Source: a virus
Lineage: Duplodnaviria; Caudoviricetes
DNA length: 51,243 bases
Direction: 5' to 3' (one strand)
IMG/VR virus record: IMGVR_UViG_3300027917_000060
Location: 1 to 51,243 of that record
A program made the position numbers and the translations under genes. Below the pieces are notes generated by a model that did not search any database, was not told where the DNA came from, and was given only the letters and a program-made list of their open reading frames with translations. Below are positions 1-51,243 of this stretch, in pieces (positions within the stretch are counted from its first letter, which is position 1; each line of letters starts with the position of its first letter).

Positions 1-181
1 CCCGCGCATCTCTCCTCGTAGTCGCCTCGATAAACCCCGCCGCAGCCAGGCGCTCGCTTTGTAGCGTCGCCTCCGCGTCTTGCGCACGCCCGCGCAAATA
101 CTCCGCATACGCCCACCCAGCCACAGCCGCAAGAATCAGTGCGAGTATCACCGCCCAACGTATTTTGCGTTTCCAGCTCAT
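1..181 (-). CDS. Membrane-anchored lysis-module protein, possible i-spanin (Rz-like); truncated by the window edge
   Basis: Read by hand: MSWKRKIRWAVILALILAAVAGWAYAEYLRGRAQDAEATLQSERLAAAG... It has a basic N-terminus, one TM segment and a helical Ala-rich region. ATGA overlap with the upstream stop; lies downstream of the endolysin. Confidence 0.5.
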   Translation of the reverse strand, partial: MSWKRKIRWAVILALILAAVAGWAYAEYLRGRAQDAEATLQSERLAAAGFIEATTRRDAR

Positions 182-447
182 TTTTTGTGCCTTTCGCTGA
201 GCAGCGTCAAGGGATTGCGTATACGTAGGGTGGAGCGGCGGCGCCTATCACGGAACGCACGGCGTGCTTCCTTGAACTCCTCCTCAGTCGGGTAATACGG
301 CTCGTAAAACTTTCCAGTAAGCTCGGTGATCTTGTCCGCTTCAGCATTGATACGGATGAGTTCTAGGCCATACGCTGCTTTCCATGAATGATCAATGAGC
401 ACGCGCACGTGCAACCGGCTAAACCCATCGTAATAATCAGCGGCCAT
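178..447 (-). CDS. Hypothetical protein (89 aa)
   Basis: Start moved to the ATG at 447 (MAADYYDG...). It overlaps the end of the upstream gene and fits operon packing. Confidence 0.5.
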   Translation of the reverse strand: MAADYYDGFSRLHVRVLIDHSWKAAYGLELIRINAEADKITELTGKFYEPYYPTEEEFKEARRAFRDRRRRSTLRIRNPLTLLSERHKK

Positions 448-769
448 TGTTGGGGTGACGACGTGCGTCGCTGATCTCCAGCAAACGCAAACGGTCTTCG
501 ATAGCACGCACACGGTCAGCGAAGTCGCGCGGAGTATCCTCGGCCATGCGCACACGAAGATCCGCCAGTTCCCCCATGATGCCCGTGATTGCTTCGGCGG
601 CAAGTCGCTGGTCGTTCAGCGCGTCGGCGTTCGTGTACGTGTTGCCCTTGAGGATGGACACTTGGATTATGAGGTAGACGAGGAGTGGTGCTGTGATGCT
701 TGCGAATAGCAGTTGCAGCCACTTTCCCGTTGCGCCGTTTGGAAAATCTCTCAACGTGTCAGTCCTCAT
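437..769 (-). CDS. Single-TM protein with coiled coil, holin/lysis-associated candidate
   Basis: GGAGG RBS before the ATG at 769; TM segment WLQLLFASITAPLLVYLIIQVSIL; directly after the endolysin. Confidence 0.5.
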   Translation of the reverse strand: MRTDTLRDFPNGATGKWLQLLFASITAPLLVYLIIQVSILKGNTYTNADALNDQRLAAEAITGIMGELADLRVRMAEDTPRDFADRVRAIEDRLRLLEISDARRHPNNGR

Positions 770-780
770 TGCGGCCTCCA

Positions 781-1254
781 CTAAGCACCGCGTAGCATCT
801 TGATGAAAAGCTCCCAAGGGAAGTTAATGCCAGGGCATGTCTTCGGTGCAAATTCATTATGTGGGTGGATGTGGCCCTCGTCGATGGGTATGTCGTGCAG
901 GTCCGCAAGTGCACGTACATGCCGCGCGCAAAACCTCAACATCTCAGCAGGGGGTTTACTGGTATCGAAGTCGCCGACTAGAACCACACCCAGCCCAAGC
1001 TTGTTCATGTTCTGCTGGTAGCAGTGTGCACCATCGCTCAGGAAGTCGCGTCCCATGAGCGCTTCGTAATGCCCAGCTCCCGTCGCGTCTTCGATGTACT
1101 CGATGCCTAAGTGGTAGCCAATGTCCCGCCAGCCTAGATCGTCCATGTGGTAGCGTCGAATGGCGTTCCACGACGCAGTGCCAGAGTCCTTCGTTGCGCT
1201 GTGGTGCATGACGATATGTGACTTCTTCATGGGCGTCTCCACATTAGCAGCCAA
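781..1254 (-). CDS. Endolysin, N-acetylmuramoyl-L-alanine amidase (Amidase_2 / T7 lysozyme-like)
   Basis: Motifs IVMHHSAT, GWRDIGYH, GAHC and H..KTCPG match the Zn-amidase pattern. The start may be at 1230. Confidence 0.92.
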   Translation of the reverse strand: MAANVETPMKKSHIVMHHSATKDSGTASWNAIRRYHMDDLGWRDIGYHLGIEYIEDATGAGHYEALMGRDFLSDGAHCYQQNMNKLGLGVVLVGDFDTSKPPAEMLRFCARHVRALADLHDIPIDEGHIHPHNEFAPKTCPGINFPWELFIKMLRGA

Positions 1255-1961
1255 GGGTTGTAACGGCGCACGCCACGGTTGTCCTCAGCTAGAAAGATAT
1301 GCCCATTGTACGCGATGCCTTCTTGCGCTTGAGAATCATCAGGCAACGCCCACTCGGCAACAACGGTGCCATCAAGGCGGAGTATCGCGCCCTTGTTGTA
1401 CGCGTCCCAGATCGCCCAGACCCAAGGCGCGCCATTAGGGTCGATGCCGTACGCCATGCCGCTCAGGTCGTAGTGCGGGTAGACGCTGAAGTTGCGCACG
1501 CACTCGACGACACCATCGACAAGGCGCACTACGTAAACACGCCCATCCGCCTGCTTGCCGATCCAGAACTCGTCGGTGTCCGGCACATAGGTCAACGCCT
1601 CTGCTCCATAGGTGGAGTCGTAGCCAACGCAATGCTCAGCGCTGTGCGACTCAAGCACGCCATCCGCGAACGTGATCCGAAGCAGCGTCGAGGACCACTC
1701 GGTAACGACCCAAATCTCGTCGCCACGCGTTGTAATCCCTTCGAGATCGCAGTTGTCAGGACACGCACTGCCACGCAGGACGACATGATCAGTGACTACG
1801 TCATCGCGCAGTTCAAACACCTCGCCGCCATCGTCAACGAACAGTAATGAGTCGTCAGTCCACACTGCGCCGCTCGGCTCGATGTTTGGCGCATCGTTGT
1901 AGACTTCGACGCCGTTGATGCCAGGAAAGATTAGCGCAACAGCAAGCACGACACTGATCAT
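1227..1961 (-). CDS. Secreted beta-propeller protein, SdiA-regulated/YjiK-like
   Basis: Hydrophobic N-terminal signal; repeated blade motifs EPSG, DLEGIT, AEALT, DLSGMA, QEGIA. Confidence 0.6.
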   Translation of the reverse strand: MISVVLAVALIFPGINGVEVYNDAPNIEPSGAVWTDDSLLFVDDGGEVFELRDDVVTDHVVLRGSACPDNCDLEGITTRGDEIWVVTEWSSTLLRITFADGVLESHSAEHCVGYDSTYGAEALTYVPDTDEFWIGKQADGRVYVVRLVDGVVECVRNFSVYPHYDLSGMAYGIDPNGAPWVWAIWDAYNKGAILRLDGTVVAEWALPDDSQAQEGIAYNGHIFLAEDNRGVRRYNPWLLMWRRP

Positions 1962-4900
1962 GGTATGTTCTCGTACGTCCAGGTACCTTCAGGCTCCAGG
2001 TCGAGCGCACTCGGATGCTCAATCACGTCGACCGCCTCGCGTATCTGCTGCATCTCATCCTCAGCAGCACGCGCATTGAGCTTCTTGAGTTGTAGTTGCT
2101 TCATCGCCCGCCGCCACATCATGTCCAGGTTCGCTTTCATGCCCACGTCTTCGTCGCTGAGTATCGCATCAACCTCGTCAAGCATCTGCTGCGCAGGGTC
2201 GATGTACTCGAAGCGCATGCCGGTGAGTGCGTTGAAAATCCTGTGCGACACAGGCCCGGCGCTTGGGTCGTCGATCTTGCCGATTGTGGAGTACAGCCGT
2301 GTCAGGTTCCACGCGAACATCCAGTTGAGCGTGCGCCACTTCTTGCGGTTGACTCGAATGATCTCCTGGTCACGGTAGGTGTCATAGCTGACTTCAAGCC
2401 AGTCCTGCATCTTCTGTGGCATTGCCTTGATGATCGGGTAGACTTTCGAACCACGGATGAACTGCGTACGCTCAGCGCCTGAGAAGAAGTCCTTGCCTAT
2501 CAGCTCTTCGAGGATGTCGCGCTGAAACGGCCCGACCTGCGCAAACCATCCCATGAGTGTCTCACGCCAACTCCCTTGCCACAGTCTATTCACGTCCTCG
2601 CCAGGAAGATCGAAGTTCATTATCCAGGTAGACAAACGCTCAGCATACCCCTCGGGCAACGGCACGACTCCATCAGGCAGGCGCACGGCCAGCAAGTCAT
2701 TGAGGTACTGGGGTAGTAACGTGCGCTCCACGTCGCTGCGCATGTCACTTTCCTTCTCGGCGCTCAGCGATCGCGCAAACTTGAACGGACTGACGAAGCG
2801 CCCAGGCCGGTTCGCAATAAGCCCTGCCTGCAGCTGCAAGTTCTTCCGCGTCCACGTCCAGAATGGGAAGAAGAAGCGCCGGATCAGTTCACTCTCCACC
2901 CACCCAAGATCCTGATAGTCAAAGAGGAACTTGAACACACGCTGCGCAGCTTCATCAGGAGGAAGCCCACGCTTGAGCGACTGCACGAACAGCTGCATTC
3001 TGTCTGCGTTCTCGATCCACAGACCCATCTCGGTACCTGCCTGGAACGGAGCGAGCACCGGCATGCCTATCTGTGCTGGGCCGACAGCTTCACCTGCTGC
3101 CTTGCCTCCAGGTAGAAATCGCTCACGTCCTGGCAGCTTCCAACCCATGCGCCGTGCGAGCTTGGAGCGTGCCTTACTCTCTCGCTCGACGATGTCACCG
3201 AGTAGGTCGCCTACATCTGGCCGTCGATACGTTACGTTAATAATACCTAGACGCCGAGAAAGCTTACGAACCTGGGAATAGGACATAGGTCCATGTGGAG
3301 TGTGCAGCACGCCATCCCCGCCCTGCATGATCGACCACATCGTGCCACGGTCCAGAATGCCGCCAACGCCAATCTCCATCGCACTGTTGACGACGTTGGT
3401 GAGCTTGTTGCGCGTGTGGAATGCAGGCCAAACGATCGTCATGGCTCGCTTCCACCAGAAATTGATGCGGTCGTACAGAGAGAAAAGCTGGCGTAGTTCG
3501 TCGGGTAGGTAGGAGGCGCTTACGCGCGCTAAGTCCTCGGCTATTGGCACGGGCAACCAGACCTTGCCGAGAACGGCAGGGTCCGCAAGTCCGCCAGCTT
3601 GCATCGGCGTCCAGGCTTGATAGTTTGGGTCGTAGATGTCGCGCGCATTGACAATCGACTCGTTCGCGTCACGACCTGGCGCAAGATCACGTCCTTTGTA
3701 CCTCCCTGCCGCTTCCGCCTCCTCCACGTACTTCTTCCATATGAAGTCGGCAGAACGATTGTTCGGTGCGTGACGGAAGCGATAGAGCAAGAACTCACGC
3801 CGTGCCGCATCGTCAAGCTTGGCAACGGCTTCAATCGGCACGAGCGATTCGAACGCCATTTGACGCGCCTTGTTCAGCTGCTCCTCGACCGGCATCGCAA
3901 TCCGTCCTAGGTGATTCGTGCGCGCGTTCATCACCTCTTTCCAGGTGGGCTCAGGTAGGGGCGTACCTGCACGAAAGATCATCTTCTGCGCAGCAGGCGT
4001 GTGCGGGCTGATGTTCCGCCCAAAGCGTTCGACGGACTCAGACAGAAAGTCGTGTGTCGTGAGTGCACGGCGGCCTGCCTGCATGCGAATCGCCGCGATC
4101 TCCGCCAGGTTGAGCTTGGGCACGAAGCCTAGGCGCTGTGCCTCGCGTAGCGTAGGCACCACACGCGCATGCGTGAACGGCTCAGTGATCGACGGAGCAC
4201 GTGGCTTCAGTTCGCGTGGGCGAAACGCCCGCACACGCCGGGTACTTTCGTATATATGCGATACGTAGTTCTTAACGCGTATGTCACTGAAGCGCTTAAG
4301 CAGCTTCTCACTTACACCTACTGTGCTTCCCGTGCGCACCCAGTCTTCAAAGCGTTGGCGTGTCTGCGGATTGAAGCCGCCTTTCGCTTTCTTACCCTTA
4401 CCGCTCTTGCGCGGTAGGAAGCCTCGGTGTACCTCTTCAATAAGCAAGTCGTCCATGGCAGCACGGTACATCTGTGACGCTTCGGCAACCCGCGCTGCAT
4501 ACCCTCCTCCTTTGCGGGCTGCAAGCTGCTGCAGGAACACATCCAACGTCCCTTCTTCAAGCACCATGGAAAGCTCTTCAAGATCACTAGCATCAATACC
4601 ATGGAATATGCGGGCAATGGTATCCCGCACCATGAGCGTCTCGAAACCTAGCTTGTCGTAGTACTCAGCCTGCTTGAACCACTTGTACTCCAGCCCCGCT
4701 TGTGGGTTCGTACGGTGGAACAGGAACCCCATTGCGTTACCCGTGTCACGAATCTGCTGGGGCACCCACTGCATAAACCTGCCTAGGTCACGCTGCAAAT
4801 TACCGGGCTTGGTCGAAAGCCTGGCGCCAAGTCTATCCACCACGTCCAGCGTTCCACGTCCTACGATCTTTGCGAGAGATTCCGCAACGTAATCCTGCAT

Positions 4901-6025
4901 GAGCACACCCTTACGCAACACCTCCTTCTTGCGCAAGAATGACGTGCCAGGCAGCGTGTACCCTGCAATCTTCAGCCCGCCCATGTCCAGAAACTGCTCA
5001 GCATTCCCACGCACGCTCAGCAGCTTCCGCATCTCATCGCCAGCGGCTCGATGATAGTTACGAATCGCGTCGACGCTGAGATCCAGCTCCGACGCTGCGC
5101 CCGCCGCTGCCATCGCCTCCTGCTTCATCAACTGCACAAGCTCGCCATACTTCGCTCGGCCTGTCGTGTTGAGGATCTGGTGCGCGCCAAGCGTGATGCC
5201 CTTGCGTGATGCACCTATGCCTAGAATGTTGATTGGGTCTACGAGTAGATCCAACCCCAGGCCGAGTCCCGCCGTAGAGATGTTGTCGTCGTACCCCGAC
5301 GCCAGCAGCACTTCCTTCCAGGTCGGCCCCATTTCCTCGGGGATGAAGACCCACCCCTTGTCAGAGCCTCGCAAAGCTGCCATCGCAGCCCTTTTTGCGT
5401 CTTCAGCCGTTGCACCTTTTTCGAGCGCGAGCTGGTGCGCCGTGATCGCGCCACGCCCTCGATCAAGGTTGCGCAGAAGGATGTCGAGCGCACGCCACCC
5501 CTTACGCCCAGCCCCCATCGCTGCGCGTTGCAGCTTCTCGAACCACGAATCGTTGAGATTAATGCGCTCGGCGAGATCTGGGTGCTTCTCCTGGAAAAGC
5601 TTGAGCGCCATGCGGTCCCGCTCAACTTCACTGATCTTACGTAACGCTCCGTCAAGACGCGCCTTCTCCAGAATACGCGCTTGCGTTTCTTGCCCGGTCG
5701 TCATGGGCGGCCCCATGGGCTTGGAGGGCGTAGGCGCCGAGATCTCCCCCAACCGCGTCATCGCAAGCCAGCGCAGCTCGCTCAGATCAGGGTCAGGGCC
5801 AACCTGGATCTGCGGTTCGCGCATCCCGAACTGCAGCTCGCGTGCCATGTCTTCGAATGCACGCGCCATTTCCTCAGGGGACGTGGCGCCTTGTGTGCCA
5901 AGCTGTGCAGGCGCTTCGGGGCGCTGCGCAAACGACTCGATCGTTGCGGGTGCGTTCGACGTAGGGAACGTCTGCGCTAGATCACGGTACACCTCTTCAG
6001 GATCGAACTCAGGCCCAAGTGGCAT
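1958..6025 (-). CDS. Large internal virion / DNA-ejection protein (1355 aa)
   Basis: Last and largest-class genes after the tail genes. GLDLLVDP near the N-terminus and PAFHTRN / FDYQDL..E..IRRFFFPFWTWTRKN near the C-terminus resemble podovirus internal proteins. Confidence 0.7.
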   Translation of the reverse strand: MPLGPEFDPEEVYRDLAQTFPTSNAPATIESFAQRPEAPAQLGTQGATSPEEMARAFEDMARELQFGMREPQIQVGPDPDLSELRWLAMTRLGEISAPTPSKPMGPPMTTGQETQARILEKARLDGALRKISEVERDRMALKLFQEKHPDLAERINLNDSWFEKLQRAAMGAGRKGWRALDILLRNLDRGRGAITAHQLALEKGATAEDAKRAAMAALRGSDKGWVFIPEEMGPTWKEVLLASGYDDNISTAGLGLGLDLLVDPINILGIGASRKGITLGAHQILNTTGRAKYGELVQLMKQEAMAAAGAASELDLSVDAIRNYHRAAGDEMRKLLSVRGNAEQFLDMGGLKIAGYTLPGTSFLRKKEVLRKGVLMQDYVAESLAKIVGRGTLDVVDRLGARLSTKPGNLQRDLGRFMQWVPQQIRDTGNAMGFLFHRTNPQAGLEYKWFKQAEYYDKLGFETLMVRDTIARIFHGIDASDLEELSMVLEEGTLDVFLQQLAARKGGGYAARVAEASQMYRAAMDDLLIEEVHRGFLPRKSGKGKKAKGGFNPQTRQRFEDWVRTGSTVGVSEKLLKRFSDIRVKNYVSHIYESTRRVRAFRPRELKPRAPSITEPFTHARVVPTLREAQRLGFVPKLNLAEIAAIRMQAGRRALTTHDFLSESVERFGRNISPHTPAAQKMIFRAGTPLPEPTWKEVMNARTNHLGRIAMPVEEQLNKARQMAFESLVPIEAVAKLDDAARREFLLYRFRHAPNNRSADFIWKKYVEEAEAAGRYKGRDLAPGRDANESIVNARDIYDPNYQAWTPMQAGGLADPAVLGKVWLPVPIAEDLARVSASYLPDELRQLFSLYDRINFWWKRAMTIVWPAFHTRNKLTNVVNSAMEIGVGGILDRGTMWSIMQGGDGVLHTPHGPMSYSQVRKLSRRLGIINVTYRRPDVGDLLGDIVERESKARSKLARRMGWKLPGRERFLPGGKAAGEAVGPAQIGMPVLAPFQAGTEMGLWIENADRMQLFVQSLKRGLPPDEAAQRVFKFLFDYQDLGWVESELIRRFFFPFWTWTRKNLQLQAGLIANRPGRFVSPFKFARSLSAEKESDMRSDVERTLLPQYLNDLLAVRLPDGVVPLPEGYAERLSTWIMNFDLPGEDVNRLWQGSWRETLMGWFAQVGPFQRDILEELIGKDFFSGAERTQFIRGSKVYPIIKAMPQKMQDWLEVSYDTYRDQEIIRVNRKKWRTLNWMFAWNLTRLYSTIGKIDDPSAGPVSHRIFNALTGMRFEYIDPAQQMLDEVDAILSDEDVGMKANLDMMWRRAMKQLQLKKLNARAAEDEMQQIREAVDVIEHPSALDLEPEGTWTYENIP

Positions 6026-9000
6026 TACTCAGTTTCCCTCTCTGGCCGCGCGAGTTCAACGCCGATTTCGCGCTCCATCTGGCGCATCTCACGCCCGCGC
6101 GCTGCACGTGCATACGCCAACAGCTTCGCGTACTTCCTGCCTACTGCACGCCAGTCTGTCAACTTGCCGATCTGTGGGTCCCACTCGATCCTGGCTTTCG
6201 TCTTGTCCTGGCGGGCGTATTTCGTAAGCGCCTCTGGCGACACGCGCAAGAACTCTATGTCCAGCGGCTTGCCGATCTGCATCGAGCGCTTGACATTAGC
6301 GAAGAACGAGTCAGCAGGCACGACAGTGTCCGCACCTCCCTTTGCGCGCACTAGCACGTGCGTCGCACTCACGTTCTTGCCTTGCGCATCGAACACAGGA
6401 GACCACTCGACCTTTGTAGGCTCGACCGCCCAGCCCTTGGCAGGCGCTTCTATCTCCAGCTCCGGTGTATCTCCCGGCTGCTTGATCTCAACGGCTTCTA
6501 CATCCTTCTGATCAATGGGGAGTGCGTCAACGACCTTCTGCGTCTGCTTCGTGGGCTTGCGAATGTGATCAAGCAAGGCAAGCATGTTTGCGCCGCGCTC
6601 CCTGCCCTCACCAAGCCCAATGCGAACGAGTTCGTCACGTCCAAGCACTTCTTCGGCTTGCATCAGCCCATCGATGTACTTACCGAACGCATCGGAGAGC
6701 CTGTTGTACTTGCGCATACGCATAGCTTCTTGCCGCAACATATCCGCAGGCGTGCGCTTCAACTTACTCGTCGTCACTTCGCCCGTGCTGACATCAATCG
6801 CGCCTGCAGACATCAGCTGCTTGTGCAAGTTGCGTCGGTACTTCAAGTACGCCCTGTTCTGTGCGTCAACGAAATCCTCGTACCTACCCAGCTCGCTGGA
6901 GTACTCAAGAATCGAAGCAGTCGCCTCGCCAACACGCTTGATATCGAGTTGCAGCTGTGCACGTTGCTTGTCGCTAATCTTGCCCGACAGCTTCTCCTGC
7001 ATCTTGAGCATCGCGTCACGCATACGCCGCGCGATGTAGTTCGTCTGATAGCGGCGGGGGCGTACTGTCGTCTCACCACGCACAGGCGCCGCGCCTCGCT
7101 GCTCCACTGCCGCCTTCGAGACCGCGTAGTGCTCTGGCGACATGGCGCGCTCGAACAGCTGATCTGCGCGAGGCGTGCCCTTTTCAGCGTACGCTTTCTT
7201 CAACCCTTCTGTAGGCACGTCTGGGAAGTTGCGCTCAAGATAGCGTTTGAGTGCAGTGGCGTAGATGTGTGCTTCGCGTCCCGACTCCGCGTCCCACGAC
7301 AACTCACCCTTGGCATTCCAGTCTTTCTTCGAGTCGCGGATGAGCTGGGCAAGGCGTGCCAACGATCCTGGCTGTCCTTCCTCCGTAAGGTCCGTGATCT
7401 CGCCCGCTTCGTTCCTACGAAACGCGCGTGGATTGGACTCAGCAGCAGTAAGTGCGGACTCCAGGATGCGCCGCGCGTGATTCAGCGAGATCTCACGTCC
7501 AGGCAGCTCGTAGATAGCGCCAACTTCACCCTCTTCCACCATGGTTTCACGCGCCGTTGCGCGCTCCTCAGGCCGCACGTCCTCCATGCCCTCAATACGT
7601 GGCGGGTTGAAGGCACCAACTTCGCGCTCACGCTTCGTCGTCTCGACACGCATTTCAGGGTCAGGCGCAATGTCATCCCATGGTGTGCCTTCACGTGTGC
7701 GCGCAACACGGTCTGCAATGTCCAGCATGTGCTGCGCGGTCTTCGCAAGCGGAGAGATCTGGTCGCGTGTCCACTTCTTGCCTTGCTTGGTGAGCGCCTT
7801 CTTGATCTCGGTGACATATTCCAGCGGCATGCTGAGCGCCGTGGCGACATCCTCCGCACTACCTGGCGTGCGGTCGATACGCATCACCTCGTCGAGCGCG
7901 TGCACCATCGCCTCGCCGTCCGTGCGCGCGAGATCGAAGTCTTTGTTGCTAAGCTTCGCAAGCATGTCTGCGTAGTCACCAATCAGCTTGAAGCCCTTGG
8001 TCGTCGCTTCGAGGTACGGCTCACTTGGATGCGTAGGAATCTTCCAGTTCAGGTTCAAGAAGTCCTTGATGAAGGTGCGTAGTTTGCCGTGTACGCCTCT
8101 GAATCCCGTGTCCTTGCCTGACTTCTCGACGTTGAGGTACGGATCAGCGACGAGCTTGCCTGACATCTTGCCACGCATGCGCTTCTCGCCTTTGCCGTAG
8201 TCCATCTCGCGGTATTCGAGAGATGCAGGTCCTTCACGCCCACGCTCACCTCTTGGAAGCGTGCCTTTGTTGATCTGGTCGCCTGCTTCGCCTCGCGCTC
8301 GTGCTCGCAACACTTCGAAGATCGCGCGTTGCAAGTTGTAGTTCGGGCCAGCTTCGGTCGAGCGGTAGTCGGCGCTGTTCCCCCACACTGGGCTAGGGAA
8401 GTCCGCCCAGACCGTGCCGGATGCAGGGGTCTTGGGCTGCATGTAGCCACTGAGTGCACCCAACGCTTCATCAGGCAACTTGTGCAGCACTTCCTTGGCT
8501 ACGTCGACCCAGTCTTCCTTGCTCATGGTGGGGCGTTGACGCTTGGCGCCCTCTTCACGCAGCCGTCGCGCTTCGCCTCGCACCTTCTGCAGCACGTACA
8601 GCAGCTCCGCAGGCTCGATTTCGCGTCCTTGGAACGTGAGGTTACTGCGTGACTGCTCCACACCCGTCACCATGTGCAGCGGGATCTTCTCGTTGCCGAT
8701 GGTGAACTCCTGGTTCTCGAAGGAGTAGAGATCGCGCGTGTCGTAGTGCTGACCTTTGGGTGGCTTGGGGATTGCGCGCTTTGTGCCGTCGCGTAGAATA
8801 AGCTTCCCGCCAGGGAGTGCAGGCAGCAACCGCTCCACACGTGGCTTCAGCTTACGATCGATGTAGATGTCGACCTCGGTAGTTGCCCCTTCCTTCGGGT
8901 CCCACTCCATGTGCATCAACTGGTCTTCGATAGTACTGCGCCGTCGGTAGAGTTCGTCGACGTATTCGTTGAGTGCTTCTGTGTGTAGACGCTGCTCACC

Positions 9001-12000
9001 AGCCGTCGTACGCATTGGCTTGCCGGATTGCAGCTCTGAACCAGGAATAGGCACGAACCCAGTGATGCGCCCACGCTGGGCCGCACGCTCTGCACCGCGC
9101 GTCTCTGCTTGCTGCTGCAACTGGTCGTACATCTCAACGATATGCCGTGAGAGTTCTCGCCCGCGCGCCTTGATGTTCTCTACCTTGCTGCCACGCACGT
9201 ACATCTCGTCGATCGCCATGGCGAGCTTTTCGAGATCTTTCGCCGCGACCGCAGCCGCACGCTGCTGAGACGTAGGCCGCTCGACCAACGGGCGCTGTGT
9301 CGTCCTGAGCCCACGCCCCGCGTTACGCAGCATGAGGCGGTAGAGGTTCGTAGCTTGGCGTGCGTTGTCTACGTCTGCGGGAGGCGTTGGCAAGAGTTCG
9401 TCAGCCACGAACGTGCGCGTCTCGAACGGTTCGCCCACGACTGGTTCGCCACCTCGTATGACTGACGTAGCGCCTGGCGTCACAGGCATCTCACGCTGTG
9501 TCGTGACCTCGGGGACCGTGCGTGTCATGTTCGCCAAGTCCATAATCTTGGCGTGCATGAGCTGTAGGATCTTGCGATCGCCCCGTTGGCGCGCATCACG
9601 CAGCGCGGCGTCGAACTCCTCAGGACCCGCGTAATCCGGGTTGGAGTAAACGCGCGCCTCACGCTCACGCTCTGCACGGACTTGAGGTGCTTCAGGTTCG
9701 CCACGCGCAGCAGGCGGACGTGGAGGTCGCGGCGCTTCCCGCTCCGCCCGCGCAACGTCCATCGCCTCAGTTGAGATCGTTGGGCGAGTGCGAGGCGGTT
9801 GTCCTTCAAGTCCTCCAGCTTGTGCCTCGGTCAGCGTCGTAGGCCCACGACCACGCGTGCCCGTTGTCGTATAGAACGGGCCAGCGGGGCCGCCAGGTTC
9901 GCGCCCACGTGGGGCGGGGAGTTTCAGGCCGCCACGGTAGCGTTCGGGGACCACGCGTGACCGAGGCTGGTAGTCCATGGGTTGTCGCCCACCACGCTCA
10001 TACTCTATGCCTGGAGGTGCAGGACGCTCCGGCGCCTCACGCGGCACGCGGAACTCTTCCATAGCCTGCCGCCCTTCCTCGGCGTCTCTAGCACGCTTCA
10101 CCCGCTCGATGATGCGCGCTGTCACCTCCAAATCCTCAGCTGTCGCAGTGCCTGCACGCTCCTTACTCGTAAGCCCCTGCGCCGCCCTATACATCTCCTG
10201 AATAGCGATCGTCTCGATGTCCTGCCTGTCGCGCTGATCCAACTCCTGGAACGTGCGCTCCTCCGTGATCTCCGGCATCTTGCGGTCAGGCGTCTCCATC
10301 GCTTTAAGACGTTCGCGCACACCTACAGGGATCAGCGTCTCCGTTGGGCGCACTGCCTGATCCGCCACGTTCATCCAGAACTCAGCTTCGCTGCGAGGTG
10401 AACGCTCCTCTCCACGTCGCTCCCCGCCAGTACGCCTCTCCCCTCCCTCGAGCGGTGCTCCCTCAGCTTGCCGCCGATCCTCAACGGGAGGCGCCTCCAC
10501 AGCAGGCTCTTCCGCCTCAGGTTGAAACCTCCGCTTGATCAACTCCTTAACGTCATTGACAAAGCCTTCGTACGCTTCGAGCGTGTCGGGGCGTGTGCTC
10601 TTCGACTTACGAAGATTAGCCAGGCGCGACTCCAACGCCTCCAACTTCGTCTCGATGTCTGCCTGCGACGCTGACTCTGCGTTCTTCGTGAACCACCTAC
10701 CCACCGAGGTGCCCTTGAACCGCTTCAGATCCCACGAAGCTTCCGCAGGGGTGAGCGTCGGCCCTGATGCTTGCTTGATCGTCTCGGATGCTTGCTTGCT
10801 CAGATCCGCATACCGCAGCCAGTTGATTGCTTGGAGTGCGAAGCGCGTGTTGTCGTCCGCGACGTCGCCTTCGCGTGCAAGACGCACGAGCTGATCGACG
10901 ACTTCAGGACGCCACTCGTTCGGGTTTCCAATCTTGCCCCTACGAATATTCTGGAGCACGGCGTCGAGCTGGCCTTCGACGAGTAAGGCATACGACCGCG
11001 CCTGCTCGCCCATGAGTCGATGCTCAAGCGACGCGCCTTCCGCTTCGCCACGCGCAATGATCGACTGGCGCATTGCCGGGTCGTCAAGAATCCCCCGCTT
11101 CAGCTGACCCGTTTCCTCAATGTACGTCTTGATCGCCTGTGCATCAATTACGTTGCGCGGGATCGGGATGCCTTGGTCGCTCATCACGAACTGCTTGGCA
11201 AGGTCGCCTTGCGTACGCGGAGGAATCGGCATCTGTGTGACTTCGGCAGGCGCTTCCTCTGCGGGACGTGCCCCGGTTGGTGCGGGCGCAACTTTCGGGC
11301 GCCCTCGTCCTCGTGCCACACGCCCTATCCCACGTCCTACTGCCCCAAATGCAGGCGGGAACGCCGCGAGCATGGCAAAGCCTTCAGGGTCGAACATGTC
11401 GAAGGCGCCCATGACTGTGAGGTAGAGCGGAAAGCGTTGCCCGGCGTTCTCTGCTGCTGCTTTCTCCTTCCACACTGGGCTGTGCGGATCGCCGCCCGAA
11501 ATGAGGATAGCCGCATCAGGCAGGCGTAAGCCTAGCGTTCCCAAGCGCTTAACCGCCTCACTTGCCCCCTCCATCCGCGCCGTCTCTGCCACATTCAACG
11601 CGTGGAACCCTACTCCTGCCTCGATCCCATGCTTCCACTGCGGCCACATGCGCTCGATAAGAGCCACGGCCTGCTTGGAGATGAAGCGCTGTGCCGCACC
11701 AGCTACCCCTCCCTCCGCCTCCATCCCCGCCTTCGACTTCGCAAGCTGTGACTCACTGAATTTCTTGAGCGCCTTGACTCCGCGTTGGAGTGTGGGCACG
11801 TGCTTGACCGCAGCCTTGCCTAGGGCACGCGTGCCCAGCCCGATCGCCTTGCCCACGCCCGAGTACAACCCACCTGCCGAAGCCGTCTCGACCCCAGCGC
11901 CCAACGCGACCTGCCCAGTCGTTGCGCGCGGCACCAACTTCTGCTCAGCCAGGCGTAGAAACGGGCTGAATGCCGCGAGGTTGGGTCCTGTCGTGCCCAT

Positions 12001-12732
12001 TGCTGCGGACTGTGCCCACGCCTCTTGGAGCGACCTGGGGGGCGGCAGCGGCTCCTCAGGGGCACCTAGCACCAGGTTCTGAGCACTCTCCGCGAACCCT
12101 ACCCATGGCTGCGCCGCGTAGTACCCGTACAACCCCGCCTTTTCGCCCACACCAAGCGGCTCCTCAGACGGCATGATTTGGGCGCCGCTCATGACCCCAC
12201 GCATGCCACGTTGTTGTTGCGGTGTCACCCCGCCTGGCTGTTGTTGGAGCGCTTTCGCAGTCCCCAACCCCAGCTGCGTCACGTCCTCTTGGTACGCTTG
12301 CTGTGCTCTACGCCTAGGCGCCTTGCCACGCTCCCCCGCCACGCGCGGCACCTGCGTCCCTGCCACGAGCGGACGTCCAGCCTCCCTCGCCTCCAACTGC
12401 CTGCGCATCCTGCTCGCCACGCTTGGAGACCGCAAATAATCGTTCATCCACCTGCGTGCCGCCTGCGCCGCCCCGCTCTCCCGATCCGCCTTGATGTCCG
12501 CCCAGCCTTCGCGCAGCACTCCTTCCCACAGGTCAGGCTTGAGATCTTTACCTGTCTCCCGCGCGTACTGCATGCGAAGGTTGTACTGATGAATCCGCTC
12601 GCGCTTGGCTTGTAAGTTCTTGCGTGCTACCGACGAGCCTGACTGCGCCTCGGCCTGCTTGTAATAATCGCCAAGCACCGCACCCCAAGTACGTTGCTCA
12701 TCGTAGGTCAGCAGATCTGACAGGTTAGCCAT
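6025..12732 (-). CDS. Very large putative internal virion/ejection protein (2235 aa)
   Basis: Long ORF in the ejection-protein block. Gly/Ala-rich amphipathic N-terminal part, Pro/Glu/Arg-rich linkers, almost no Cys; no catalytic motif recognised. Confidence 0.65.
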   Translation of the reverse strand: MANLSDLLTYDEQRTWGAVLGDYYKQAEAQSGSSVARKNLQAKRERIHQYNLRMQYARETGKDLKPDLWEGVLREGWADIKADRESGAAQAARRWMNDYLRSPSVASRMRRQLEAREAGRPLVAGTQVPRVAGERGKAPRRRAQQAYQEDVTQLGLGTAKALQQQPGGVTPQQQRGMRGVMSGAQIMPSEEPLGVGEKAGLYGYYAAQPWVGFAESAQNLVLGAPEEPLPPPRSLQEAWAQSAAMGTTGPNLAAFSPFLRLAEQKLVPRATTGQVALGAGVETASAGGLYSGVGKAIGLGTRALGKAAVKHVPTLQRGVKALKKFSESQLAKSKAGMEAEGGVAGAAQRFISKQAVALIERMWPQWKHGIEAGVGFHALNVAETARMEGASEAVKRLGTLGLRLPDAAILISGGDPHSPVWKEKAAAENAGQRFPLYLTVMGAFDMFDPEGFAMLAAFPPAFGAVGRGIGRVARGRGRPKVAPAPTGARPAEEAPAEVTQMPIPPRTQGDLAKQFVMSDQGIPIPRNVIDAQAIKTYIEETGQLKRGILDDPAMRQSIIARGEAEGASLEHRLMGEQARSYALLVEGQLDAVLQNIRRGKIGNPNEWRPEVVDQLVRLAREGDVADDNTRFALQAINWLRYADLSKQASETIKQASGPTLTPAEASWDLKRFKGTSVGRWFTKNAESASQADIETKLEALESRLANLRKSKSTRPDTLEAYEGFVNDVKELIKRRFQPEAEEPAVEAPPVEDRRQAEGAPLEGGERRTGGERRGEERSPRSEAEFWMNVADQAVRPTETLIPVGVRERLKAMETPDRKMPEITEERTFQELDQRDRQDIETIAIQEMYRAAQGLTSKERAGTATAEDLEVTARIIERVKRARDAEEGRQAMEEFRVPREAPERPAPPGIEYERGGRQPMDYQPRSRVVPERYRGGLKLPAPRGREPGGPAGPFYTTTGTRGRGPTTLTEAQAGGLEGQPPRTRPTISTEAMDVARAEREAPRPPRPPAARGEPEAPQVRAEREREARVYSNPDYAGPEEFDAALRDARQRGDRKILQLMHAKIMDLANMTRTVPEVTTQREMPVTPGATSVIRGGEPVVGEPFETRTFVADELLPTPPADVDNARQATNLYRLMLRNAGRGLRTTQRPLVERPTSQQRAAAVAAKDLEKLAMAIDEMYVRGSKVENIKARGRELSRHIVEMYDQLQQQAETRGAERAAQRGRITGFVPIPGSELQSGKPMRTTAGEQRLHTEALNEYVDELYRRRSTIEDQLMHMEWDPKEGATTEVDIYIDRKLKPRVERLLPALPGGKLILRDGTKRAIPKPPKGQHYDTRDLYSFENQEFTIGNEKIPLHMVTGVEQSRSNLTFQGREIEPAELLYVLQKVRGEARRLREEGAKRQRPTMSKEDWVDVAKEVLHKLPDEALGALSGYMQPKTPASGTVWADFPSPVWGNSADYRSTEAGPNYNLQRAIFEVLRARARGEAGDQINKGTLPRGERGREGPASLEYREMDYGKGEKRMRGKMSGKLVADPYLNVEKSGKDTGFRGVHGKLRTFIKDFLNLNWKIPTHPSEPYLEATTKGFKLIGDYADMLAKLSNKDFDLARTDGEAMVHALDEVMRIDRTPGSAEDVATALSMPLEYVTEIKKALTKQGKKWTRDQISPLAKTAQHMLDIADRVARTREGTPWDDIAPDPEMRVETTKREREVGAFNPPRIEGMEDVRPEERATARETMVEEGEVGAIYELPGREISLNHARRILESALTAAESNPRAFRRNEAGEITDLTEEGQPGSLARLAQLIRDSKKDWNAKGELSWDAESGREAHIYATALKRYLERNFPDVPTEGLKKAYAEKGTPRADQLFERAMSPEHYAVSKAAVEQRGAAPVRGETTVRPRRYQTNYIARRMRDAMLKMQEKLSGKISDKQRAQLQLDIKRVGEATASILEYSSELGRYEDFVDAQNRAYLKYRRNLHKQLMSAGAIDVSTGEVTTSKLKRTPADMLRQEAMRMRKYNRLSDAFGKYIDGLMQAEEVLGRDELVRIGLGEGRERGANMLALLDHIRKPTKQTQKVVDALPIDQKDVEAVEIKQPGDTPELEIEAPAKGWAVEPTKVEWSPVFDAQGKNVSATHVLVRAKGGADTVVPADSFFANVKRSMQIGKPLDIEFLRVSPEALTKYARQDKTKARIEWDPQIGKLTDWRAVGRKYAKLLAYARAARGREMRQMEREIGVELARPERETE

Positions 12733-12735
12733 GGA

Positions 12736-14043
12736 TTACCCCGGACTGTTGAAGTACCGATCGACTAGATCTTCCTCTTCTTCCACTGGCGGTGCGTTAC
12801 GCTCGGGTGTGGGCGTCGTAGCGGGTGCGCGCGTCGGCGTGTACACCTCACCCCGCACCCCTCCAACATCTCCTATCGGAATCCCCGCAGCCTGGATCGC
12901 GGTCAGCGTGTTGCGCATAACGTCCCAAGCTTCCATCTCCATGTCTTCGAGTGCGGAGATCTTGCCCTCCCACAGCTGCATGTCCGCCAGCTCTTCGTCA
13001 CTCAATGCGGTCTGCGCGCGGCGCTGCGTCTGCTGCGCCCGTTGGAAATCCTGTTTGAGCATGTCCAGCGCGAACTTCTCCTGGTCCGTAAGCTTGCCTG
13101 CTGCTTGCTTCTTCATCAGGCGCGTGCGCGCTCCTGCCAGCTGCTTCTTCAGACTATCCATCTCGTCCATGCGCTGCTTTCTCGCACTGATAATCTCATT
13201 GATCAACGCGAGTTGTTCTTGCGCCTCCGCGTCGTTCGCAAACTCCGAATCCGCCGCAATGCTCGCTGGCATGCCTGTTTTCCAGCCTGTGTTAAGCTTA
13301 GCCCCAAGCGTCTTATTGCGGCGTTGGACTTTGTCGAACCGGCCTTTCGCCTCCGCATAAAACTGAGTGCCGCGACGTAGATCTTCAGGCGTTTCTGGAA
13401 TCCTACCAAGCTCTTGGACATAGTCATCCCACGCGTTGATCGACCCCAATCTATCCGCCAGCTTCGTCATCTCTTTGTTGAACGTCCACTCTTGGCGATC
13501 GCGCGCCGTTTGCTGCTGGTACTGACGGCGGTACTGCTTATCCTCGTTGCGCACTGCCTGCTGTTGACGCATCAGCTCGTTACGCTGGCGCAACTGCTGC
13601 TGCTGGAAGAAGTTCTGGAACATGGCTTGCGGGTTCGTCACGCCCGTCATGCCCAGCGCAACATTCCATGCAAACTGCTGCGGCGTGATCCCACGCTCTT
13701 GCATGAAGTTGGCGATGAGTCCACTCTTCGGCTGTGAGTACGGCCCAGGCGCAGGTTGCCCCGGCGCAAGCGGGCTCACAGGCGGCATCACAGCTGGCCC
13801 GTACGCCGCTTGCGGGTTGTTCATCTGCGGCGGTCCCATGGGCGCGGGCTGCTGTGGAGGCATCGGCGCCTGCGGGTACATGTCCCCAAACATTGGCGTG
13901 CTCATACCCATCGGCGCAGGCGGACCGTACGGAGTCTCATACGGCGTCATGCCGTACGGATCTTCGAAGACGTAATCCTCGCGCGGCTGGCTCAGCGCAA
14001 TGCTCGTCGGCACTCGCGCGGTCTCGAAGCCCTTACTGCCCAT
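12736..14043 (-). CDS. Putative ejection protein (435 aa)
   Basis: Start moved to the ATG at 14043 (MGSKGF), which has a GGAGG RBS and TAATG overlap. Pro/Gln/Met-rich N-terminus, coiled-coil C-terminus. Confidence 0.65.
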   Translation of the reverse strand: MGSKGFETARVPTSIALSQPREDYVFEDPYGMTPYETPYGPPAPMGMSTPMFGDMYPQAPMPPQQPAPMGPPQMNNPQAAYGPAVMPPVSPLAPGQPAPGPYSQPKSGLIANFMQERGITPQQFAWNVALGMTGVTNPQAMFQNFFQQQQLRQRNELMRQQQAVRNEDKQYRRQYQQQTARDRQEWTFNKEMTKLADRLGSINAWDDYVQELGRIPETPEDLRRGTQFYAEAKGRFDKVQRRNKTLGAKLNTGWKTGMPASIAADSEFANDAEAQEQLALINEIISARKQRMDEMDSLKKQLAGARTRLMKKQAAGKLTDQEKFALDMLKQDFQRAQQTQRRAQTALSDEELADMQLWEGKISALEDMEMEAWDVMRNTLTAIQAAGIPIGDVGGVRGEVYTPTRAPATTPTPERNAPPVEEEEDLVDRYFNSPG

Positions 14044-14978
14044 TAGTACCTCCCGGTCGGTGCCAACGGTCCCTGCCCCGGTTGCTGCCATCCGCCCCAA
14101 AGCTGGTTCACAAAGTCGCCGCCTTGCGGTATGTTGCCCCACTCCGGAGAGGGAGCCATCGGTGCCTGAGGCGCAGCGTTCCACCACTGGTTCGTCTGCG
14201 TTGGGATCTGCGAAGGCGCCATGCCTTGCCCACCTCCACCACCACCTGCGCCGGGGAACGACCCGAACGTCGCAAGGCCGCTTTGAATCGCGTTGCCCGC
14301 AATACCAGCCCAAGGCATTGGTGCCTGCTGTCGCGCTAGCATGTTCGCTTGCCCACCTGCAGCCTGTCCTGCCTGCCCCATCAGCTGGTTGTACGCGTTC
14401 TGAATAAACGCCATGTCTGCACGCCGCTGCTGCTCCCTCCACAACGCGTACTTCTGCTGCGTCTCCACATCACGCATCGTACGCCCCGCCTGATTCGCCA
14501 GCGCGTACGAACTCGCCAGCCCACCACGCATGCCTGACTTGCCAAGCTTGCCTGACGCCGCTGCCAGATCCTGCTGCTGTTTGAGCGCACTCAACTGCAT
14601 CGGCAAGTTCATCAGTTTCGGGTCGATGTACCCTGGCTGTTGTGCAAGGTTCGCGAGGTTCTGCCCCCACGCACCTGTCGCCTGTCCGCCCATCCCCATC
14701 GCCGCCATGAGGTTGGGGTCCATGCCTTGCATCCATGGCTGCATCTGCTCAGGCTGGTACAGCGAGGCGGCCTGTTGGTAGTACTTGTTCTGCGACTTCT
14801 GTTGACGCCGTGCACCGATGCCTTGCAACGCGCCGCCTAGAATCCCTAGCCCAGCAATCGCGCCCAAGAACGCATGCTCTACGCTACCTGCGGGAAGTAG
14901 GGCGACAAGTAGTGCGTCAAGCGGCAGCAACCCATACAGTAGATCCGTTAAGCGCATGCCTCGTAATTTTTTGAACAT
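14043..14978 (-). CDS. Putative DNA pilot/ejection protein (P22 gp7-like position)
   Basis: AGGAGG RBS; hydrophobic GAIAGLGILGGALQG segment followed by a Gln/Ala/Gly-rich body. Confidence 0.65.
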   Translation of the reverse strand: MFKKLRGMRLTDLLYGLLPLDALLVALLPAGSVEHAFLGAIAGLGILGGALQGIGARRQQKSQNKYYQQAASLYQPEQMQPWMQGMDPNLMAAMGMGGQATGAWGQNLANLAQQPGYIDPKLMNLPMQLSALKQQQDLAAASGKLGKSGMRGGLASSYALANQAGRTMRDVETQQKYALWREQQRRADMAFIQNAYNQLMGQAGQAAGGQANMLARQQAPMPWAGIAGNAIQSGLATFGSFPGAGGGGGGQGMAPSQIPTQTNQWWNAAPQAPMAPSPEWGNIPQGGDFVNQLWGGWQQPGQGPLAPTGRY

Positions 14979-14987
14979 CGCTGCCTC

Positions 14988-15158
14988 CTACTGGTCGAAC
15001 ACGGCATTCACCCAGTTCGTGAACTCCGTAATTAACTCGTTCTTGTCAGCTGCGATCCGATCGGTGCGGAACTCCGTGACGTACTGCGGGTTCTCCAGCG
15101 CAGTAGCAACTGAGTTCCTTGAAGCGTTTCATTGGTCGAGCAACTTCTTGAGCATCAT
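14988..15158 (-). pseudogene. 56-codon ORF interrupted by an in-frame TGA at codon 10
   Basis: AGGAG RBS, then MMLKKLLDQ*NASRNSVATALENPQYVTEFRTDRIAADKNELITEFTNWVNAVFDQ. It fills the intergenic gap exactly. Confidence 0.55.
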
Positions 15159-15164
15159 TCTCTC

Positions 15165-15830
15165 CTATGAAACAACCATTACGCGGCGTGCTGCTGCTGC
15201 TGCTGCCGGATGAATTGCGATCGTGACCGCATCCCAATTACTGGAATTGCTGAGCGTGAATGTGCCAGGGTCCTCGGAAGATCCGGTGTACGCACGACTC
15301 GACATACCGCCAGTACCACCGGCGCTGCCCACGCCCGTGTCATAGGTCTCCTGCAGGTTGTTCGTGCCGTCGTAACCCGATGGGCCGTTGTCGCACGTAC
15401 GGCGACCGTCTGAGTTCGTCTCCATCACGACCCAGCGGTAGTCCTTCGAGCCGCCGGTCGGGGTGACGCTTGGCGGGTCTGGGTATTTGTTATATCCACC
15501 ACTCGCACCAGCGACCTCGGGAGCCTGCGTCGCAGGATCTTCCGCGCCGGTCAGCGCGCAAGTGAACCAACCGGCTGACCCGGCTGCGTTGTACGTCGAA
15601 GTTGGGTCCGTCTCGCTACTACTCGTCGCCTTCTTGTAGAAGACGGCCAAGCCACCTTGAGCTTGCAGCAAGGTCCACCCTGAAGGCGTAGACCAAGTCG
15701 CGGAGTGATACGAGTATCCATAGCACGCAAGCAGGACGTCGTCAGCAGCGTGCGTGGGTAGCACCGCTGTAATGCCGCTTGCCGCAGGACTGCCAATTCC
15801 TGAATTCGTCGCAATAGTAGGCGCAGCCAT
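15165..15830 (-). CDS. Tail fibre-associated beta-rich structural protein
   Basis: Ser/Thr/Gly-rich with DVLL, TPSGWTLL and VFYK motifs; TAATG coupling to the tail fibre gene. Confidence 0.6.
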   Translation of the reverse strand: MAAPTIATNSGIGSPAASGITAVLPTHAADDVLLACYGYSYHSATWSTPSGWTLLQAQGGLAVFYKKATSSSETDPTSTYNAAGSAGWFTCALTGAEDPATQAPEVAGASGGYNKYPDPPSVTPTGGSKDYRWVVMETNSDGRRTCDNGPSGYDGTNNLQETYDTGVGSAGGTGGMSSRAYTGSSEDPGTFTLSNSSNWDAVTIAIHPAAAAAARRVMVVS

Positions 15831-18523
15831 TAAGCGTTCTCTCGATAGTTGACGGTCACTGTCACAGAGTTCACTGAACCAGTAACGGTGCCGAGGTTAA
15901 TGGAAATGACCTGATCGGCAGCTACGTTAGCACTAGTGATAGTCGTCTCGGAAGTGATCGCCGTAGTAGGTGTGATCTGGTCGATGAGCGTACCAGCAGC
16001 CGTAACCGTGGCCGCGTTCTCAATATTGCAAACCACGCTCGTCCCGCCCTCGCAAATAGCCTGAATCTCCGTAACCGTGATTGCCTTGTTGGTGATCCAC
16101 ATAGCAAACAAGTCGTTCTCGGCAGGATCTTCAATCGTAATACTTTTACTGTGTTCCAGTGTGTACCACTCAGGAGCAGTTGCACCACTGTTTGTGCGTA
16201 GATACTGGTAGGCGGTTCCAATACCTAATTTACCAAGCGAGTTACTACCGTCCGAGTACAGCACATCACCAGCCGTGTACGTGCTCTGCCCAGTACCACC
16301 GTTGGTTTCACCTGTCGTACCTGTAACATCGTTCGCTAGGTCCACGGCACTATAGGACGGCACCGTGGCTCCACCGTGAAGCACCGTATTGGCTCCACCC
16401 ACGGCCAGTTTGGCAAGCGTGTTCGCTGCACTGGCGTAGAGAATGTCGCCCTGAGCGTAGGTGCTTTGATCGGTTCCGCCTTGCGCCTCTGACAGTGGAG
16501 TGGTCAGACCAGACAGCGACGTGATGTCGCTGTTTGCGCCGCTTGCCGCGCTTCCGCTATGGGGGTTTGCTGCGCCAACATGAGTGTCTATGTCTGCGTG
16601 GCTGGTAGTGCCGTTGTTCGTAAGTGCCGTATCGTGATCTATCTTCCCGCCATCCGACGAACCAGTATGTGCGTGGTTCGCCCATGTAACAGATGCGCTC
16701 AAATCGTTGACTTCGCTACCAGCGGGCAGATTACCAATATCGAATTTTCGCAGCGCACCGCCAGCCTCCCAACCCAAGAGCATGTCGGTGGCGGCAGGAG
16801 ATCCTTCTTCGGTCACACTCCCGATAGCAAGCTCGGTTGGTCCCGCAGCGCCACCAGTAGCATTCCCGAGCAACGTGTTGGCCGCAAAGTTCTCGCCCTC
16901 GTAGGCGGTCTTGATTTCGGACCCGCTGCCGTAGGTTTCATTCGCCGCAGTGTTATCGGCGGTTGCATCTGTGCATTTAGCTTCTGTGTCCGCTGTTGGG
17001 ATGGGCGTGGTCTGCACTGCATAACTGCCTGCACCACCCGATCTTTTGAGATAGCCATCACTGCCAAAGTCACCGTCCTGAACGACATCTGCATGACTCG
17101 TCTCGTTTGATGCGGTATTGTCGGCTGTGGCGTCAGTACATTTAGCAGCAGTATCAGAAGTAGGAATTGGTGTAGCTTGAACAGCATATGAACCAGCACC
17201 GCCTGAGCGTTGCAAGTAACCATCTGAAGCAAAGTCACCGTCTTGGACAACATCTGCGTGAGATGTTTCATTCGCTGATGTCTGATCGGCCAAAGCATCC
17301 GTACACTTGGCTGCGGTGTCACTCGTTGGGATCGGCGTAGCCTGTACGGAATACGCACCCGCCCCATCCGTCTTGCAATACCCGGCAGACGAGAAGTCGC
17401 CGTCCACAACAACATCAGCATGACTGGTTTCTGGATAGTTGGAGCAGTTGGAGAGGTCGCCAGCAGACGGGGTGCCAATGTTGGGTGTCGTTAGTGTTGG
17501 TGAGGTGGCACGCACCACACTGCCTGTGCCCTCGGTGGCCGTGTAAACCACGGCATCGCCACCGGCAGCACCAACCGGAACCTCGTTTTCTAAAATATCT
17601 GCGCAGGCCGTTTCGAGGTTATTCGTCTCGCTTCCTGCGGGCATGTTGCCGACATCATACCGACGTAGGTTGCCCTCGGCGGTTTCCCCTAACAACCAGT
17701 CGCCACTAGCGGGAGATGCCTCCTCTGTTATCGCGCTGATCTTTGCATAGGCCCCAGTATTAGCACTAGCACCATAAACAATCTCGTCCGCAGCCACGCC
17801 AGTCATTGATGATTCTAAATCGTTTGTCTCGCTACCGGCGGGCATATTACCAACGTCGTAGCGGCGCAAATTACCTTCGGCTGTCTCACCAAGCAGCCAG
17901 TCCCCGCTCGCTGGGGACGCCTCTTCGGTGATGGTGCTAATTTTCCCGTATGCACCCGTATTCGCGCTCGCGCCGTACACAATCTCGTCGGCGGCAACAT
18001 CCGTCATCGCAGACTCAAGGTTGTTGGTCTCGGTATAGGAGGTGGGACCGCTCGTGTTGATTGCTGAAATCTCGCGCACGGACAGACTCATGTCCACGGG
18101 TGTAATGGACTTAGATGCACCATCCGCCTCGACGTAGATGGTTAGAACGTCGCTGGCTGATAGGGAGATGATGGCATTGAACCCCGCGCTGCCCGTGTCG
18201 CCCCCAGTGCCTAGCGTGCGCGTACATCCAAACGCCTGCTCGACGGCGTTGTTACGCAGCTTGAACGTGAAGACCGTAGACACCGTTCCGCTGAACGAGA
18301 TGTTGAAGTTGACCGCATAGATTCCAGCGGTACCGATAGTGATCTGGTCGTTCGTGTGGTCTGGCGTGGCATCGTTGGCTGGGCCGTTGGCAGCAAACCC
18401 TGTAACCTTTGCTGGCGTGGTAGAGATGCTGGCTTGGGGAGTCGCACCGTCAGCGACATAAATGTTCGCGTACCGCGCCTCGACGCCGGTTTTTGGCTTA
18501 CCCTGCGCGTCGTAGATTCTCAT
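15830..18523 (-). CDS. Tail fibre protein with internal tandem repeats (897 aa)
   Basis: Start moved to the ATG at 18523 (ATGA overlap). Contains fibre motifs GGTGQSTY.AGD.LY and KL.IG...Q.L, an N-terminal C1q/BclA-like beta domain, and 67-aa and 54-55-aa repeats. Confidence 0.8.
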   Translation of the reverse strand: MRIYDAQGKPKTGVEARYANIYVADGATPQASISTTPAKVTGFAANGPANDATPDHTNDQITIGTAGIYAVNFNISFSGTVSTVFTFKLRNNAVEQAFGCTRTLGTGGDTGSAGFNAIISLSASDVLTIYVEADGASKSITPVDMSLSVREISAINTSGPTSYTETNNLESAMTDVAADEIVYGASANTGAYGKISTITEEASPASGDWLLGETAEGNLRRYDVGNMPAGSETNDLESSMTGVAADEIVYGASANTGAYAKISAITEEASPASGDWLLGETAEGNLRRYDVGNMPAGSETNNLETACADILENEVPVGAAGGDAVVYTATEGTGSVVRATSPTLTTPNIGTPSAGDLSNCSNYPETSHADVVVDGDFSSAGYCKTDGAGAYSVQATPIPTSDTAAKCTDALADQTSANETSHADVVQDGDFASDGYLQRSGGAGSYAVQATPIPTSDTAAKCTDATADNTASNETSHADVVQDGDFGSDGYLKRSGGAGSYAVQTTPIPTADTEAKCTDATADNTAANETYGSGSEIKTAYEGENFAANTLLGNATGGAAGPTELAIGSVTEEGSPAATDMLLGWEAGGALRKFDIGNLPAGSEVNDLSASVTWANHAHTGSSDGGKIDHDTALTNNGTTSHADIDTHVGAANPHSGSAASGANSDITSLSGLTTPLSEAQGGTDQSTYAQGDILYASAANTLAKLAVGGANTVLHGGATVPSYSAVDLANDVTGTTGETNGGTGQSTYTAGDVLYSDGSNSLGKLGIGTAYQYLRTNSGATAPEWYTLEHSKSITIEDPAENDLFAMWITNKAITVTEIQAICEGGTSVVCNIENAATVTAAGTLIDQITPTTAITSETTITSANVAADQVISINLGTVTGSVNSVTVTVNYRENA
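16940..17431 (-). repeat. Three tandem 162-165 bp coding repeats (ETSHADVVxDGDF...AKCTDAxADxTxxN)
   Basis: Unit starts at 17431, 17269 and 17104. Confidence 0.9.
17630..18031 (-). repeat. Two tandem 201-bp coding repeats (ETNxLESxMTxVAADEIVYG...DVGNMPAGS), plus partial copies
   Basis: Unit starts at 18031, 17830 and (partial) 17629. A diverged copy lies near 16700-16885. Confidence 0.9.
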
Positions 18524-18840
18524 TCCGTCGCCCCTGTTGCCGTCCAATCCACCGCGGTTGCTGTCGTGGTCTGCGCCTGTAACACATCCCCGTCGCTCAG
18601 CACGAGGACCTCACCATCGACCAAGAACTCGACAAACTCGTTTTGGTCAAGCTCAGCGCGCTTCCATGTTCTCGCGCTAGACCCGCTGCGGGTTATTCGT
18701 AACTCTAGAGTCTGCGTTGCTGCGTTGGTGTTCTGCATATCGAGTGAGCGCACAATCCACTTCGCCCCACTCGGGGCGAGGATGTTCGCCCAGCTCGTAG
18801 CCACCTGACCGTCACCAAGACTTGCACCAGTAAATGCCAT
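18520..18840 (-). CDS. Small tail-fibre-associated structural protein (106 aa)
   Basis: ATG at 18840 with TGATG overlap; beta-sandwich pattern ending LVLSDGDVLQA. Confidence 0.6.
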   Translation of the reverse strand: MAFTGASLGDGQVATSWANILAPSGAKWIVRSLDMQNTNAATQTLELRITRSGSSARTWKRAELDQNEFVEFLVDGEVLVLSDGDVLQAQTTTATAVDWTATGATE

Positions 18841-20132
18841 CACATAGCCCACTCAAGAAAAGAATCACCACCTGCACCACCACTTGGCAGCGCAGGACTG
18901 AAAGTCCAAGAATCAGCTGACGGGTCGTATGTGATAGTGCCATCGTTTGATTGCCCGTCAAAAGTGAGGACGATAGCATTGTCGTTCTGCGCTGCGCCTG
19001 TAATGCTGAAGAAGCCAAGCGATGCGCCACTGCCGTCAACCATCTTGAATTCGTAAGGCGAGCCCGCGCCGATGAGAAACGGCGAAGGGTTGATCCCTAC
19101 AGACCATAGCTCCCACTGCGTGCCCTGTGCACCGCTGGAATCGAGGTAAAGTACTGTACTACCCCCAAGAGAGGGCGCTTCTACGTGAATGATAGCATCT
19201 GCAGAATCGTCGTACACATACAGCTGCGAACCAGAGGGGCGTGTTGGTATCGCGGATGCGTCAAATACGGATAACCCAAGGCCACCTGCGTTCCGGTCGA
19301 GCTGTAAAGCATCAATGCTGACTAGTGAAAAGCTCAACGCCGCTCTATTCGCTGAGACATCCGTCCAGTAGGATGCAATAGCGCCCGCCTCCGTTAGCGT
19401 TCCTCCTGAATTTTCAATGTAGAGCCCTATACCAAGCCCATGCCCGTCCTGAATTGTACCAGTCAAGTTTTGCCGGATTTGCAGTGCATCGTTGATGCCC
19501 GAAACATTGTTGGTAAGATTAACCCAACGATAGGGGACATTGGCAACATTCGCAGTAAACGAAATCGCTGTCGATGACATTTGCCAGGTGACACTTGCGT
19601 CGAAAGGGTCGCTGATCGCCAACGACAGCTTCGCTCCGTTGCACTTGCCCGTACCGCCACTTTCGCCAAACAGAACGCTTGTAGTCCTAGAAGAGGAGAC
19701 ATCTGGGTGCGCTTTAACTAAGTACTGCAGGCGCCCCAACGATGCGTCCCAGCGCATCTCCATATCGTCAATTGTGCCAACAGCAGTAGACGACTCCATA
19801 AAGATGACACGATCCTCGTTGTCGCGTGTATTATCTCCTAGCGTAATGTCGCCAACAACGCCAAGCTCGCCCGCAGACTGCGACGCAACGGGCGCCTTGC
19901 CAACCCACAACTTATTCACGCTCTCTACAGGATCACTGCCGAGGTACTCGTGCGACGACGCGTGCGGGGCAAGCGCTGACGACCCACCCGTAGGCGCCGA
20001 AATGGGCTCACCGCTAATCAACGTCGCAAGTCGTCCCTCAGTCTCACGTATCCACCGTTCGAGGTTACGTAGATCCCTCTGCAGCGGTACGGTATAAGTG
20101 CGTAGGCCACTGAATGTCTTGAACTGTGCCAA
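18840..20132 (-). CDS. Tail fibre/spike protein (430 aa)
   Basis: N-terminal coiled coil, HASSHEYLGSDP His motif typical of fibre shafts, beta-rich remainder. Confidence 0.6.
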   Translation of the reverse strand: MAQFKTFSGLRTYTVPLQRDLRNLERWIRETEGRLATLISGEPISAPTGGSSALAPHASSHEYLGSDPVESVNKLWVGKAPVASQSAGELGVVGDITLGDNTRDNEDRVIFMESSTAVGTIDDMEMRWDASLGRLQYLVKAHPDVSSSRTTSVLFGESGGTGKCNGAKLSLAISDPFDASVTWQMSSTAISFTANVANVPYRWVNLTNNVSGINDALQIRQNLTGTIQDGHGLGIGLYIENSGGTLTEAGAIASYWTDVSANRAALSFSLVSIDALQLDRNAGGLGLSVFDASAIPTRPSGSQLYVYDDSADAIIHVEAPSLGGSTVLYLDSSGAQGTQWELWSVGINPSPFLIGAGSPYEFKMVDGSGASLGFFSITGAAQNDNAIVLTFDGQSNDGTITYDPSADSWTFSPALPSGGAGGDSFLEWAM

Positions 20133-20309
20133 CTAATTCGCCTTCTTCACCGCCTTGGGTTTTGCGTCGTCCGCGCTCTCCAACTGTGCGATACGTCCTT
20201 GCAGCTCTTGTACCTGTCTGAACATGCTGTCAAGTTGAAGTTGGTAGTCCAGCGTAATGCGCCCAATAATGCGCTGGATCGAAACCATGGTCAGCTGCTC
20301 TTCACTCAT
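20133..20309 (-). CDS. Small coiled-coil protein (58 aa)
   Basis: Read by hand: MSEEQLTMVSIQRIIGRITLDYQLQLDSMFRQVQELQGRIAQLESADDAKPKAVKKAN; ATGA overlap with the nozzle stop. Confidence 0.6.
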   Translation of the reverse strand: MSEEQLTMVSIQRIIGRITLDYQLQLDSMFRQVQELQGRIAQLESADDAKPKAVKKAN

Positions 20310-23300
20310 TTGTCCCTCGACGGTCCCCCCTCACGGACCTCAATCTCGTACCCGACGAGTGCAGGTAACGATGTGCTGCTAATGTCACGCACCTCGAACG
20401 TATGTCGGTCTGCGTACTGACTCCAATACAGTTTCTTCTGCGTGTTGATCGTATAGCTCTTCGTCTTCGTCGTCGCCGCGCTTGCACCGTCACGGCGGAA
20501 CGTGCCGATGACCGCTTGGGCGCTATCACCTGCAAGGGACTTCGTGGTGCTGCCCTCGAACTTCGGATAGCCAAAGATCGTCATGGTCGCCACGCCCAAG
20601 TTGCCGATGTACATGTCGCCGGTTTTGACTTGGAACGGTATGTTGCCCTGGTCGTCGTAGCCCTCAGCTTGGTCTTCGTTGCCATCACGCTCAATGAACA
20701 CGTCAGATGTAGCTTGCGGAGTACCGACGTCCCACTTGTTTGCCAGGTAGGTCTCAACGATCTCCTGGTCCGTGTCGCTGAGTAGCGAGTCGAAGACCAT
20801 GATCTCGGCAACCCAGGTGTTGTACTGGTCAGGAGAACCAGGGTTGCCGTTGAGTATGGTCTGCATAATGCAGTGAATGTCGAGCGCAAAGTTGTTGTTG
20901 TCCTCGAAGAAAATGCCTATGTCGATTCCATCAATCTCGTGCGTACATACCGCTGGAATATCGCTGTCACGCGTGAACTTGACGAGCCGCCAGGGTGTGC
21001 CGGAGAAATCTGTGCCTCCCTGCGCCAGAGTCTTGTAATCGACTTTGTAGTCACCGCCGTAATTATAATCCGAGCACTGCATCCTACTCCCCGCAGACCC
21101 GTCTATCTTCTGTATGCGCAGCTCGGCTGGAATGTAGCCAGCAGGGTAGGGGCTCATACTCCCCCCAATCAGCGCTTCGTTCTCATCGCTGAGATAGACC
21201 ACACCGAATGCAGTGAATGCTCCCAATGACAACACGCTAAACGTGTTGGCTCCCATGCCACGCGCGCCCGCAAACGACATGATTGGCTTGGAGTTGGGCA
21301 GCGTAGGAGGAGCTGGCGTCGAGCCTGCAACTTTGTACCACGTTGGCTGGTTGCCTATGACTTGTGAGGTCGTAGCATGCCGTGCGCCTGCTGCTTTGTC
21401 TGTCCAGCGTGCGTTCTGCAGGTCAACCCACTCAGTCCCATCGTCAATGTCGTTAGGACTCGTGCCGTCGCCGTATGGATCGTACGCATCGAACCACAGC
21501 GTGGGTGTGAGGGTGAACACGCCCGCTGCGCCCGTTCCTCCACTCCACCCTTGCCACTCCCCATCCGAGTCAAGCCCGTAGTGGTGACAGCGTACGCCCA
21601 TCGGATGCGGGCCAGTAATGAGTGGCGCCTGATTCCCGTCGTTGTCCTGCTTGAGCCGTCCGTAGAAGAAGTGCATCTCCTGGCGATCACCACTCGTGTC
21701 TTCGTACAGCAACTCGATACGACGCATCTGCGGGTTGTTGACCAGCTCGGCAACGCTCAAGTCCACGCCACTCATCAACGTGTCCCAGTCAAGGTCACGC
21801 GACCATTCCTGCAGCGTGCTCACCCCATCCGTCGACCACACGCCAAGCTTGTCCACGGAGATCGCAATCGTACGCCCCGCACCAACGTCGAGTTCGAGGG
21901 AGAGCAACCGTCCCGCGCATCCTCGATGCGTTGACACGTACTCACTCACGCGCGTATCGAACACCCCCGGATCTGTCGCTTGCGGTAGGTAGTTCACAAG
22001 CATGGAGTAGCGCGGAAAATAGACGATGAGCGAACGCCCCGCGTTGCACGTACAGATACTCACGACGTCATCGTTGAGCGGGGTGAGGAATTCAAGGTAG
22101 TACTGCGCAGGAACTTGCTCAGCGCCCTGCGATGAGATGTTTGTTGGTATCGAATAGTGGATACGATTCCCTGTCGTCGGCACGTACACCATCGAACCTT
22201 GGAACAACTTGGCGATCTTGGAGATGGGAGGCGCCCCGTTCAGCGAGGTGTACAACGTCTCGTTCGTGGGGTAGAGAATCGCCAAGGCTTCGTACGCCTC
22301 CTCCGTGCCACGCAGCTGGTTCAGGCCGTAGTACACCACTGTACCAAGCTCGTCAATCGTCGTCGAAGGCACGTCGCCGATGCGATCTTGATACGTCCCG
22401 CCTGCCTCCCACACGTTTGCCTCGCCGATCTTGTAGAAGAACGGAAAGCCCTGGTTGGGCAAGTCGAGTGTGCGGTAGATCACGAACTGCTGTGTGTGGT
22501 CGTTGTTCGCGGCACTCGGAAGTGTGATGTCGATCTGGCCATACGTGTCGGGTGGAACGGCGTCACTAATCGGCGACGCAATCGACTCGTGGGGCACTTC
22601 ATCACTGTCAATGTACTTCTCGGTGATGAGGTAGTACAGCGGGTTCGTCGTCGTGTACGTCCCTACCGCCTGGCCGTTGTCCAGCTCGATCTCGTAGATC
22701 TTGCCTTGAAACCACGGGTCGCCCGTGACGAGCGTGGCTTCGGTCGTTGCACGCACCTTCAACGGCGATAGGTCTCCAAACACCACCGTCGTCAACGTGT
22801 ACTTCGTGACCTTGCTCGTGATCGTCCCGCCCAACGCAGAGATCGTCGTCCAGTTCGCCCCTCCATCCTCGCTCACTTCGATCTTCTGCTTAGCGTTGAT
22901 CCATGACGTACTGACATCCACGTCATGTCCTACTGGATTGATCCCTATGGTGTTAACGCTCGATGCAGACCCATGCGTGATGGTCAGCGTCAAGTTGCCC
23001 GAGATGTCGGCGATCGATCCAGAGAACGACCATGTCGTTACCTTTGGTGAGTTTGCCGTGCGCACCGTGGCATACGCATACGTAGCAAGGTCACTGTCTC
23101 GTGCGTTGTCAACATTGGTGTATGAGCCGCCCGCGCTCGCGGCTGGTGCAGCAGTCGACCCTGTCGCAAGCGCGTTCTCCACCCACGCAGGCTTCTCGTC
23201 AGGCGGTTGCAGTCCAAGCGGACGCCAGTTCCCCTTGCTCCAGTTGTTATCACCATCGCCCGTAGAGTCAACGAACACCGCATTCGCTTCGCGCACGTAG

Positions 23301-23671
23301 TTGATATCTGCGCCATTGCACATAATCCACGTGTCATTGAACGAGGAGAAGTGCGGGATCGCCGTGGTGGACAGCCCGTTCAAACCACTGGATACGAAAC
23401 TCGGCGTGGTCGTGGGTGATGCCTCGTACATCGACCCGCCTGCGCTCGCCACAAGCTTGTCATCGCCGGTTTGGTACTCGTACTTGTGGATGCCGAGGAT
23501 CGTGCCGACGAAACTGTTCCCCGTCGCAGTCCGCCCTGGCTGCTTGTACACATGCGGCGACCCTACACGGTACTCACACCCTTTCGCAGTCTGCAGTTCA
23601 CCAGGCTTGAGTGTCGAGGCGTCTCGCGCAGTCACCAACCCCTGAGAGAAGTTGATCGGAATGTTGGGCAT
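20306..23671 (-). CDS. Tail nozzle / tail tubular protein B-like, with inserted lectin-like domain
   Basis: N-terminus NFSQGLVT...LKPGE is typical of P22 gp10/T7 gp12-like proteins; propeller-like composition; follows the adaptor. Confidence 0.7.
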   Translation of the reverse strand: MPNIPINFSQGLVTARDASTLKPGELQTAKGCEYRVGSPHVYKQPGRTATGNSFVGTILGIHKYEYQTGDDKLVASAGGSMYEASPTTTPSFVSSGLNGLSTTAIPHFSSFNDTWIMCNGADINYVREANAVFVDSTGDGDNNWSKGNWRPLGLQPPDEKPAWVENALATGSTAAPAASAGGSYTNVDNARDSDLATYAYATVRTANSPKVTTWSFSGSIADISGNLTLTITHGSASSVNTIGINPVGHDVDVSTSWINAKQKIEVSEDGGANWTTISALGGTITSKVTKYTLTTVVFGDLSPLKVRATTEATLVTGDPWFQGKIYEIELDNGQAVGTYTTTNPLYYLITEKYIDSDEVPHESIASPISDAVPPDTYGQIDITLPSAANNDHTQQFVIYRTLDLPNQGFPFFYKIGEANVWEAGGTYQDRIGDVPSTTIDELGTVVYYGLNQLRGTEEAYEALAILYPTNETLYTSLNGAPPISKIAKLFQGSMVYVPTTGNRIHYSIPTNISSQGAEQVPAQYYLEFLTPLNDDVVSICTCNAGRSLIVYFPRYSMLVNYLPQATDPGVFDTRVSEYVSTHRGCAGRLLSLELDVGAGRTIAISVDKLGVWSTDGVSTLQEWSRDLDWDTLMSGVDLSVAELVNNPQMRRIELLYEDTSGDRQEMHFFYGRLKQDNDGNQAPLITGPHPMGVRCHHYGLDSDGEWQGWSGGTGAAGVFTLTPTLWFDAYDPYGDGTSPNDIDDGTEWVDLQNARWTDKAAGARHATTSQVIGNQPTWYKVAGSTPAPPTLPNSKPIMSFAGARGMGANTFSVLSLGAFTAFGVVYLSDENEALIGGSMSPYPAGYIPAELRIQKIDGSAGSRMQCSDYNYGGDYKVDYKTLAQGGTDFSGTPWRLVKFTRDSDIPAVCTHEIDGIDIGIFFEDNNNFALDIHCIMQTILNGNPGSPDQYNTWVAEIMVFDSLLSDTDQEIVETYLANKWDVGTPQATSDVFIERDGNEDQAEGYDDQGNIPFQVKTGDMYIGNLGVATMTIFGYPKFEGSTTKSLAGDSAQAVIGTFRRDGASAATTKTKSYTINTQKKLYWSQYADRHTFEVRDISSTSLPALVGYEIEVREGGPSRDK

Positions 23672-24423
23672 TAGCGAATCCTAATAAACAGCTGGCCACG
23701 CAGTGGGTTTCTCTTGCCCGCAAACCTGCGATCCGCAAGCTTGAAGCGCTTGTTCGTGTCCGGGTGACGCTTGTCTACTGCCTTCAACTGCTGCAACGCG
23801 CGCATTTCCAGCCCTTGGAACGCCGCTACGTCTGGATGTCCTGGTCCGTAAAGGTGTATCGCCAGCCGCTTCTGCGCACCATATACCAATGCTGGTTCTA
23901 CTTCTGGCGGTATGTCAAGTGCAGCAGTCACTGAGCTTACAAGTGGAATGCGTCGATAATACTCCACGGTCAGCGTGTAGTCAGTAGCGGCGCCCGAGTC
24001 TGGTGTAGGGCCTAGGTACAACGTGCCGTCCCTCTCCACATTACGGAAAGAGTAAACGACAGGTATGCCCGACCCAATGTAACGGCTACTCCCGTACGCA
24101 TCCTGGTACTGCACGTACGGCAGGTACATCAACAGTAGTTCTTGCGTGGAGTCAGGGGTGTAGATCATACGAGCGATAGACTCGCGATACACGCCATTCC
24201 GCAGCACGATCGTGTTGGCGTCCGCAGTGATCGTCAGATTAGACTCGACCATCTTGTTGAACTCGTAGAGGTGCGAGTTCATTTCCTTGACGGTTTCATC
24301 AAGGAGGTCGAGTGCGACGCCCGCCATCTCGGTGTCGCTGGTCCTGTCAATGCCGTATACGTTGACTACCCTATCAACCAGGGCACTCTGATCAGACACC
24401 TTCTCCTGTTCCCACTGTGCCAT
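23671..24423 (-). CDS. Head-tail adaptor (tail tubular protein A-like)
   Basis: G.PVVYS, LYLGPTPD..YTLTVEYY and DIPPE..PALVYGA motifs of podovirus adaptors. Confidence 0.75.
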   Translation of the reverse strand: MAQWEQEKVSDQSALVDRVVNVYGIDRTSDTEMAGVALDLLDETVKEMNSHLYEFNKMVESNLTITADANTIVLRNGVYRESIARMIYTPDSTQELLLMYLPYVQYQDAYGSSRYIGSGIPVVYSFRNVERDGTLYLGPTPDSGAATDYTLTVEYYRRIPLVSSVTAALDIPPEVEPALVYGAQKRLAIHLYGPGHPDVAAFQGLEMRALQQLKAVDKRHPDTNKRFKLADRRFAGKRNPLRGQLFIRIR

Positions 24424-25516
24424 CCCGTCCTCCTGAGCGAACGATGTCGGCTAGGTCACGCACTGGTCCCTTCTTAACTACTCTCTCATATAAACTTACC
24501 CACTTGTCTACGTGCTTGTCAATGTGCCATTCGTCCACCACCCAATCGTAAAGCTCGCGTGCGGTCCGCTTACGCATTGGAGCGTCGGTAACTAACGCGT
24601 CGATCGCCTCCCGCCATTCATAGTTCCCCGCCACCTTGATCGCTGCGCTCGCCGGGACAGCAGCGTACGTGTCCCAATCGGTGCACAAGAACGCAGCGTT
24701 ACACATCGCTGCGTCGTACGCCTTGATGTGCGACTTCGAGCGGTTGAACTCGTTTTGTGCAACGGGAGCGAATATCACGTCAGGGGCAATCCAGCGCAGC
24801 GTCGCGCGGTACCGCGCCATCCCCATGGTTGGAATCGTAAATACCCGGTTGCGTATTGGATCGGTCGGCGACGGCAGCCACTTCAACGCCCAGTCTGGCA
24901 AGCAGCCAAGGAAGAACAGGCGCAAGTTCGGGTGGTCCTCCATGGCATGGACCAGCGCATCCTCAATCGTGTCCAAATCCCCTTTACGGCCTAGATTTCC
25001 AGCGAACATAAAGCGAACAGAATCGTCTTGGTGACGCTGCGGGTCCTTATCAAGCTGCCAATCCGGGGGGTAGACGCAGTTCGGTAATACCCACGACAGC
25101 TTGCAATCCTCGTCAAGTTGCTCCTGCAGGCGCGGTGTTGACACAGACACCGCGTCTGACATCCGCAGCATCATTCGCGTAATACGCCTGCCCTGCGAGC
25201 CGCCGTGATAGTCCCCAAAAGCGATGTTGTACGCTGGGACGTTCATGAAGTCATCGTCGATGTCCGTAATGAATGGGATCTCGGCATATTCACGCGCGGC
25301 TACAATGTACTTAAGAATCTCGTGGTTGATGACGTAGCCTGTGTGCAGGATGTCGTAATCCTTAACGTGCTTCATCAGCCACAAGTCAATGCGATCTTCG
25401 AAAGCGTTAGGATGCAGCTCTATGTCAACTCCTGCGCGCTTCAAGGCAGCGACTCCCAGCTCCGCGCGATAGTACCGCACGCCTCCAGCTTGTGGATGGA
25501 TTACACCGATACGCAT
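24392..25516 (-). CDS. Glycosyltransferase, GT-B fold (GT4-like)
   Basis: Start moved to 25516 (MRIGVIHP). Motifs YYR, TDIDDD, DAVSVSTPRL, VLPNC and APVAQNEFNRSKSHIKAYD. Confidence 0.85.
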   Translation of the reverse strand: MRIGVIHPQAGGVRYYRAELGVAALKRAGVDIELHPNAFEDRIDLWLMKHVKDYDILHTGYVINHEILKYIVAAREYAEIPFITDIDDDFMNVPAYNIAFGDYHGGSQGRRITRMMLRMSDAVSVSTPRLQEQLDEDCKLSWVLPNCVYPPDWQLDKDPQRHQDDSVRFMFAGNLGRKGDLDTIEDALVHAMEDHPNLRLFFLGCLPDWALKWLPSPTDPIRNRVFTIPTMGMARYRATLRWIAPDVIFAPVAQNEFNRSKSHIKAYDAAMCNAAFLCTDWDTYAAVPASAAIKVAGNYEWREAIDALVTDAPMRKRTARELYDWVVDEWHIDKHVDKWVSLYERVVKKGPVRDLADIVRSGGRDGTVGTGEGV

Positions 25517-26079
25517 GTCGCAACGTCCTGTGGATAGACGAACTTCGAACCTTGTGGAAAGAACAGGTCCATGTTTTGAATGTAGTTGTCCATGCACGGT
25601 GTCATGTGCCCGTGCACACCACGCACGCCGTGTGTTTCGGGCATGTTATAGACATACTCCGGTACGCCAGAGTGTCCTACGCGAAATGTCTGATGTGATG
25701 CAACGCAGTAGTTCATGCGCTTGCATCCCTCGTAAACGTCAAGATCCAGCAGCCAAGCAGGCGCACGAAACACTGGCGAATCAATCCCCATCTTCTTCGC
25801 GAGCTTAAGCTTTCGCACAGTCTCGTCGTCCGTCCAGTGCAGGCACTCACCACGTGTGTGCCGCCAACCATGCGGCGCTAGCTGAATCCACTTCCTGCCG
25901 AAGCGCTCATTCAGCGCAACGATCTTGTCCAATGCAACACACGTCGTCCGCTTCGGGATGGTGAACAGCGTAACCTTGAAGCCGCTATGCTTCTCTTTCA
26001 GCCTGACGAGTGGGTCCAACTCGTCGATCGTCGCGTCACAATAATCATCGAAATCTACGCAGAACTTCTTGGCGCTCAT
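25501..26079 (-). CDS. Polysaccharide deacetylase-like protein (NodB/CE4-like fold)
   Basis: VDFDD, VTLFTIP, APHGWRH, FRAPAW and HGH motifs. Confidence 0.75.
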   Translation of the reverse strand: MSAKKFCVDFDDYCDATIDELDPLVRLKEKHSGFKVTLFTIPKRTTCVALDKIVALNERFGRKWIQLAPHGWRHTRGECLHWTDDETVRKLKLAKKMGIDSPVFRAPAWLLDLDVYEGCKRMNYCVASHQTFRVGHSGVPEYVYNMPETHGVRGVHGHMTPCMDNYIQNMDLFFPQGSKFVYPQDVATCVSV

Positions 26080-26711
26080 TCAAACTCCCTGCCTATGTAT
26101 TTGAACAACACGTCGAACGTGTTTTTGTAGGGGATACAGGCGTACTCCATGCGCCAGTTCGGGTACGGCTTGAACAGCTCGATCCAGCCGATCGGGTTCG
26201 AGGTCCACCCGTAGTGCGAGGGGTTCTCGTCGAACTTCTCCTTGCTCTCGAGCGGTAGGGAGAGGTAGATGTACTTACGTGTCACACGTACCATCTCGTC
26301 AATGGCCTTCGGGATGTTGTAGCAGTGCTCCAGAGCTTGAGCGCTGAACGTGCACTGGTAAGCGTCATTGTCGAACGGAAGCTCGTGCATGTCGCAACAC
26401 ACCGCATCGCTAATCGTTTTGGCCTTCTCAATGAACTCCGGGATGATGTCCACCCCCATCACCTCCACAGTCGGCACGCGATTGATAAACTCGCGCATCT
26501 CGTAACCGACACGGCAGCCTAGAACGAGGATCTCGTTGGGACGTACACCCTGCGAGTGCATCCACTGGCAGAACAGCCCGGCGTTGATCTTCCCACGCTC
26601 GAACGGGTGCTCGATACTACCGTCGCTATGCCGTGTGTTCACGGACCGCTGCCGCTTGACGTAGCTCTCAGGCTCCTCGTCAAGGCGCCCACCTACGAAC
26701 TTAATAGCCAT
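26076..26711 (-). CDS. Class I SAM-dependent methyltransferase
   Basis: ILVLGCRVG, GVDI, DMHELPF and ALEH...EMVRV motifs. Start uncertain (26711 or 26735). Confidence 0.85.
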   Translation of the reverse strand: MAIKFVGGRLDEEPESYVKRQRSVNTRHSDGSIEHPFERGKINAGLFCQWMHSQGVRPNEILVLGCRVGYEMREFINRVPTVEVMGVDIIPEFIEKAKTISDAVCCDMHELPFDNDAYQCTFSAQALEHCYNIPKAIDEMVRVTRKYIYLSLPLESKEKFDENPSHYGWTSNPIGWIELFKPYPNWRMEYACIPYKNTFDVLFKYIGREFE

Positions 26712-27435
26712 GCTGTGCCCTAATGAAGTCGTCACATACCCTGCGAAATCGAGCCATGTTATCCACGGATGTCTCCTTACCGATCTTGTCCTCTGGGCGG
26801 TCCTTGCCGCCGATGTGGTACGCCTCGCCTGGGCCGATCATGTATGCCTCCATACCGAAGCGCAGCATGAATCGACAGCCTAGATCGTAGTCTACAAGAC
26901 CGTAGTCCTTGTACTCTAAGTCATGTCCTCCGACCGCGAAGTAGTCCTTCTTGCGCATGATCCAGTGCAAGTCGCGAAAGTCAGGGAACGCTTTGGGGTG
27001 CCCGCCCTTAAGCCGCCAGTCTTCGCGCTCGATCGGCAGGTCGGGGTACATGTCAACGGTGACATCGTGGGGCACGTCGTGCGTAGTGCCATAGACGATC
27101 AGCTCGGGCTCGGCGTACTCCAAGTTTGCTTCTATGGAACCAGGAGCGAGCACGACGTCGCCGTCGATATGCAAGACGTACTCAGTATCTGCGGCTTCCA
27201 TGCCTTGACGGATGGACTTGTGTGCGCCGAAGCCTTCGTGCTTGTGGTCCAGCAATCGCACAAGAAGAAGTGCGCGAGTCTCCTCGTTCGACTCTAGCAT
27301 GTTATCGTCAGTCCAAGGCTCGTCGTTCACGATGATCACACTGCGGATCGCATCAATGTTCGCGAGCAGCCCTGCCCGCACGAGCGGCCACGTTTTCTGC
27401 TTGCGGTAGTAATCTATGACGACGTCAACTTGCAT
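26701..27435 (-). CDS. Glycosyltransferase, GT-A fold (GT2/GT7C-like)
   Basis: VIIVND, LHIDGD (DxD), GGHDLEYKDYGLVDYD and YHI motifs. Confidence 0.85.
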   Translation of the reverse strand: MQVDVVIDYYRKQKTWPLVRAGLLANIDAIRSVIIVNDEPWTDDNMLESNEETRALLLVRLLDHKHEGFGAHKSIRQGMEAADTEYVLHIDGDVVLAPGSIEANLEYAEPELIVYGTTHDVPHDVTVDMYPDLPIEREDWRLKGGHPKAFPDFRDLHWIMRKKDYFAVGGHDLEYKDYGLVDYDLGCRFMLRFGMEAYMIGPGEAYHIGGKDRPEDKIGKETSVDNMARFRRVCDDFIRAQHGY

Positions 27436-28757
27436 TGTGCTATTTCCTTGCGGGCTTCGGCTTCAGTAACTCCGTACTCATAGATGTTCCTCATGTCGGC
27501 AAGTTCGCGTAGCTCAGTCAGCCACGCACGAACACGCGCAGCATCGCCCCACACCTTCGCCCATTCTCCAGGTTTGCCGATCGTGTGGAATCCTGCCGCG
27601 AAGTCCTCACTGTCCACGTCGATCTCTGGGAATCCGAACTTCGTTGGGTTGCGCCAGACTTGCGTACCTGGAAGAGGCACGAAGGCGTGGAAGCCCCATT
27701 TGTCTACAGGTGCCGTCTCGATGAACCGCTTCGTCTCTGCGATCGTCGCGACGTCCTCACCTGGGAACCCTACGATCATCTGGCCCCGGATGCCCATGCC
27801 TGCGTTCTTCACACAACGGATGGCACTCCAAGCCTCTTCCATCGTCTCGCACTTGTCCATGCGCTTGAGCATCTTGTCGCTGCCAGTCTCGAAGCCGAAA
27901 GTGACGTTCTGGCATCCCGCTGAGGCGAGCACATCAGCGAGCGCCTGATCCATCGTGTCGGCGCGGCACAGGCAATGCCACTTGAACTTGTGCTGCGGGA
28001 AGACGTTTTCGCACAGATGGTGCACACGCTTCTTGTTGATATTGAACGTATCGTCTTCGATGTAGATCAGGTCACACTCGTAGTCCTTGAGCAAGACGTC
28101 GAGTTCTGTGTGGAGATGCTCGTCGCTTAGGTAGCGTACAGCGCGGCCTGTAATGGCCGCCTGCGCGCAGAACGCACAATCGAACGGGCAACCGCGTCCC
28201 GTTTGTAGATAACCTTCATAGCGTACGCCGTCAGTCACGTACCTATTGATACCTACGTTGTGAAACGACCACATGTCTACGAGGTCACGTGCAGGACATA
28301 CGATCTTGCCCGCAGGCACACGCGGAAACTTCGATGCGTAGCCATGCAACCCATCGACCTTTTCACTCGGCCCGTTGTACATGAACTCGACGATGGCCTC
28401 GTCGCTCTCACCTACGAACGCATAATCCGCGTCCAGATGCTTCAAGCTCCACGCAGGCAACGCACTGACATGCGGCCCACCAACGATGATTTCGACTTTG
28501 CGGCGCGTACGTGCACGAATATGCTGAATCACGCGCTTCGCGATCGGTGCCTGCGCGCTCACGAGCGAGACGCCGTACACATCTGCGTCCGGGATGAGCC
28601 ACTTGTCCTCCGGCACTCCCACAAGATCGGCTACCTGAACTTCGATGCCTTCGAAGCGCAGAGAAGCCGCGAGGTACAGCACCCCCATCAACGGCAAATC
28701 ACGATCATTGATTAGCCAGGGGCTAGGCAGCTGTATCAGGACAATCTTTTCGCGCAC
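27414..28757 (-). CDS. B12-binding radical SAM enzyme (class B methyltransferase-like)
   Basis: N-terminal cobalamin domain (PLMGVLYLAA, IVGGPH, GESD), RGCPFDCAFC (CxxxCxxC), EDDTF, GFETG and VGFPGE. Confidence 0.93.
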   Translation of the reverse strand: MREKIVLIQLPSPWLINDRDLPLMGVLYLAASLRFEGIEVQVADLVGVPEDKWLIPDADVYGVSLVSAQAPIAKRVIQHIRARTRRKVEIIVGGPHVSALPAWSLKHLDADYAFVGESDEAIVEFMYNGPSEKVDGLHGYASKFPRVPAGKIVCPARDLVDMWSFHNVGINRYVTDGVRYEGYLQTGRGCPFDCAFCAQAAITGRAVRYLSDEHLHTELDVLLKDYECDLIYIEDDTFNINKKRVHHLCENVFPQHKFKWHCLCRADTMDQALADVLASAGCQNVTFGFETGSDKMLKRMDKCETMEEAWSAIRCVKNAGMGIRGQMIVGFPGEDVATIAETKRFIETAPVDKWGFHAFVPLPGTQVWRNPTKFGFPEIDVDSEDFAAGFHTIGKPGEWAKVWGDAARVRAWLTELRELADMRNIYEYGVTEAEARKEIAQCKLTSS

Positions 28758-29586
28758 GCTCTTTGTACCTCTCTAGCATATTTACGCTGTCTAGGTGTTT
28801 ACGCTGAGGGGTGTAAGCGTAATGCACAAATAAAGCTGAGCCGCAAAAGCACACTGGGCGCTCCAAACTCTCCGCCAGTGTCGTCGTCAACCACATCTCA
28901 TCATGCGCTACCTTGCCAGATGTCGCACGGCAGTTCTGGTACGGTATCTCGTCTCCGTAGTATGCATACACATGGTTCGGTGCGCGAAAGTAATCCTCGA
29001 CAACGATGCGCTCGAACAGGAACTCCTTGGTTGACCGGGCGTCAGCATGCGCCAAAAAGCTGTCATGCACTGCTTGTACCCAACCAACATCGTAATGTCC
29101 AACTGGGTCACTGGAATACCTGTTGCAAGGCCGCCAGTTTCGCACGTCTTTTGGCAATGCACCCAATCTCTGATGCTCCACGTTGCAATATGTGTTGTTC
29201 ACGATGTTGCCTACGACAGCCAAGTACTCACGATTCTGCCGTCTAAAGCTGGCTAGCTTCGAGATAGCGCCACGCGCCATCCACACGATGTCATCATCCA
29301 TCTTGATGTACATCTGCCCTGGCTCTTCACAGAATTGGTAGTACTCATCATACGGGTAGAACTCACCCTTCACCGCATCAGTCTCTCGGTTGGGCAACAC
29401 CTTCAACATGAACGTGTCCCTGTGCTCTGCAGCGAGGTCACGAATGTACTGCTTGTCGTCCTTGTCCTCCCATACGTTATCCCACAGCATGACGTACTTG
29501 TACGTCTTACGCTCTCGAAGTAAATAGGGGACCAAGACCTCCAGGTGGCGGCGCCTCCCACACGGAATGCACACAATCGGCTTCAT
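28723..29586 (-). CDS. Putative GT-A fold glycosyltransferase
   Basis: IPCGRRRHLEVL, YIKMDDDIVW (DxD), DE.WL and VHYAY motifs; cassette context. Confidence 0.65.
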   Translation of the reverse strand: MKPIVCIPCGRRRHLEVLVPYLLRERKTYKYVMLWDNVWEDKDDKQYIRDLAAEHRDTFMLKVLPNRETDAVKGEFYPYDEYYQFCEEPGQMYIKMDDDIVWMARGAISKLASFRRQNREYLAVVGNIVNNTYCNVEHQRLGALPKDVRNWRPCNRYSSDPVGHYDVGWVQAVHDSFLAHADARSTKEFLFERIVVEDYFRAPNHVYAYYGDEIPYQNCRATSGKVAHDEMWLTTTLAESLERPVCFCGSALFVHYAYTPQRKHLDSVNMLERYKERARKDCPDTAA

Positions 29587-30494
29587 TTACGTCCCTCACA
29601 CAAATCCACCCACCTAAACATGTTCTCACCGATCTTGGCGAAATAGTCGCTATCCACAGGGAAATCACGCAAACGTGCTGCGATCTTGCAGTATGACTGC
29701 ACTAACGACGACGCACGTACGTCCATGCTCCACACAAACTGCCACAACTCGCGGTGTATGCGATCGCCGGGCGCTTCCTTGTCCTTGTTTGCTTCGACAG
29801 ACGAGGCACGCTCGTGGTAGACCTGTGCGCCTCCATTGACGAAAGCCCAGTCGTGCTCGCTGAGCGCTTTCTGCGCAAACATCCCGCCCCATATGTCTGC
29901 GTAGCGGTCAAACGGTGTACCTTCGCCCTGTGCAGGTTGGTACATCACCTGCGTCACATCACGCTTGAAGCCAATGTTCATTGCAGATTGCGCGAATGGA
30001 GGGTGAATACGGCGCCATGCATTGCTCTTGTGATAGTACGGCACGATGGCGTGATGCATGTCGAACGCAGAATAATCAAGCACTCCGTTCCACAATCCGT
30101 GTGTGAGCGCGACAGGCATCAGCAAGCCTGAGCGCGGCATACCACGCGTGTATACCCCTTCGACCGTGAAGTTCCAATGAGGCACAGGCACTGACAGCCC
30201 GTCACTATGCTGCGCCGCCCACCACTTCGGGACGAAGCAATCGTCGTCCACAGTGAGAACGTAGTCATAACCATCAAGATACGCCTGCAAGAATCCAGCG
30301 CTACGAATCGAGTCGCAGCGTTGGCCGTACATTTCGGGCTCTGGCGCTACGATGTGGTGCACCTCCTGCCCATTCTCGTCTACATTGCGGCGCTCGCGAT
30401 CATGCACGACATACCACTTCACAGGCACAGTCTGCTCTGGGACTTTGAAGCCACGACACGTAGGCACTACAGCCGCAATCCTAGGGCGCTGCAT
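29583..30494 (-). CDS. RGP/GT75-like protein (reversibly glycosylated polypeptide / NDP-sugar mutase family)
   Basis: Start moved to 30494 (GGAG RBS). Motifs IRSAGF, TVDDDC, YTRGMP, HGLWNGVLDY, MNIGFKRD and RYADIWGG. Confidence 0.75.
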   Translation of the reverse strand: MQRPRIAAVVPTCRGFKVPEQTVPVKWYVVHDRERRNVDENGQEVHHIVAPEPEMYGQRCDSIRSAGFLQAYLDGYDYVLTVDDDCFVPKWWAAQHSDGLSVPVPHWNFTVEGVYTRGMPRSGLLMPVALTHGLWNGVLDYSAFDMHHAIVPYYHKSNAWRRIHPPFAQSAMNIGFKRDVTQVMYQPAQGEGTPFDRYADIWGGMFAQKALSEHDWAFVNGGAQVYHERASSVEANKDKEAPGDRIHRELWQFVWSMDVRASSLVQSYCKIAARLRDFPVDSDYFAKIGENMFRWVDLCEGRK

Positions 30495-31209
30495 CGGCTC
30501 TCCAAGGTGGAATGTACGGGATTGACTGGAATAATCCGTGCTGCTCGAAGTGTGAAGGGTCGCGTTCTTCCTGCGCGCGGGTGTTATGCCGCACACGGAT
30601 GTGCTTCAAATACGCCATCGGAATAATCGGATCGTGATTGCGGCAATACGAAGCCATGCTCGTTGCATCGCCTGAGCCCAACGGCATGCGCACGTCGGAG
30701 ACATAGTCCTTGATTAGCTCCATAGGATGCAGCCTGCAAATGCCGCCGATCGCGTACGTCAGGAACTCAAGCTGCAGCTTCTTGACCATACACACCTGGG
30801 AGCGTGCCGGTGGGTTCTTTAGACCTCGAATCGTAGGCGAGAGGATCATTTTGTCGTCGAGGAGTGCGCTTGCTTCGACTAGCTTCTTGAGCCAACGCTT
30901 CGACGGGAACTCGCAGTCGTCGTCTAGACGTAGAAGGTACTTGGCGCCTTTGTCACGCGCTAGCCAATGCGCCTCGTTCCATGCGACATGCTGCCCTACG
31001 TTCGTAGAGTAGCAGTACGACGTGTCAATGAGGCCAGTACTCTCAGCGGTCTTGATAACATTCTCGCCAACCTCGGCGCACCCCGACCCGACGACGTGCC
31101 AGTGGAACTTACACCCTGCCGTACGACGAGCCTGTGTGATTGTCTCGTTGAGCATGCGAGCGCGTTCGGGCGTCGATGCACGCGTTACCGTAAATGCGCA
31201 GATCATCAC
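30481..31209 (-). CDS. Glycosyltransferase, GT-A fold (GT2-like)
   Basis: NVGQHVAWN, LLRLDDD, IGGIC and VRH motifs. Confidence 0.75.
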   Translation of the reverse strand: MMICAFTVTRASTPERARMLNETITQARRTAGCKFHWHVVGSGCAEVGENVIKTAESTGLIDTSYCYSTNVGQHVAWNEAHWLARDKGAKYLLRLDDDCEFPSKRWLKKLVEASALLDDKMILSPTIRGLKNPPARSQVCMVKKLQLEFLTYAIGGICRLHPMELIKDYVSDVRMPLGSGDATSMASYCRNHDPIIPMAYLKHIRVRHNTRAQEERDPSHFEQHGLFQSIPYIPPWRADAAP

Positions 31210-32006
31210 TAACCCGAAATAAACGCCGCGCTAATCCCGCCTGGACGCTGACGTCGCGGTGTCTCCGTCAACGGCCTTGTGAGTTGCAAGTTCTCACCAT
31301 GCCAGTGGTACTTCTGCACAACTGCATTCACGCCCTTTCCACGCCATCCACTGAAGAACACACCGCGTGTGAACAACTCCCAATCGCCGAAGCGCCGGTA
31401 CTCTTCATTCCACATCTTGCCTGTCGCTAACTGCAGTCTCCACAGGGCACCCTTTGCGACTAGCGCATCCGACGTGTCGATGAAATTCGTCGAAGGATTA
31501 TGCAGACGCTGCACGTTCTCTGCAAACGGCACGAACGGCGATACGCCATTATGTAGATTCATTCTCGTGCACCCCTCGTCGATCACATACTCGCGGCGCC
31601 CGTAAACAAAATCCGGCCAGACCTTGCCCTCCTCGATCGCCTCGACAAGCACCGTCAAGTGGTTTGACGTCCATTCGTTGTCGTCGTCTAGATACGCGAT
31701 GTAATCTCCTCGCGCGTGCCATATAGCTACATTTTTTGGAACGCATTGGTACCCACTGTTCTCATCCAACGCCAAGAACCGAAAGTCAACCTCGGTCAGC
31801 TCGAACACATCTGCTGACTCTTTGCACACCTCGATCGTCTCTTCGTCAGCAGGGCCGTCATGGATGACGATTACCTCGAAGTCGTCAAAGTCCTGGTTTT
31901 CTACAGAATCTAACGCGCGCTTGAGTAGCTTGGGGCGCTTGTACGTATTGACGATCGCCGTGACGCAAGGAAACTCACGAAAGGGGCGGGATTCTCGCAT
32001 GCTCAA
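31209..32006 (-). CDS. Glycosyltransferase family 2
   Basis: TYKRP.LL.RAL.SV..Q, VIHDG, ARGDYIAYLDDD and GDWE motifs. Confidence 0.92.
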   Translation of the reverse strand: MSMRESRPFREFPCVTAIVNTYKRPKLLKRALDSVENQDFDDFEVIVIHDGPADEETIEVCKESADVFELTEVDFRFLALDENSGYQCVPKNVAIWHARGDYIAYLDDDNEWTSNHLTVLVEAIEEGKVWPDFVYGRREYVIDEGCTRMNLHNGVSPFVPFAENVQRLHNPSTNFIDTSDALVAKGALWRLQLATGKMWNEEYRRFGDWELFTRGVFFSGWRGKGVNAVVQKYHWHGENLQLTRPLTETPRRQRPGGISAAFISG

Positions 32007-32373
32007 TCAAATCCTTCACTTCGGCTGTCTCGCGTAGAACACGTTGATCGAGCAACGATTTCGCAGTCTCGCGCACGCCCCGCATGGGGTAGACTTCCCA
32101 TTTGTACTCCTCTTCGTTCCAGACGGATGGGTTGTTCGCATATGGAACATAGCCTTCTAAGTACCCACAGTTGCAGACGAACGAATCACGGTACCAGTCG
32201 TCTTGCTCATGCCCTGTTTGCACGTGTCCTTCGCGCTTCGGCAGTGTGAAATCGCAGATCGAGATCGTGTCCTTGAATCCGTCCTTTGAGCGGTAGTAAC
32301 GCAAGCGTGCCCAAGTACGTTTGTTCCGCTCGATAAACCTACGAAAATCGTCCCAGTACATGCCGTGCATCAT
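31975..32373 (-). CDS. Hypothetical protein, first CDS of the glycan cassette
   Basis: AAGGAG RBS that overlaps the 3' CCA of the tRNA-like RNA. Confidence 0.7.
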   Translation of the reverse strand: MMHGMYWDDFRRFIERNKRTWARLRYYRSKDGFKDTISICDFTLPKREGHVQTGHEQDDWYRDSFVCNCGYLEGYVPYANNPSVWNEEEYKWEVYPMRGVRETAKSLLDQRVLRETAEVKDLIEHARIPPLS

Positions 32374-32381
32374 GGGCTCCT

Positions 32382-32475
32382 TGGCGGAGGGCGGAGGACT
32401 CGAACCCCTCGCCCGATCTTTCTAGTCGCCACCGTCAAGCGTCGAGCCGGGCGTTTATCCTTTGCTACACCCTCC
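32382..32475 (-). ncRNA. tRNA-like RNA (94 nt) with Ser-type acceptor end and no canonical anticodon arm
   Basis: Acceptor GGAGGGTG/CGCCCTCC followed by G-CCA; T-loop GGGG-TTCGAGT-CCTC; TAGC...GG D-loop-like segment; central helix CGCCCGG/TCGGGCG enclosing 30 nt. Confidence 0.75.
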
Positions 32476-32483
32476 ATGCGCTG

Positions 32484-32492
32484 AGTATAACA
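32484..32492 (-). promoter_or_regulatory. Extended -10 promoter (TGtTATACT) for the tRNA-like RNA and glycan cassette
   Basis: TATACT ends 8 nt before the 5' G of the RNA. A TTGACG lies 19 nt upstream in the terminator loop. Confidence 0.55.
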
Positions 32493-32525
32493 AAAAACGG
32501 GGGAGCCCCGTCAAGGACTCCCCCG
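32492..32525 (-). terminator. Rho-independent terminator after the capsid genes
   Basis: CGGGGGAGTCCT-TGAC-GGGGCTCCCCCG hairpin followed by TTTTTT. Confidence 0.88.
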
Positions 32526-32556
32526 CTGCTATCCCAGGACGAATCCCAGGCTGGCA

Positions 32557-32763
32557 TTACTTGCCTGAAGTAGGCTTCGATGTGGACTTCGACCCAGACG
32601 AGCCGAAACCACCCGCACCCTTGGCGTTCTTCGCATTGGGCGCGCCATAGTGGTTCCCCTGTCCTGCGCCACCCGTCGTGGGATCGCAGGTCTGACCAGA
32701 GTCCTTGGAGTACTTCATGAGGCCCGCAGGCTCGAACTTTCCGCCAGTTTTGTAGCTAGCCAT
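32557..32763 (-). CDS. Small Gly/Ser/Lys-rich protein after the major capsid (68 aa)
   Basis: Strong AAGGAGG RBS before MASYKTGG; lies between the capsid stop and the terminator. Confidence 0.7.
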   Translation of the reverse strand: MASYKTGGKFEPAGLMKYSKDSGQTCDPTTGGAGQGNHYGAPNAKNAKGAGGFGSSGSKSTSKPTSGK

Positions 32764-32774
32764 GTTGGCCCTCC

Positions 32775-33698
32775 TTACAGCGACAGGGGGTAGTTGAGGC
32801 GTACCAGTCGATATTCCGTGGCCGACCATGCGGCAGGCACGACACCGAAGTACACCTTCGCACCGACTGTCGCGACTTGGTTCACGGGGTCACTGGTACC
32901 GCCGCTCCCCAGTTGTTTGACGAACGTGCGCGCCGTCATGTCGCTGATCTCGGTGACGTAATACGCATCGGGCGCGAACATGTAGTTACGCGCGCCGCTG
33001 ACAGCCGCCGAAATCGGTGCGGTCTCCTTGATGTTCGAGGAGGTGACGAAGCGTGCACCGTAAAGACGCCCGATTTCACCGATGTAGATGCGATCCGCAT
33101 TTCCCTCGGTGTACTTCGTGACGTCGAGCCACGCACCACCACTCAAGTTGATCTGCAAGTCGTATGCAGCCTTTGGGTGGATGATGCAAGGATAGTGGTT
33201 GTCGGGCGGGCGTGGGTTGTCCGCAGAATCGAGCGTCACTACAGCCTGAATGATGTCCGCAGGCTTGAGATAGTCGGTTCCGGTACCCTCGGACTGAATG
33301 GCTCCTGTCGCGGACAGCGCATCACGCACCGTGGTGTCCATCTTCTTTGCGATGTCCCGCGCGATGTCGACAAGCGACAGCTCGACGACGTCCGAAAGCG
33401 CAGTCATCACCAGCACGTCGGAGTGCTTGTACGCGCCCGCATATTGAGCCATCGTGCCCGAGATGTACTGGTCGCTGATTGGGCACGTCCCGATCACCGT
33501 TCCCTCGGTGTTTGCGAACACGATGTTCTTCTTCAACAGCCTCGGGATCTTGATGGTCGTACCGAAGTTACGCGGCACGGTCCTCTTGGTCCCGAACTGA
33601 TAGAAGTACAAGTTCGGGTACAGGTTCTCACCGAGCACCGCATCCCAGTAAGGCGGGATGAAATGGGTGAGGGTGCTGCTGGTTGTAGGTCCAGCCAT
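32775..33698 (-). CDS. Major capsid protein, N4-gp56-like family
   Basis: QFG...VPRNFGTTIK, IIHP...YDL, GEIGRLYGARFV and DPVNQ..TVG.K motifs; follows the scaffold. Confidence 0.9.
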   Translation of the reverse strand: MAGPTTSSTLTHFIPPYWDAVLGENLYPNLYFYQFGTKRTVPRNFGTTIKIPRLLKKNIVFANTEGTVIGTCPISDQYISGTMAQYAGAYKHSDVLVMTALSDVVELSLVDIARDIAKKMDTTVRDALSATGAIQSEGTGTDYLKPADIIQAVVTLDSADNPRPPDNHYPCIIHPKAAYDLQINLSGGAWLDVTKYTEGNADRIYIGEIGRLYGARFVTSSNIKETAPISAAVSGARNYMFAPDAYYVTEISDMTARTFVKQLGSGGTSDPVNQVATVGAKVYFGVVPAAWSATEYRLVRLNYPLSL

Positions 33699-33700
33699 TT

Positions 33701-34720
33701 CTACCTCGTGTAAACGTCAGGTCCCCAGTCGTTTGCAGTCCTCATTCCGTACTTTTCAAGTACTTTGCGCTTCTCGAACGCAGTCTTCGCTGCGGTGAAC
33801 TCTTGCGCAATTCTCTGCTGCAAGGGGACTTCGGCTTCTGTATGCGATTTCTGCCGATTGTTTTCGATGTAGGTTACGCGGCGCGCCGCAGCTTGTTCCG
33901 GGCTGACACGTGCTTGCGTGGGCTTGGGCTGCCTGGAAGCAGGAGTCTTCGCTTTTTCGGCATTGACCATCTGCTGTATCGCCTGGATCTTTGCAGGGCC
34001 TTCCGGCATCTGCGCGATCCAGGGATACGTGCCAGCGATCCGTTGCTCGGTCGCCTGGTCGATCCCTGCGCTCGTCTTCATGAGCTGGAGCTGCTGCATG
34101 TAGAGTTGCAGGCCTTGTTGCTGCAACCCCTGCATGTATGCGTCGACGCGCTGTAACACGTTGTCAACGTCACGCGGCTCCAAGAAGTCTCCCTCGCCCT
34201 TGTCCGGGAAGTACGTGTCGGGAAACTGCGGTTGCGCCTGCTGCGGTACATTGTACGGCAGCTGTTGAGGTGGTGCGTAGTAAGGTGCTTGCGGTGGTTG
34301 GTATTGCGCTTGTTGAGGCGCTTGCGCAAAGGCTGCCCGCATCGAGCCTAGCTCAGCCTTCATTTGTTCCAGCTGTTGCATAGCTTCCTGTGCGGTGCGT
34401 CGCCACTCGCCCTTTTCGTTCTCGGAATCTCCGTACATCTTCTTCCAGTCCTGATAACCTTCGCCTTCTTGGGACTCGGCGTCTTGCGCGTACAGAGCTT
34501 CCTCAGGACGCGGTTCTGCTTCCTCGTAATTTCCAGGAACTTGGGGTGAATTTATCCCAGACCCCACTCCACGATCATTCGCGTCGAATCGCCCACCTTC
34601 CTGGTACGATTCTCCCTGCATCATGGTGTGGAACTCATTGATAGCGCCATCAGTGGCTGGCCCTTGCGATACCACCTTCTCGCCCTTACCTAGCAGCTCT
34701 CTTGCCGTACTCTCGTCCAT
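33701..34720 (-). CDS. Capsid scaffolding protein
   Basis: AGGAGG RBS; acidic N-terminus, DWKKMY coiled coil, Gln/Pro-rich; directly upstream of the capsid gene. Confidence 0.75.
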   Translation of the reverse strand: MDESTARELLGKGEKVVSQGPATDGAINEFHTMMQGESYQEGGRFDANDRGVGSGINSPQVPGNYEEAEPRPEEALYAQDAESQEGEGYQDWKKMYGDSENEKGEWRRTAQEAMQQLEQMKAELGSMRAAFAQAPQQAQYQPPQAPYYAPPQQLPYNVPQQAQPQFPDTYFPDKGEGDFLEPRDVDNVLQRVDAYMQGLQQQGLQLYMQQLQLMKTSAGIDQATEQRIAGTYPWIAQMPEGPAKIQAIQQMVNAEKAKTPASRQPKPTQARVSPEQAAARRVTYIENNRQKSHTEAEVPLQQRIAQEFTAAKTAFEKRKVLEKYGMRTANDWGPDVYTR

Positions 34721-34821
34721 CGGTGCCTCCTTCGGCTTTGAAACCTACATCGACTCTGTCTCACTGGGCGTCTCGCTTTGACACGCAACGCACAGCCACA
34801 TCGTCTTTGCGGGGCAAGCAG

Positions 34822-35217
34822 CTACCGACTGGCTGTGAAACCAGTGTATCTGCTTTCACCAGTTACATTTAACACATCCTCTCCGTGGATGCCAGTTGTT
34901 CGTTGTGCGCGGTCCTCCTGTTTCAGCTTCTTGTCGTGTAGGTCCTCGTATTGCCGGTTGAGGATCGCTGGAAATGCGAGCAATCGTTCGATGACGTGTA
35001 GTGCTGCTCGTTTCTCGTTGTCTCGTGAGTTGCCGAACTTGTCAACGGCGCCATTGAGTAGCTCGGCAACGAGGTCTTTGCGTACACGTTGCATGCGTGC
35101 CATGTAATCTGTCCACGCTGGTTGCGAGCCGAGCGCGGCGTACAGTGCGTGCAAGCGTGCAACGTCGTCATAGTTAGAGACCTGTATCGGCGATGGGAGC
35201 CCCGCTTCGGTCAACAA
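34822..35217 (-). CDS. Small helical protein between portal and scaffold
   Basis: C-terminal part of ORF 34822..35373. The probable start is a TTG overlapping the portal end (uncertain). This position is commonly occupied in podoviruses. Confidence 0.55.
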   Translation of the reverse strand: MLTEAGLPSPIQVSNYDDVARLHALYAALGSQPAWTDYMARMQRVRKDLVAELLNGAVDKFGNSRDNEKRAALHVIERLLAFPAILNRQYEDLHDKKLKQEDRAQRTTGIHGEDVLNVTGESRYTGFTASR

Positions 35218-37231
35218 TTCCGCCAGTTGCGCTCGCTCGGTCTCCCGGATTCTGCACGTTTTGCATCGGGTTGTTTTGACCGTTTCCACCAGCGCCGCCA
35301 GGGAATTGCGCGGGACCTTGCATAGGCCCTTGAGGCCCCTGCCCACTTTCTGCGCCCATGCCTTGATTTTCATTCGGTGCTCCCCCTGCCATGCCCTGCG
35401 CAGCTTGCATTGCCATCATCTGCTGCAGCATGACTTCTTCCTCGGTTCGTACGTACTTGTCCGGGTCCTTCCAGCCACGATCTTGCATGAGCTTGCGTAG
35501 GATCTGCTCGGGGCGCAAGTACGGGGCAAACGACGGGTTCGCAGCGAGTTGAACAAGCTCTTGGTCCATTTGGAGGCGAGTCTCCTTGGACAACGCGAAC
35601 ATCCCACCGCTTACGATAATGTCGATCGGTATCTGGATTTCCGCCAGGTCGACCTGCGCGTACTCCTCGCCCACGGTGCGGACGATGCGGGGTGAGGACA
35701 TGCGCATTTGCAGCCACTTCCAGGTGCGTTCGAGCAGCTCCTTCTTGACGGTGTAGTCGTTCCACATGGTGTAGAGCATGTGGCGCGCGTTGCCTTGCTG
35801 AATTTTACGCTCGACTTCGGTAGCTGTCTGTCTATCTTGGGCGCCGACGCCTTGCATGATGTCGCTGGCTGCGGCGGCGTGCTCGGCCTGGGTCTGACGA
35901 TACTGGTCCTCATTCCACGCATCGGGCAGCACCGGCCTGCGCTCAAGTACGCTGAACACGTCCCTGACCGTTTCGCCTTGTTCGGGGCGCACCTCGATCA
36001 CGCCTGCGGGTTGAATGAGGAACTGGTTGTCACTGACTACTGCGTCAGCTTTGTACAGATACTGCTGCCAGATGCCAAGGAATACCTCGTCGAGGCGCAT
36101 GTTTGCGAGCCGTGACTGCTGGTCCGCGAGCGGGCCGATGTAGCGCAGAATCGACTCGCCGTACAAGCGCTTAGGGATGGGTACCGACTTTATGGGAAAG
36201 TAAGGAGGTCTGCCATCAGGAGTCGGCGAGGGTTCGTCGCGAAGTACGTATTTACCCTCAGCTATCACGGTAAGACGCCAGGCGGAGTCGTCTTTCTCGC
36301 GTAGCTCTTGCGGTACCCATCCCCAGCATTGCCATAGTTTGATGCCGATGCCGTCACGCATCGGAGTGGTGAGGTGAAGGGGGATACCCTCAGTCGCTTC
36401 GGGCTCTCGTGCATATTCTACGGATACGCCCGCCGACGTGCCCGAGCGTGCATCACTAAGACTATCCCCTCCTTTCATCATCGCGTTGGGAGGAGGTATC
36501 GAGGCCATGAGTGCGGCGAACTCAGTCTTGTCGTATACGCCAAGATGATCTTGAACGTCTTGCAGCTTTTCGACCGTGGTGTCGATCTCTTCGATGAACC
36601 ACTCGTACTCGCCCGTTGGGTCGGGGAACACACGGTCGAGCGTGAGCCAATCGAAGTCGACGTTGTTGTACGCCTCTTCCGTCACGACCTTGGCTTCGAC
36701 GCCCATGACCTCCATGCCTGTTTCTTCGTCAATAATTGGCGTCGGCACGAGTACCTGGCGCTCGGTGTACTCTTCCTTCCAGACGATCTTGCCCCACGCA
36801 TGCCCCATGATCAGGGCGTACTTGAGCGCTTCGTACATCTTAGGGAAGAGTTCCATCTCTTCGACTGTGGCGCGCAGGAGTGACTCGCACATGAGTTCGT
36901 ACTCGGAGTCACGGCGTTGGCGAGCTTCGACGCTGAACCAGTCCGGCGTGTCGAACATGCCGATGACGTAGCGTGGAAGCAGCGTTTCGATGACCTTGTA
37001 GACCGTGGGGATGACTTCGTTGGCGCGCCACCAGTCGGCAGGGTCCTCCATGGGCTCGGCCCAATTCCGGTACCACTTCCAGTACTTGATCCAGTCGCCT
37101 TCGTAGAGCTGCTTGAGTTCTTGCGAACGCTGGCGACGCGCGGTCCATAGGTTGATGCGTACGTCGAAGGGGCCGTTGAGCTGGTTAGGCCCCTCGAAAT
37201 ACGCACCGCTCGATCCTGCCATGAAAGGCAT
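35174..37231 (-). CDS. Portal protein (P22-like)
   Basis: 685 aa between TerL and scaffold; ALIMGHAWGK, VFPDP, LYGES and G...RQTATE motifs; Gln/Gly-rich tail. Confidence 0.88.
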   Translation of the reverse strand: MPFMAGSSGAYFEGPNQLNGPFDVRINLWTARRQRSQELKQLYEGDWIKYWKWYRNWAEPMEDPADWWRANEVIPTVYKVIETLLPRYVIGMFDTPDWFSVEARQRRDSEYELMCESLLRATVEEMELFPKMYEALKYALIMGHAWGKIVWKEEYTERQVLVPTPIIDEETGMEVMGVEAKVVTEEAYNNVDFDWLTLDRVFPDPTGEYEWFIEEIDTTVEKLQDVQDHLGVYDKTEFAALMASIPPPNAMMKGGDSLSDARSGTSAGVSVEYAREPEATEGIPLHLTTPMRDGIGIKLWQCWGWVPQELREKDDSAWRLTVIAEGKYVLRDEPSPTPDGRPPYFPIKSVPIPKRLYGESILRYIGPLADQQSRLANMRLDEVFLGIWQQYLYKADAVVSDNQFLIQPAGVIEVRPEQGETVRDVFSVLERRPVLPDAWNEDQYRQTQAEHAAAASDIMQGVGAQDRQTATEVERKIQQGNARHMLYTMWNDYTVKKELLERTWKWLQMRMSSPRIVRTVGEEYAQVDLAEIQIPIDIIVSGGMFALSKETRLQMDQELVQLAANPSFAPYLRPEQILRKLMQDRGWKDPDKYVRTEEEVMLQQMMAMQAAQGMAGGAPNENQGMGAESGQGPQGPMQGPAQFPGGAGGNGQNNPMQNVQNPGDRASATGGIVDRSGAPIADTGL

Positions 37232-37233
37232 AG

Positions 37234-37455
37234 TTATCCCTTTTTCTTCCTGTACGCGGCGCGCTTCACTCCGCCCATCTTCTCAAGCTCTTGGCGATTC
37301 TTCATCTGCTGCGCATCGTACGACTTTGCATGGCTCATTGTCTCTGTGCCCGCAAAGTACTTTCGACGCTTCTTCGCAGGAATCTTCTTGAGATTCTTGG
37401 CGATCGACGCCATGCGCGCTGACTTGCTACGTCGAGGCTTACTTCTTGCTGCCAC
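37234..37455 (-). CDS. Small highly basic protein (73 aa)
   Basis: GTG start after GGAG; MAARSKPRRSKSARMASIAKNLKKIPAKKRRKY... Confidence 0.55.
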   Translation of the reverse strand: MAARSKPRRSKSARMASIAKNLKKIPAKKRRKYFAGTETMSHAKSYDAQQMKNRQELEKMGGVKRAAYRKKKG

Positions 37456-37585
37456 GTCTCTTCTCCCTTGACGGCTTCCACCCCGTCTTGCGCAGCGTGC
37501 CGTAGACGTACGCATTGGCACGTTTCTTCGAAAAGCCCTTCTTACGGGCCTTGGACTTCAGGGCGCGTTCTAGTTTCTTGGGCAT
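37439..37585 (-). CDS. Small highly basic protein (48 aa)
   Basis: Read by hand: MPKKLERALKSKARKKGFSKKRANAYVYGTLRKTGWKPSREKRRGSKK. Confidence 0.65.
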   Translation of the reverse strand: MPKKLERALKSKARKKGFSKKRANAYVYGTLRKTGWKPSREKRRGSKK

Positions 37586-37588
37586 GGC

Positions 37589-37969
37589 TTAGTCACTCAG
37601 GAGCCAGTATTGGATATTGCATGACGCTGTGTCAGCTTTGAGGTAGAGCGCGCTGGCTGTGTCACCAAGGCGCAAGCACGCAAACTCTCCTGCCTTCAGT
37701 GCGCCTGTATATTGCGTGGGCGTGGCGTCCACGTTGAACTGCACGAAGTTCGTACTGTCCAAGTTCTTGATCATCAGGTAGCCAGGGTCGCTGACGTCAC
37801 CAAGATTGAGCGTCTCCTCAGACGTGCCTATCGCCTGAATACCCGTCGTCACCGCCGAGCTGGCCGTCACATCAAACGTCCCCGAGAACTCCGCAGGGTT
37901 GACACTCACCTCCCCTGCCGTCGACGGGTTGTAGTTGAACGTGATCTTGAGAGTAAGTTCGTCAGCCAT
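37589..37969 (-). CDS. Putative beta-sandwich virion/decoration protein
   Basis: GAGG RBS; IKNLDSTNFV, LKAGE and LYLKADTASC pattern. Confidence 0.6.
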   Translation of the reverse strand: MADELTLKITFNYNPSTAGEVSVNPAEFSGTFDVTASSAVTTGIQAIGTSEETLNLGDVSDPGYLMIKNLDSTNFVQFNVDATPTQYTGALKAGEFACLRLGDTASALYLKADTASCNIQYWLLSD

Positions 37970-37991
37970 TGTGTTCCTCTACGCCTAGGCG

Positions 37992-38186
37992 TTACGCCCT
38001 GTTCTTATTGACGCCGACGCCGCCGCCGTGCGCGATGTAGCCACTACGCTCACGTGCGAGCGAGGGCAGTCCTTTGCCTGGGTGTTTACGCTTGCGTTTC
38101 GCAGCGTCGTGCGCTTTCTTGCTTCGATACGTCATGCCGACGTCGTTCCCAGCAAGGCGTGGACGATAACGCAGCGTGGCCATCAT
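37992..38186 (-). CDS. Small basic protein
   Basis: ATGA overlap with the upstream gene; Lys/Arg-rich. Confidence 0.5.
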   Translation of the reverse strand: MMATLRYRPRLAGNDVGMTYRSKKAHDAAKRKRKHPGKGLPSLARERSGYIAHGGGVGVNKNRA

Positions 38187-38497
38187 CGTCTCCGTGCGGG
38201 CTTGCCTTTCGTCGCTAGCCCTTTTCGACGCACTGGTTTGCGTCGTCTACGTTGCGCAGGCGATGCACCCGCACTTTTTACGCCGCTGGGTGTGACACCG
38301 TACTTCGTGCCTTTACGCACGCTGGTTATTTTCGCGCGCCCGCCCTTTGGCTTCGGTGCGCGCTCCAAGTTCATCGTACGCATGCCCCCCTTGGTCTTCT
38401 CCATCAACTCGCCGCCTGTGTTGCGGTAGTATGGAGACTTCTTGCCGACAAACGGGTCAGTAAGTTTGCGCAGCGTAGATCGACGCTTGACCATCAC
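38183..38497 (-). CDS. Highly basic protein (104 aa)
   Basis: Overlap-coupled; C-terminus RRRRKPVRRKG. Confidence 0.55.
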   Translation of the reverse strand: MMVKRRSTLRKLTDPFVGKKSPYYRNTGGELMEKTKGGMRTMNLERAPKPKGGRAKITSVRKGTKYGVTPSGVKSAGASPAQRRRRKPVRRKGLATKGKPARRR

Positions 38498-38670
38498 TTG
38501 CCCCGTTTTGCCTGCTCCACAGCAGCCTTACCCTCAGCGCGCATCTTCGCGCTCGCGGCGCGTCGAGCTTCGAGTTCCTCGCGCGCTCGCCTCTGCGCCT
38601 GCAACCACCAGATGAGCGCTCCGACCAACCCAAGTACTGCGAGTACGAGTATCGCGGTGCCCATCACCAT
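38494..38670 (-). CDS. Small single-TM protein
   Basis: GGAGG RBS; TM AILVLAVLGLVGALIWWL followed by a charged helix. Confidence 0.6.
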   Translation of the reverse strand: MVMGTAILVLAVLGLVGALIWWLQAQRRAREELEARRAASAKMRAEGKAAVEQAKRGK

Positions 38671-38789
38671 CCCCTCCAGCCACAGCCGAACCAAGCTTCC
38701 TTCTTCGGCTTGGGCGGCGCTTTGGGCTCAGCCTTCTTCGCCTCCTGTTCCTTCTTGGATTCCTTTGTCTTCTTTGTAAAAGCCATCAT
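38664..38789 (-). CDS. Small Lys-rich protein (41 aa)
   Basis: Read by hand: MMAFTKKTKESKKEQEAKKAEPKAPPKPKKEAWFGCGWRGW; overlaps both neighbours. Confidence 0.5.
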   Translation of the reverse strand: MMAFTKKTKESKKEQEAKKAEPKAPPKPKKEAWFGCGWRGW

Positions 38790-39058
38790 GTACCTTCCCT
38801 ACTGATGGGGTGCGGCGCCCATTTGTCTCGCCGACCAGTATCGTTGCTGCTGTTCATCGGTGTGACAACTGGGTCGACGGGTGCCGTCATGTGTGGGGCG
38901 TGTTGATATGCATCTCGCGAGATGCCATCACGGGGGATTGATCCAGACATTTTGTACACCTGCCCTGCCTCTCCCATCTGAATCACGGTGCTCTCGCCTT
39001 CACCAAGCACGCGCTTTGCACTCGGCTTCCCGATCACTCCTTGCCGCAATCTAGCCAT
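38786..39058 (-). CDS. Hypothetical protein
   Basis: AGGAG RBS; starts just after the TerL stop. Confidence 0.6.
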   Translation of the reverse strand: MARLRQGVIGKPSAKRVLGEGESTVIQMGEAGQVYKMSGSIPRDGISRDAYQHAPHMTAPVDPVVTPMNSSNDTGRRDKWAPHPISREGT

Positions 39059-39059
39059 A

Positions 39060-40847
39060 CTAATTCTCCTTCCTAGGCAGTTTGCCCCAATCTATACGCT
39101 CGCTCCTACCCTTATCATAGTGATCGAAGTGCGGAATAGCCAAGCTGCCGTCTTCTTGGAGCCCGTAACGACCTGTCGGGTCGTCATTCGTCGATTTTGC
39201 TGGTGTGGCAAGCGCGGCACGGTTAAAAGTAGGCGTCGAGAGCTGGCGTGGGCGTAGATTTCGCACTTTCCACGCTTTTGCGTCACGAGTATGGGGGCGG
39301 ACGCGAATATCGGGGTGGAACGCCAGGCTCAGTGCGTCGATCGTGTCGTCGTGCGACCACTGGCCCATGTGAACCGCTTCGTCGACTATGACCTTGTGGA
39401 TGTTTTGCGGGAACCCCTGGACGAAGTGGATTTGACGTGCCATCGCGGGGTGTTGAAGGGCTTCGACGATGCGGACGAACTTCCGCCCCTGACCGCGCAC
39501 GTTGAGTGGGAAGATGGTGAGCGGGAGGTTTGCGCGGTTGAACTCACTACGCACCCATCCGAAAAAGGTATCCTCGCCGACTTTTTCCTTACAGAAGTTC
39601 GTGACGCTGTAGCCATGATCCGCCTTGCACTTCTGGTGCATGCTGATAATACGTTCAATGAACTCGCGGCCTTTGAGTTTGTCGCTGCGTAGAGCATCGG
39701 TGAGGTACAGGTGTCCGTAACTGTCGAAATGCCCGACGAACGCGACGGTGTAGTCGCCTCGCATCAAGATCTGCTCGTCCTTGGTCGCAGAGTCTACGAA
39801 GAACGCGCTGAACACGACGCCGCCAGGCAGGCGCGGTATCCACGTATCAAACCACTCTTCCTCGAACTTCTTCCCCGCTGGTGACATGCAGACGTTCATG
39901 TACTGCTTCCACCAGTCTTCCTCGCCACGCTTGGCGTCCATGGAGTACTGCGCGAGTTCTTGCAGCAACGTCTCACGGCTCCACACGGTGGGGAGGATCG
40001 GCTCGCCTTCGACACGGGGGTTCGTGACGGGGGCGCCGTGTTCGTCTTCGAGGCAGTGGCGAACCTTGGACTCGAACGCTGTGCTTACTTGCAGCGAGGT
40101 GTCTACTTCGTCGCCTCGGTCCTCGCCAAGCATTGCGCCGTAGATGTCGTTGTAGGCCCAACGCGTCCCGACAACGAACATCATGTTGTAAGCGCCGGTT
40201 TTGTCGACGATAGGAATTAAGTCGTTGAAGTCCTTGAGCGATTTGTCGGCTTGCTCGGGAGTGTTGACGTGACGTTTCTCGATGGGGTCATCGGCGATGA
40301 GTATGTCGCAACGTCGGCCCGCAACAGGCGCGCCAAGGTAAAAACTACGAAACGTCGGATCGATGAGGTTGTGGGCGTCACGTAGAGGGTGGGTAAAGTC
40401 ATAAGTGCGCCCAAACTGCTGGTCACGTTTGACGCGGTACTCGGGGAATACGCTGAGGAAATGCTCGTTGTACTGGAATTGACGCTTGACCATCTGGCAG
40501 AAGTGCTGCGCGGTGTCGTCGAGGGCTGAGACGAGGATGATGCGTACATTGGGGTCCCTTACGATGCGCCAGACTGCGTGTGCGATCGTGACAAGATACG
40601 TTTTGCGATGCCCGCGCGGCATGAGCAGCAGTTTGCGCGCGCCTTTCTTGTCCGTGCCGACCCACTCGCAGACGGGCAGGTGCAGCTTGTCGTAGTAGTG
40701 CGTAGGCGCCGTGTCGGGCCAAAGCACTTCCGTGGCGAAGAACCACAGATCCTTGAGGCCGAGTTCGCGCGTCTGGATGCGGAGTTCCTCATCCATGAAC
40801 GCGAGGACTTCGAGGTCCTCAGCTGTGGCTAGCTTGTCTTTTGCCAT
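39060..40847 (-). CDS. terL: Terminase large subunit
   Basis: Walker A MPRGHRKT, Walker B ILIADDP, GTRW coupling motif, QYMN, and nuclease residues VDSA, GDYT, HDDTIDA. Confidence 0.95.
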   Translation of the reverse strand: MAKDKLATAEDLEVLAFMDEELRIQTRELGLKDLWFFATEVLWPDTAPTHYYDKLHLPVCEWVGTDKKGARKLLLMPRGHRKTYLVTIAHAVWRIVRDPNVRIILVSALDDTAQHFCQMVKRQFQYNEHFLSVFPEYRVKRDQQFGRTYDFTHPLRDAHNLIDPTFRSFYLGAPVAGRRCDILIADDPIEKRHVNTPEQADKSLKDFNDLIPIVDKTGAYNMMFVVGTRWAYNDIYGAMLGEDRGDEVDTSLQVSTAFESKVRHCLEDEHGAPVTNPRVEGEPILPTVWSRETLLQELAQYSMDAKRGEEDWWKQYMNVCMSPAGKKFEEEWFDTWIPRLPGGVVFSAFFVDSATKDEQILMRGDYTVAFVGHFDSYGHLYLTDALRSDKLKGREFIERIISMHQKCKADHGYSVTNFCKEKVGEDTFFGWVRSEFNRANLPLTIFPLNVRGQGRKFVRIVEALQHPAMARQIHFVQGFPQNIHKVIVDEAVHMGQWSHDDTIDALSLAFHPDIRVRPHTRDAKAWKVRNLRPRQLSTPTFNRAALATPAKSTNDDPTGRYGLQEDGSLAIPHFDHYDKGRSERIDWGKLPRKEN

Positions 40848-41116
40848 AAACGATAGTTACGGTATGCGACGGCGCCGTAGACGATGCCGCCTGCTGCATA
40901 CATCCACCATGGGACGCCGATGAGCAGTAGCAAGACGAACACGATGACTTTGATTGCGGCGAGCGCGGTGCGCTTGCCCTCCTTCTCCATCAACCAGCGG
41001 ATGATGGGGTTCGCCTCTTTGTAGCCCGTACTGTCAACTAGCACGCGCTTCGAGGTGTAGAAGTCTGCGGCGGCGCCAAGGATGAAGACTGCGATGCCTA
41101 GCGCGAACAGCATCAT
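40829..41116 (-). CDS. Small multi-TM protein (DUF5658-like)
   Basis: D..T....G..EANP motif with three hydrophobic segments. Confidence 0.6.
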   Translation of the reverse strand: MMLFALGIAVFILGAAADFYTSKRVLVDSTGYKEANPIIRWLMEKEGKRTALAAIKVIVFVLLLLIGVPWWMYAAGGIVYGAVAYRNYRLWQKTS

Positions 41117-41223
41117 TTCACGCGCTTCTTTGGATCAGGGCATTCTGGGCACCCTGGGCACTCACCATAGCTGTCCACCATGCACTGGTGGCAAATCAGA
41201 AACTCGCCGTGTGGGCATTTCAT
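41113..41223 (-). CDS. Cys-rich micro-protein (36 aa)
   Basis: Read by hand: MKCPHGEFLICHQCMVDSYGECPGCPECPDPKKRVK; GGAG RBS; ATGA overlap with the next gene. Confidence 0.5.
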   Translation of the reverse strand: MKCPHGEFLICHQCMVDSYGECPGCPECPDPKKRVK

Positions 41224-41362
41224 CACTTACTCCACTTCGCCTTCAACGCGTCGAGCAATTTCCACGCGATCATCACGATCGCGACGAGCAGCCCTAGCTT
41301 CCAGCCGATGCGAATCACTGCGTCGGCGATGTCCTGAGGTGCCCAGTTTGAGATCGCGATAA

Positions 41363-41599
41363 TCATCGATATTGATTAATCCGCCCTCCGCGACGACTCT
41401 CTGAGTCCTTGTGACATTGGGGACACTCCCATCTGATACGCTCGGGCCGGTGATACCCGCGAGTATGATGCCCCGAGAGTAGAGTTCGTTCTGTAGGCAT
41501 ATGGCACACAGCGCATCGAAGTGGTTTCTCGATATGACCGCGCCGTACACCGTCGCGGACAAACTGCATGGCGTGGAGATGTTCAGGCGTCTTAGGCAT
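41363..41599 (-). CDS. HNH-type endonuclease-like protein
   Basis: CxxC...HH..GY.RP..I.W.CxxCH pattern; close to the terminase genes. Confidence 0.65.
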   Translation of the reverse strand: MPKTPEHLHAMQFVRDGVRRGHIEKPLRCAVCHMPTERTLLSGHHTRGYHRPERIRWECPQCHKDSESRRGGRINQYR

Positions 41600-41602
41600 G
41601 AG

Positions 41603-41812
41603 TTACCGTGAGTGCCAAGTATTATCTTGGTACCAAATCGTCGACGGAATCGGCGCGTTGAAGCAGCCGTATGGCCAGTCTTCGTTTGGCGGCGTGTACG
41701 TGATGCCGCCTGTCGCTTTTCGTTTTGGCACCTCCCACAAGCAGCTGTCTTCGACATGCGCTAGCTCGTCCCAAATCGACTTACGCGCTTCGTCGTCAAC
41801 TCTGTTCTGCAT
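41603..41812 (-). CDS. Hypothetical protein
   Basis: GGAG RBS; fits operon packing. Confidence 0.5.
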   Translation of the reverse strand: MQNRVDDEARKSIWDELAHVEDSCLWEVPKRKATGGITYTPPNEDWPYGCFNAPIPSTIWYQDNTWHSR

Positions 41813-41996
41813 GCTCTACACTCCACACTTCCCCATCGAACAATGAGCGCGTCAACTTCCACCCCCAACGATGCACCGGGCCGTCGAAGATCGCCTCGCG
41901 GCACGTTGGGCAAAACAAGCATTTCCACGCGAAGATTCCACACACAAATCGCGTCTCGACCATTTCCTTGGCGACGCGACATCCGCGACAGTTCAT
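41796..41996 (-). CDS. Small Zn-ribbon-like protein
   Basis: CxxC and CxxCxxC motifs; AGGAG RBS. Confidence 0.5.
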   Translation of the reverse strand: MNCRGCRVAKEMVETRFVCGIFAWKCLFCPTCREAIFDGPVHRWGWKLTRSLFDGEVWSVEHAEQS

Positions 41997-42004
41997 ACAA
42001 GCTC

Positions 42005-42196
42005 CTAGGTTTTTGGTTTACCGTTCTCGGCGCGGCGTTCGATCGCGTTTGCGACTTTCGATCCGAAGACAGCCGCACCCGCCGCGATGATCATCGTCGA
42101 CGCTCCGGTGAAGTCGCCCTTGCAGATCCACGCCATGTATGCGCAGAACACTATGAACACGATATTGGTTGCCAGCGTGCGCTTGCCCTTCAACAT
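42005..42196 (-). CDS. Small two-TM protein (holin-like)
   Basis: LKGKRT N-terminus, two hydrophobic segments, charged tail; TGATG overlap. Confidence 0.55.
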   Translation of the reverse strand: MLKGKRTLATNIVFIVFCAYMAWICKGDFTGASTMIIAAGAAVFGSKVANAIERRAENGKPKT

Positions 42197-42744
42197 CAGT
42201 TCACATCCTCTGGAGCGCCCGCAGTACGCTTGCGTTCGATCTCTGCGAGCGCCTCCTCAGCTTGTTTGATCTGCACTTCTTTCTTGCGCAAGAGCATGCT
42301 CTTGAGTCGCTTTTCTTTTTCCTCGCGCTCTTTCTTGTACGCAGTCATCGAGACGCGACGCGGCTTCTTGCGCATCTCGTCCTGCCAACGAATCTCTTGC
42401 TTCGAGCCTTCGAGCGTAGTAATCGCGCGCAGGGCTACGTCCGCTTTGTCTTTGATGGAGACGCGTAGGTCACGCATCTCTTCGCGCGTGAGGCGTAGGA
42501 AGTATTCGAGGATCGTGCGTGCTTGCAGCCCGATCCGCATTTCAAGCTCGTCAAGATTGACGATACCAAATGAGCGTGATTCTAGTGCAGCTTGTTCGTC
42601 GAGAGTGCGTGATGTCTTACTTAGTATCGACGCAGGGTCCTCAGCGATCGGAGTTTTCTTCGCGACGTCACCTGCCCCTGTCAGCCGCTTGCTTTCCTCA
42701 AGCTCCTTGCGCTCCTTCTCTCGTTGTTTCGCTTTGCTCATCAC
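42196..42744 (-). CDS. Putative terminase small subunit
   Basis: 182-aa helical, charged protein near the start of the packaging operon. Assigned by position only. Confidence 0.4.
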   Translation of the reverse strand: MMSKAKQREKERKELEESKRLTGAGDVAKKTPIAEDPASILSKTSRTLDEQAALESRSFGIVNLDELEMRIGLQARTILEYFLRLTREEMRDLRVSIKDKADVALRAITTLEGSKQEIRWQDEMRKKPRRVSMTAYKKEREEKEKRLKSMLLRKKEVQIKQAEEALAEIERKRTAGAPEDVN

Positions 42745-43303
42745 TAGGTAATTTACGATCCTGTGCTAAGCGATCAACCACGGCGCCGATCGTGCGGACT
42801 TCACGAGCTGCAGCGCACTTGACACAGCGCGGAGAATCGCAAGGCTCGCGATAGAACTTGTGCCCAGGACGGTGCCAATTATACGTCTCAACGATAGGCG
42901 CATTGTGCAGCTTCTTGTTGCAGTTCGACTTTACCATAGTTTTGCCCGTCGGATCTGGGAAGAGCACGACGTGTGCCCAACGCAAGTGAAATCCGTTACC
43001 GATAGCAGCACGAATCGGTTTGCTCATTCCTCGTTGAATCAGCAGCAATTCCTCGAATCTTCCGTACTCCGCGTCCTCGTAGTGGCTGATCTTCCACCCG
43101 TGCGATTCAAGCTCAGCCACGATCTTTTCTCGCTCCGTTTCGTTGACAGGCGGGAAGCGTGATGGTCGCCCTCCCTTCCAGTACGCTATGTCCTTGAGCC
43201 CACCATGTGTGTGCTTGCACTTGGCAGAGCACCACTTGAAGCCGGTCCCATAGGCGTGTACGTCGAACTCCTCTCCGCAGCCCTTACAGACGGCTAGGCG
43301 CAT
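42698..43303 (-). CDS. Zn-finger-containing hypothetical protein, first gene of the leftward operon
   Basis: AGGAGG RBS; CxxC...CSxxC N-terminus and a second Cys cluster. Confidence 0.7.
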   Translation of the reverse strand: MRLAVCKGCGEEFDVHAYGTGFKWCSAKCKHTHGGLKDIAYWKGGRPSRFPPVNETEREKIVAELESHGWKISHYEDAEYGRFEELLLIQRGMSKPIRAAIGNGFHLRWAHVVLFPDPTGKTMVKSNCNKKLHNAPIVETYNWHRPGHKFYREPCDSPRCVKCAAAREVRTIGAVVDRLAQDRKLPSDEQSETTREGAQGA

Positions 43304-43318
43304 CTTGACCTCCTAGGA

Positions 43319-43656
43319 ATTTTATACTACTCACCCTTGAGCAGTAAGCATTAAGTTAACTCGTATATATCAGTATACAAATCTGCGCCTGGAAGTCAAG
43401 CACTAAGTTGGTGCGGTATAAAGTTATAGGGAAATAGAAGAATAGGAGAGAAATGTTGGCACACACATTGCTATAATACTATATATAATTACAAATCTTT
43501 ACTTCGCACATATAGTAGTAGTATGTAGGTGTATTCTTACATTACTCTATAACTTTATACCGCGCCGAGTAAGTACAGGAAAAGCAGTCTAGGATTTGTA
43601 TACTGGTTTATACTGGTTTCCTAAGCGTACTATTTGCAACAAGAGTAGTATAAAAT
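43319..43656. repeat. Large AT-rich dyad-symmetric element (nested inverted repeats about position 43488)
   Basis: Perfect inverted pairs: 43319-32/43643-56 (14 bp), 43371-83/43593-605 (13 bp), 43413-29/43547-63 (17 bp), 43438-44/43532-38 (7 bp). Confidence 0.9.
43372..43399 (-). promoter_or_regulatory. Sigma70-type promoter for the leftward operon
   Basis: TTGACT-16 nt-TATACT, about 70 nt upstream of the ATG at 43303. Confidence 0.6.
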
Positions 43657-44045
43657 AGCTTTCGCCTCGGCTACGCTTAGCTACATTATATTCCAAGAGT
43701 GCTTAGCTTCACTGCGCCTAGGCGCCTCGGCGTCACGCAACGCCACGACGCCTCGCTGCCTCGTGTGTCGCGTAACTCGCTGAGGCGACTCGCACTTGCG
43801 GGCGGCTGCGACGCTTTTGTTGCAGTCAGCGCCCCTGCGACACGGATGTTACACCAAGGCGCCTCGCCCCGGCGCCAAGCTTATAATAGCTCTATTTGAG
43901 CACCCCGGCCTCATTAGTATAACTAGAAAAAATTCGGGCGTAAGTTCTTTTATTACGCGCGCTTAGGCGGTGGGGGAGGGTGGGGGCATGTCTCGGGCTA
44001 AGGGGTGCAAGGACGGAATGAACCGTCTACGTACAGGCAAAGGAG

Positions 44046-44474
44046 ATGCCTATGTTACGCGAATTGAAGTGGAAGCCGTCCACCAAGGTGGCCAAGGTTG
44101 ACAAGATTGTCGACGGTGAGACGATCACCGTTGACAAGATTGGCGACGATGGTAAGAAAGTACGCGAAATTGCCGCATACAATCTTCTCGCAGTCGTCGA
44201 AGATGAGGATGGGAACCAAAAAGCCCTGAATCTCGCAACAACGGTCAACCGAATGGATCGAACCGCAGAGGATTGCAAACTCTTTTACGGATTCGACGAT
44301 CCAATTGCAGGCACACTGTCAGAACGTGCGGATAACATCCACCAAGGGATGCAAGCCAAGGCAAAAGAGTACGCCAAGCAACTCAAAGCCCAGGTGAAAT
44401 TCGCCGCATCGCGGACGACAAAAGAGCGAAAAGAGACGACCCTCGACGCCGGGGCGCTCGAATTCGCAGAGTAA
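44046..44474 (+). CDS. Hypothetical protein, first rightward gene
   Basis: AAGGAG RBS; 142 aa; followed by a strong hairpin. Confidence 0.75.
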   Translation: MPMLRELKWKPSTKVAKVDKIVDGETITVDKIGDDGKKVREIAAYNLLAVVEDEDGNQKALNLATTVNRMDRTAEDCKLFYGFDDPIAGTLSERADNIHQGMQAKAKEYAKQLKAQVKFAASRTTKERKETTLDAGALEFAE

Positions 44475-44493
44475 CCCACAACAAGCACAACGA

Positions 44494-44532
44494 GTTAGGA
44501 GCCAGGGACAACGACAGTCCTTGGCTCCTAGC
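44494..44532 (+). other. 16-bp intergenic hairpin (processing site or terminator-like)
   Basis: GTTAGGAGCCAGGGAC/GTCCTTGGCTCCTAGC; no U-tract. Confidence 0.6.
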
Positions 44533-44890
44533 CATATACCCTAGGAGCAAATGAGATGAACTCACTACGTTACGCACTGGGTATTCTCGCACGTGCGTGC
44601 GCCTGGATCGCCGTGGGCTTCGTCGTTGTCGCGTTCTGCGTTCTATTCACGCATTTCTTCAGCGTGCTCTGGCGTGACGTGTTCTAGCTCTGCACGTGCG
44701 TAGAGCGTAGCGCACATGTTAAGCACGTGTGCGTTGCTCTGTGCGCTTGTGCACATGTCGAAGTAAGGAGGCGCGTATGTTCCCCCGCTTACGCAATGAC
44801 ATCATCGCTCTGTGCATCGTCACGGCGTTCTGCCTGACGTTGCTCGTGTGTTATACGTAGCGCCACGTATAGGCGCAGAGAGGAGAAAGC

Positions 44891-45172
44891 ATGGCAAGGA
44901 GAGGTATTAGCGCCACCATGGACGGTGAGTTGCGCGTGGACGGCAAGGAGATCATCTGCCCACTGACAAAGCGTCCTGTGCGCTTCGCACCCAGTGCGGA
45001 CGCGAACATGGGCAAGGCAGTGGAGTTCTTGCGTGAGTTGGTGCAGACACGCGCTGCACTGTACGCACTCGAAGGTAACACGTTGCTTGTGGCAGCGCTC
45101 GACGCTCGCATCGCGCATGTGAGTGAGCGTGTGGAGCGAATGGCCGCGAGTGACACGTACGGAAAGCGCTGA
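44891..45172 (+). CDS. Hypothetical protein
   Basis: GAGGAG RBS; 93 aa. Confidence 0.65.
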   Translation: MARRGISATMDGELRVDGKEIICPLTKRPVRFAPSADANMGKAVEFLRELVQTRAALYALEGNTLLVAALDARIAHVSERVERMAASDTYGKR

Positions 45173-45298
45173 GATGCACGCAACTACGTGGCTTAGCGTC
45201 GTGCTGTGCGTACTGGTAGTCACTGGGCTAGTTGTAGGTGGCTACTTCGCGTATCTAGTAACCAGAGAACTCCACAAGCTGCGTAACAAGGAGTAGGC

Positions 45299-45517
45299 AT
45301 GGACAACGCACAACGCGACACATGGATTGATGCTATCGCAGCGTCCATTGCGCTGAGCGGTGGCGAACTGCCCAAGCCTGTGCGGTGTAGGATTTGTGGC
45401 AAGCACAAGCCGTTACGCAGCGTGGCTGGGCATCTCGTGTGCTTGGGCTGTTGTCGCGTGCACCTGGGATTCAACGAGAACGCGCACAAGAAGCGTCCCA
45501 AACAACTCAAGGAGTAG
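45299..45517 (+). CDS. Small Zn-finger-like protein
   Basis: AAGGAG RBS; two CxxC motifs. Confidence 0.6.
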   Translation: MDNAQRDTWIDAIAASIALSGGELPKPVRCRICGKHKPLRSVAGHLVCLGCCRVHLGFNENAHKKRPKQLKE

Positions 45518-45521
45518 CGTC

Positions 45522-45734
45522 ATGCGTTGCATTCGCTGCAATGAGGAGTTCGAGGCCAAGCGTGCACGCGCTGGCTACAACCTCTGCAAGGATTGTGGTG
45601 ATGAGTACGCAAGTGAGTTGATTGAGGCAAGGAGCAAGGAGACTGCGCCACTGTACAACAAGGGGCCATACATGCTCATTCCACGTATGCGTGGCGCAAC
45701 GAAATCGTTGGGTAAGAAAGGAGAAAGCAAGTGA
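45522..45734 (+). CDS. C4 Zn-finger protein (DksA/TraR-finger-like)
   Basis: AAGGAG RBS; CIRC...KR..AGY.LCKDC followed by PLYNKGPYM. Confidence 0.65.
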   Translation: MRCIRCNEEFEAKRARAGYNLCKDCGDEYASELIEARSKETAPLYNKGPYMLIPRMRGATKSLGKKGESK

Positions 45735-46090
45735 AGAAGTCGTACAAGCTACTCACGTGGCGCAAGAACCGTGAGACGGCGCAAGAGCGCAAGGCACGCG
45801 CTGTGGAGAAGTGCGTCGTGCCGCAAGATCAGTACAGCCTCGCGTTGTTTCATGGCGGGCAGTATTTGGGGCACTGGGCGTTGGATTGGACGGAAGGGCG
45901 GATCATCCTGGACCAAGAACTCGTCAACGGTGTCGTGGACGCGATTCGGGAGTTTGAGGCGCACGTACGTGAAGCAGGCGTGGTGTTCAAGGCCACGCCG
46001 TGCCCTGAAGGTGGTCTGCACGGTGATAATCACTCGTGTCCTTCGTGTCGTGCGGTGGCGCGGCCTCATGGTGAGAAGGAGGACTCGTGA
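45731..46090 (+). CDS. Hypothetical protein
   Basis: AGGAG RBS; GTGA overlap. Confidence 0.6.
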   Translation: MKKSYKLLTWRKNRETAQERKARAVEKCVVPQDQYSLALFHGGQYLGHWALDWTEGRIILDQELVNGVVDAIREFEAHVREAGVVFKATPCPEGGLHGDNHSCPSCRAVARPHGEKEDS

Positions 46091-46260
46091 TGGACGAACC
46101 AGCGTACGCCGTCACATTTCGCTGCATGGCGTGTGGATGGACATACGTGTGCGGGGATCACAGTGACGCGGATCTGAAGGTGCTTATTGGGCACGCGACC
46201 GCTGTGTGCTTCAAGGCCCCGATCCGCGTGGACGTGGAGGAGATCCATGCCAGTTCATGA
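46090..46260 (+). CDS. Small hypothetical protein (56 aa, CxxC)
   Basis: GGAGG RBS, TGATG overlap; MDEPAYAVTFRCMACGW... Confidence 0.5.
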   Translation: MDEPAYAVTFRCMACGWTYVCGDHSDADLKVLIGHATAVCFKAPIRVDVEEIHASS

Positions 46261-46516
46261 ACGCGCTCAAGGACTCAACCCAGTCAAGGTCATACGCAAG
46301 CTCGAAGCAGGCGAAGCGTTCACAGGGCGCATCAACTTCGAGTTGTGGGAGGATAGCTTCCAGGTTGCGTTGTATCTCGTGCGGCGTATCCCTGGCCAGC
46401 GTCAGCCTACGTGGACGTATCGCATTGCGAACCCAGCAGAGTTTGCGCAGCTTGCGTTCAGTGCTGCGGAGGTGCATGCTGCCGAGGCGATGCGCAAGTT
46501 GGAGGAGAAGCCATGA
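46247..46516 (+). CDS. Hypothetical protein
   Basis: GGAGG RBS before the ATG at 46247. Confidence 0.6.
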   Translation: MPVHERAQGLNPVKVIRKLEAGEAFTGRINFELWEDSFQVALYLVRRIPGQRQPTWTYRIANPAEFAQLAFSAAEVHAAEAMRKLEEKP

Positions 46517-46773
46517 GACCCCCCACGATCATCACCACGTCGAAGAAGTGCGCTAACGACGCGCACGACTGGTTTATGGAAGCGCACGGCCCTGGGTGGA
46601 ATCGACCTTGGTATTGCCGTCGTTGTGGCTTCACCATTGGCTCTGATGACATGTGGTTGTATCGCAGCGTCATTGCGCTAGAACGCAAGCTAGATCGCTT
46701 GATGCTTGCGTTGAATGTGAGCAAGGGTGGGCTAGAGGACGAGGAGATCAAGGCAGGAGGGCAAGAATCATGA
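46513..46773 (+). CDS. Hypothetical protein (Cys/His motif)
   Basis: GGAGG RBS, ATGA overlap. Confidence 0.6.
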   Translation: MRPPTIITTSKKCANDAHDWFMEAHGPGWNRPWYCRRCGFTIGSDDMWLYRSVIALERKLDRLMLALNVSKGGLEDEEIKAGGQES

Positions 46774-46958
46774 GCACACGAACTTGTTGGGCAACATTCA
46801 TTTTCACCACTTTTGCCTATCTTACCATCGTTGGGATGGCGCTTTACTACAGTACGACTACCAGCATGGTTAACTCGTACGTGTTTCTGCTGGCGACAGC
46901 AGGGTACTCGGTGTTCACGAAGTGGATTACAGAGAAGTGGAAGGATAGCAAGCCATGA
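46770..46958 (+). CDS. Small two-TM membrane protein
   Basis: AGGAGG RBS, ATGA overlap, two hydrophobic segments. Confidence 0.6.
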   Translation: MSTRTCWATFIFTTFAYLTIVGMALYYSTTTSMVNSYVFLLATAGYSVFTKWITEKWKDSKP

Positions 46959-47263
46959 GCACCCCCAAGCTCTCACCCGAGTTGCAAGCGGAGTACAACG
47001 CTGCGATGGCGGATTACGAAGCACTTGAGAAAGTGCTCAACGCGCCCGGTGGTGATAAGGAAGCGTTGTATAGAGTGCGCGCGGCCAAGCGCTCACTCGA
47101 AAACCAGCACAACATCCTCAAGCTGTACGAGCATCTCGCGTTCTTCGTGGATACGCAGCACAGGCTAAGCAAGATGGTTAACGTGCTCACGATCAGCGTG
47201 ATCATCATCGCGATGCTGCTGGCTGTGAACGCCCTCGCCACCATCATCTTCAAAGCCCCATAG
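46955..47263 (+). CDS. Hypothetical protein with C-terminal TM segment
   Basis: ATGA overlap; its stop codon lies inside the tRNA gene. Confidence 0.6.
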   Translation: MSTPKLSPELQAEYNAAMADYEALEKVLNAPGGDKEALYRVRAAKRSLENQHNILKLYEHLAFFVDTQHRLSKMVNVLTISVIIIAMLLAVNALATIIFKAP

Positions 47264-47329
47264 CTCAGTAGGTAGAGCAGCACGCTCATAACGTGCAGTG
47301 CGCAGGTTCGAGTCCTGCTGGGGCTACCA
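47254..47329 (+). tRNA. tRNA with CAT anticodon, probably Ile2 (lysidine type)
   Basis: Full cloverleaf: AGCCCCA/TGGGGCT acceptor, GCACG-CTCATAA-CGTGC anticodon arm, encoded ACCA. The acceptor resembles ileX-type tRNAs rather than Met/fMet. Confidence 0.9.
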
Positions 47330-47351
47330 GTGCGCGCTGCAAGGAGGAAGT

Positions 47352-47555
47352 ATGGCTTACCAACCAGGCGAGGTTGGGAGGGCGATGCAAGCGATCAATG
47401 AAGCGCTCTTTCAAATCTCTAAGGACGTTGCCGCGCAGACCAAATACCTCTGCGCCATCTCGCTGATCATGTCGATGCACGTGATGCGACACATGAACAA
47501 GAAGGACCAAGACGAGCTGCAGAAAGAGCTGAAGAAGGTGGTGAAAGATGAGTGA
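47352..47555 (+). CDS. Hypothetical protein
   Basis: AAGGAGG RBS before MAYQPGE. Confidence 0.65.
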   Translation: MAYQPGEVGRAMQAINEALFQISKDVAAQTKYLCAISLIMSMHVMRHMNKKDQDELQKELKKVVKDE

Positions 47556-47787
47556 TGACAAGGTGCTCGGTGTCAAGCTCGGCGCCAAGATCGTTGAGCA
47601 GCTAGCGCTCGCAGTCGATGCGCTTGGCAACGTCGAGGAGTGCGTGCGTCAAACGCGCGAAGCACTCAACCAAGGCGACGTGGAAGCAGTGCATCGTCAT
47701 TTCAACGCGTTGACTGCATTGGCTGGTCAACTCAAGCGTCACGCAGGTACGTATGTATTTCTTGTCGACTTCGAGAAAGGAGGTTGA
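47548..47787 (+). CDS. Hypothetical protein
   Basis: Overlap-coupled, 79 aa. Confidence 0.6.
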   Translation: MSDDKVLGVKLGAKIVEQLALAVDALGNVEECVRQTREALNQGDVEAVHRHFNALTALAGQLKRHAGTYVFLVDFEKGG

Positions 47788-47791
47788 GTAG

Positions 47792-48358
47792 ATGAAAGCT
47801 GGTGATTTCGTCAAGACAATGGGAAACAAGCGAGGGGTTGTGGTCAAGATAGTCCCGACGATCGGCACCAACATGGTGCTCGTGCAGACGCTCACAGACA
47901 GTCGGTGGTACCGCGAGCAGGATCTTCAGCCGGTTATCATTGGCGCAGCGCGCAGGATCACTAACGTGGACAAGCGGCGCAAGGAAGTCAGGGAGGCGAT
48001 AAAGCGCGCCGGACTCCCCATCGGAGGTGAGTGTGATCCTGATGATGCGCAGTGCGAGGCGTCAGAGCCCACTCACACGCGTATACCGAAGATACGCTTC
48101 TCCAGCGATCCCTGGGACCTCGGGCCTTCAACGATGCCAACGCCTCCGCCCCCCGCATCAACGCAAGATCCTAGCTCGTTGCCCAATGAGGGGCGCACGA
48201 TCACGGACTTCAACGAGCAAGCCGACGCGCCCATGGGCCAGTCCACCATCGCCCAAGACGCAGACGACGGGATCGAGTGCATTGACAACGAGGACTACGG
48301 CGGTGCACGCGAGGCGCTCGTCGACATTCGTGACAAAGCAGCGAAGAAGGGCGTCTAG
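47792..48358 (+). CDS. Hypothetical protein with N-terminal KOW/SH3-like barrel
   Basis: AAGGAGG RBS; MKAGDFVK...GVVVKI...VLV...RWY....L pattern. Confidence 0.65.
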   Translation: MKAGDFVKTMGNKRGVVVKIVPTIGTNMVLVQTLTDSRWYREQDLQPVIIGAARRITNVDKRRKEVREAIKRAGLPIGGECDPDDAQCEASEPTHTRIPKIRFSSDPWDLGPSTMPTPPPPASTQDPSSLPNEGRTITDFNEQADAPMGQSTIAQDADDGIECIDNEDYGGAREALVDIRDKAAKKGV

Positions 48359-48398
48359 ACTAGGCGCCTAGAACATAGTAACGTCTAGGAGGACGTAC

Positions 48399-49016
48399 AT
48401 GAAAGAGATCACCATAACGCGGGCCATGGCGGCGCTCAAGATCAACGAGGACAAGATTGCCAAGCGTAGGCAGTTTCAGCTGGCGTACCTGATTCGCGAG
48501 TCCGACCGAGTCGACCCCATCAGGGCCGAGGGTGGAAGCGAAGGGTACATTCAGCGCTTGGGGCAGTCCATCAATGATCTGATCGCAGAGCGCCTCGCTG
48601 TCAAGCGAGCCATCGCCGTCGCGAACATGCGGCATGAACTCACGTTGCCGATGAACCCAGCGGCACCACGTCGTGTCACCCGCTCGATCCACGACTGGCT
48701 CGTGTGGCGCAACCAGATCGCCAAGCCCACGCGGGACCACCTGATCGCAATGGCGAAGATGATTCAGCAAGCGCGCTTCGGCACCGTGCGTGATCGACTG
48801 CAGTCGTTTGCTCAGCGGCGCTCTGTCACGGAAGCTGAGGACGCAAAGAAGGACATCGCCGTCAACATCGACGAGGAGAAGCTCAACGAAGAGATCGAAC
48901 TCATCACGCACATCTTGCAGGAGCTGGATGGCGAGCTGAGCCAGTTCAACGCAACTCATACGGTGAAGGTGGGGGAGACGCTCGACACGATCGAGGACCT
49001 CGACCGGCGACAATAG
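48399..49016 (+). CDS. Coiled-coil hypothetical protein (DIP1984-like pattern)
   Basis: AGGAGG RBS; TITRAMAALK N-terminus, K.AI..AN, and LD..LS.FNATH C-terminus. Confidence 0.65.
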   Translation: MKEITITRAMAALKINEDKIAKRRQFQLAYLIRESDRVDPIRAEGGSEGYIQRLGQSINDLIAERLAVKRAIAVANMRHELTLPMNPAAPRRVTRSIHDWLVWRNQIAKPTRDHLIAMAKMIQQARFGTVRDRLQSFAQRRSVTEAEDAKKDIAVNIDEEKLNEEIELITHILQELDGELSQFNATHTVKVGETLDTIEDLDRRQ

Positions 49017-49026
49017 CAAGGAGGAA

Positions 49027-49710
49027 ATGAACATGAGTGGAAGACGAGGATTGACGGTAGGCGTAGGCACCCACGAAGTGCACGTGCCCGAGAAGTGGCT
49101 GGGGGCCATACTGTTCATTGTGGCTAGCGCTCTGATACTGAGTCGTGTGCTCGCTGCCGAGTGCCAAGACGTGCAGATCCGTGGCATCTACGACGGGCCT
49201 GACCCGATGTGGCCGGTGATGCGCGTGTGCGTGCCTGAGTGCGGTGGTATTGACGTGTTGCCTACGTTCGCGCCACTACGCACGATCGAGGGCGTCGAGG
49301 AGTTCGAGGTCGAAGAGGTACGCAGCGTGCCTGACATTGTGCTCCTGCTCGACCCTGACGAGATCGAGAGCATGGCACTGTCACGTGACTCACGCAGCTA
49401 CAACACAGGCTGCTCGAACGTGTTTGATTGCGTGAGCACGGCGTACGACAACTGCGCAGGACAACGCGCACACGCACGCATGGTCGTGTACGTCGAGAGC
49501 GGTGGTGAGAACGCGTGCACGTGGCAGTGTAGTAACAATCGTGCGGGGCGGTTGGCGTGCGATGTTGAGGAGCAAATGCCCACATCGGACGGATGCAACC
49601 CGCAGCTTGCGTACCCGCAGTGCCATCCATGCTTCGTCGGGCCAGTGCAGCCAGGAGCGTGCGACACGCCCGACCCTGGCGGAGTGGCTGCCCCAGTGAG
49701 TGCACAATGA
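49027..49710 (+). CDS. Cys-rich secreted or membrane-anchored protein
   Basis: AAGGAGG RBS; hydrophobic signal-like segment followed by 13 Cys. Confidence 0.65.
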   Translation: MNMSGRRGLTVGVGTHEVHVPEKWLGAILFIVASALILSRVLAAECQDVQIRGIYDGPDPMWPVMRVCVPECGGIDVLPTFAPLRTIEGVEEFEVEEVRSVPDIVLLLDPDEIESMALSRDSRSYNTGCSNVFDCVSTAYDNCAGQRAHARMVVYVESGGENACTWQCSNNRAGRLACDVEEQMPTSDGCNPQLAYPQCHPCFVGPVQPGACDTPDPGGVAAPVSAQ

Positions 49711-49898
49711 AGCTGCTCGTCACGGCAGGCTGGGAAGACTCCAACGGTGAGTGGGTCGAGAACAGCGACGTGCTCACGATCGAGACGGGCATGTACACCG
49801 ACCTTGCTCGCTTCATCGAGACGCACTTCGAGCGCGAGCGTCCTCGAACGACAACAGCCCAAGAAGTACAACAAGTCATCGATATTCGTAAAGCTTAG
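49707..49898 (+). CDS. Hypothetical protein (63 aa)
   Basis: ATGA overlap; MKLLVTAGWEDSNGEW... Confidence 0.55.
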   Translation: MKLLVTAGWEDSNGEWVENSDVLTIETGMYTDLARFIETHFERERPRTTTAQEVQQVIDIRKA

Positions 49899-49903
49899 AA
49901 GAT

Positions 49904-50083
49904 GGACTCCCACGCGAGTGACTCGGAAGCACCACGAGCGTGCCGTTCCCCTGGTGCTCGCTGGCACACAGGCTCGCGTACTCCAGCGAACGGTCAGAAC
50001 GAGTACGCCTCGCTTGAGCGCTAGCACTCAGGCGTGGAGAGTTCTAGGCATGCGCACAGGCCCCTAGACCCTGTGTGCGTGCC
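49904..50083 (+). ncRNA. Candidate structured RNA upstream of the tRNA cluster
   Basis: Dense complementary segments, including a possible pseudoknot and a 14-bp hairpin at 50047-50083. Confidence 0.4.
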
Positions 50084-50086
50084 GCT

Positions 50087-50160
50087 GGAGCGTTAGTGTA
50101 ATGGCTAACACGCCGGGCCGTAACCCCGCAAATCCAGGTTCGAGTCCTGGGCGCTCCACC
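50087..50160 (+). tRNA. Atypical tRNA, nominal anticodon GTA (Tyr), with C33 and a short variable loop
   Basis: GGAGCGT/GCGCTCC acceptor, A73, GTGT/ACAC D-stem, loop CCGTAAC, CCAGG-TTCGAGT-CCTGG T-arm. Confidence 0.8.
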
Positions 50161-50235
50161 GGGGCGGTGGTGTAATGGGAAGCACTAGAGATTGTGATTC
50201 TCTCAGCGCCGGTTCGACTCCGGCCCGTCCCTCCA
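50161..50235 (+). tRNA. tRNA with GTG anticodon (His), lacking encoded G-1 and carrying U73
   Basis: GGGGCGG/CCGTCCC acceptor, AGAGA-TTGTGAT-TCTCT anticodon arm, T-CCA end. Confidence 0.85.
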
Positions 50236-50253
50236 TTAACATGCTCAACATTA

Positions 50254-50369
50254 TGCCCGAACATGACCCTACCGGCGGACTGTGTCTTGACCTGTCTTCG
50301 AGACTGGTGTGCGTAGACCCGTTCAATGTCACCGGAACCAACCAACGCCACTGTCGTGTTCGGGCACCA
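50254..50369 (+). ncRNA. Candidate structured RNA with a long closing stem and ACCA end
   Basis: TGCCCGAACATGAC/GTCGTGTTCGGGCA followed by CCA; internal GTCT-TCG-AGAC hairpin. Confidence 0.5.
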
Positions 50370-50371
50370 AG

Positions 50372-50456
50372 ATGCCCCCGTCGCATTTCTGTTAACCGAT
50401 GGAGTACCCCCAAGCTACACACACGGTAAACGAGTTCTTGACCGCGATGGGGGCAT
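50372..50456 (+). ncRNA. Candidate structured RNA with a 13-bp closing stem
   Basis: ATGCCCCCGTCGC/GCGATGGGGGCAT enclosing 59 nt. Confidence 0.45.
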
Positions 50457-50543
50457 TTACTTTTCGTAGGAGACACGTTAAGCTATACGCCGTAATCAAA
50501 TCTGCTTTCAGGTGCGAAGTGGGAAGAGGCGTGAGAACTACTA

Positions 50544-50618
50544 GATGATATAGCTCAATTGGTAGAGCACCAGACCATAAATCTGGCGTTCCGGGTTCGA
50601 TTCCCGGTATCCTCGCCA
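50544..50618 (+). tRNA. Atypical tRNA, nominal anticodon ATA (Tyr), with C33 and G73
   Basis: GATGATA/TATCCTC acceptor (one mismatch), GCTC/GAGC D-stem, CCAGA-CCATAAA-TCTGG anticodon arm, G-CCA end. Confidence 0.8.
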
Positions 50619-50629
50619 TAGGGGATCTT

Positions 50630-50718
50630 TCAAAGTTCAAAGTTCACACGCTCAAAGCTCACACCTATCAAAGCTCAGCCCTGGATATGATGAAGGGGCA
50701 TTCAAAGCTCAAAGTTCA
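50630..50718 (+). repeat. Six copies of TCAAAGYTCA
   Basis: Copies start at 50630, 50637, 50652, 50668, 50702 and 50709. Confidence 0.85.
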
Positions 50719-50869
50719 TGTCAAATCCAACGCTTACCTGGCTACGATGGAGACATCGTAGACACGCGACTTGCGCAGCGTGTTCCCAGGGTGTTGGCTG
50801 CAGTTGGAAGCAGAGACATTACGCCGCGAAACGACACGAAACGTCCGAACGAAAGGAAGGAGAACAGTA

Positions 50870-51109
50870 ATGCAGCAAAGTACCACTCCCGTGTGGAACG
50901 TGAGTTTCATCCTGAAAGCCACGTTCGTCATGGAACAGGCTGGCTTCACCGACGAGGTGATCGTGCAGCCGGTGCAGGTGTCCGCACCCTCCGAGGCCGG
51001 CGCCGTCACGCAGCTGCTCATGGACGACGACATCCATGGCAAGCTGGCGCAGTACGAGAAGGACAAGGGGCGCATCGTCCCTATCGTCATCTGTGTCGCA
51101 AACCCTTAG
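50870..51109 (+). CDS. Hypothetical protein (79 aa)
   Basis: AAGGAG RBS before MQQSTTP. Confidence 0.65.
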   Translation: MQQSTTPVWNVSFILKATFVMEQAGFTDEVIVQPVQVSAPSEAGAVTQLLMDDDIHGKLAQYEKDKGRIVPIVICVANP

Positions 51110-51243
51110 GCGGAGGCGCGGCCAAGAGTGCGCCAACGCGGATCGCCGAGGCGCGCCGCGCTGTAGAGCGTGGGCTTCGTAAGCAGCCCAAGAGCCCTTA
51201 CGATCGCCTTGCACGCAAAGCCCGCCAGCCTGACGAAGCGGAC

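Follow-up and report, generated by a model that had tools for sequence, protein, structure and literature searches.

The window analysed, 51,243 nucleotides of viral DNA, carries a gap-free island of ten genes (g1 to g10) packed head to tail on the minus strand at positions 24392 to 32373. The capsid-gene terminator lies upstream and an SU10-type adaptor gene downstream; the major capsid protein (MCP) and adaptor genes, and every feature described below, are on the same strand. The initial annotation had placed ten overlapping genes between a capsid terminator and a head-tail adaptor, and both the ORF coordinates and the matches of the flanking genes agreed with it. With longest-ORF coordinates, the overlaps were 32 nt (g1/g2), 1 nt (g2/g3), 4 nt (g4/g5), 35 nt (g5/g6), 22 nt (g6/g7), 35 nt (g7/g8), 4 nt (g8/g9) and 32 nt (g10/adaptor); for g3/g4 and g9/g10, the longest ORFs give 116 and 97 nt, and starts aligned to relatives give 14 and 16 nt. 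A terminator scan from g1 to the adaptor gene called nothing beyond one 5-pair stem. The G+C content of the island (0.535 to 0.582) was the same as that of the remaining genome, without compositional anomaly. The record is linear and has no end repeats, and sequence may be missing although CheckV estimates 100% completeness.

The upstream boundary is the gene for an N4-gp56-like, HK97-fold MCP (32775 to 33698; phrog_1357, 1.9e-33), for which a search at E ≤ 1e-5 gave 152 homologues, several of them bearing the source name ‘N4-gp56 family major capsid protein’. Directly 3′ of it, before the terminator, we read from the sequence a 68-aa G/S/T/K-rich ORF with its own RBS (32557 to 32763), absent from the initial annotation, whose product is possibly a decoration protein or glycan acceptor. 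Small low-complexity ORFs likewise follow the MCP gene in many, not all, cassette-bearing relatives. The intrinsic terminator after the capsid genes (32496 to 32527) has a 14-pair stem with 9 G-C pairs and a T-run; relatives have a hairpin and T-run at the equivalent place, and a terminator is likewise annotated behind the MCP gene of the cultured phage Page. Overlapping the terminator is a promoter-like site (32484 to 32514), read as TTGACG (32514 to 32509), a 19-nt spacer and the extended -10 element TGtTATACT (32492 to 32484). The proposal that the island has its own promoter stands as a sigma-70-like match at the motif level only: TTGAC(A/T/G) with a TATAAT-like hexamer recurs at the equivalent place in five relatives (L083, L084, L085, L087, L088), but the promoter scan, which admits only 16- to 18-nt spacers, called none at 32484 to 32514.

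Between this site and g1 lies a tRNA-like element (32382 to 32475) with a 7-bp acceptor stem, a TTCGAGT T-loop and GCCA. Its acceptor stem and T arm are good, its D arm is degenerate and its anticodon region oversized. The leading tRNA-like RNA described earlier can be recognized by these features, and the same slot in relatives holds 2 to 28 real tRNA genes (28 in L002, 3 in L085, 2 in L088), but the element falls below every standard threshold: neither Rfam at its gathering score nor ARAGORN at defaults called it (ARAGORN did so only with relaxed -ps80 or -ps70), and it scored 14.4 bits (E 5.2) against the tRNA-Sec model, with a fold z-score of -0.84. At the other end, the adaptor gene (23671 to 24423; PF24175 SU10_adaptor, 5e-14) forms the downstream boundary.

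The island encodes two GT2 glycosyltransferases (g2, g7), a GT2-fold protein (g3), a GT-A-fold protein (g5), a GT75/RGP NDP-pyranose-mutase homologue (g4), a probable GT-B enzyme (g10), a B12-radical SAM enzyme (g6), a SAM methyltransferase (g8), a CE4-fold deacetylase (g9) and a protein without recognized fold (g1). The DxD motif is retained in all five GT-A-like proteins. Pfam, PHROG, PDB-profile and structure matches for each gene thereby bore out, almost throughout, an inventory first made from the sequence alone: three GT2-like enzymes, a fourth GT-A-like protein, an RGP/GT75-like protein, a GT-B enzyme, a B12 radical SAM enzyme, a SAM methyltransferase, a CE4-like deacetylase and one protein of unknown type.

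Four of these genes (g2, g3, g9 and g10) form a core, with g1 ahead of g2. g1 (31975 to 32373) encodes a clade-specific protein of 132 aa, always just 5′ of g2, of which 10 homologues were aligned; it had no Pfam, PHROG or NCBIfam match, and its predicted model (pLDDT 80.5) gave a best structural Z of 5.4, indicating no clear fold. g2 (31209 to 32006) is a GT2 glycosyltransferase (PF00535, 4.7e-22) whose DxD (LDDDN) is invariant across 14 homologues. Its nearest named NCBIfam families were PglI, WcaA, TuaG and EpsD (5.6e-19 to 2.3e-11, all far under cut-offs), its PHROG matches were ‘GtrB-like O-antigen conversion’ families (2e-7), and it weakly matched the SunS peptide S-glycosyltransferase family (5.5e-4). 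g3 (30481 to 31209) matched PF00535 under the cut-off (3.3e-4); its Atlas model is similar to GT2 clusters (TM 0.73 to 0.83), and a DDD motif was invariant or nearly so in 10 homologues. g9 (25501 to 26079) had no Pfam match, and DFDD, HGxxH, FRA and HGH were invariant in five homologues. Its AF2 model (pLDDT 87.9) had 47 Foldseek matches in the PDB at E ≤ 1e-3, the best ten all CE4-type (NodB-fold) deacetylases or esterases, led by 7AX7 (4.2e-7), ArnD 8T0J (2.9e-6) and SpPgdA (5.4e-6), as well as 433 cluster representatives at E ≤ 1e-3. g10 (24392 to 25516; longest ORF to 25597), always adjoining the adaptor gene, is probably a GT-B glycosyltransferase, as suggested by phrog_7162 (2.6e-20), weak PDB profile matches at 0.005 to 0.02 (GT1 5I45, 0.0049; PglA, 0.012), an hhalign comparison with Pfam-verified GT1 ORFs of relatives (probability 66%, E 5.5e-5) and the ‘glycosyltransferase’ annotation of its homologue in MW202801.1.

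The remaining genes, g4 to g8, form an accessory block. g4 (29583 to 30494; longest ORF to 30596) matched PF03214 RGP (2.6e-12; 47 bits, cut-off 23.8) and, as a profile against the PDB, MtdL (7XPR/7YUA, 3.6e-11) and UDP-arabinopyranose mutase (8CID, 3.9e-6); counted on the profile alignment, it retains the equivalents of the MtdL residues D87, D109-111, D195, R257, D260 and H287 given in excerpts of PMC9937993. g5 (28723 to 29586) had no Pfam match, matched phrog_4447 (‘glycosyltransferase’, 2e-6) and carries an MDDD motif; its Atlas model reached TM 0.57 to 0.67 against GT2 clusters, the closest clusters being viral hypotheticals. g6 (27414 to 28757) combines PF04055 (1.9e-18) with PF02310 (6.9e-15), as expected of a B12-binding (class B) radical SAM enzyme, and C190, C194 and C197 of its CxxxCxxC motif were invariant in 36 homologues; its best NCBIfam family was PhpK (138.8 bits, far under the cut-off of 600), followed by the RiPP radical SAM ApyD (4.4e-34, under cut-off). 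g7 (26701 to 27435) is a GT2 glycosyltransferase (PF00535, 1.5e-7; 32 bits, cut-off 23.3) and g8 (26076 to 26735) a class I SAM-dependent methyltransferase (PF08241, 1.3e-12).

About 30 related contigs, viral or metagenomic, kept the (g1)-g2-g3 ... g9-g10-adaptor core, as did GenBank MW202801.1. Among 21 loci with MCP identity of at least 40%, 16 had more than 500 nt downstream and all 16 carried cassette genes after the MCP gene, as did L006 (MCP identity 37%). A search with g9 found 38 viral loci, all with a g2- or g3-like GT near g9; the MCP gene lay on the same locus in 17 and the adaptor gene in 11, and the usual order was portal-scaffold-MCP-(g1)-g2-g3-g9-(MT)-g10-adaptor. The complete circular genome MW202801.1, which carries an integrase and an MCP ~25% identical, reads MCP-hyp-FeS oxidoreductase-GT-dioxygenase-MT-nodB-like-GT. 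In L278 the cassette genes adjoin the portal gene instead, still within the head module, a position that was constant across MCP identities from 79% down to ~25%.

The middle of the island varied across relatives, with methyltransferases, GT1/GT4 enzymes and GDP-mannose dehydratase, a pattern suggestive of particle glycan ‘serotypes’ that differ between strains. The g4-g8 block, which holds the RGP and radical SAM genes, was common to one relative only, L091 (g4 49% and g6 61% identical), and these two phages were the only 2 of 23 cassettes examined with a radical SAM gene. In the 25 commonest of 38 families among 148 ORFs from 22 cassette loci, we counted 32 GT2, 18 methyltransferase, 5 GT1/GT4 and 2 GDP-mannose dehydratase matches; only two HNH and two zinc-finger matches fell outside sugar or methyl chemistry.

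Gene context points, at somewhat better than even likelihood, to cytoplasmic glycosylation of a virion protein by a virus-encoded Leloir-type pathway as the best reading, and the glycan-only content of the island was counted in its favor. The island would be expressed with the late structural genes and build a tailored oligosaccharide on a virion protein, candidate acceptors being the MCP, the product of the small ORF behind its gene, and S/T-rich tail proteins. Most capsid-gene transcripts would end at the 32496-32527 terminator, and RNA synthesis would begin anew at the overlapping promoter, covering the tRNA-like leader, all ten island genes, the adaptor gene and the genes for the tail, an arrangement that would limit the enzymes to a low, catalytic level late in infection. 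The core transferases (GT2 g2, GT2-like g3, GT-B g10) would use host nucleotide sugars, and the CE4 enzyme g9 would deacylate one residue, at N or O. The extra block in this phage would add a furanose, with the GT75 mutase g4 making the NDP-furanose donor and g5 or g7 transferring it; g8 would add an O- or N-methyl group, g6, a B12-radical SAM enzyme needing anoxia and cobalamin, would probably add a C-methyl group, and g1 may serve as a targeting or accessory subunit of g2.

A virion glycan had already been proposed in the initial annotation. Conservation in the head module and the lack of ThyA, TET and C5-methylase genes favor it, but the case is one of context, and the capsid shows no acceptor signature: cassette-bearing MCPs have no C-terminal extension (median tails of 7 aa versus 12 aa in cassette-free MCPs; 28 versus 88 sequences). 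S/T positions S129, S230 and S234 were enriched in cassette MCPs, an enrichment confounded by shared descent.

Late remodelling of a host envelope glycan is a real rival, to which we give a low but appreciable probability. Soluble GTs and tailoring enzymes would work from the cytoplasmic side on host intermediates of O-antigen, capsule, teichoic acid or S-layer glycan while these are undecaprenyl-linked, a host flippase and ligase would carry the altered glycan out, and the change might block superinfection or keep progeny off debris. The lack of an evident transmembrane segment had been used as an argument against host-surface conversion. The observation holds, since 0 of 10 cassette proteins reached a Kyte-Doolittle mean of 1.6 in a 19-residue window, but the argument loses force because soluble GT2 enzymes commonly use lipid-linked acceptors, and the nearest named families of g2, PglI, WcaA and TuaG, are soluble or peripheral enzymes with undecaprenyl-linked substrates, EpsD likewise acting on lipid-linked sugars. 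ArnD, the second-best structural match of g9, deformylates an undecaprenyl-linked sugar, and the GtrB-like PHROG matches of g2 point the same way. Viromics papers, to judge from excerpts of PMC12801897 and PMC13452462, usually read phage GT clusters as host-surface modification. However, this island is fixed in the head module over the whole range of MCP identities, appears to be co-transcribed with the adaptor and tail genes (32-nt g10/adaptor overlap), and, by Pfam and hydropathy scans, encodes neither a membrane protein nor a flippase, a polymerase or an initiating phosphoglycosyl transferase. Serotype-conversion genes, in contrast, are usually lysogeny-expressed morons; an island in the late operon would be silent in a lysogen such as the integrase of MW202801.1 implies, so a virion role fits better than serotype conversion. 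Any gain in the final minutes of a lytic cycle also seems doubtful.

We consider it improbable that the enzymes serve a RiPP-like or glycocin-like glycosylation of the 32557-32763 peptide, yielding a capsid decoration or a released product. The peptide is S/T/G/K-rich, has its own RBS and lies immediately 5′ of the island, and the ApyD match of g6 and the weak SunS match of g2 would suit such a role, but by a crude test the cassette-bearing L252-L257, L276, L261, L281 and L100 have no small ORF, and any small ORF was present in 22 of 32 cassette and 73 of 130 cassette-free loci, so it is not a strict partner. Its sequence changes quickly and lacks a leader-core architecture shared among relatives, and radical SAM genes are confined to the two cassettes named above.

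That the phage DNA is hypermodified, receiving a tailored oligosaccharide ahead of packaging, had been judged less likely in the initial annotation and is decidedly unlikely, because ThyA, TET and C5-methylase are absent: a six-frame search of the whole record, which may itself be missing sequence, gave no PF00303, PF12851 or PF00145 match at E ≤ 0.1 (ThyA-like, TET/JBP, C5-methylase), whereas known routes, in the portions consulted of bioRxiv 10.1101/2023.12.21.572611 and PMC13326640, require a hydroxylated base made via a ThyA homologue or a C5-methylase plus 5mYOX/TET. Excerpts of the same sources indicate that both GT-A and GT-B enzymes glycosylate DNA (bioRxiv 10.1101/2023.12.21.572611), and that phage DNA glycans can hold furanoses, clusters may include an NDP-sugar mutase and several GTs, and groups are transferred onto DNA late, before packaging (PMC13326640); a PhyH-type Fe/2OG dioxygenase also lies inside the MW202801.1 cassette. 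However, the 61 CDS of that complete relative include no ThyA/TET/C5-methylase-type annotation, searches of our record for a DNA polymerase of family A or of the protein-primed family B type came up empty, and the island lies with the head genes rather than among those of nucleotide metabolism.

That the island is a recently captured host LPS/EPS fragment (a moron) without phage-specific role is scarcely credible and already largely refuted by conservation, although the terminator and promoter-like site ahead of it are moron-like features. The initial annotation had raised a recent host fragment absent from related phages, yet the core order is conserved in those phages at 25 to 67% protein identity, roughly tracking MCP divergence, g3, g5 and g9 belong to mostly viral families, the G+C content is neutral or against, and the MCP had no relative among 185,579 species genomes and therefore no sign of a nearby cellular locus.

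The claim that this pathway is richer than known phage examples is only partly true, since a cyanomyovirus with 13 glycosyltransferases has been published, according to excerpts of PMC12801897. A precedent for the virion reading, as cited in PMC11600133 and PMC12619734, is that of mycobacteriophages, in which tandem phage GTs, together with an O-methyltransferase, glycosylate subunits of the capsid and tail tube (Freeman 2023). Mycobacteriophage capsids have a C-terminal extension, unlike the cassette-bearing MCPs here, and the cassette GTs are not strongly homologous to those mycobacteriophage enzymes that have been validated by experiment. g5 alone had partial matches (49% coverage, 28 to 29% identity) to GT/MT-annotated genes, in 19 mycobacteriophage records, for example Marvin and MosMoris.

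Nearly all large genes of the window lie on the minus strand and are ordered as a podovirus structural module. The large terminase gene (39060-40847; phrog_38, 2e-60) and the portal gene (35174-37231) precede ORFs for proteins of 183 and 339 amino acids (aa) and the gene for an N4-gp56-like major capsid protein (MCP; 32775-33698; phrog_1357, 1.9e-33). Ten ORFs on the same strand, g1 to g10, fill positions 24392-32373 with overlapping or abutting ends, as the initial annotation had described, and the last of them overlaps by 32 nt the gene of a 250-aa SU10-like adaptor directly past the island (Pfam SU10_adaptor PF24175, 5e-14). Farther downstream on this strand are genes for very large proteins without a family match (1121, 430, 905, 568, 2235, and 1355 aa), followed by an amidase-type endolysin. 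Two of the large ORFs (1355 and 2235 aa; 1958-12732, minus strand) are giants that matched neither Pfam nor PHROG.

The window, of 51,243 bases, takes in an entire IMG/VR virus record, which is linear and may be incomplete despite a CheckV completeness estimate of 100%; no tyrosine integrase was recognisable in it. Its MCP is 26% identical to those of the Bacillus podophages Page and Pascal, and about 31% identical to those of unannotated gut phage contigs. A blastn search with 7.9 kb of the island yielded no DNA-level relative among 50,697 phage records, and tblastn found no g9 homologue in the same set. An alignment-based search of 185,579 species genomes returned no relative of the MCP and so gave no clue to the host. 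Three DNA runs contain the stretch, all labelled marine sediment metagenome and two of them from one sample, possibly the source; no RNA run containing it is listed. The small-gene region encodes, on the opposite strand, a 205-aa ORF (48399-49016, plus strand) matching the tail-fibre family phrog_1491 (9e-11). ARAGORN also called a tRNA-Tyr with the unusual A34 anticodon ATA (50544-50618, plus strand), which adjoins a tRNA-Tyr(GTA) and a tRNA-His, with a tRNA-Met further off.

When single proteins, the MCP or the g6 protein, were used to scan viral contigs, nothing was found, and alignments were required. At E ≤ 1e-5 there were 152 MCP homologues; an alignment of 39 of these led to the best 80 of 500 viral and the best 80 of 479 metagenomic confirmed stretches, and the loci around the MCP homologues (designated by L numbers) were scanned for island genes by tblastn and HMMs. 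Among the 21 loci with an MCP identity of at least 40%, island genes stood right after the capsid gene in all 16 that extended more than 500 nt downstream; the other five stop within 500 nt of the capsid gene. Island genes were also present in L006 (MCP 37%) and absent from L007 and L096 (38%), L099 (37%), and about 140 loci at 31-36% MCP identity. A search with the g9 profile recovered 38 viral loci, 17 of which carried a capsid gene and 11 an adaptor gene on the same locus, usually in the order portal-scaffold-MCP-(g1)-g2-g3-g9-(methyltransferase)-g10-adaptor-nozzle; a g2- or g3-like GT-A gene was nearby in every case. A similar island occurs in GenBank MW202801.1, a complete circular 40-kb podovirus genome that is temperate (it has an integrase) and whose MCP is about 25% identical. 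There, the MCP gene is followed by genes for a hypothetical protein, an 'Fe-S oxidoreductase', a glycosyltransferase, a PhyH dioxygenase, a methyltransferase, a nodB-like protein, and a second glycosyltransferase.

Judged from gene order, the core of the island comprises (g1)-g2-g3 on the side of the capsid gene and g9-g10 on that of the adaptor gene, and its middle is variable. The middle holds GT1/GT4 enzymes in L002, L085, L091, and L100, one to three methyltransferase domains in L004, L006, and L100, a weak GNAT match in L004, and a GDP-mannose 4,6-dehydratase in L085 (6e-89). A Pfam tally over 148 ORFs from 22 islands gave GT2 (32 ORFs), methyltransferases (18), GT1/GT4 (5), GDP-mannose dehydratase, DUF2334, and HNH (2 each), and radical SAM (1). 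The g4-g8 block was common to the window and L091 only (MCP 43% identical); the products are 49% (the RGP-like g4), 61% (the radical SAM enzyme g6), 34% (g5), 33% (g7), and 35% (g8) identical between the two, with g5 and g7 in swapped order. The island of the window measures 8.35 kb between the capsid stop and the adaptor start and is the largest with both ends on the locus, compared to 4.6-6.5 kb for the others. As a separate observation, the capsid gene is in two pieces in L100 (1326-2883) and L281 (2602-4033). Between the pieces in L100 is a 205-aa ORF with a weak LAGLIDADG match (0.0087), suggesting an intron or intein in that gene.

The 400-nt leader between the capsid gene and g1 has its own features. 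Directly after the MCP gene is an ORF that had not been mentioned before (32557-32763, minus strand), with a good ribosome-binding site of its own and a G/S/T/K-rich, probably disordered product of 68 aa. Many relatives have fast-evolving counterparts of it behind the capsid gene, with a common N-terminal 'GGK..PGK' or 'FGKYG.GG.NPGK'. The small ORF was not a strict companion of the island across the cassette loci, leaving the idea of an obligate partner unsupported. A terminator scan then placed a strong intrinsic terminator with a 14-pair stem at 32527-32496 (minus strand); the initial annotation had named a capsid terminator as well. As to that annotation's apparent promoter for the island, the promoter scanner called none in the leader, and by reading we found TTGACG inside the terminator hairpin and, 19 nt on, an extended -10 (TGtTATACT), a motif-level match. 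In relatives, TTGAC(A/T/G) and a TATAAT-like hexamer occupy the corresponding position, likewise as motif-level matches interleaved with the hairpin. Such interleaving was seen at 32484-32527 (minus strand) of the window and in the leaders of L085 and L088. Transcripts arriving from upstream would stop at the hairpin, and those begun at the promoter-like site would lack its 5' arm and would read on. In phage T7, gene 10 is followed by a terminator and then gene 11, and the layout of capsid gene, terminator, restart, and minor structural genes in the window resembles this arrangement. The cultured phage Page likewise has an annotated terminator after the capsid gene, but no sugar genes.

The proposed tRNA-like RNA (32475-32382, minus strand) does have GCCA, a canonical T-loop, and an acceptor stem of 7 bp without mismatch. 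However, neither ARAGORN at default settings nor Rfam RF00005 at its gathering score called it; relaxed ARAGORN thresholds did so with conflicting identities, and its fold showed no stability beyond that of shuffled sequence (z -0.84). The element gains meaning from synteny, because the same slot between capsid terminator and g1 holds 28 tRNA genes in L002 (11603-17262), three in L085 (1349-2301), and two in L088 (2431-2873). In our reading, the slot is a hot spot for the insertion of tRNA genes, and the element is such a gene in decayed or atypical form.

Each enzyme family named in the initial annotation was recovered, the GT-B assignment of g10 at the level of probable. The GT2 family PF00535 (cut-off 23.3) was exceeded by g2 (79.1 bits) and g7 (32.0 bits); g3 fell just under it (21.1 bits) and is GT2-like by fold alone, with TM scores of 0.73-0.83 to GT2 clusters. 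The g5 protein, without a Pfam match, matched a PHROG glycosyltransferase family and has a GT-A-like fold (TM 0.57-0.67); fold comparisons were made for g3 and g5 only, on the Atlas's own models. Each of the five GT-A-like proteins has retained a DxD motif (LDDDN in g2, LDDDC in g3, IDGDV in g7), and the GtrB-like PHROG matches of g2 are confined to its N-terminal GT2 domain. Pfam identified g8 as a class I methyltransferase. For g10 there was no Pfam match; it hit phrog_7162 'glycosyltransferase' at 2.6e-20, and because the specific support for GT-B was weaker (weak PDB profile matches of its C-terminal part to GT1 at 0.0049 and PglA at 0.012; hhalign to Pfam-GT1 ORFs at 66% probability), we regard it as a probable GT-B glycosyltransferase. 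No family and no recognisable fold were found for g1, whose best structural match (Z 5.4, part of PI-PfuI) was not above background. Fused forms of g1 were not found among longer proteins, which is weak evidence, and a predicted g1-g2 complex scored 0.00, informative neither way. Profile searches of PDB gave no informative match for g3 (best 14-3-3, 0.034), g5 (best ribosomal S16, 0.29), or g9 (best E 0.6-1.3).

The assignment of g9 (25501-26079) comes from its model (pLDDT 87.9), as the protein has no sequence-family match: Pfam, including PF01522, gave nothing at E ≤ 0.01, and a profile search of PDB gave a weak polysaccharide deacetylase match at E 1.3. Foldseek returned 47 PDB matches at E ≤ 1e-3, of which the ten best were CE4 proteins or near relatives; the matches were led by esterases and deacetylases of CE4 along with ArnD and peptidoglycan deacetylases, and g9 is predicted to have the NodB-type deformed barrel. 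CE4 enzymes are marked by an Asp-His-His metal triad with a catalytic Asp and His, and the invariant motifs DFDD, HGxxH, FRA, and HGH of g9 resemble CE4 motifs 1, 2, 3, and 5. ORFs of two relatives matched DUF2334 at 9.1e-8, and the g9 family comprises 433 cluster representatives (E ≤ 1e-3) among 1.84 billion proteins, many as fused forms. The model also matched the turret protein of Haloferax tailed virus 1 (8QPG chain TA, E 1.6e-4), so a CE4-like fold can belong to the head structure of a tailed virus; g9 nevertheless keeps its catalytic-looking motifs.

The g4 protein matched PF03214, 'reversibly glycosylated polypeptide' (RGP), at 47 bits (cut-off 23.8), and in PDB profile searches MtdL (3.6e-11) and the UDP-arabinopyranose mutase 8CID (3.9e-6). 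Counted by hand on the HMMER alignment, it aligns with MtdL D87, D109-111 (the DxD), D195, R257, D260, and the Mn-binding H287, and these six equivalents are conserved in g4 and its L091 homologue. Mutagenesis described in PMC9937993 shows that these MtdL residues are needed to convert an NDP-pyranose to an NDP-furanose; since g4 aligns with them, it likely makes a furanose donor. Because g5 and g7 travel with g4, one or the other is the likely transferase of that furanose. With MtdL/Hyg20 and the plant UDP-arabinopyranose mutases, g4 shares the DxD, the His that binds Mn, and equivalents of the catalytic Asp and Arg residues, but at the positions of MtdL S228 and Q229 the printed alignment shows no conservation. 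In both g4 and its L091 homologue there is a 'TRGMP' motif that resembles the plant RGP arginine motif. The conserved autoglycosylated arginine of MtdL, R159 (PMC9937993), is in a region outside the printed g4 alignment. The GT75 members listed in PMC9937993 are bacterial, archaeal, and eukaryotic only; g4, unlike those listed, is encoded by a phage and in a structural operon.

With a B12-binding domain (PF02310, residues 20-124), a radical SAM core (PF04055, residues 186-346), and a CxxxCxxC motif (C190, C194, C197) invariant in 36 sequences, g6 is assigned by its domains to the class B (B12-dependent) radical SAM enzymes. Known members of this class, such as GenK, GenD1, and Fom3, are methyltransferases acting on sugars or phosphinates, with GenK-type enzymes catalyzing the C-methylation of sugars. 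The N-terminal B12-binding domain and the core with CxxxCxxC are common to g6, GenK/GenD1, Fom3, and PhpK. Yet g6, while sitting among glycan genes, has no equivalog-level match to that class: no NCBIfam equivalog reached its cut-off, the best being the PhpK family at 138.8 bits versus 600. The family has at least 500 homologues at E ≤ 1e-10, some with inteins, named 'BchE' or 'YgiQ' in their sources; two of them (P0127 and P0140) contain intein and HNH domains (PF14890, PF13392). In 36 further viral loci, the closest neighbours of g6 homologues on the same strand (143 in all) were most commonly GT2 enzymes (21) and methyltransferases (about 11), accompanied by other GT families, NDP-sugar epimerases, dehydratases, and pyruvyl transferases. 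This company suggests that the substrate of g6 is a glycan, and a sugar-tailoring role, most simply C-methylation, fits the context better than a porphyrin role. The glycan context of the more distant radical SAM loci is visible by the Pfam tally and not by BLAST-level partners: in 80 viral loci, a g2-like match occurred in three and an RGP-like gene beside the radical SAM gene in one. The latter, the unrelated viral contig L240, carries at 8647-11182 an RGP/GT75-like gene directly upstream of its B12-radical SAM homologue, a pairing that hints at joint action of the two. Viral genes like g6 have been annotated as 'bchE' and are discussed in PMC13452462 as heme/chlorophyll genes.

What the island modifies was judged from context. 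That it glycosylates a virion protein, as the initial annotation had proposed, is the best available interpretation, and we hold it with modest confidence. It is favoured because the place in the head module is fixed even among very deeply diverged phages, the locus L278 with its genes beside the portal gene included, because co-transcription with the adaptor and tail genes is predicted, because the enzymes are exclusively soluble and without export machinery, and because mycobacteriophage capsid and tail-tube glycosylation sets a precedent. In the temperate MW202801.1 a late-operon island would, moreover, be silent in the lysogen, which we counted for the same target. L278 is a more distant viral contig in which g3-, g10-, methyltransferase-, g9-, and g10-like genes (1-9875) are upstream of the portal gene and not after the capsid gene. 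Searches for an acceptor signature were negative. A C-terminal capsid extension as acceptor was rejected, as the tail after the conserved RxVRL motif is shorter in cassette MCPs (median 7 aa, n = 28) than in others (12 aa, n = 88). Columns enriched in S/T in cassette MCPs, inseparable from shared ancestry, make S129, S230, and S234 putative candidate sites. The 68-aa post-capsid product may decorate the capsid or may accept the glycan.

The rival that stays alive is that the enzymes act on host undecaprenyl-linked sugars, because soluble GT2 and ArnD-like CE4 enzymes typically use such lipid-linked substrates. Serotype conversion of the Gtr type is disfavoured: it would involve the membrane proteins GtrA (the flippase) and GtrC next to a GtrB-like GT2, and none of the ten island proteins has a TM-like stretch, consistent with what had been noted initially. 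Modification of phage DNA is a weakened alternative. Known routes of DNA glycosylation need a ThyA-like enzyme, or a C5-methylase with 5mYOX/TET, as described in bioRxiv 10.1101/2023.12.21.572611 and PMC13326640, and across six frames of the whole record there was no match at E ≤ 0.1 to PF00303, PF12851, or PF00145 (ThyA, TET/JBP, and C5-methylase), bearing out the earlier view that hypermodification is less likely. The record likewise contains no recognisable phage DNA polymerase, whether of family A or of protein-primed family B; on the other side, its possible incompleteness and the existence of furanose-containing DNA glycans keep some room for a DNA target. A recent host LPS/EPS fragment is disposed of by the conserved core across relatives, and the GC content of the island shows no anomaly against the rest of the genome.

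Glycosylation of the virion, to our knowledge, has so far been shown among phages for some actinobacteriophages only, with two to four transferases. We tentatively propose, with less confidence than for a virion target as such, that environmental podophages of one widespread clade have, at a fixed position in their head operon, a hypervariable 'capsid glycan locus' of O-antigen-like character, and that it would build a lineage-specific complex virion glycan wholly in the cytoplasm on assembled structural proteins, here with a furanose and a radical-SAM C-methylated sugar. If so, virion glycosylation would extend to an unrelated, environmentally common podophage group, and phages would keep a dedicated, rapidly diversifying glycan locus in the head module, implying selection on the particle surface (e.g., for adhesion, for stability, or for escape from proteases, grazers, or lectin-like defences of the host). 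Many 'bchE/YgiQ' B12-radical SAM genes of viromes would then be virion-glycan tailoring enzymes. The GT75 mutase, class B radical SAM enzyme, and minimal CE4 protein would offer glyco-engineering a compact soluble set for protein glycosylation and sugar tailoring. A common viromics annotation would also be corrected, with the g6 family neighbouring GT2, methyltransferase, and NDP-sugar genes at 36 further viral loci as opposed to the heme/chlorophyll label 'bchE' in PMC13452462. Three points appear to be new: a slot that is conserved throughout the clade around a variable middle, the block with radical SAM and GT75 enzymes, and the likely mis-annotation of viral 'bchE' genes; the literature searched, supplements aside, contained no prior description of the island or of a radical SAM or GT75 enzyme in a phage structural operon, and an earlier mention is possible.

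The closest known system is that of mycobacteriophages (clusters F and O, Che8, Corndog), in which tandem GTs and an O-methyltransferase glycosylate capsid and tail proteins (Freeman et al. 2023, Cell Host Microbe, as cited in PMC11600133, PMC12619734, PMC13313380, and PMC11256854) and the acceptor described is a C-terminal extension of the capsid subunit (PMC12619734). Both systems have phage-encoded, tandem soluble GTs and a methyltransferase acting in the cytoplasm, shown there and proposed here. The window differs in belonging to another phage group, a podovirus whose MCP is N4-gp56-like and whose adaptor is SU10-like; in the placement of its island between the genes of these two proteins; in a set of 10 enzymes that extends to a CE4 deacetylase, a GT75 mutase, and a B12-radical SAM enzyme; and in an MCP without the extension. 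Homology to the mycobacteriophage GT genes is weak and partial, and is confined to g5. The chlorovirus PBCV-1 makes an unusual methylated glycan on its major capsid protein with host-independent cytoplasmic GTs and methyltransferases; it is a eukaryotic giant virus with N-linked glycans and a double-jelly-roll capsid protein, and its genes are not known to form one operon. The likeness is in the virus-encoded cytoplasmic GTs and methyltransferases, predicted for the window from its genes; the enzymes are unrelated, and the genes of the window form one island. With bacterial O-antigen and capsule loci, the island shares conserved flanks around a middle in which GTs, methyltransferases, and NDP-sugar enzymes vary, but it lacks genes for Wzx, Wzy, an initiating transferase, and export and is embedded in a phage head operon. 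The gene clusters for glycosylation of phage DNA (T4 alpha/beta-GT, 5mYOX-associated GTs, RB69/DLP3 arabinosylation) are similar in their several GTs, furanose donors, and late action; the base-hydroxylating or hydroxymethylating enzymes that define those clusters are absent from the window. Compared to the virion glycosylation described in phages and giant viruses, the island, going by its genes, would work alike, with enzymes and a layout unlike the described examples.

What the first reader, a model, noticed from the sequence alone, without database searches (positions are those of the whole stretch)
32382..32475. Anticodon-less tRNA-like RNA heading the glycan cassette
Seen: a 94-nt RNA with an 8-bp acceptor (GGAGGGUG/CGCCCUCC), G discriminator, encoded CCA and a 4-bp T-stem with a UUCGAGU loop (8/4 geometry). 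There is almost no D-stem. A 7-bp helix enclosing 30 nt replaces the anticodon and variable arms. That insert contains three serine-anticodon-like heptamers (CU-CGA-CG, CU-UGA-CG, CU-AGA-AA), which may be chance. The CCA overlaps the RBS of the next gene, and the RNA is isolated from the tRNA cluster and on the opposite strand. Known: 8/4 allo-tRNAs and non-ribosomal aminoacyl-donor tRNAs exist, and GGAG.../G73 is Ser-like. Inference: it could be an aminoacyl donor or decoy, an RNase P/Z processing signal controlling the cassette, or a tRNA with a roughly 23-nt intron.
Basis: partly seen in the sequence, partly recalled or inferred. Interest (0 to 1): 0.82.

Follow-up and report, generated by a model that had tools for sequence, protein, structure and literature searches.

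The report
Crippled phage serine-tRNA heading an operon
This 94-base stretch is a damaged copy of an unusual but already described kind of phage serine tRNA that keeps its amino-acid-accepting half but has lost its anticodon, and it most likely serves only as a structured leader or cutting signal for the sugar-transferase operon behind it.

Summary
Window 32382-32475 (-) has an 8-bp acceptor stem, G73, encoded CCA, a 4-bp T-stem with a UUCGAGU loop, almost no D-stem, and a 7-bp helix around a 30-nt loop. Its CCA abuts the Shine-Dalgarno of the next gene.

It is not a new RNA class. Both arms match, base for base, the (8/4) tRNA-Ser/allo-tRNA family described by Mukai et al. (PMC5389517). I recovered 16 such tRNAs with the same arms, 8 from IMG/VR and 8 from genome contigs. 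With the arms fixed, 14 of 15 family members (14 unique loci plus L009) fold into three central hairpins. The element folds into one, with no usable anticodon arm.

ARAGORN and Rfam silence means little here: ARAGORN of 16 real members and Rfam of 14.

The element is a singleton and is absent from the five closest relatives. It occupies a slot where related phages carry real tRNAs. In two of them a tRNA-Ala ends 1 nt before the start codon of the same gene.

Best reading: a non-decoding tRNA-Ser relic with its own promoter-like site, acting as 5' leader or processing signal. The intron and glycan aminoacyl-donor readings found no support.

The parts
32382..32475 (-). 94-nt tRNA-derived element (RNA position i = 32476-i)
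   Evidence: Sequence read. Family model R1 scores it 52.7 bits. ARAGORN and Rfam at gathering thresholds do not call it.
32468..32475 (-). Acceptor 5' strand, GGAGGGUG
   Evidence: Pairs with 32386-32393. Identical to 16 (8/4) tRNAs found by pattern.
32454..32467 (-). Unpaired D-like region UAGCAAAGGAUAAA, with the D-loop GG
   Evidence: Unpaired in the arm-constrained fold. GG is invariant in family D-loops.
32410..32453 (-). Single long irregular hairpin: 7-bp GC-rich helix plus inner 4-5 bp. It replaces the anticodon and variable arms.
   Evidence: Constrained folds. The R1 alignment places an anticodon-like stem GACGC/GCGAC with an A.A mismatch and a 9-nt loop.
32417..32446 (-). 30-nt loop holding CUCGACG, CUUGACG and CUAGAAA
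   Evidence: shuffle P 7e-5, post hoc.
32394..32408 (-). T arm: GGGG-UUCGAGU-CCUC
32382..32393 (-). Acceptor 3' strand CGCCCUCC, discriminator G (32385), encoded CCA (32382-32384)
32496..32527 (-). Intrinsic terminator of the capsid operon (14-pair stem, T-run)
32484..32514 (-). Promoter-like site: TTGACG (in the terminator loop), 19 nt, TG-n-TATACT. The predicted start is about 2 nt before G1.
   Evidence: one of three such sites in the window. The standard scan misses it because of the 19-nt spacer. The transcription start is inferred.
32368..32382 (-). Shine-Dalgarno AAGGAG (shares the A of CCA), then CCC and ATGATG
31975..32373 (-). First gene of the cassette, 132 aa, unknown fold. It is conserved in relatives with and without an upstream tRNA.
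   Evidence: AF2 pLDDT 87.6. No clear PDB match.
24392..32006 (-). Glycan cassette: GT2, GT2-like, RGP-like, GT, B12-radical SAM, GT2, methyltransferase, DUF2334/deacetylase-like, GT
32370..32477 (-). Alternative reading: 35-codon ORF laid over the element. ATG at the predicted transcript start, TGA overlapping the next ATG.
   Evidence: No homologue was sought. Considered unlikely.
32557..33698 (-). Upstream capsid module: major capsid protein (32775-33698) and a small Gly/Ser/Lys-rich protein

Best explanation
The element is a crippled copy of a phage (8/4) tRNA-Ser gene. It keeps the amino-acid-acceptor branch: the 8-bp acceptor stem, 4-bp T-stem, T-loop, G73, CCA and the D-loop GG. The D-stem, anticodon arm and variable arm have collapsed into one long irregular hairpin, so it cannot decode.

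It lies in a slot downstream of the capsid operon that related phages fill with real tRNA genes. It follows a strong terminator and a promoter-like TGnTATACT site, so it forms the first about 95 nt of the glycosyltransferase-operon transcript.

Inferred mechanism: the intact top half, with U-1, G+1 and GCCA, is still handled like a pre-tRNA. RNase P would cut at G1 and the 3'-end machinery would act at or after CCA. This would release a stable tRNA-like fragment and leave an mRNA that begins at the Shine-Dalgarno. If it is not cut, it would act as a protective 5' structure. That is a bacterial-phage analogue of plant mitochondrial t-elements.

Shown: sequence kinship of the arms, absence of a cloverleaf centre, the genomic position, and tRNAs abutting the same gene in relatives.
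Inferred: transcription start, cleavage, and any benefit.
For: - Arms identical to 16 class-II tRNAs found by pattern (8 IMG/VR, 8 genome contigs). Most sit in tRNA arrays.
- RNAalifold on 15 family members gives an 8/4 branch and a covarying 5-bp anticodon stem.
- Mukai et al. describe (8/4) tRNA-Ser in phages and an allo-tRNA pseudogene with disrupted pairs (PMC5389517, passages read).
- With the arms constrained, 14 of 15 family members give three central hairpins and the element gives one.
- Family model R1: element 52.7 bits, L009 tRNA-Ser 72.7 bits.
- The same slot holds real tRNAs in L008, L009 and L015.
- In L008 and L015 a tRNA-Ala ends ...CCA, then 1 nt, then the ATG of the 132-aa homologue, with no Shine-Dalgarno. 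Translation there appears to need tRNA 3' processing.
- A terminator and a promoter-like site stand directly upstream. CCA shares its A with AAGGAG.
- RNase P, CCA-adding and T-loop enzymes accept acceptor/T minihelices (recalled biochemistry, not checked here).
Against: - The element is a singleton. No second copy of its centre turned up in IMG/VR. One scan gave a single 19-mer hit that is not tRNA-like. Another gave 43 hits, none flanked by tRNA-like arms, which I judged to be coding sequence by eye.
- It is absent from the five closest relatives, L003-L007. These form a well-supported clade with the window and still carry the cassette. The element is therefore dispensable for cassette expression.
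- Fold energies are not better than shuffles.
- The minimum-energy fold of the leader with the start of the ORF does not keep the acceptor stem.
- Intact arms could also reflect a recent gain followed by a few indels or duplications in the centre, rather than selection.
- There are no RNA data.
- Cleavage right after CCA would leave a 5'-terminal Shine-Dalgarno, and exonucleolytic trimming could damage it.
- R1 was built from sequences chosen for these arms, so its score is partly circular.
Confidence: 0.5

Rival explanations
1. Inert pseudo-tRNA. A tRNA-Ser gene landed in, or was left in, this labile tRNA slot and was wrecked by a few indels or duplications in its anticodon region. The arms are intact only because the damage is recent. 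The cassette is expressed from the adjoining promoter regardless of the RNA's shape.
For: - It is a singleton and is absent from the five nearest relatives, which keep the cassette.
- tRNA occupancy of the slot changes at least twice on the capsid tree, and four times on the best tree.
- The tandem CUCGACG/CUUGACG looks like slippage.
- There is no thermodynamic signal.
- An allo-tRNA pseudogene with disrupted pairs is on record (PMC5389517).
Against: - Every helix of the anticodon branch is lost. In contrast, 12 of 12 pairs of the acceptor branch, the T-loop, GCCA, the D-loop GG and the two outer D-stem pairs are kept.
- The best 5-bp/7-nt hairpins have only 4 pairs and lack U33.
- Real tRNAs abut the same start codon in L008 and L015, which suggests the position matters.
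Confidence: 0.3
2. A trans-acting, non-decoding tRNA mimic. The released 94-nt RNA would be recognised, and perhaps serylated, through its G73, its G1-C/G2-C/A3-U acceptor pairs and its long arm. It would then act as a decoy for host tRNA-targeting defences, or as an aminoacyl donor.
For: - Serine-type acceptor features and G73 are retained.
- SerRS relies on the long extra arm and the discriminator rather than the anticodon, and 8/4 tRNAs are charged in E. coli (PMC5389517).
- A non-translating pseudo-tRNA with a cellular role exists in Bacillus cereus (PMC3399842, abstract seen in the listing).
Against: - No tRNA-dependent transferase family was recognised in the cassette.
- The adjoining 132-aa protein has no recognisable fold.
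- No discrete variable arm is present.
- The cassette works without the element in relatives.
- No second example was found.
Confidence: 0.1
3. A real tRNA interrupted by an intron of about 23 nt in the anticodon loop, with CCCGG/UCGGG as the anticodon stem.
For: At 80% of its normal threshold, ARAGORN draws a 71-nt tRNA with a 23-nt intron.
Against: - ARAGORN finds nothing at default thresholds.
- The sub-threshold model has a 1-bp D-stem, an intron after U33 rather than at 37/38, and anticodon AAA. A second relaxed run gives a different tRNA, Arg(acg).
- I saw no bulge-helix-bulge motif on inspecting the sequence.
- The signals around it (TTGACG/TATACT, Shine-Dalgarno, intrinsic terminator) are bacterial.
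- Bacterial tRNA introns are group I and far longer (recalled).
Confidence: 0.02
4. A 35-codon leaderless ORF (32370-32477, minus strand) encodes a basic peptide that is translationally coupled (ATGA overlap) to the 132-aa gene. On this reading the tRNA likeness is ancestry only.
For: The ATG lies 7 nt after the -10 box, the frame is open for 35 codons, and the stop overlaps the next ATG.
Against: - An open frame of 35 codons is easy to get by chance in 57% G+C DNA.
- Relatives have no such ORF.
- The sequence is explained by tRNA ancestry.
Confidence: 0.03

Closest known systems
(8/4) tRNA-Ser / allo-tRNAs of bacteria and phages (Mukai et al., Nucleic Acids Res 2017, PMC5389517)
   Same: - 12-bp acceptor branch split 8/4, G73, encoded CCA.
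- Arm sequences identical to 16 members I recovered.
- Members occur in phages and in sediment or soil metagenomes.
   Different: - No anticodon arm, no discrete variable arm, and a D-stem of at most 2 bp.
- It stands alone at the head of an mRNA rather than in a tRNA array.
Allo-tRNA(UAU) pseudogene and non-translating allo-tRNAs (same paper, passages read)
   Same: 8/4-type tRNA sequences with disrupted pairs, or with no activity in translation.
   Different: In the passages I read, those keep a recognisable cloverleaf with an anticodon. This one has lost the whole anticodon branch and keeps the acceptor branch perfectly.
Plant mitochondrial t-elements (Forner et al. 2007, PMC1920247, abstract read)
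   Same: tRNA-like structures next to mRNA ends, proposed as cis-signals for RNase P or RNase Z cleavage. This is the mechanism I favour here.
   Different: Different system (organelle versus phage) with no sequence relation. Cleavage has not been shown here.
tRNA-mRNA co-transcripts in related phages (L008, L015)
   Same: A tRNA sits immediately upstream of the same 132-aa gene, downstream of the capsid module.
   Different: Those are intact tRNA-Ala(UGC) genes ending 1 nt before an ATG with no Shine-Dalgarno. The window has a damaged Ser-type tRNA followed by a good Shine-Dalgarno.
Bacillus cereus tRNA-Other (PMC3399842, abstract from the search listing only)
   Same: A pseudo-tRNA that does not work in translation yet has a cellular effect.
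   Different: Chromosomal, with a different tRNA type and no sequence relation tested. It is not an mRNA leader.

Membership tests
(8/4) tRNA-Ser / allo-tRNA (Mukai 2017) | 12-bp acceptor branch split into an 8-bp acceptor stem and a 4-bp T-stem | tested here: met
   The eight acceptor pairs and four T-stem pairs are all standard or G.U.
(8/4) tRNA-Ser / allo-tRNA (Mukai 2017) | G73 (or U73) discriminator | tested here: met
   G at 32385, followed by CCA.
(8/4) tRNA-Ser / allo-tRNA (Mukai 2017) | Anticodon arm (5-bp stem, 7-nt loop with U33) carrying an anticodon | tested here: not met
   The best 5-bp/7-nt hairpins have 4 pairs and no U33. The centre folds as one hairpin, against three in 14 of 15 members. 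ARAGORN finds none at default thresholds.
(8/4) tRNA-Ser / allo-tRNA (Mukai 2017) | Long variable arm as a separate hairpin | tested here: not met
   There is no separate hairpin in the constrained folds. The only candidate, CGACU-AGAAA-GAUCG, has a C.A mismatch and competes with the 7-bp helix (my own inspection).
(8/4) tRNA-Ser / allo-tRNA (Mukai 2017) | D-arm with a stem of 3 or more pairs and GG in the loop | tested here: not met
   GG is present, but only 2 pairs are possible.
Rfam tRNA (RF00005) and tRNA-Sec (RF01852) | Score at or above the gathering threshold (29 and 47 bits) | tested here: not met
   No RF00005 match even at E 10. RF01852 scores 14.4 bits. Only 1 of 14 genuine family members passes Rfam either, so this test has little weight.
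tmRNA | tRNA-Ala-like ends with G3.U70 and a tag reading frame | tested here: not met
   ARAGORN's tmRNA search finds nothing, even when relaxed. The third acceptor pair is A-U.
Intron-containing tRNA | A cloverleaf is restored once an intron in the anticodon loop is removed | tested here: not met
   ARAGORN -i finds nothing at default thresholds. Calls below threshold disagree with each other.
t-element-like processing signal (functional class) | A tRNA-like acceptor/T domain lying directly at an mRNA end | tested here: met
   Promoter-like site, then the element, then the Shine-Dalgarno. The transcript ends themselves are inferred.
t-element-like processing signal (functional class) | Cleavage by RNase P and/or a 3'-end nuclease in vivo or in vitro | not testable with these tools
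   No RNA run holds the sequence. Only DNA contigs could be laid on it.

The most novel reading that the evidence does not exclude
The acceptor branch is kept by selection because the released 94-nt RNA is a free-standing, SerRS-chargeable tRNA mimic that never enters the ribosome. It would be a phage-made decoy or sponge for host defences that attack tRNA acceptor ends, or an aminoacyl donor for a non-ribosomal reaction. The three serine-anticodon-like heptamers in its loop would then be functional bait rather than slippage debris.
Probability: 0.08. Interest if true: 0.8.

Novelty: new variant of a known kind. Interest (0 to 1): 0.4.

Why it matters
If the top half is used as a cutting or stabilising signal, this would be a phage example of a tRNA gene recycled into an mRNA-end element. 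Together with the tRNA-Ala genes that end 1 nt before a start codon in two relatives, it would point to tRNA punctuation shaping late-operon mRNAs in this uncultured marine-sediment podovirus group.

There is also a practical point. Standard detectors miss most genuine (8/4) tRNAs, so "no tRNAscan, ARAGORN or Rfam hit" should not be read as "not a tRNA" in phage genomes.

If the element is only a pseudogene, it is an ordinary by-product of the fast turnover of phage tRNA genes.

Tried and rejected
- **Close DNA relatives in the phage collection:** none by megablast. blastn found only generic T-arm matches.
- **Single-protein locus searches in IMG/VR:** nothing for the capsid or the 132-aa protein. 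tblastn of the 132-aa protein against phages found nothing.
- **IMG/VR scans for the odd centre:** a 19-mer from the D-like region gave one hit that is not tRNA-like, about what chance allows. The doubled heptamer gave 43 hits. None had tRNA-like arms around it, and by eye they look like coding sequence.
- **Sequence similarity of the centre to 15 family centres:** not above shuffles (best z 2.4). Family centres themselves average only 57% identity, so this says little.
- **Sequencing runs:** three DNA holders, all marine-sediment metagenomes, and no RNA holder listed. The laid contigs are identical over the element. The third run's contig starts only at 32526, so there is no polymorphism or end information.
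- **attP or integration-scar reading:** no repeat of the element elsewhere in the record except a 24-nt T-arm likeness to the tRNA at 50137-50160. No integrase turned up among the ORFs I scanned (not every ORF was scanned). The cassette is present in relatives without the element.
- **The 132-aa protein:** no Pfam or PHROG family, no Atlas lead. The model is confident but Foldseek gives no match below E 0.5 and the best VIA Z is 5.6.
- **Searching relatives' whole records or "relatives" of a virus record:** not possible.
- **Supplementary figures of Mukai et al.** (phage tRNA clusters, Fig. S2) could not be seen. They may show similar degenerate copies.

Full report
**Where the element lies**

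The window is a complete 51,243-bp IMG/VR virus record. Its late genes are on the minus strand:
- large terminase, 39060-40847
- SU10-type portal, 35174-37231
- N4-gp56/PHROG-1357 major capsid protein, 32775-33698
- a small Gly/Ser/Lys-rich protein
- a 14-pair terminator, 32527-32496
- the element, 32475-32382
- a 132-aa ORF
- nine further carbohydrate-modifying genes: GT2 types, an RGP-like protein, a B12-radical SAM enzyme, a methyltransferase, a DUF2334/deacetylase-like protein and other glycosyltransferases
- the SU10-type adaptor

The only runs that hold the sequence are marine-sediment metagenomes.

**Checking the observation**

The details are in the observation check.

The element is preceded by TTGACG (inside the terminator loop), 19 nt, then TG-T-TATACT. 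This is one of only three such sites in the record. The default promoter scan misses it because of the spacer length. The predicted start is the A that lies 2 nt before G1, and the base at -1 is U. After CCA come AGGAG, CCC and ATGATG.

**What it is related to**

A pattern made from the two acceptor strands and the T-arm found 8 IMG/VR loci and 8 genome-contig loci. All are 83-93-nt class-II tRNAs. Their anticodons are serine (UGA, CGA, GGA, GCU) or, in one Planctomycetota MAG, GAC. Most lie in tRNA arrays.

A relative of this phage, L009 (capsid 58% identical), has a tRNA-Ser(UGA) in its array with the same geometry. Its acceptor stem carries two compensatory changes relative to the element.

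RNAalifold on 15 members returns an 8/4 acceptor branch and a covarying 5-bp anticodon stem. This is the (8/4) tRNA-Ser/allo-tRNA group of Mukai et al. They report it in phages, show that such tRNAs are processed and charged in E. coli, and mention a pseudogene and non-translating members (PMC5389517; abstract and passages read; supplements not seen).

**Why detector silence is not evidence**

ARAGORN of the 8 viral members and 6 of the 8 genomic members. Rfam at gathering thresholds of 14. The silence of both on the element therefore carries little weight.

**What is actually missing**

I fixed the acceptor and T stems and folded the rest. Under that constraint 14 of 15 family members form three hairpins: D, anticodon and variable. 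The element forms a single long irregular hairpin and leaves 14 nt of D-like sequence unpaired.

Its best 5-bp/7-nt hairpins have four pairs and lack U33. The family model aligns a displaced GACGC/GCGAC stem with an A.A mismatch and a 9-nt loop.

ARAGORN with introns finds nothing at default thresholds. Relaxed runs give two incompatible tRNAs.

The following are kept:
- all 12 pairs of the acceptor branch
- the T-loop
- GCCA
- the D-loop GG
- the two outer D-stem pairs

The RNA therefore cannot decode, but it retains the half of a tRNA that processing enzymes recognise (the enzyme specificity is recalled, not tested here).

**Comparative context**

A capsid alignment (A1) brought in 42 metagenome loci and 80 IMG/VR loci.
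- On a capsid tree the window groups (95/92 support) with L003-L006, and L007 is sister.
- None of these five has anything tRNA-like between the hairpin that ends the capsid module and the 132-aa homologue. All five still have that gene.
- More distant relatives fill the slot with real tRNAs. L008 has tRNA-Met and then others. L009 has an array of at least 18. L015 has several.
- Occupancy of the slot needs at least two changes on well-supported branches.
- In L008 and L015 a tRNA-Ala(UGC) ends ...ACCA. One nucleotide later the ATG of the 132-aa homologue begins, with no Shine-Dalgarno. Translation there seems to require that tRNA 3' processing creates a leaderless mRNA.

The window's arrangement, a tRNA-like element abutting the translation start of the same gene, is the same design built from a different and damaged tRNA.

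**Mechanism and weights**

- *Preferred reading, 0.5.* A tRNA-Ser relic that now forms the 5' leader of the cassette transcript, whose top half still acts as a processing or stabilising signal.
- *Inert pseudogene, 0.3.* This is the main rival. It is favoured by the element being a singleton, by its dispensability in relatives, by the slippage-like doubled heptamer (three CUNGA words, shuffle P 7e-5, post hoc), and by fold energies no better than shuffles.
- *Trans-acting chargeable mimic, 0.1.* Not excluded. It has no support from the cassette's gene content, and the 132-aa protein gives no lead.
- *Intron, 0.02, and small ORF, 0.03.* Both are unlikely.

**Verdict**

The element is real and tRNA-derived. 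It is a degenerate member of a known family in a known kind of position. Interest is moderate. It rests on the possible reuse of a tRNA top half as an mRNA-end signal and on the tRNA-start-codon junctions in relatives.

Noticed in passing
L008:2228-2305 and L015:2800-2877: An intact tRNA-Ala(UGC) ends in CCA, and one nucleotide later comes the ATG of the 132-aa-protein homologue, with no Shine-Dalgarno. This implies a leaderless mRNA made by tRNA 3' processing in these relatives.
   Followed up: partly
L125-L140 (16 pattern hits): Genuine (8/4) tRNA-Ser-type genes are mostly missed by standard tools. ARAGORN of 16. Rfam at gathering thresholds of 14, and that one as tRNA-Sec.
   Followed up: yes
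L126:340-627 (-): A bacterial class A RNase P RNA match (166.9 bits, about 288 nt) sits inside the tRNA array of a 73.6-kb IMG/VR contig that also carries an (8/4) tRNA-Ser. It may be a phage-encoded RNase P RNA.
   Followed up: no
L133:1102-1162 (+): A Pistol ribozyme match just above the gathering score (36.8 against 34.5 bits), on a contig binned as a Nitrosotalea MAG that carries a large tRNA array.
   Followed up: no
window 50087-50160 and 50544-50618 (+): Two of the phage's four called tRNAs have C rather than U at position 33 in the Rfam alignment. ARAGORN reads their anticodons as GUA and AUA (both Tyr). The second loop, CCAUAAA, could also be a shifted CAU.
   Followed up: no
window 32557-32829 (-): A small Gly/Ser/Lys-rich protein directly after the capsid gene is conserved in relatives. 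Its start is probably at 32763 (MASYKTGGK...). Its Ser/Thr-rich tail makes it a candidate target of the glycan cassette.
   Followed up: no
window 31975-32373 (-): The first cassette gene (132 aa) has homologues in 19 of the fetched loci. Its model is confident (pLDDT 87.6), but it has no Pfam or PHROG family and no clear PDB fold match.
   Followed up: partly
L135, L136, L139 (one Planctomycetota MAG): Three 8/4 tRNAs share the element's arms. ARAGORN reads a valine-type GAC anticodon in two of them (L135, L139) and does not call L136. They are allo-tRNA-like candidates for missense decoding.
   Followed up: no
window 32496-32527 / 32484-32514 (-): The terminator and the promoter-like site overlap, with the -35 hexamer in the terminator loop. 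Similar terminator-promoter overlaps are seen in L008 and L015.
   Followed up: partly
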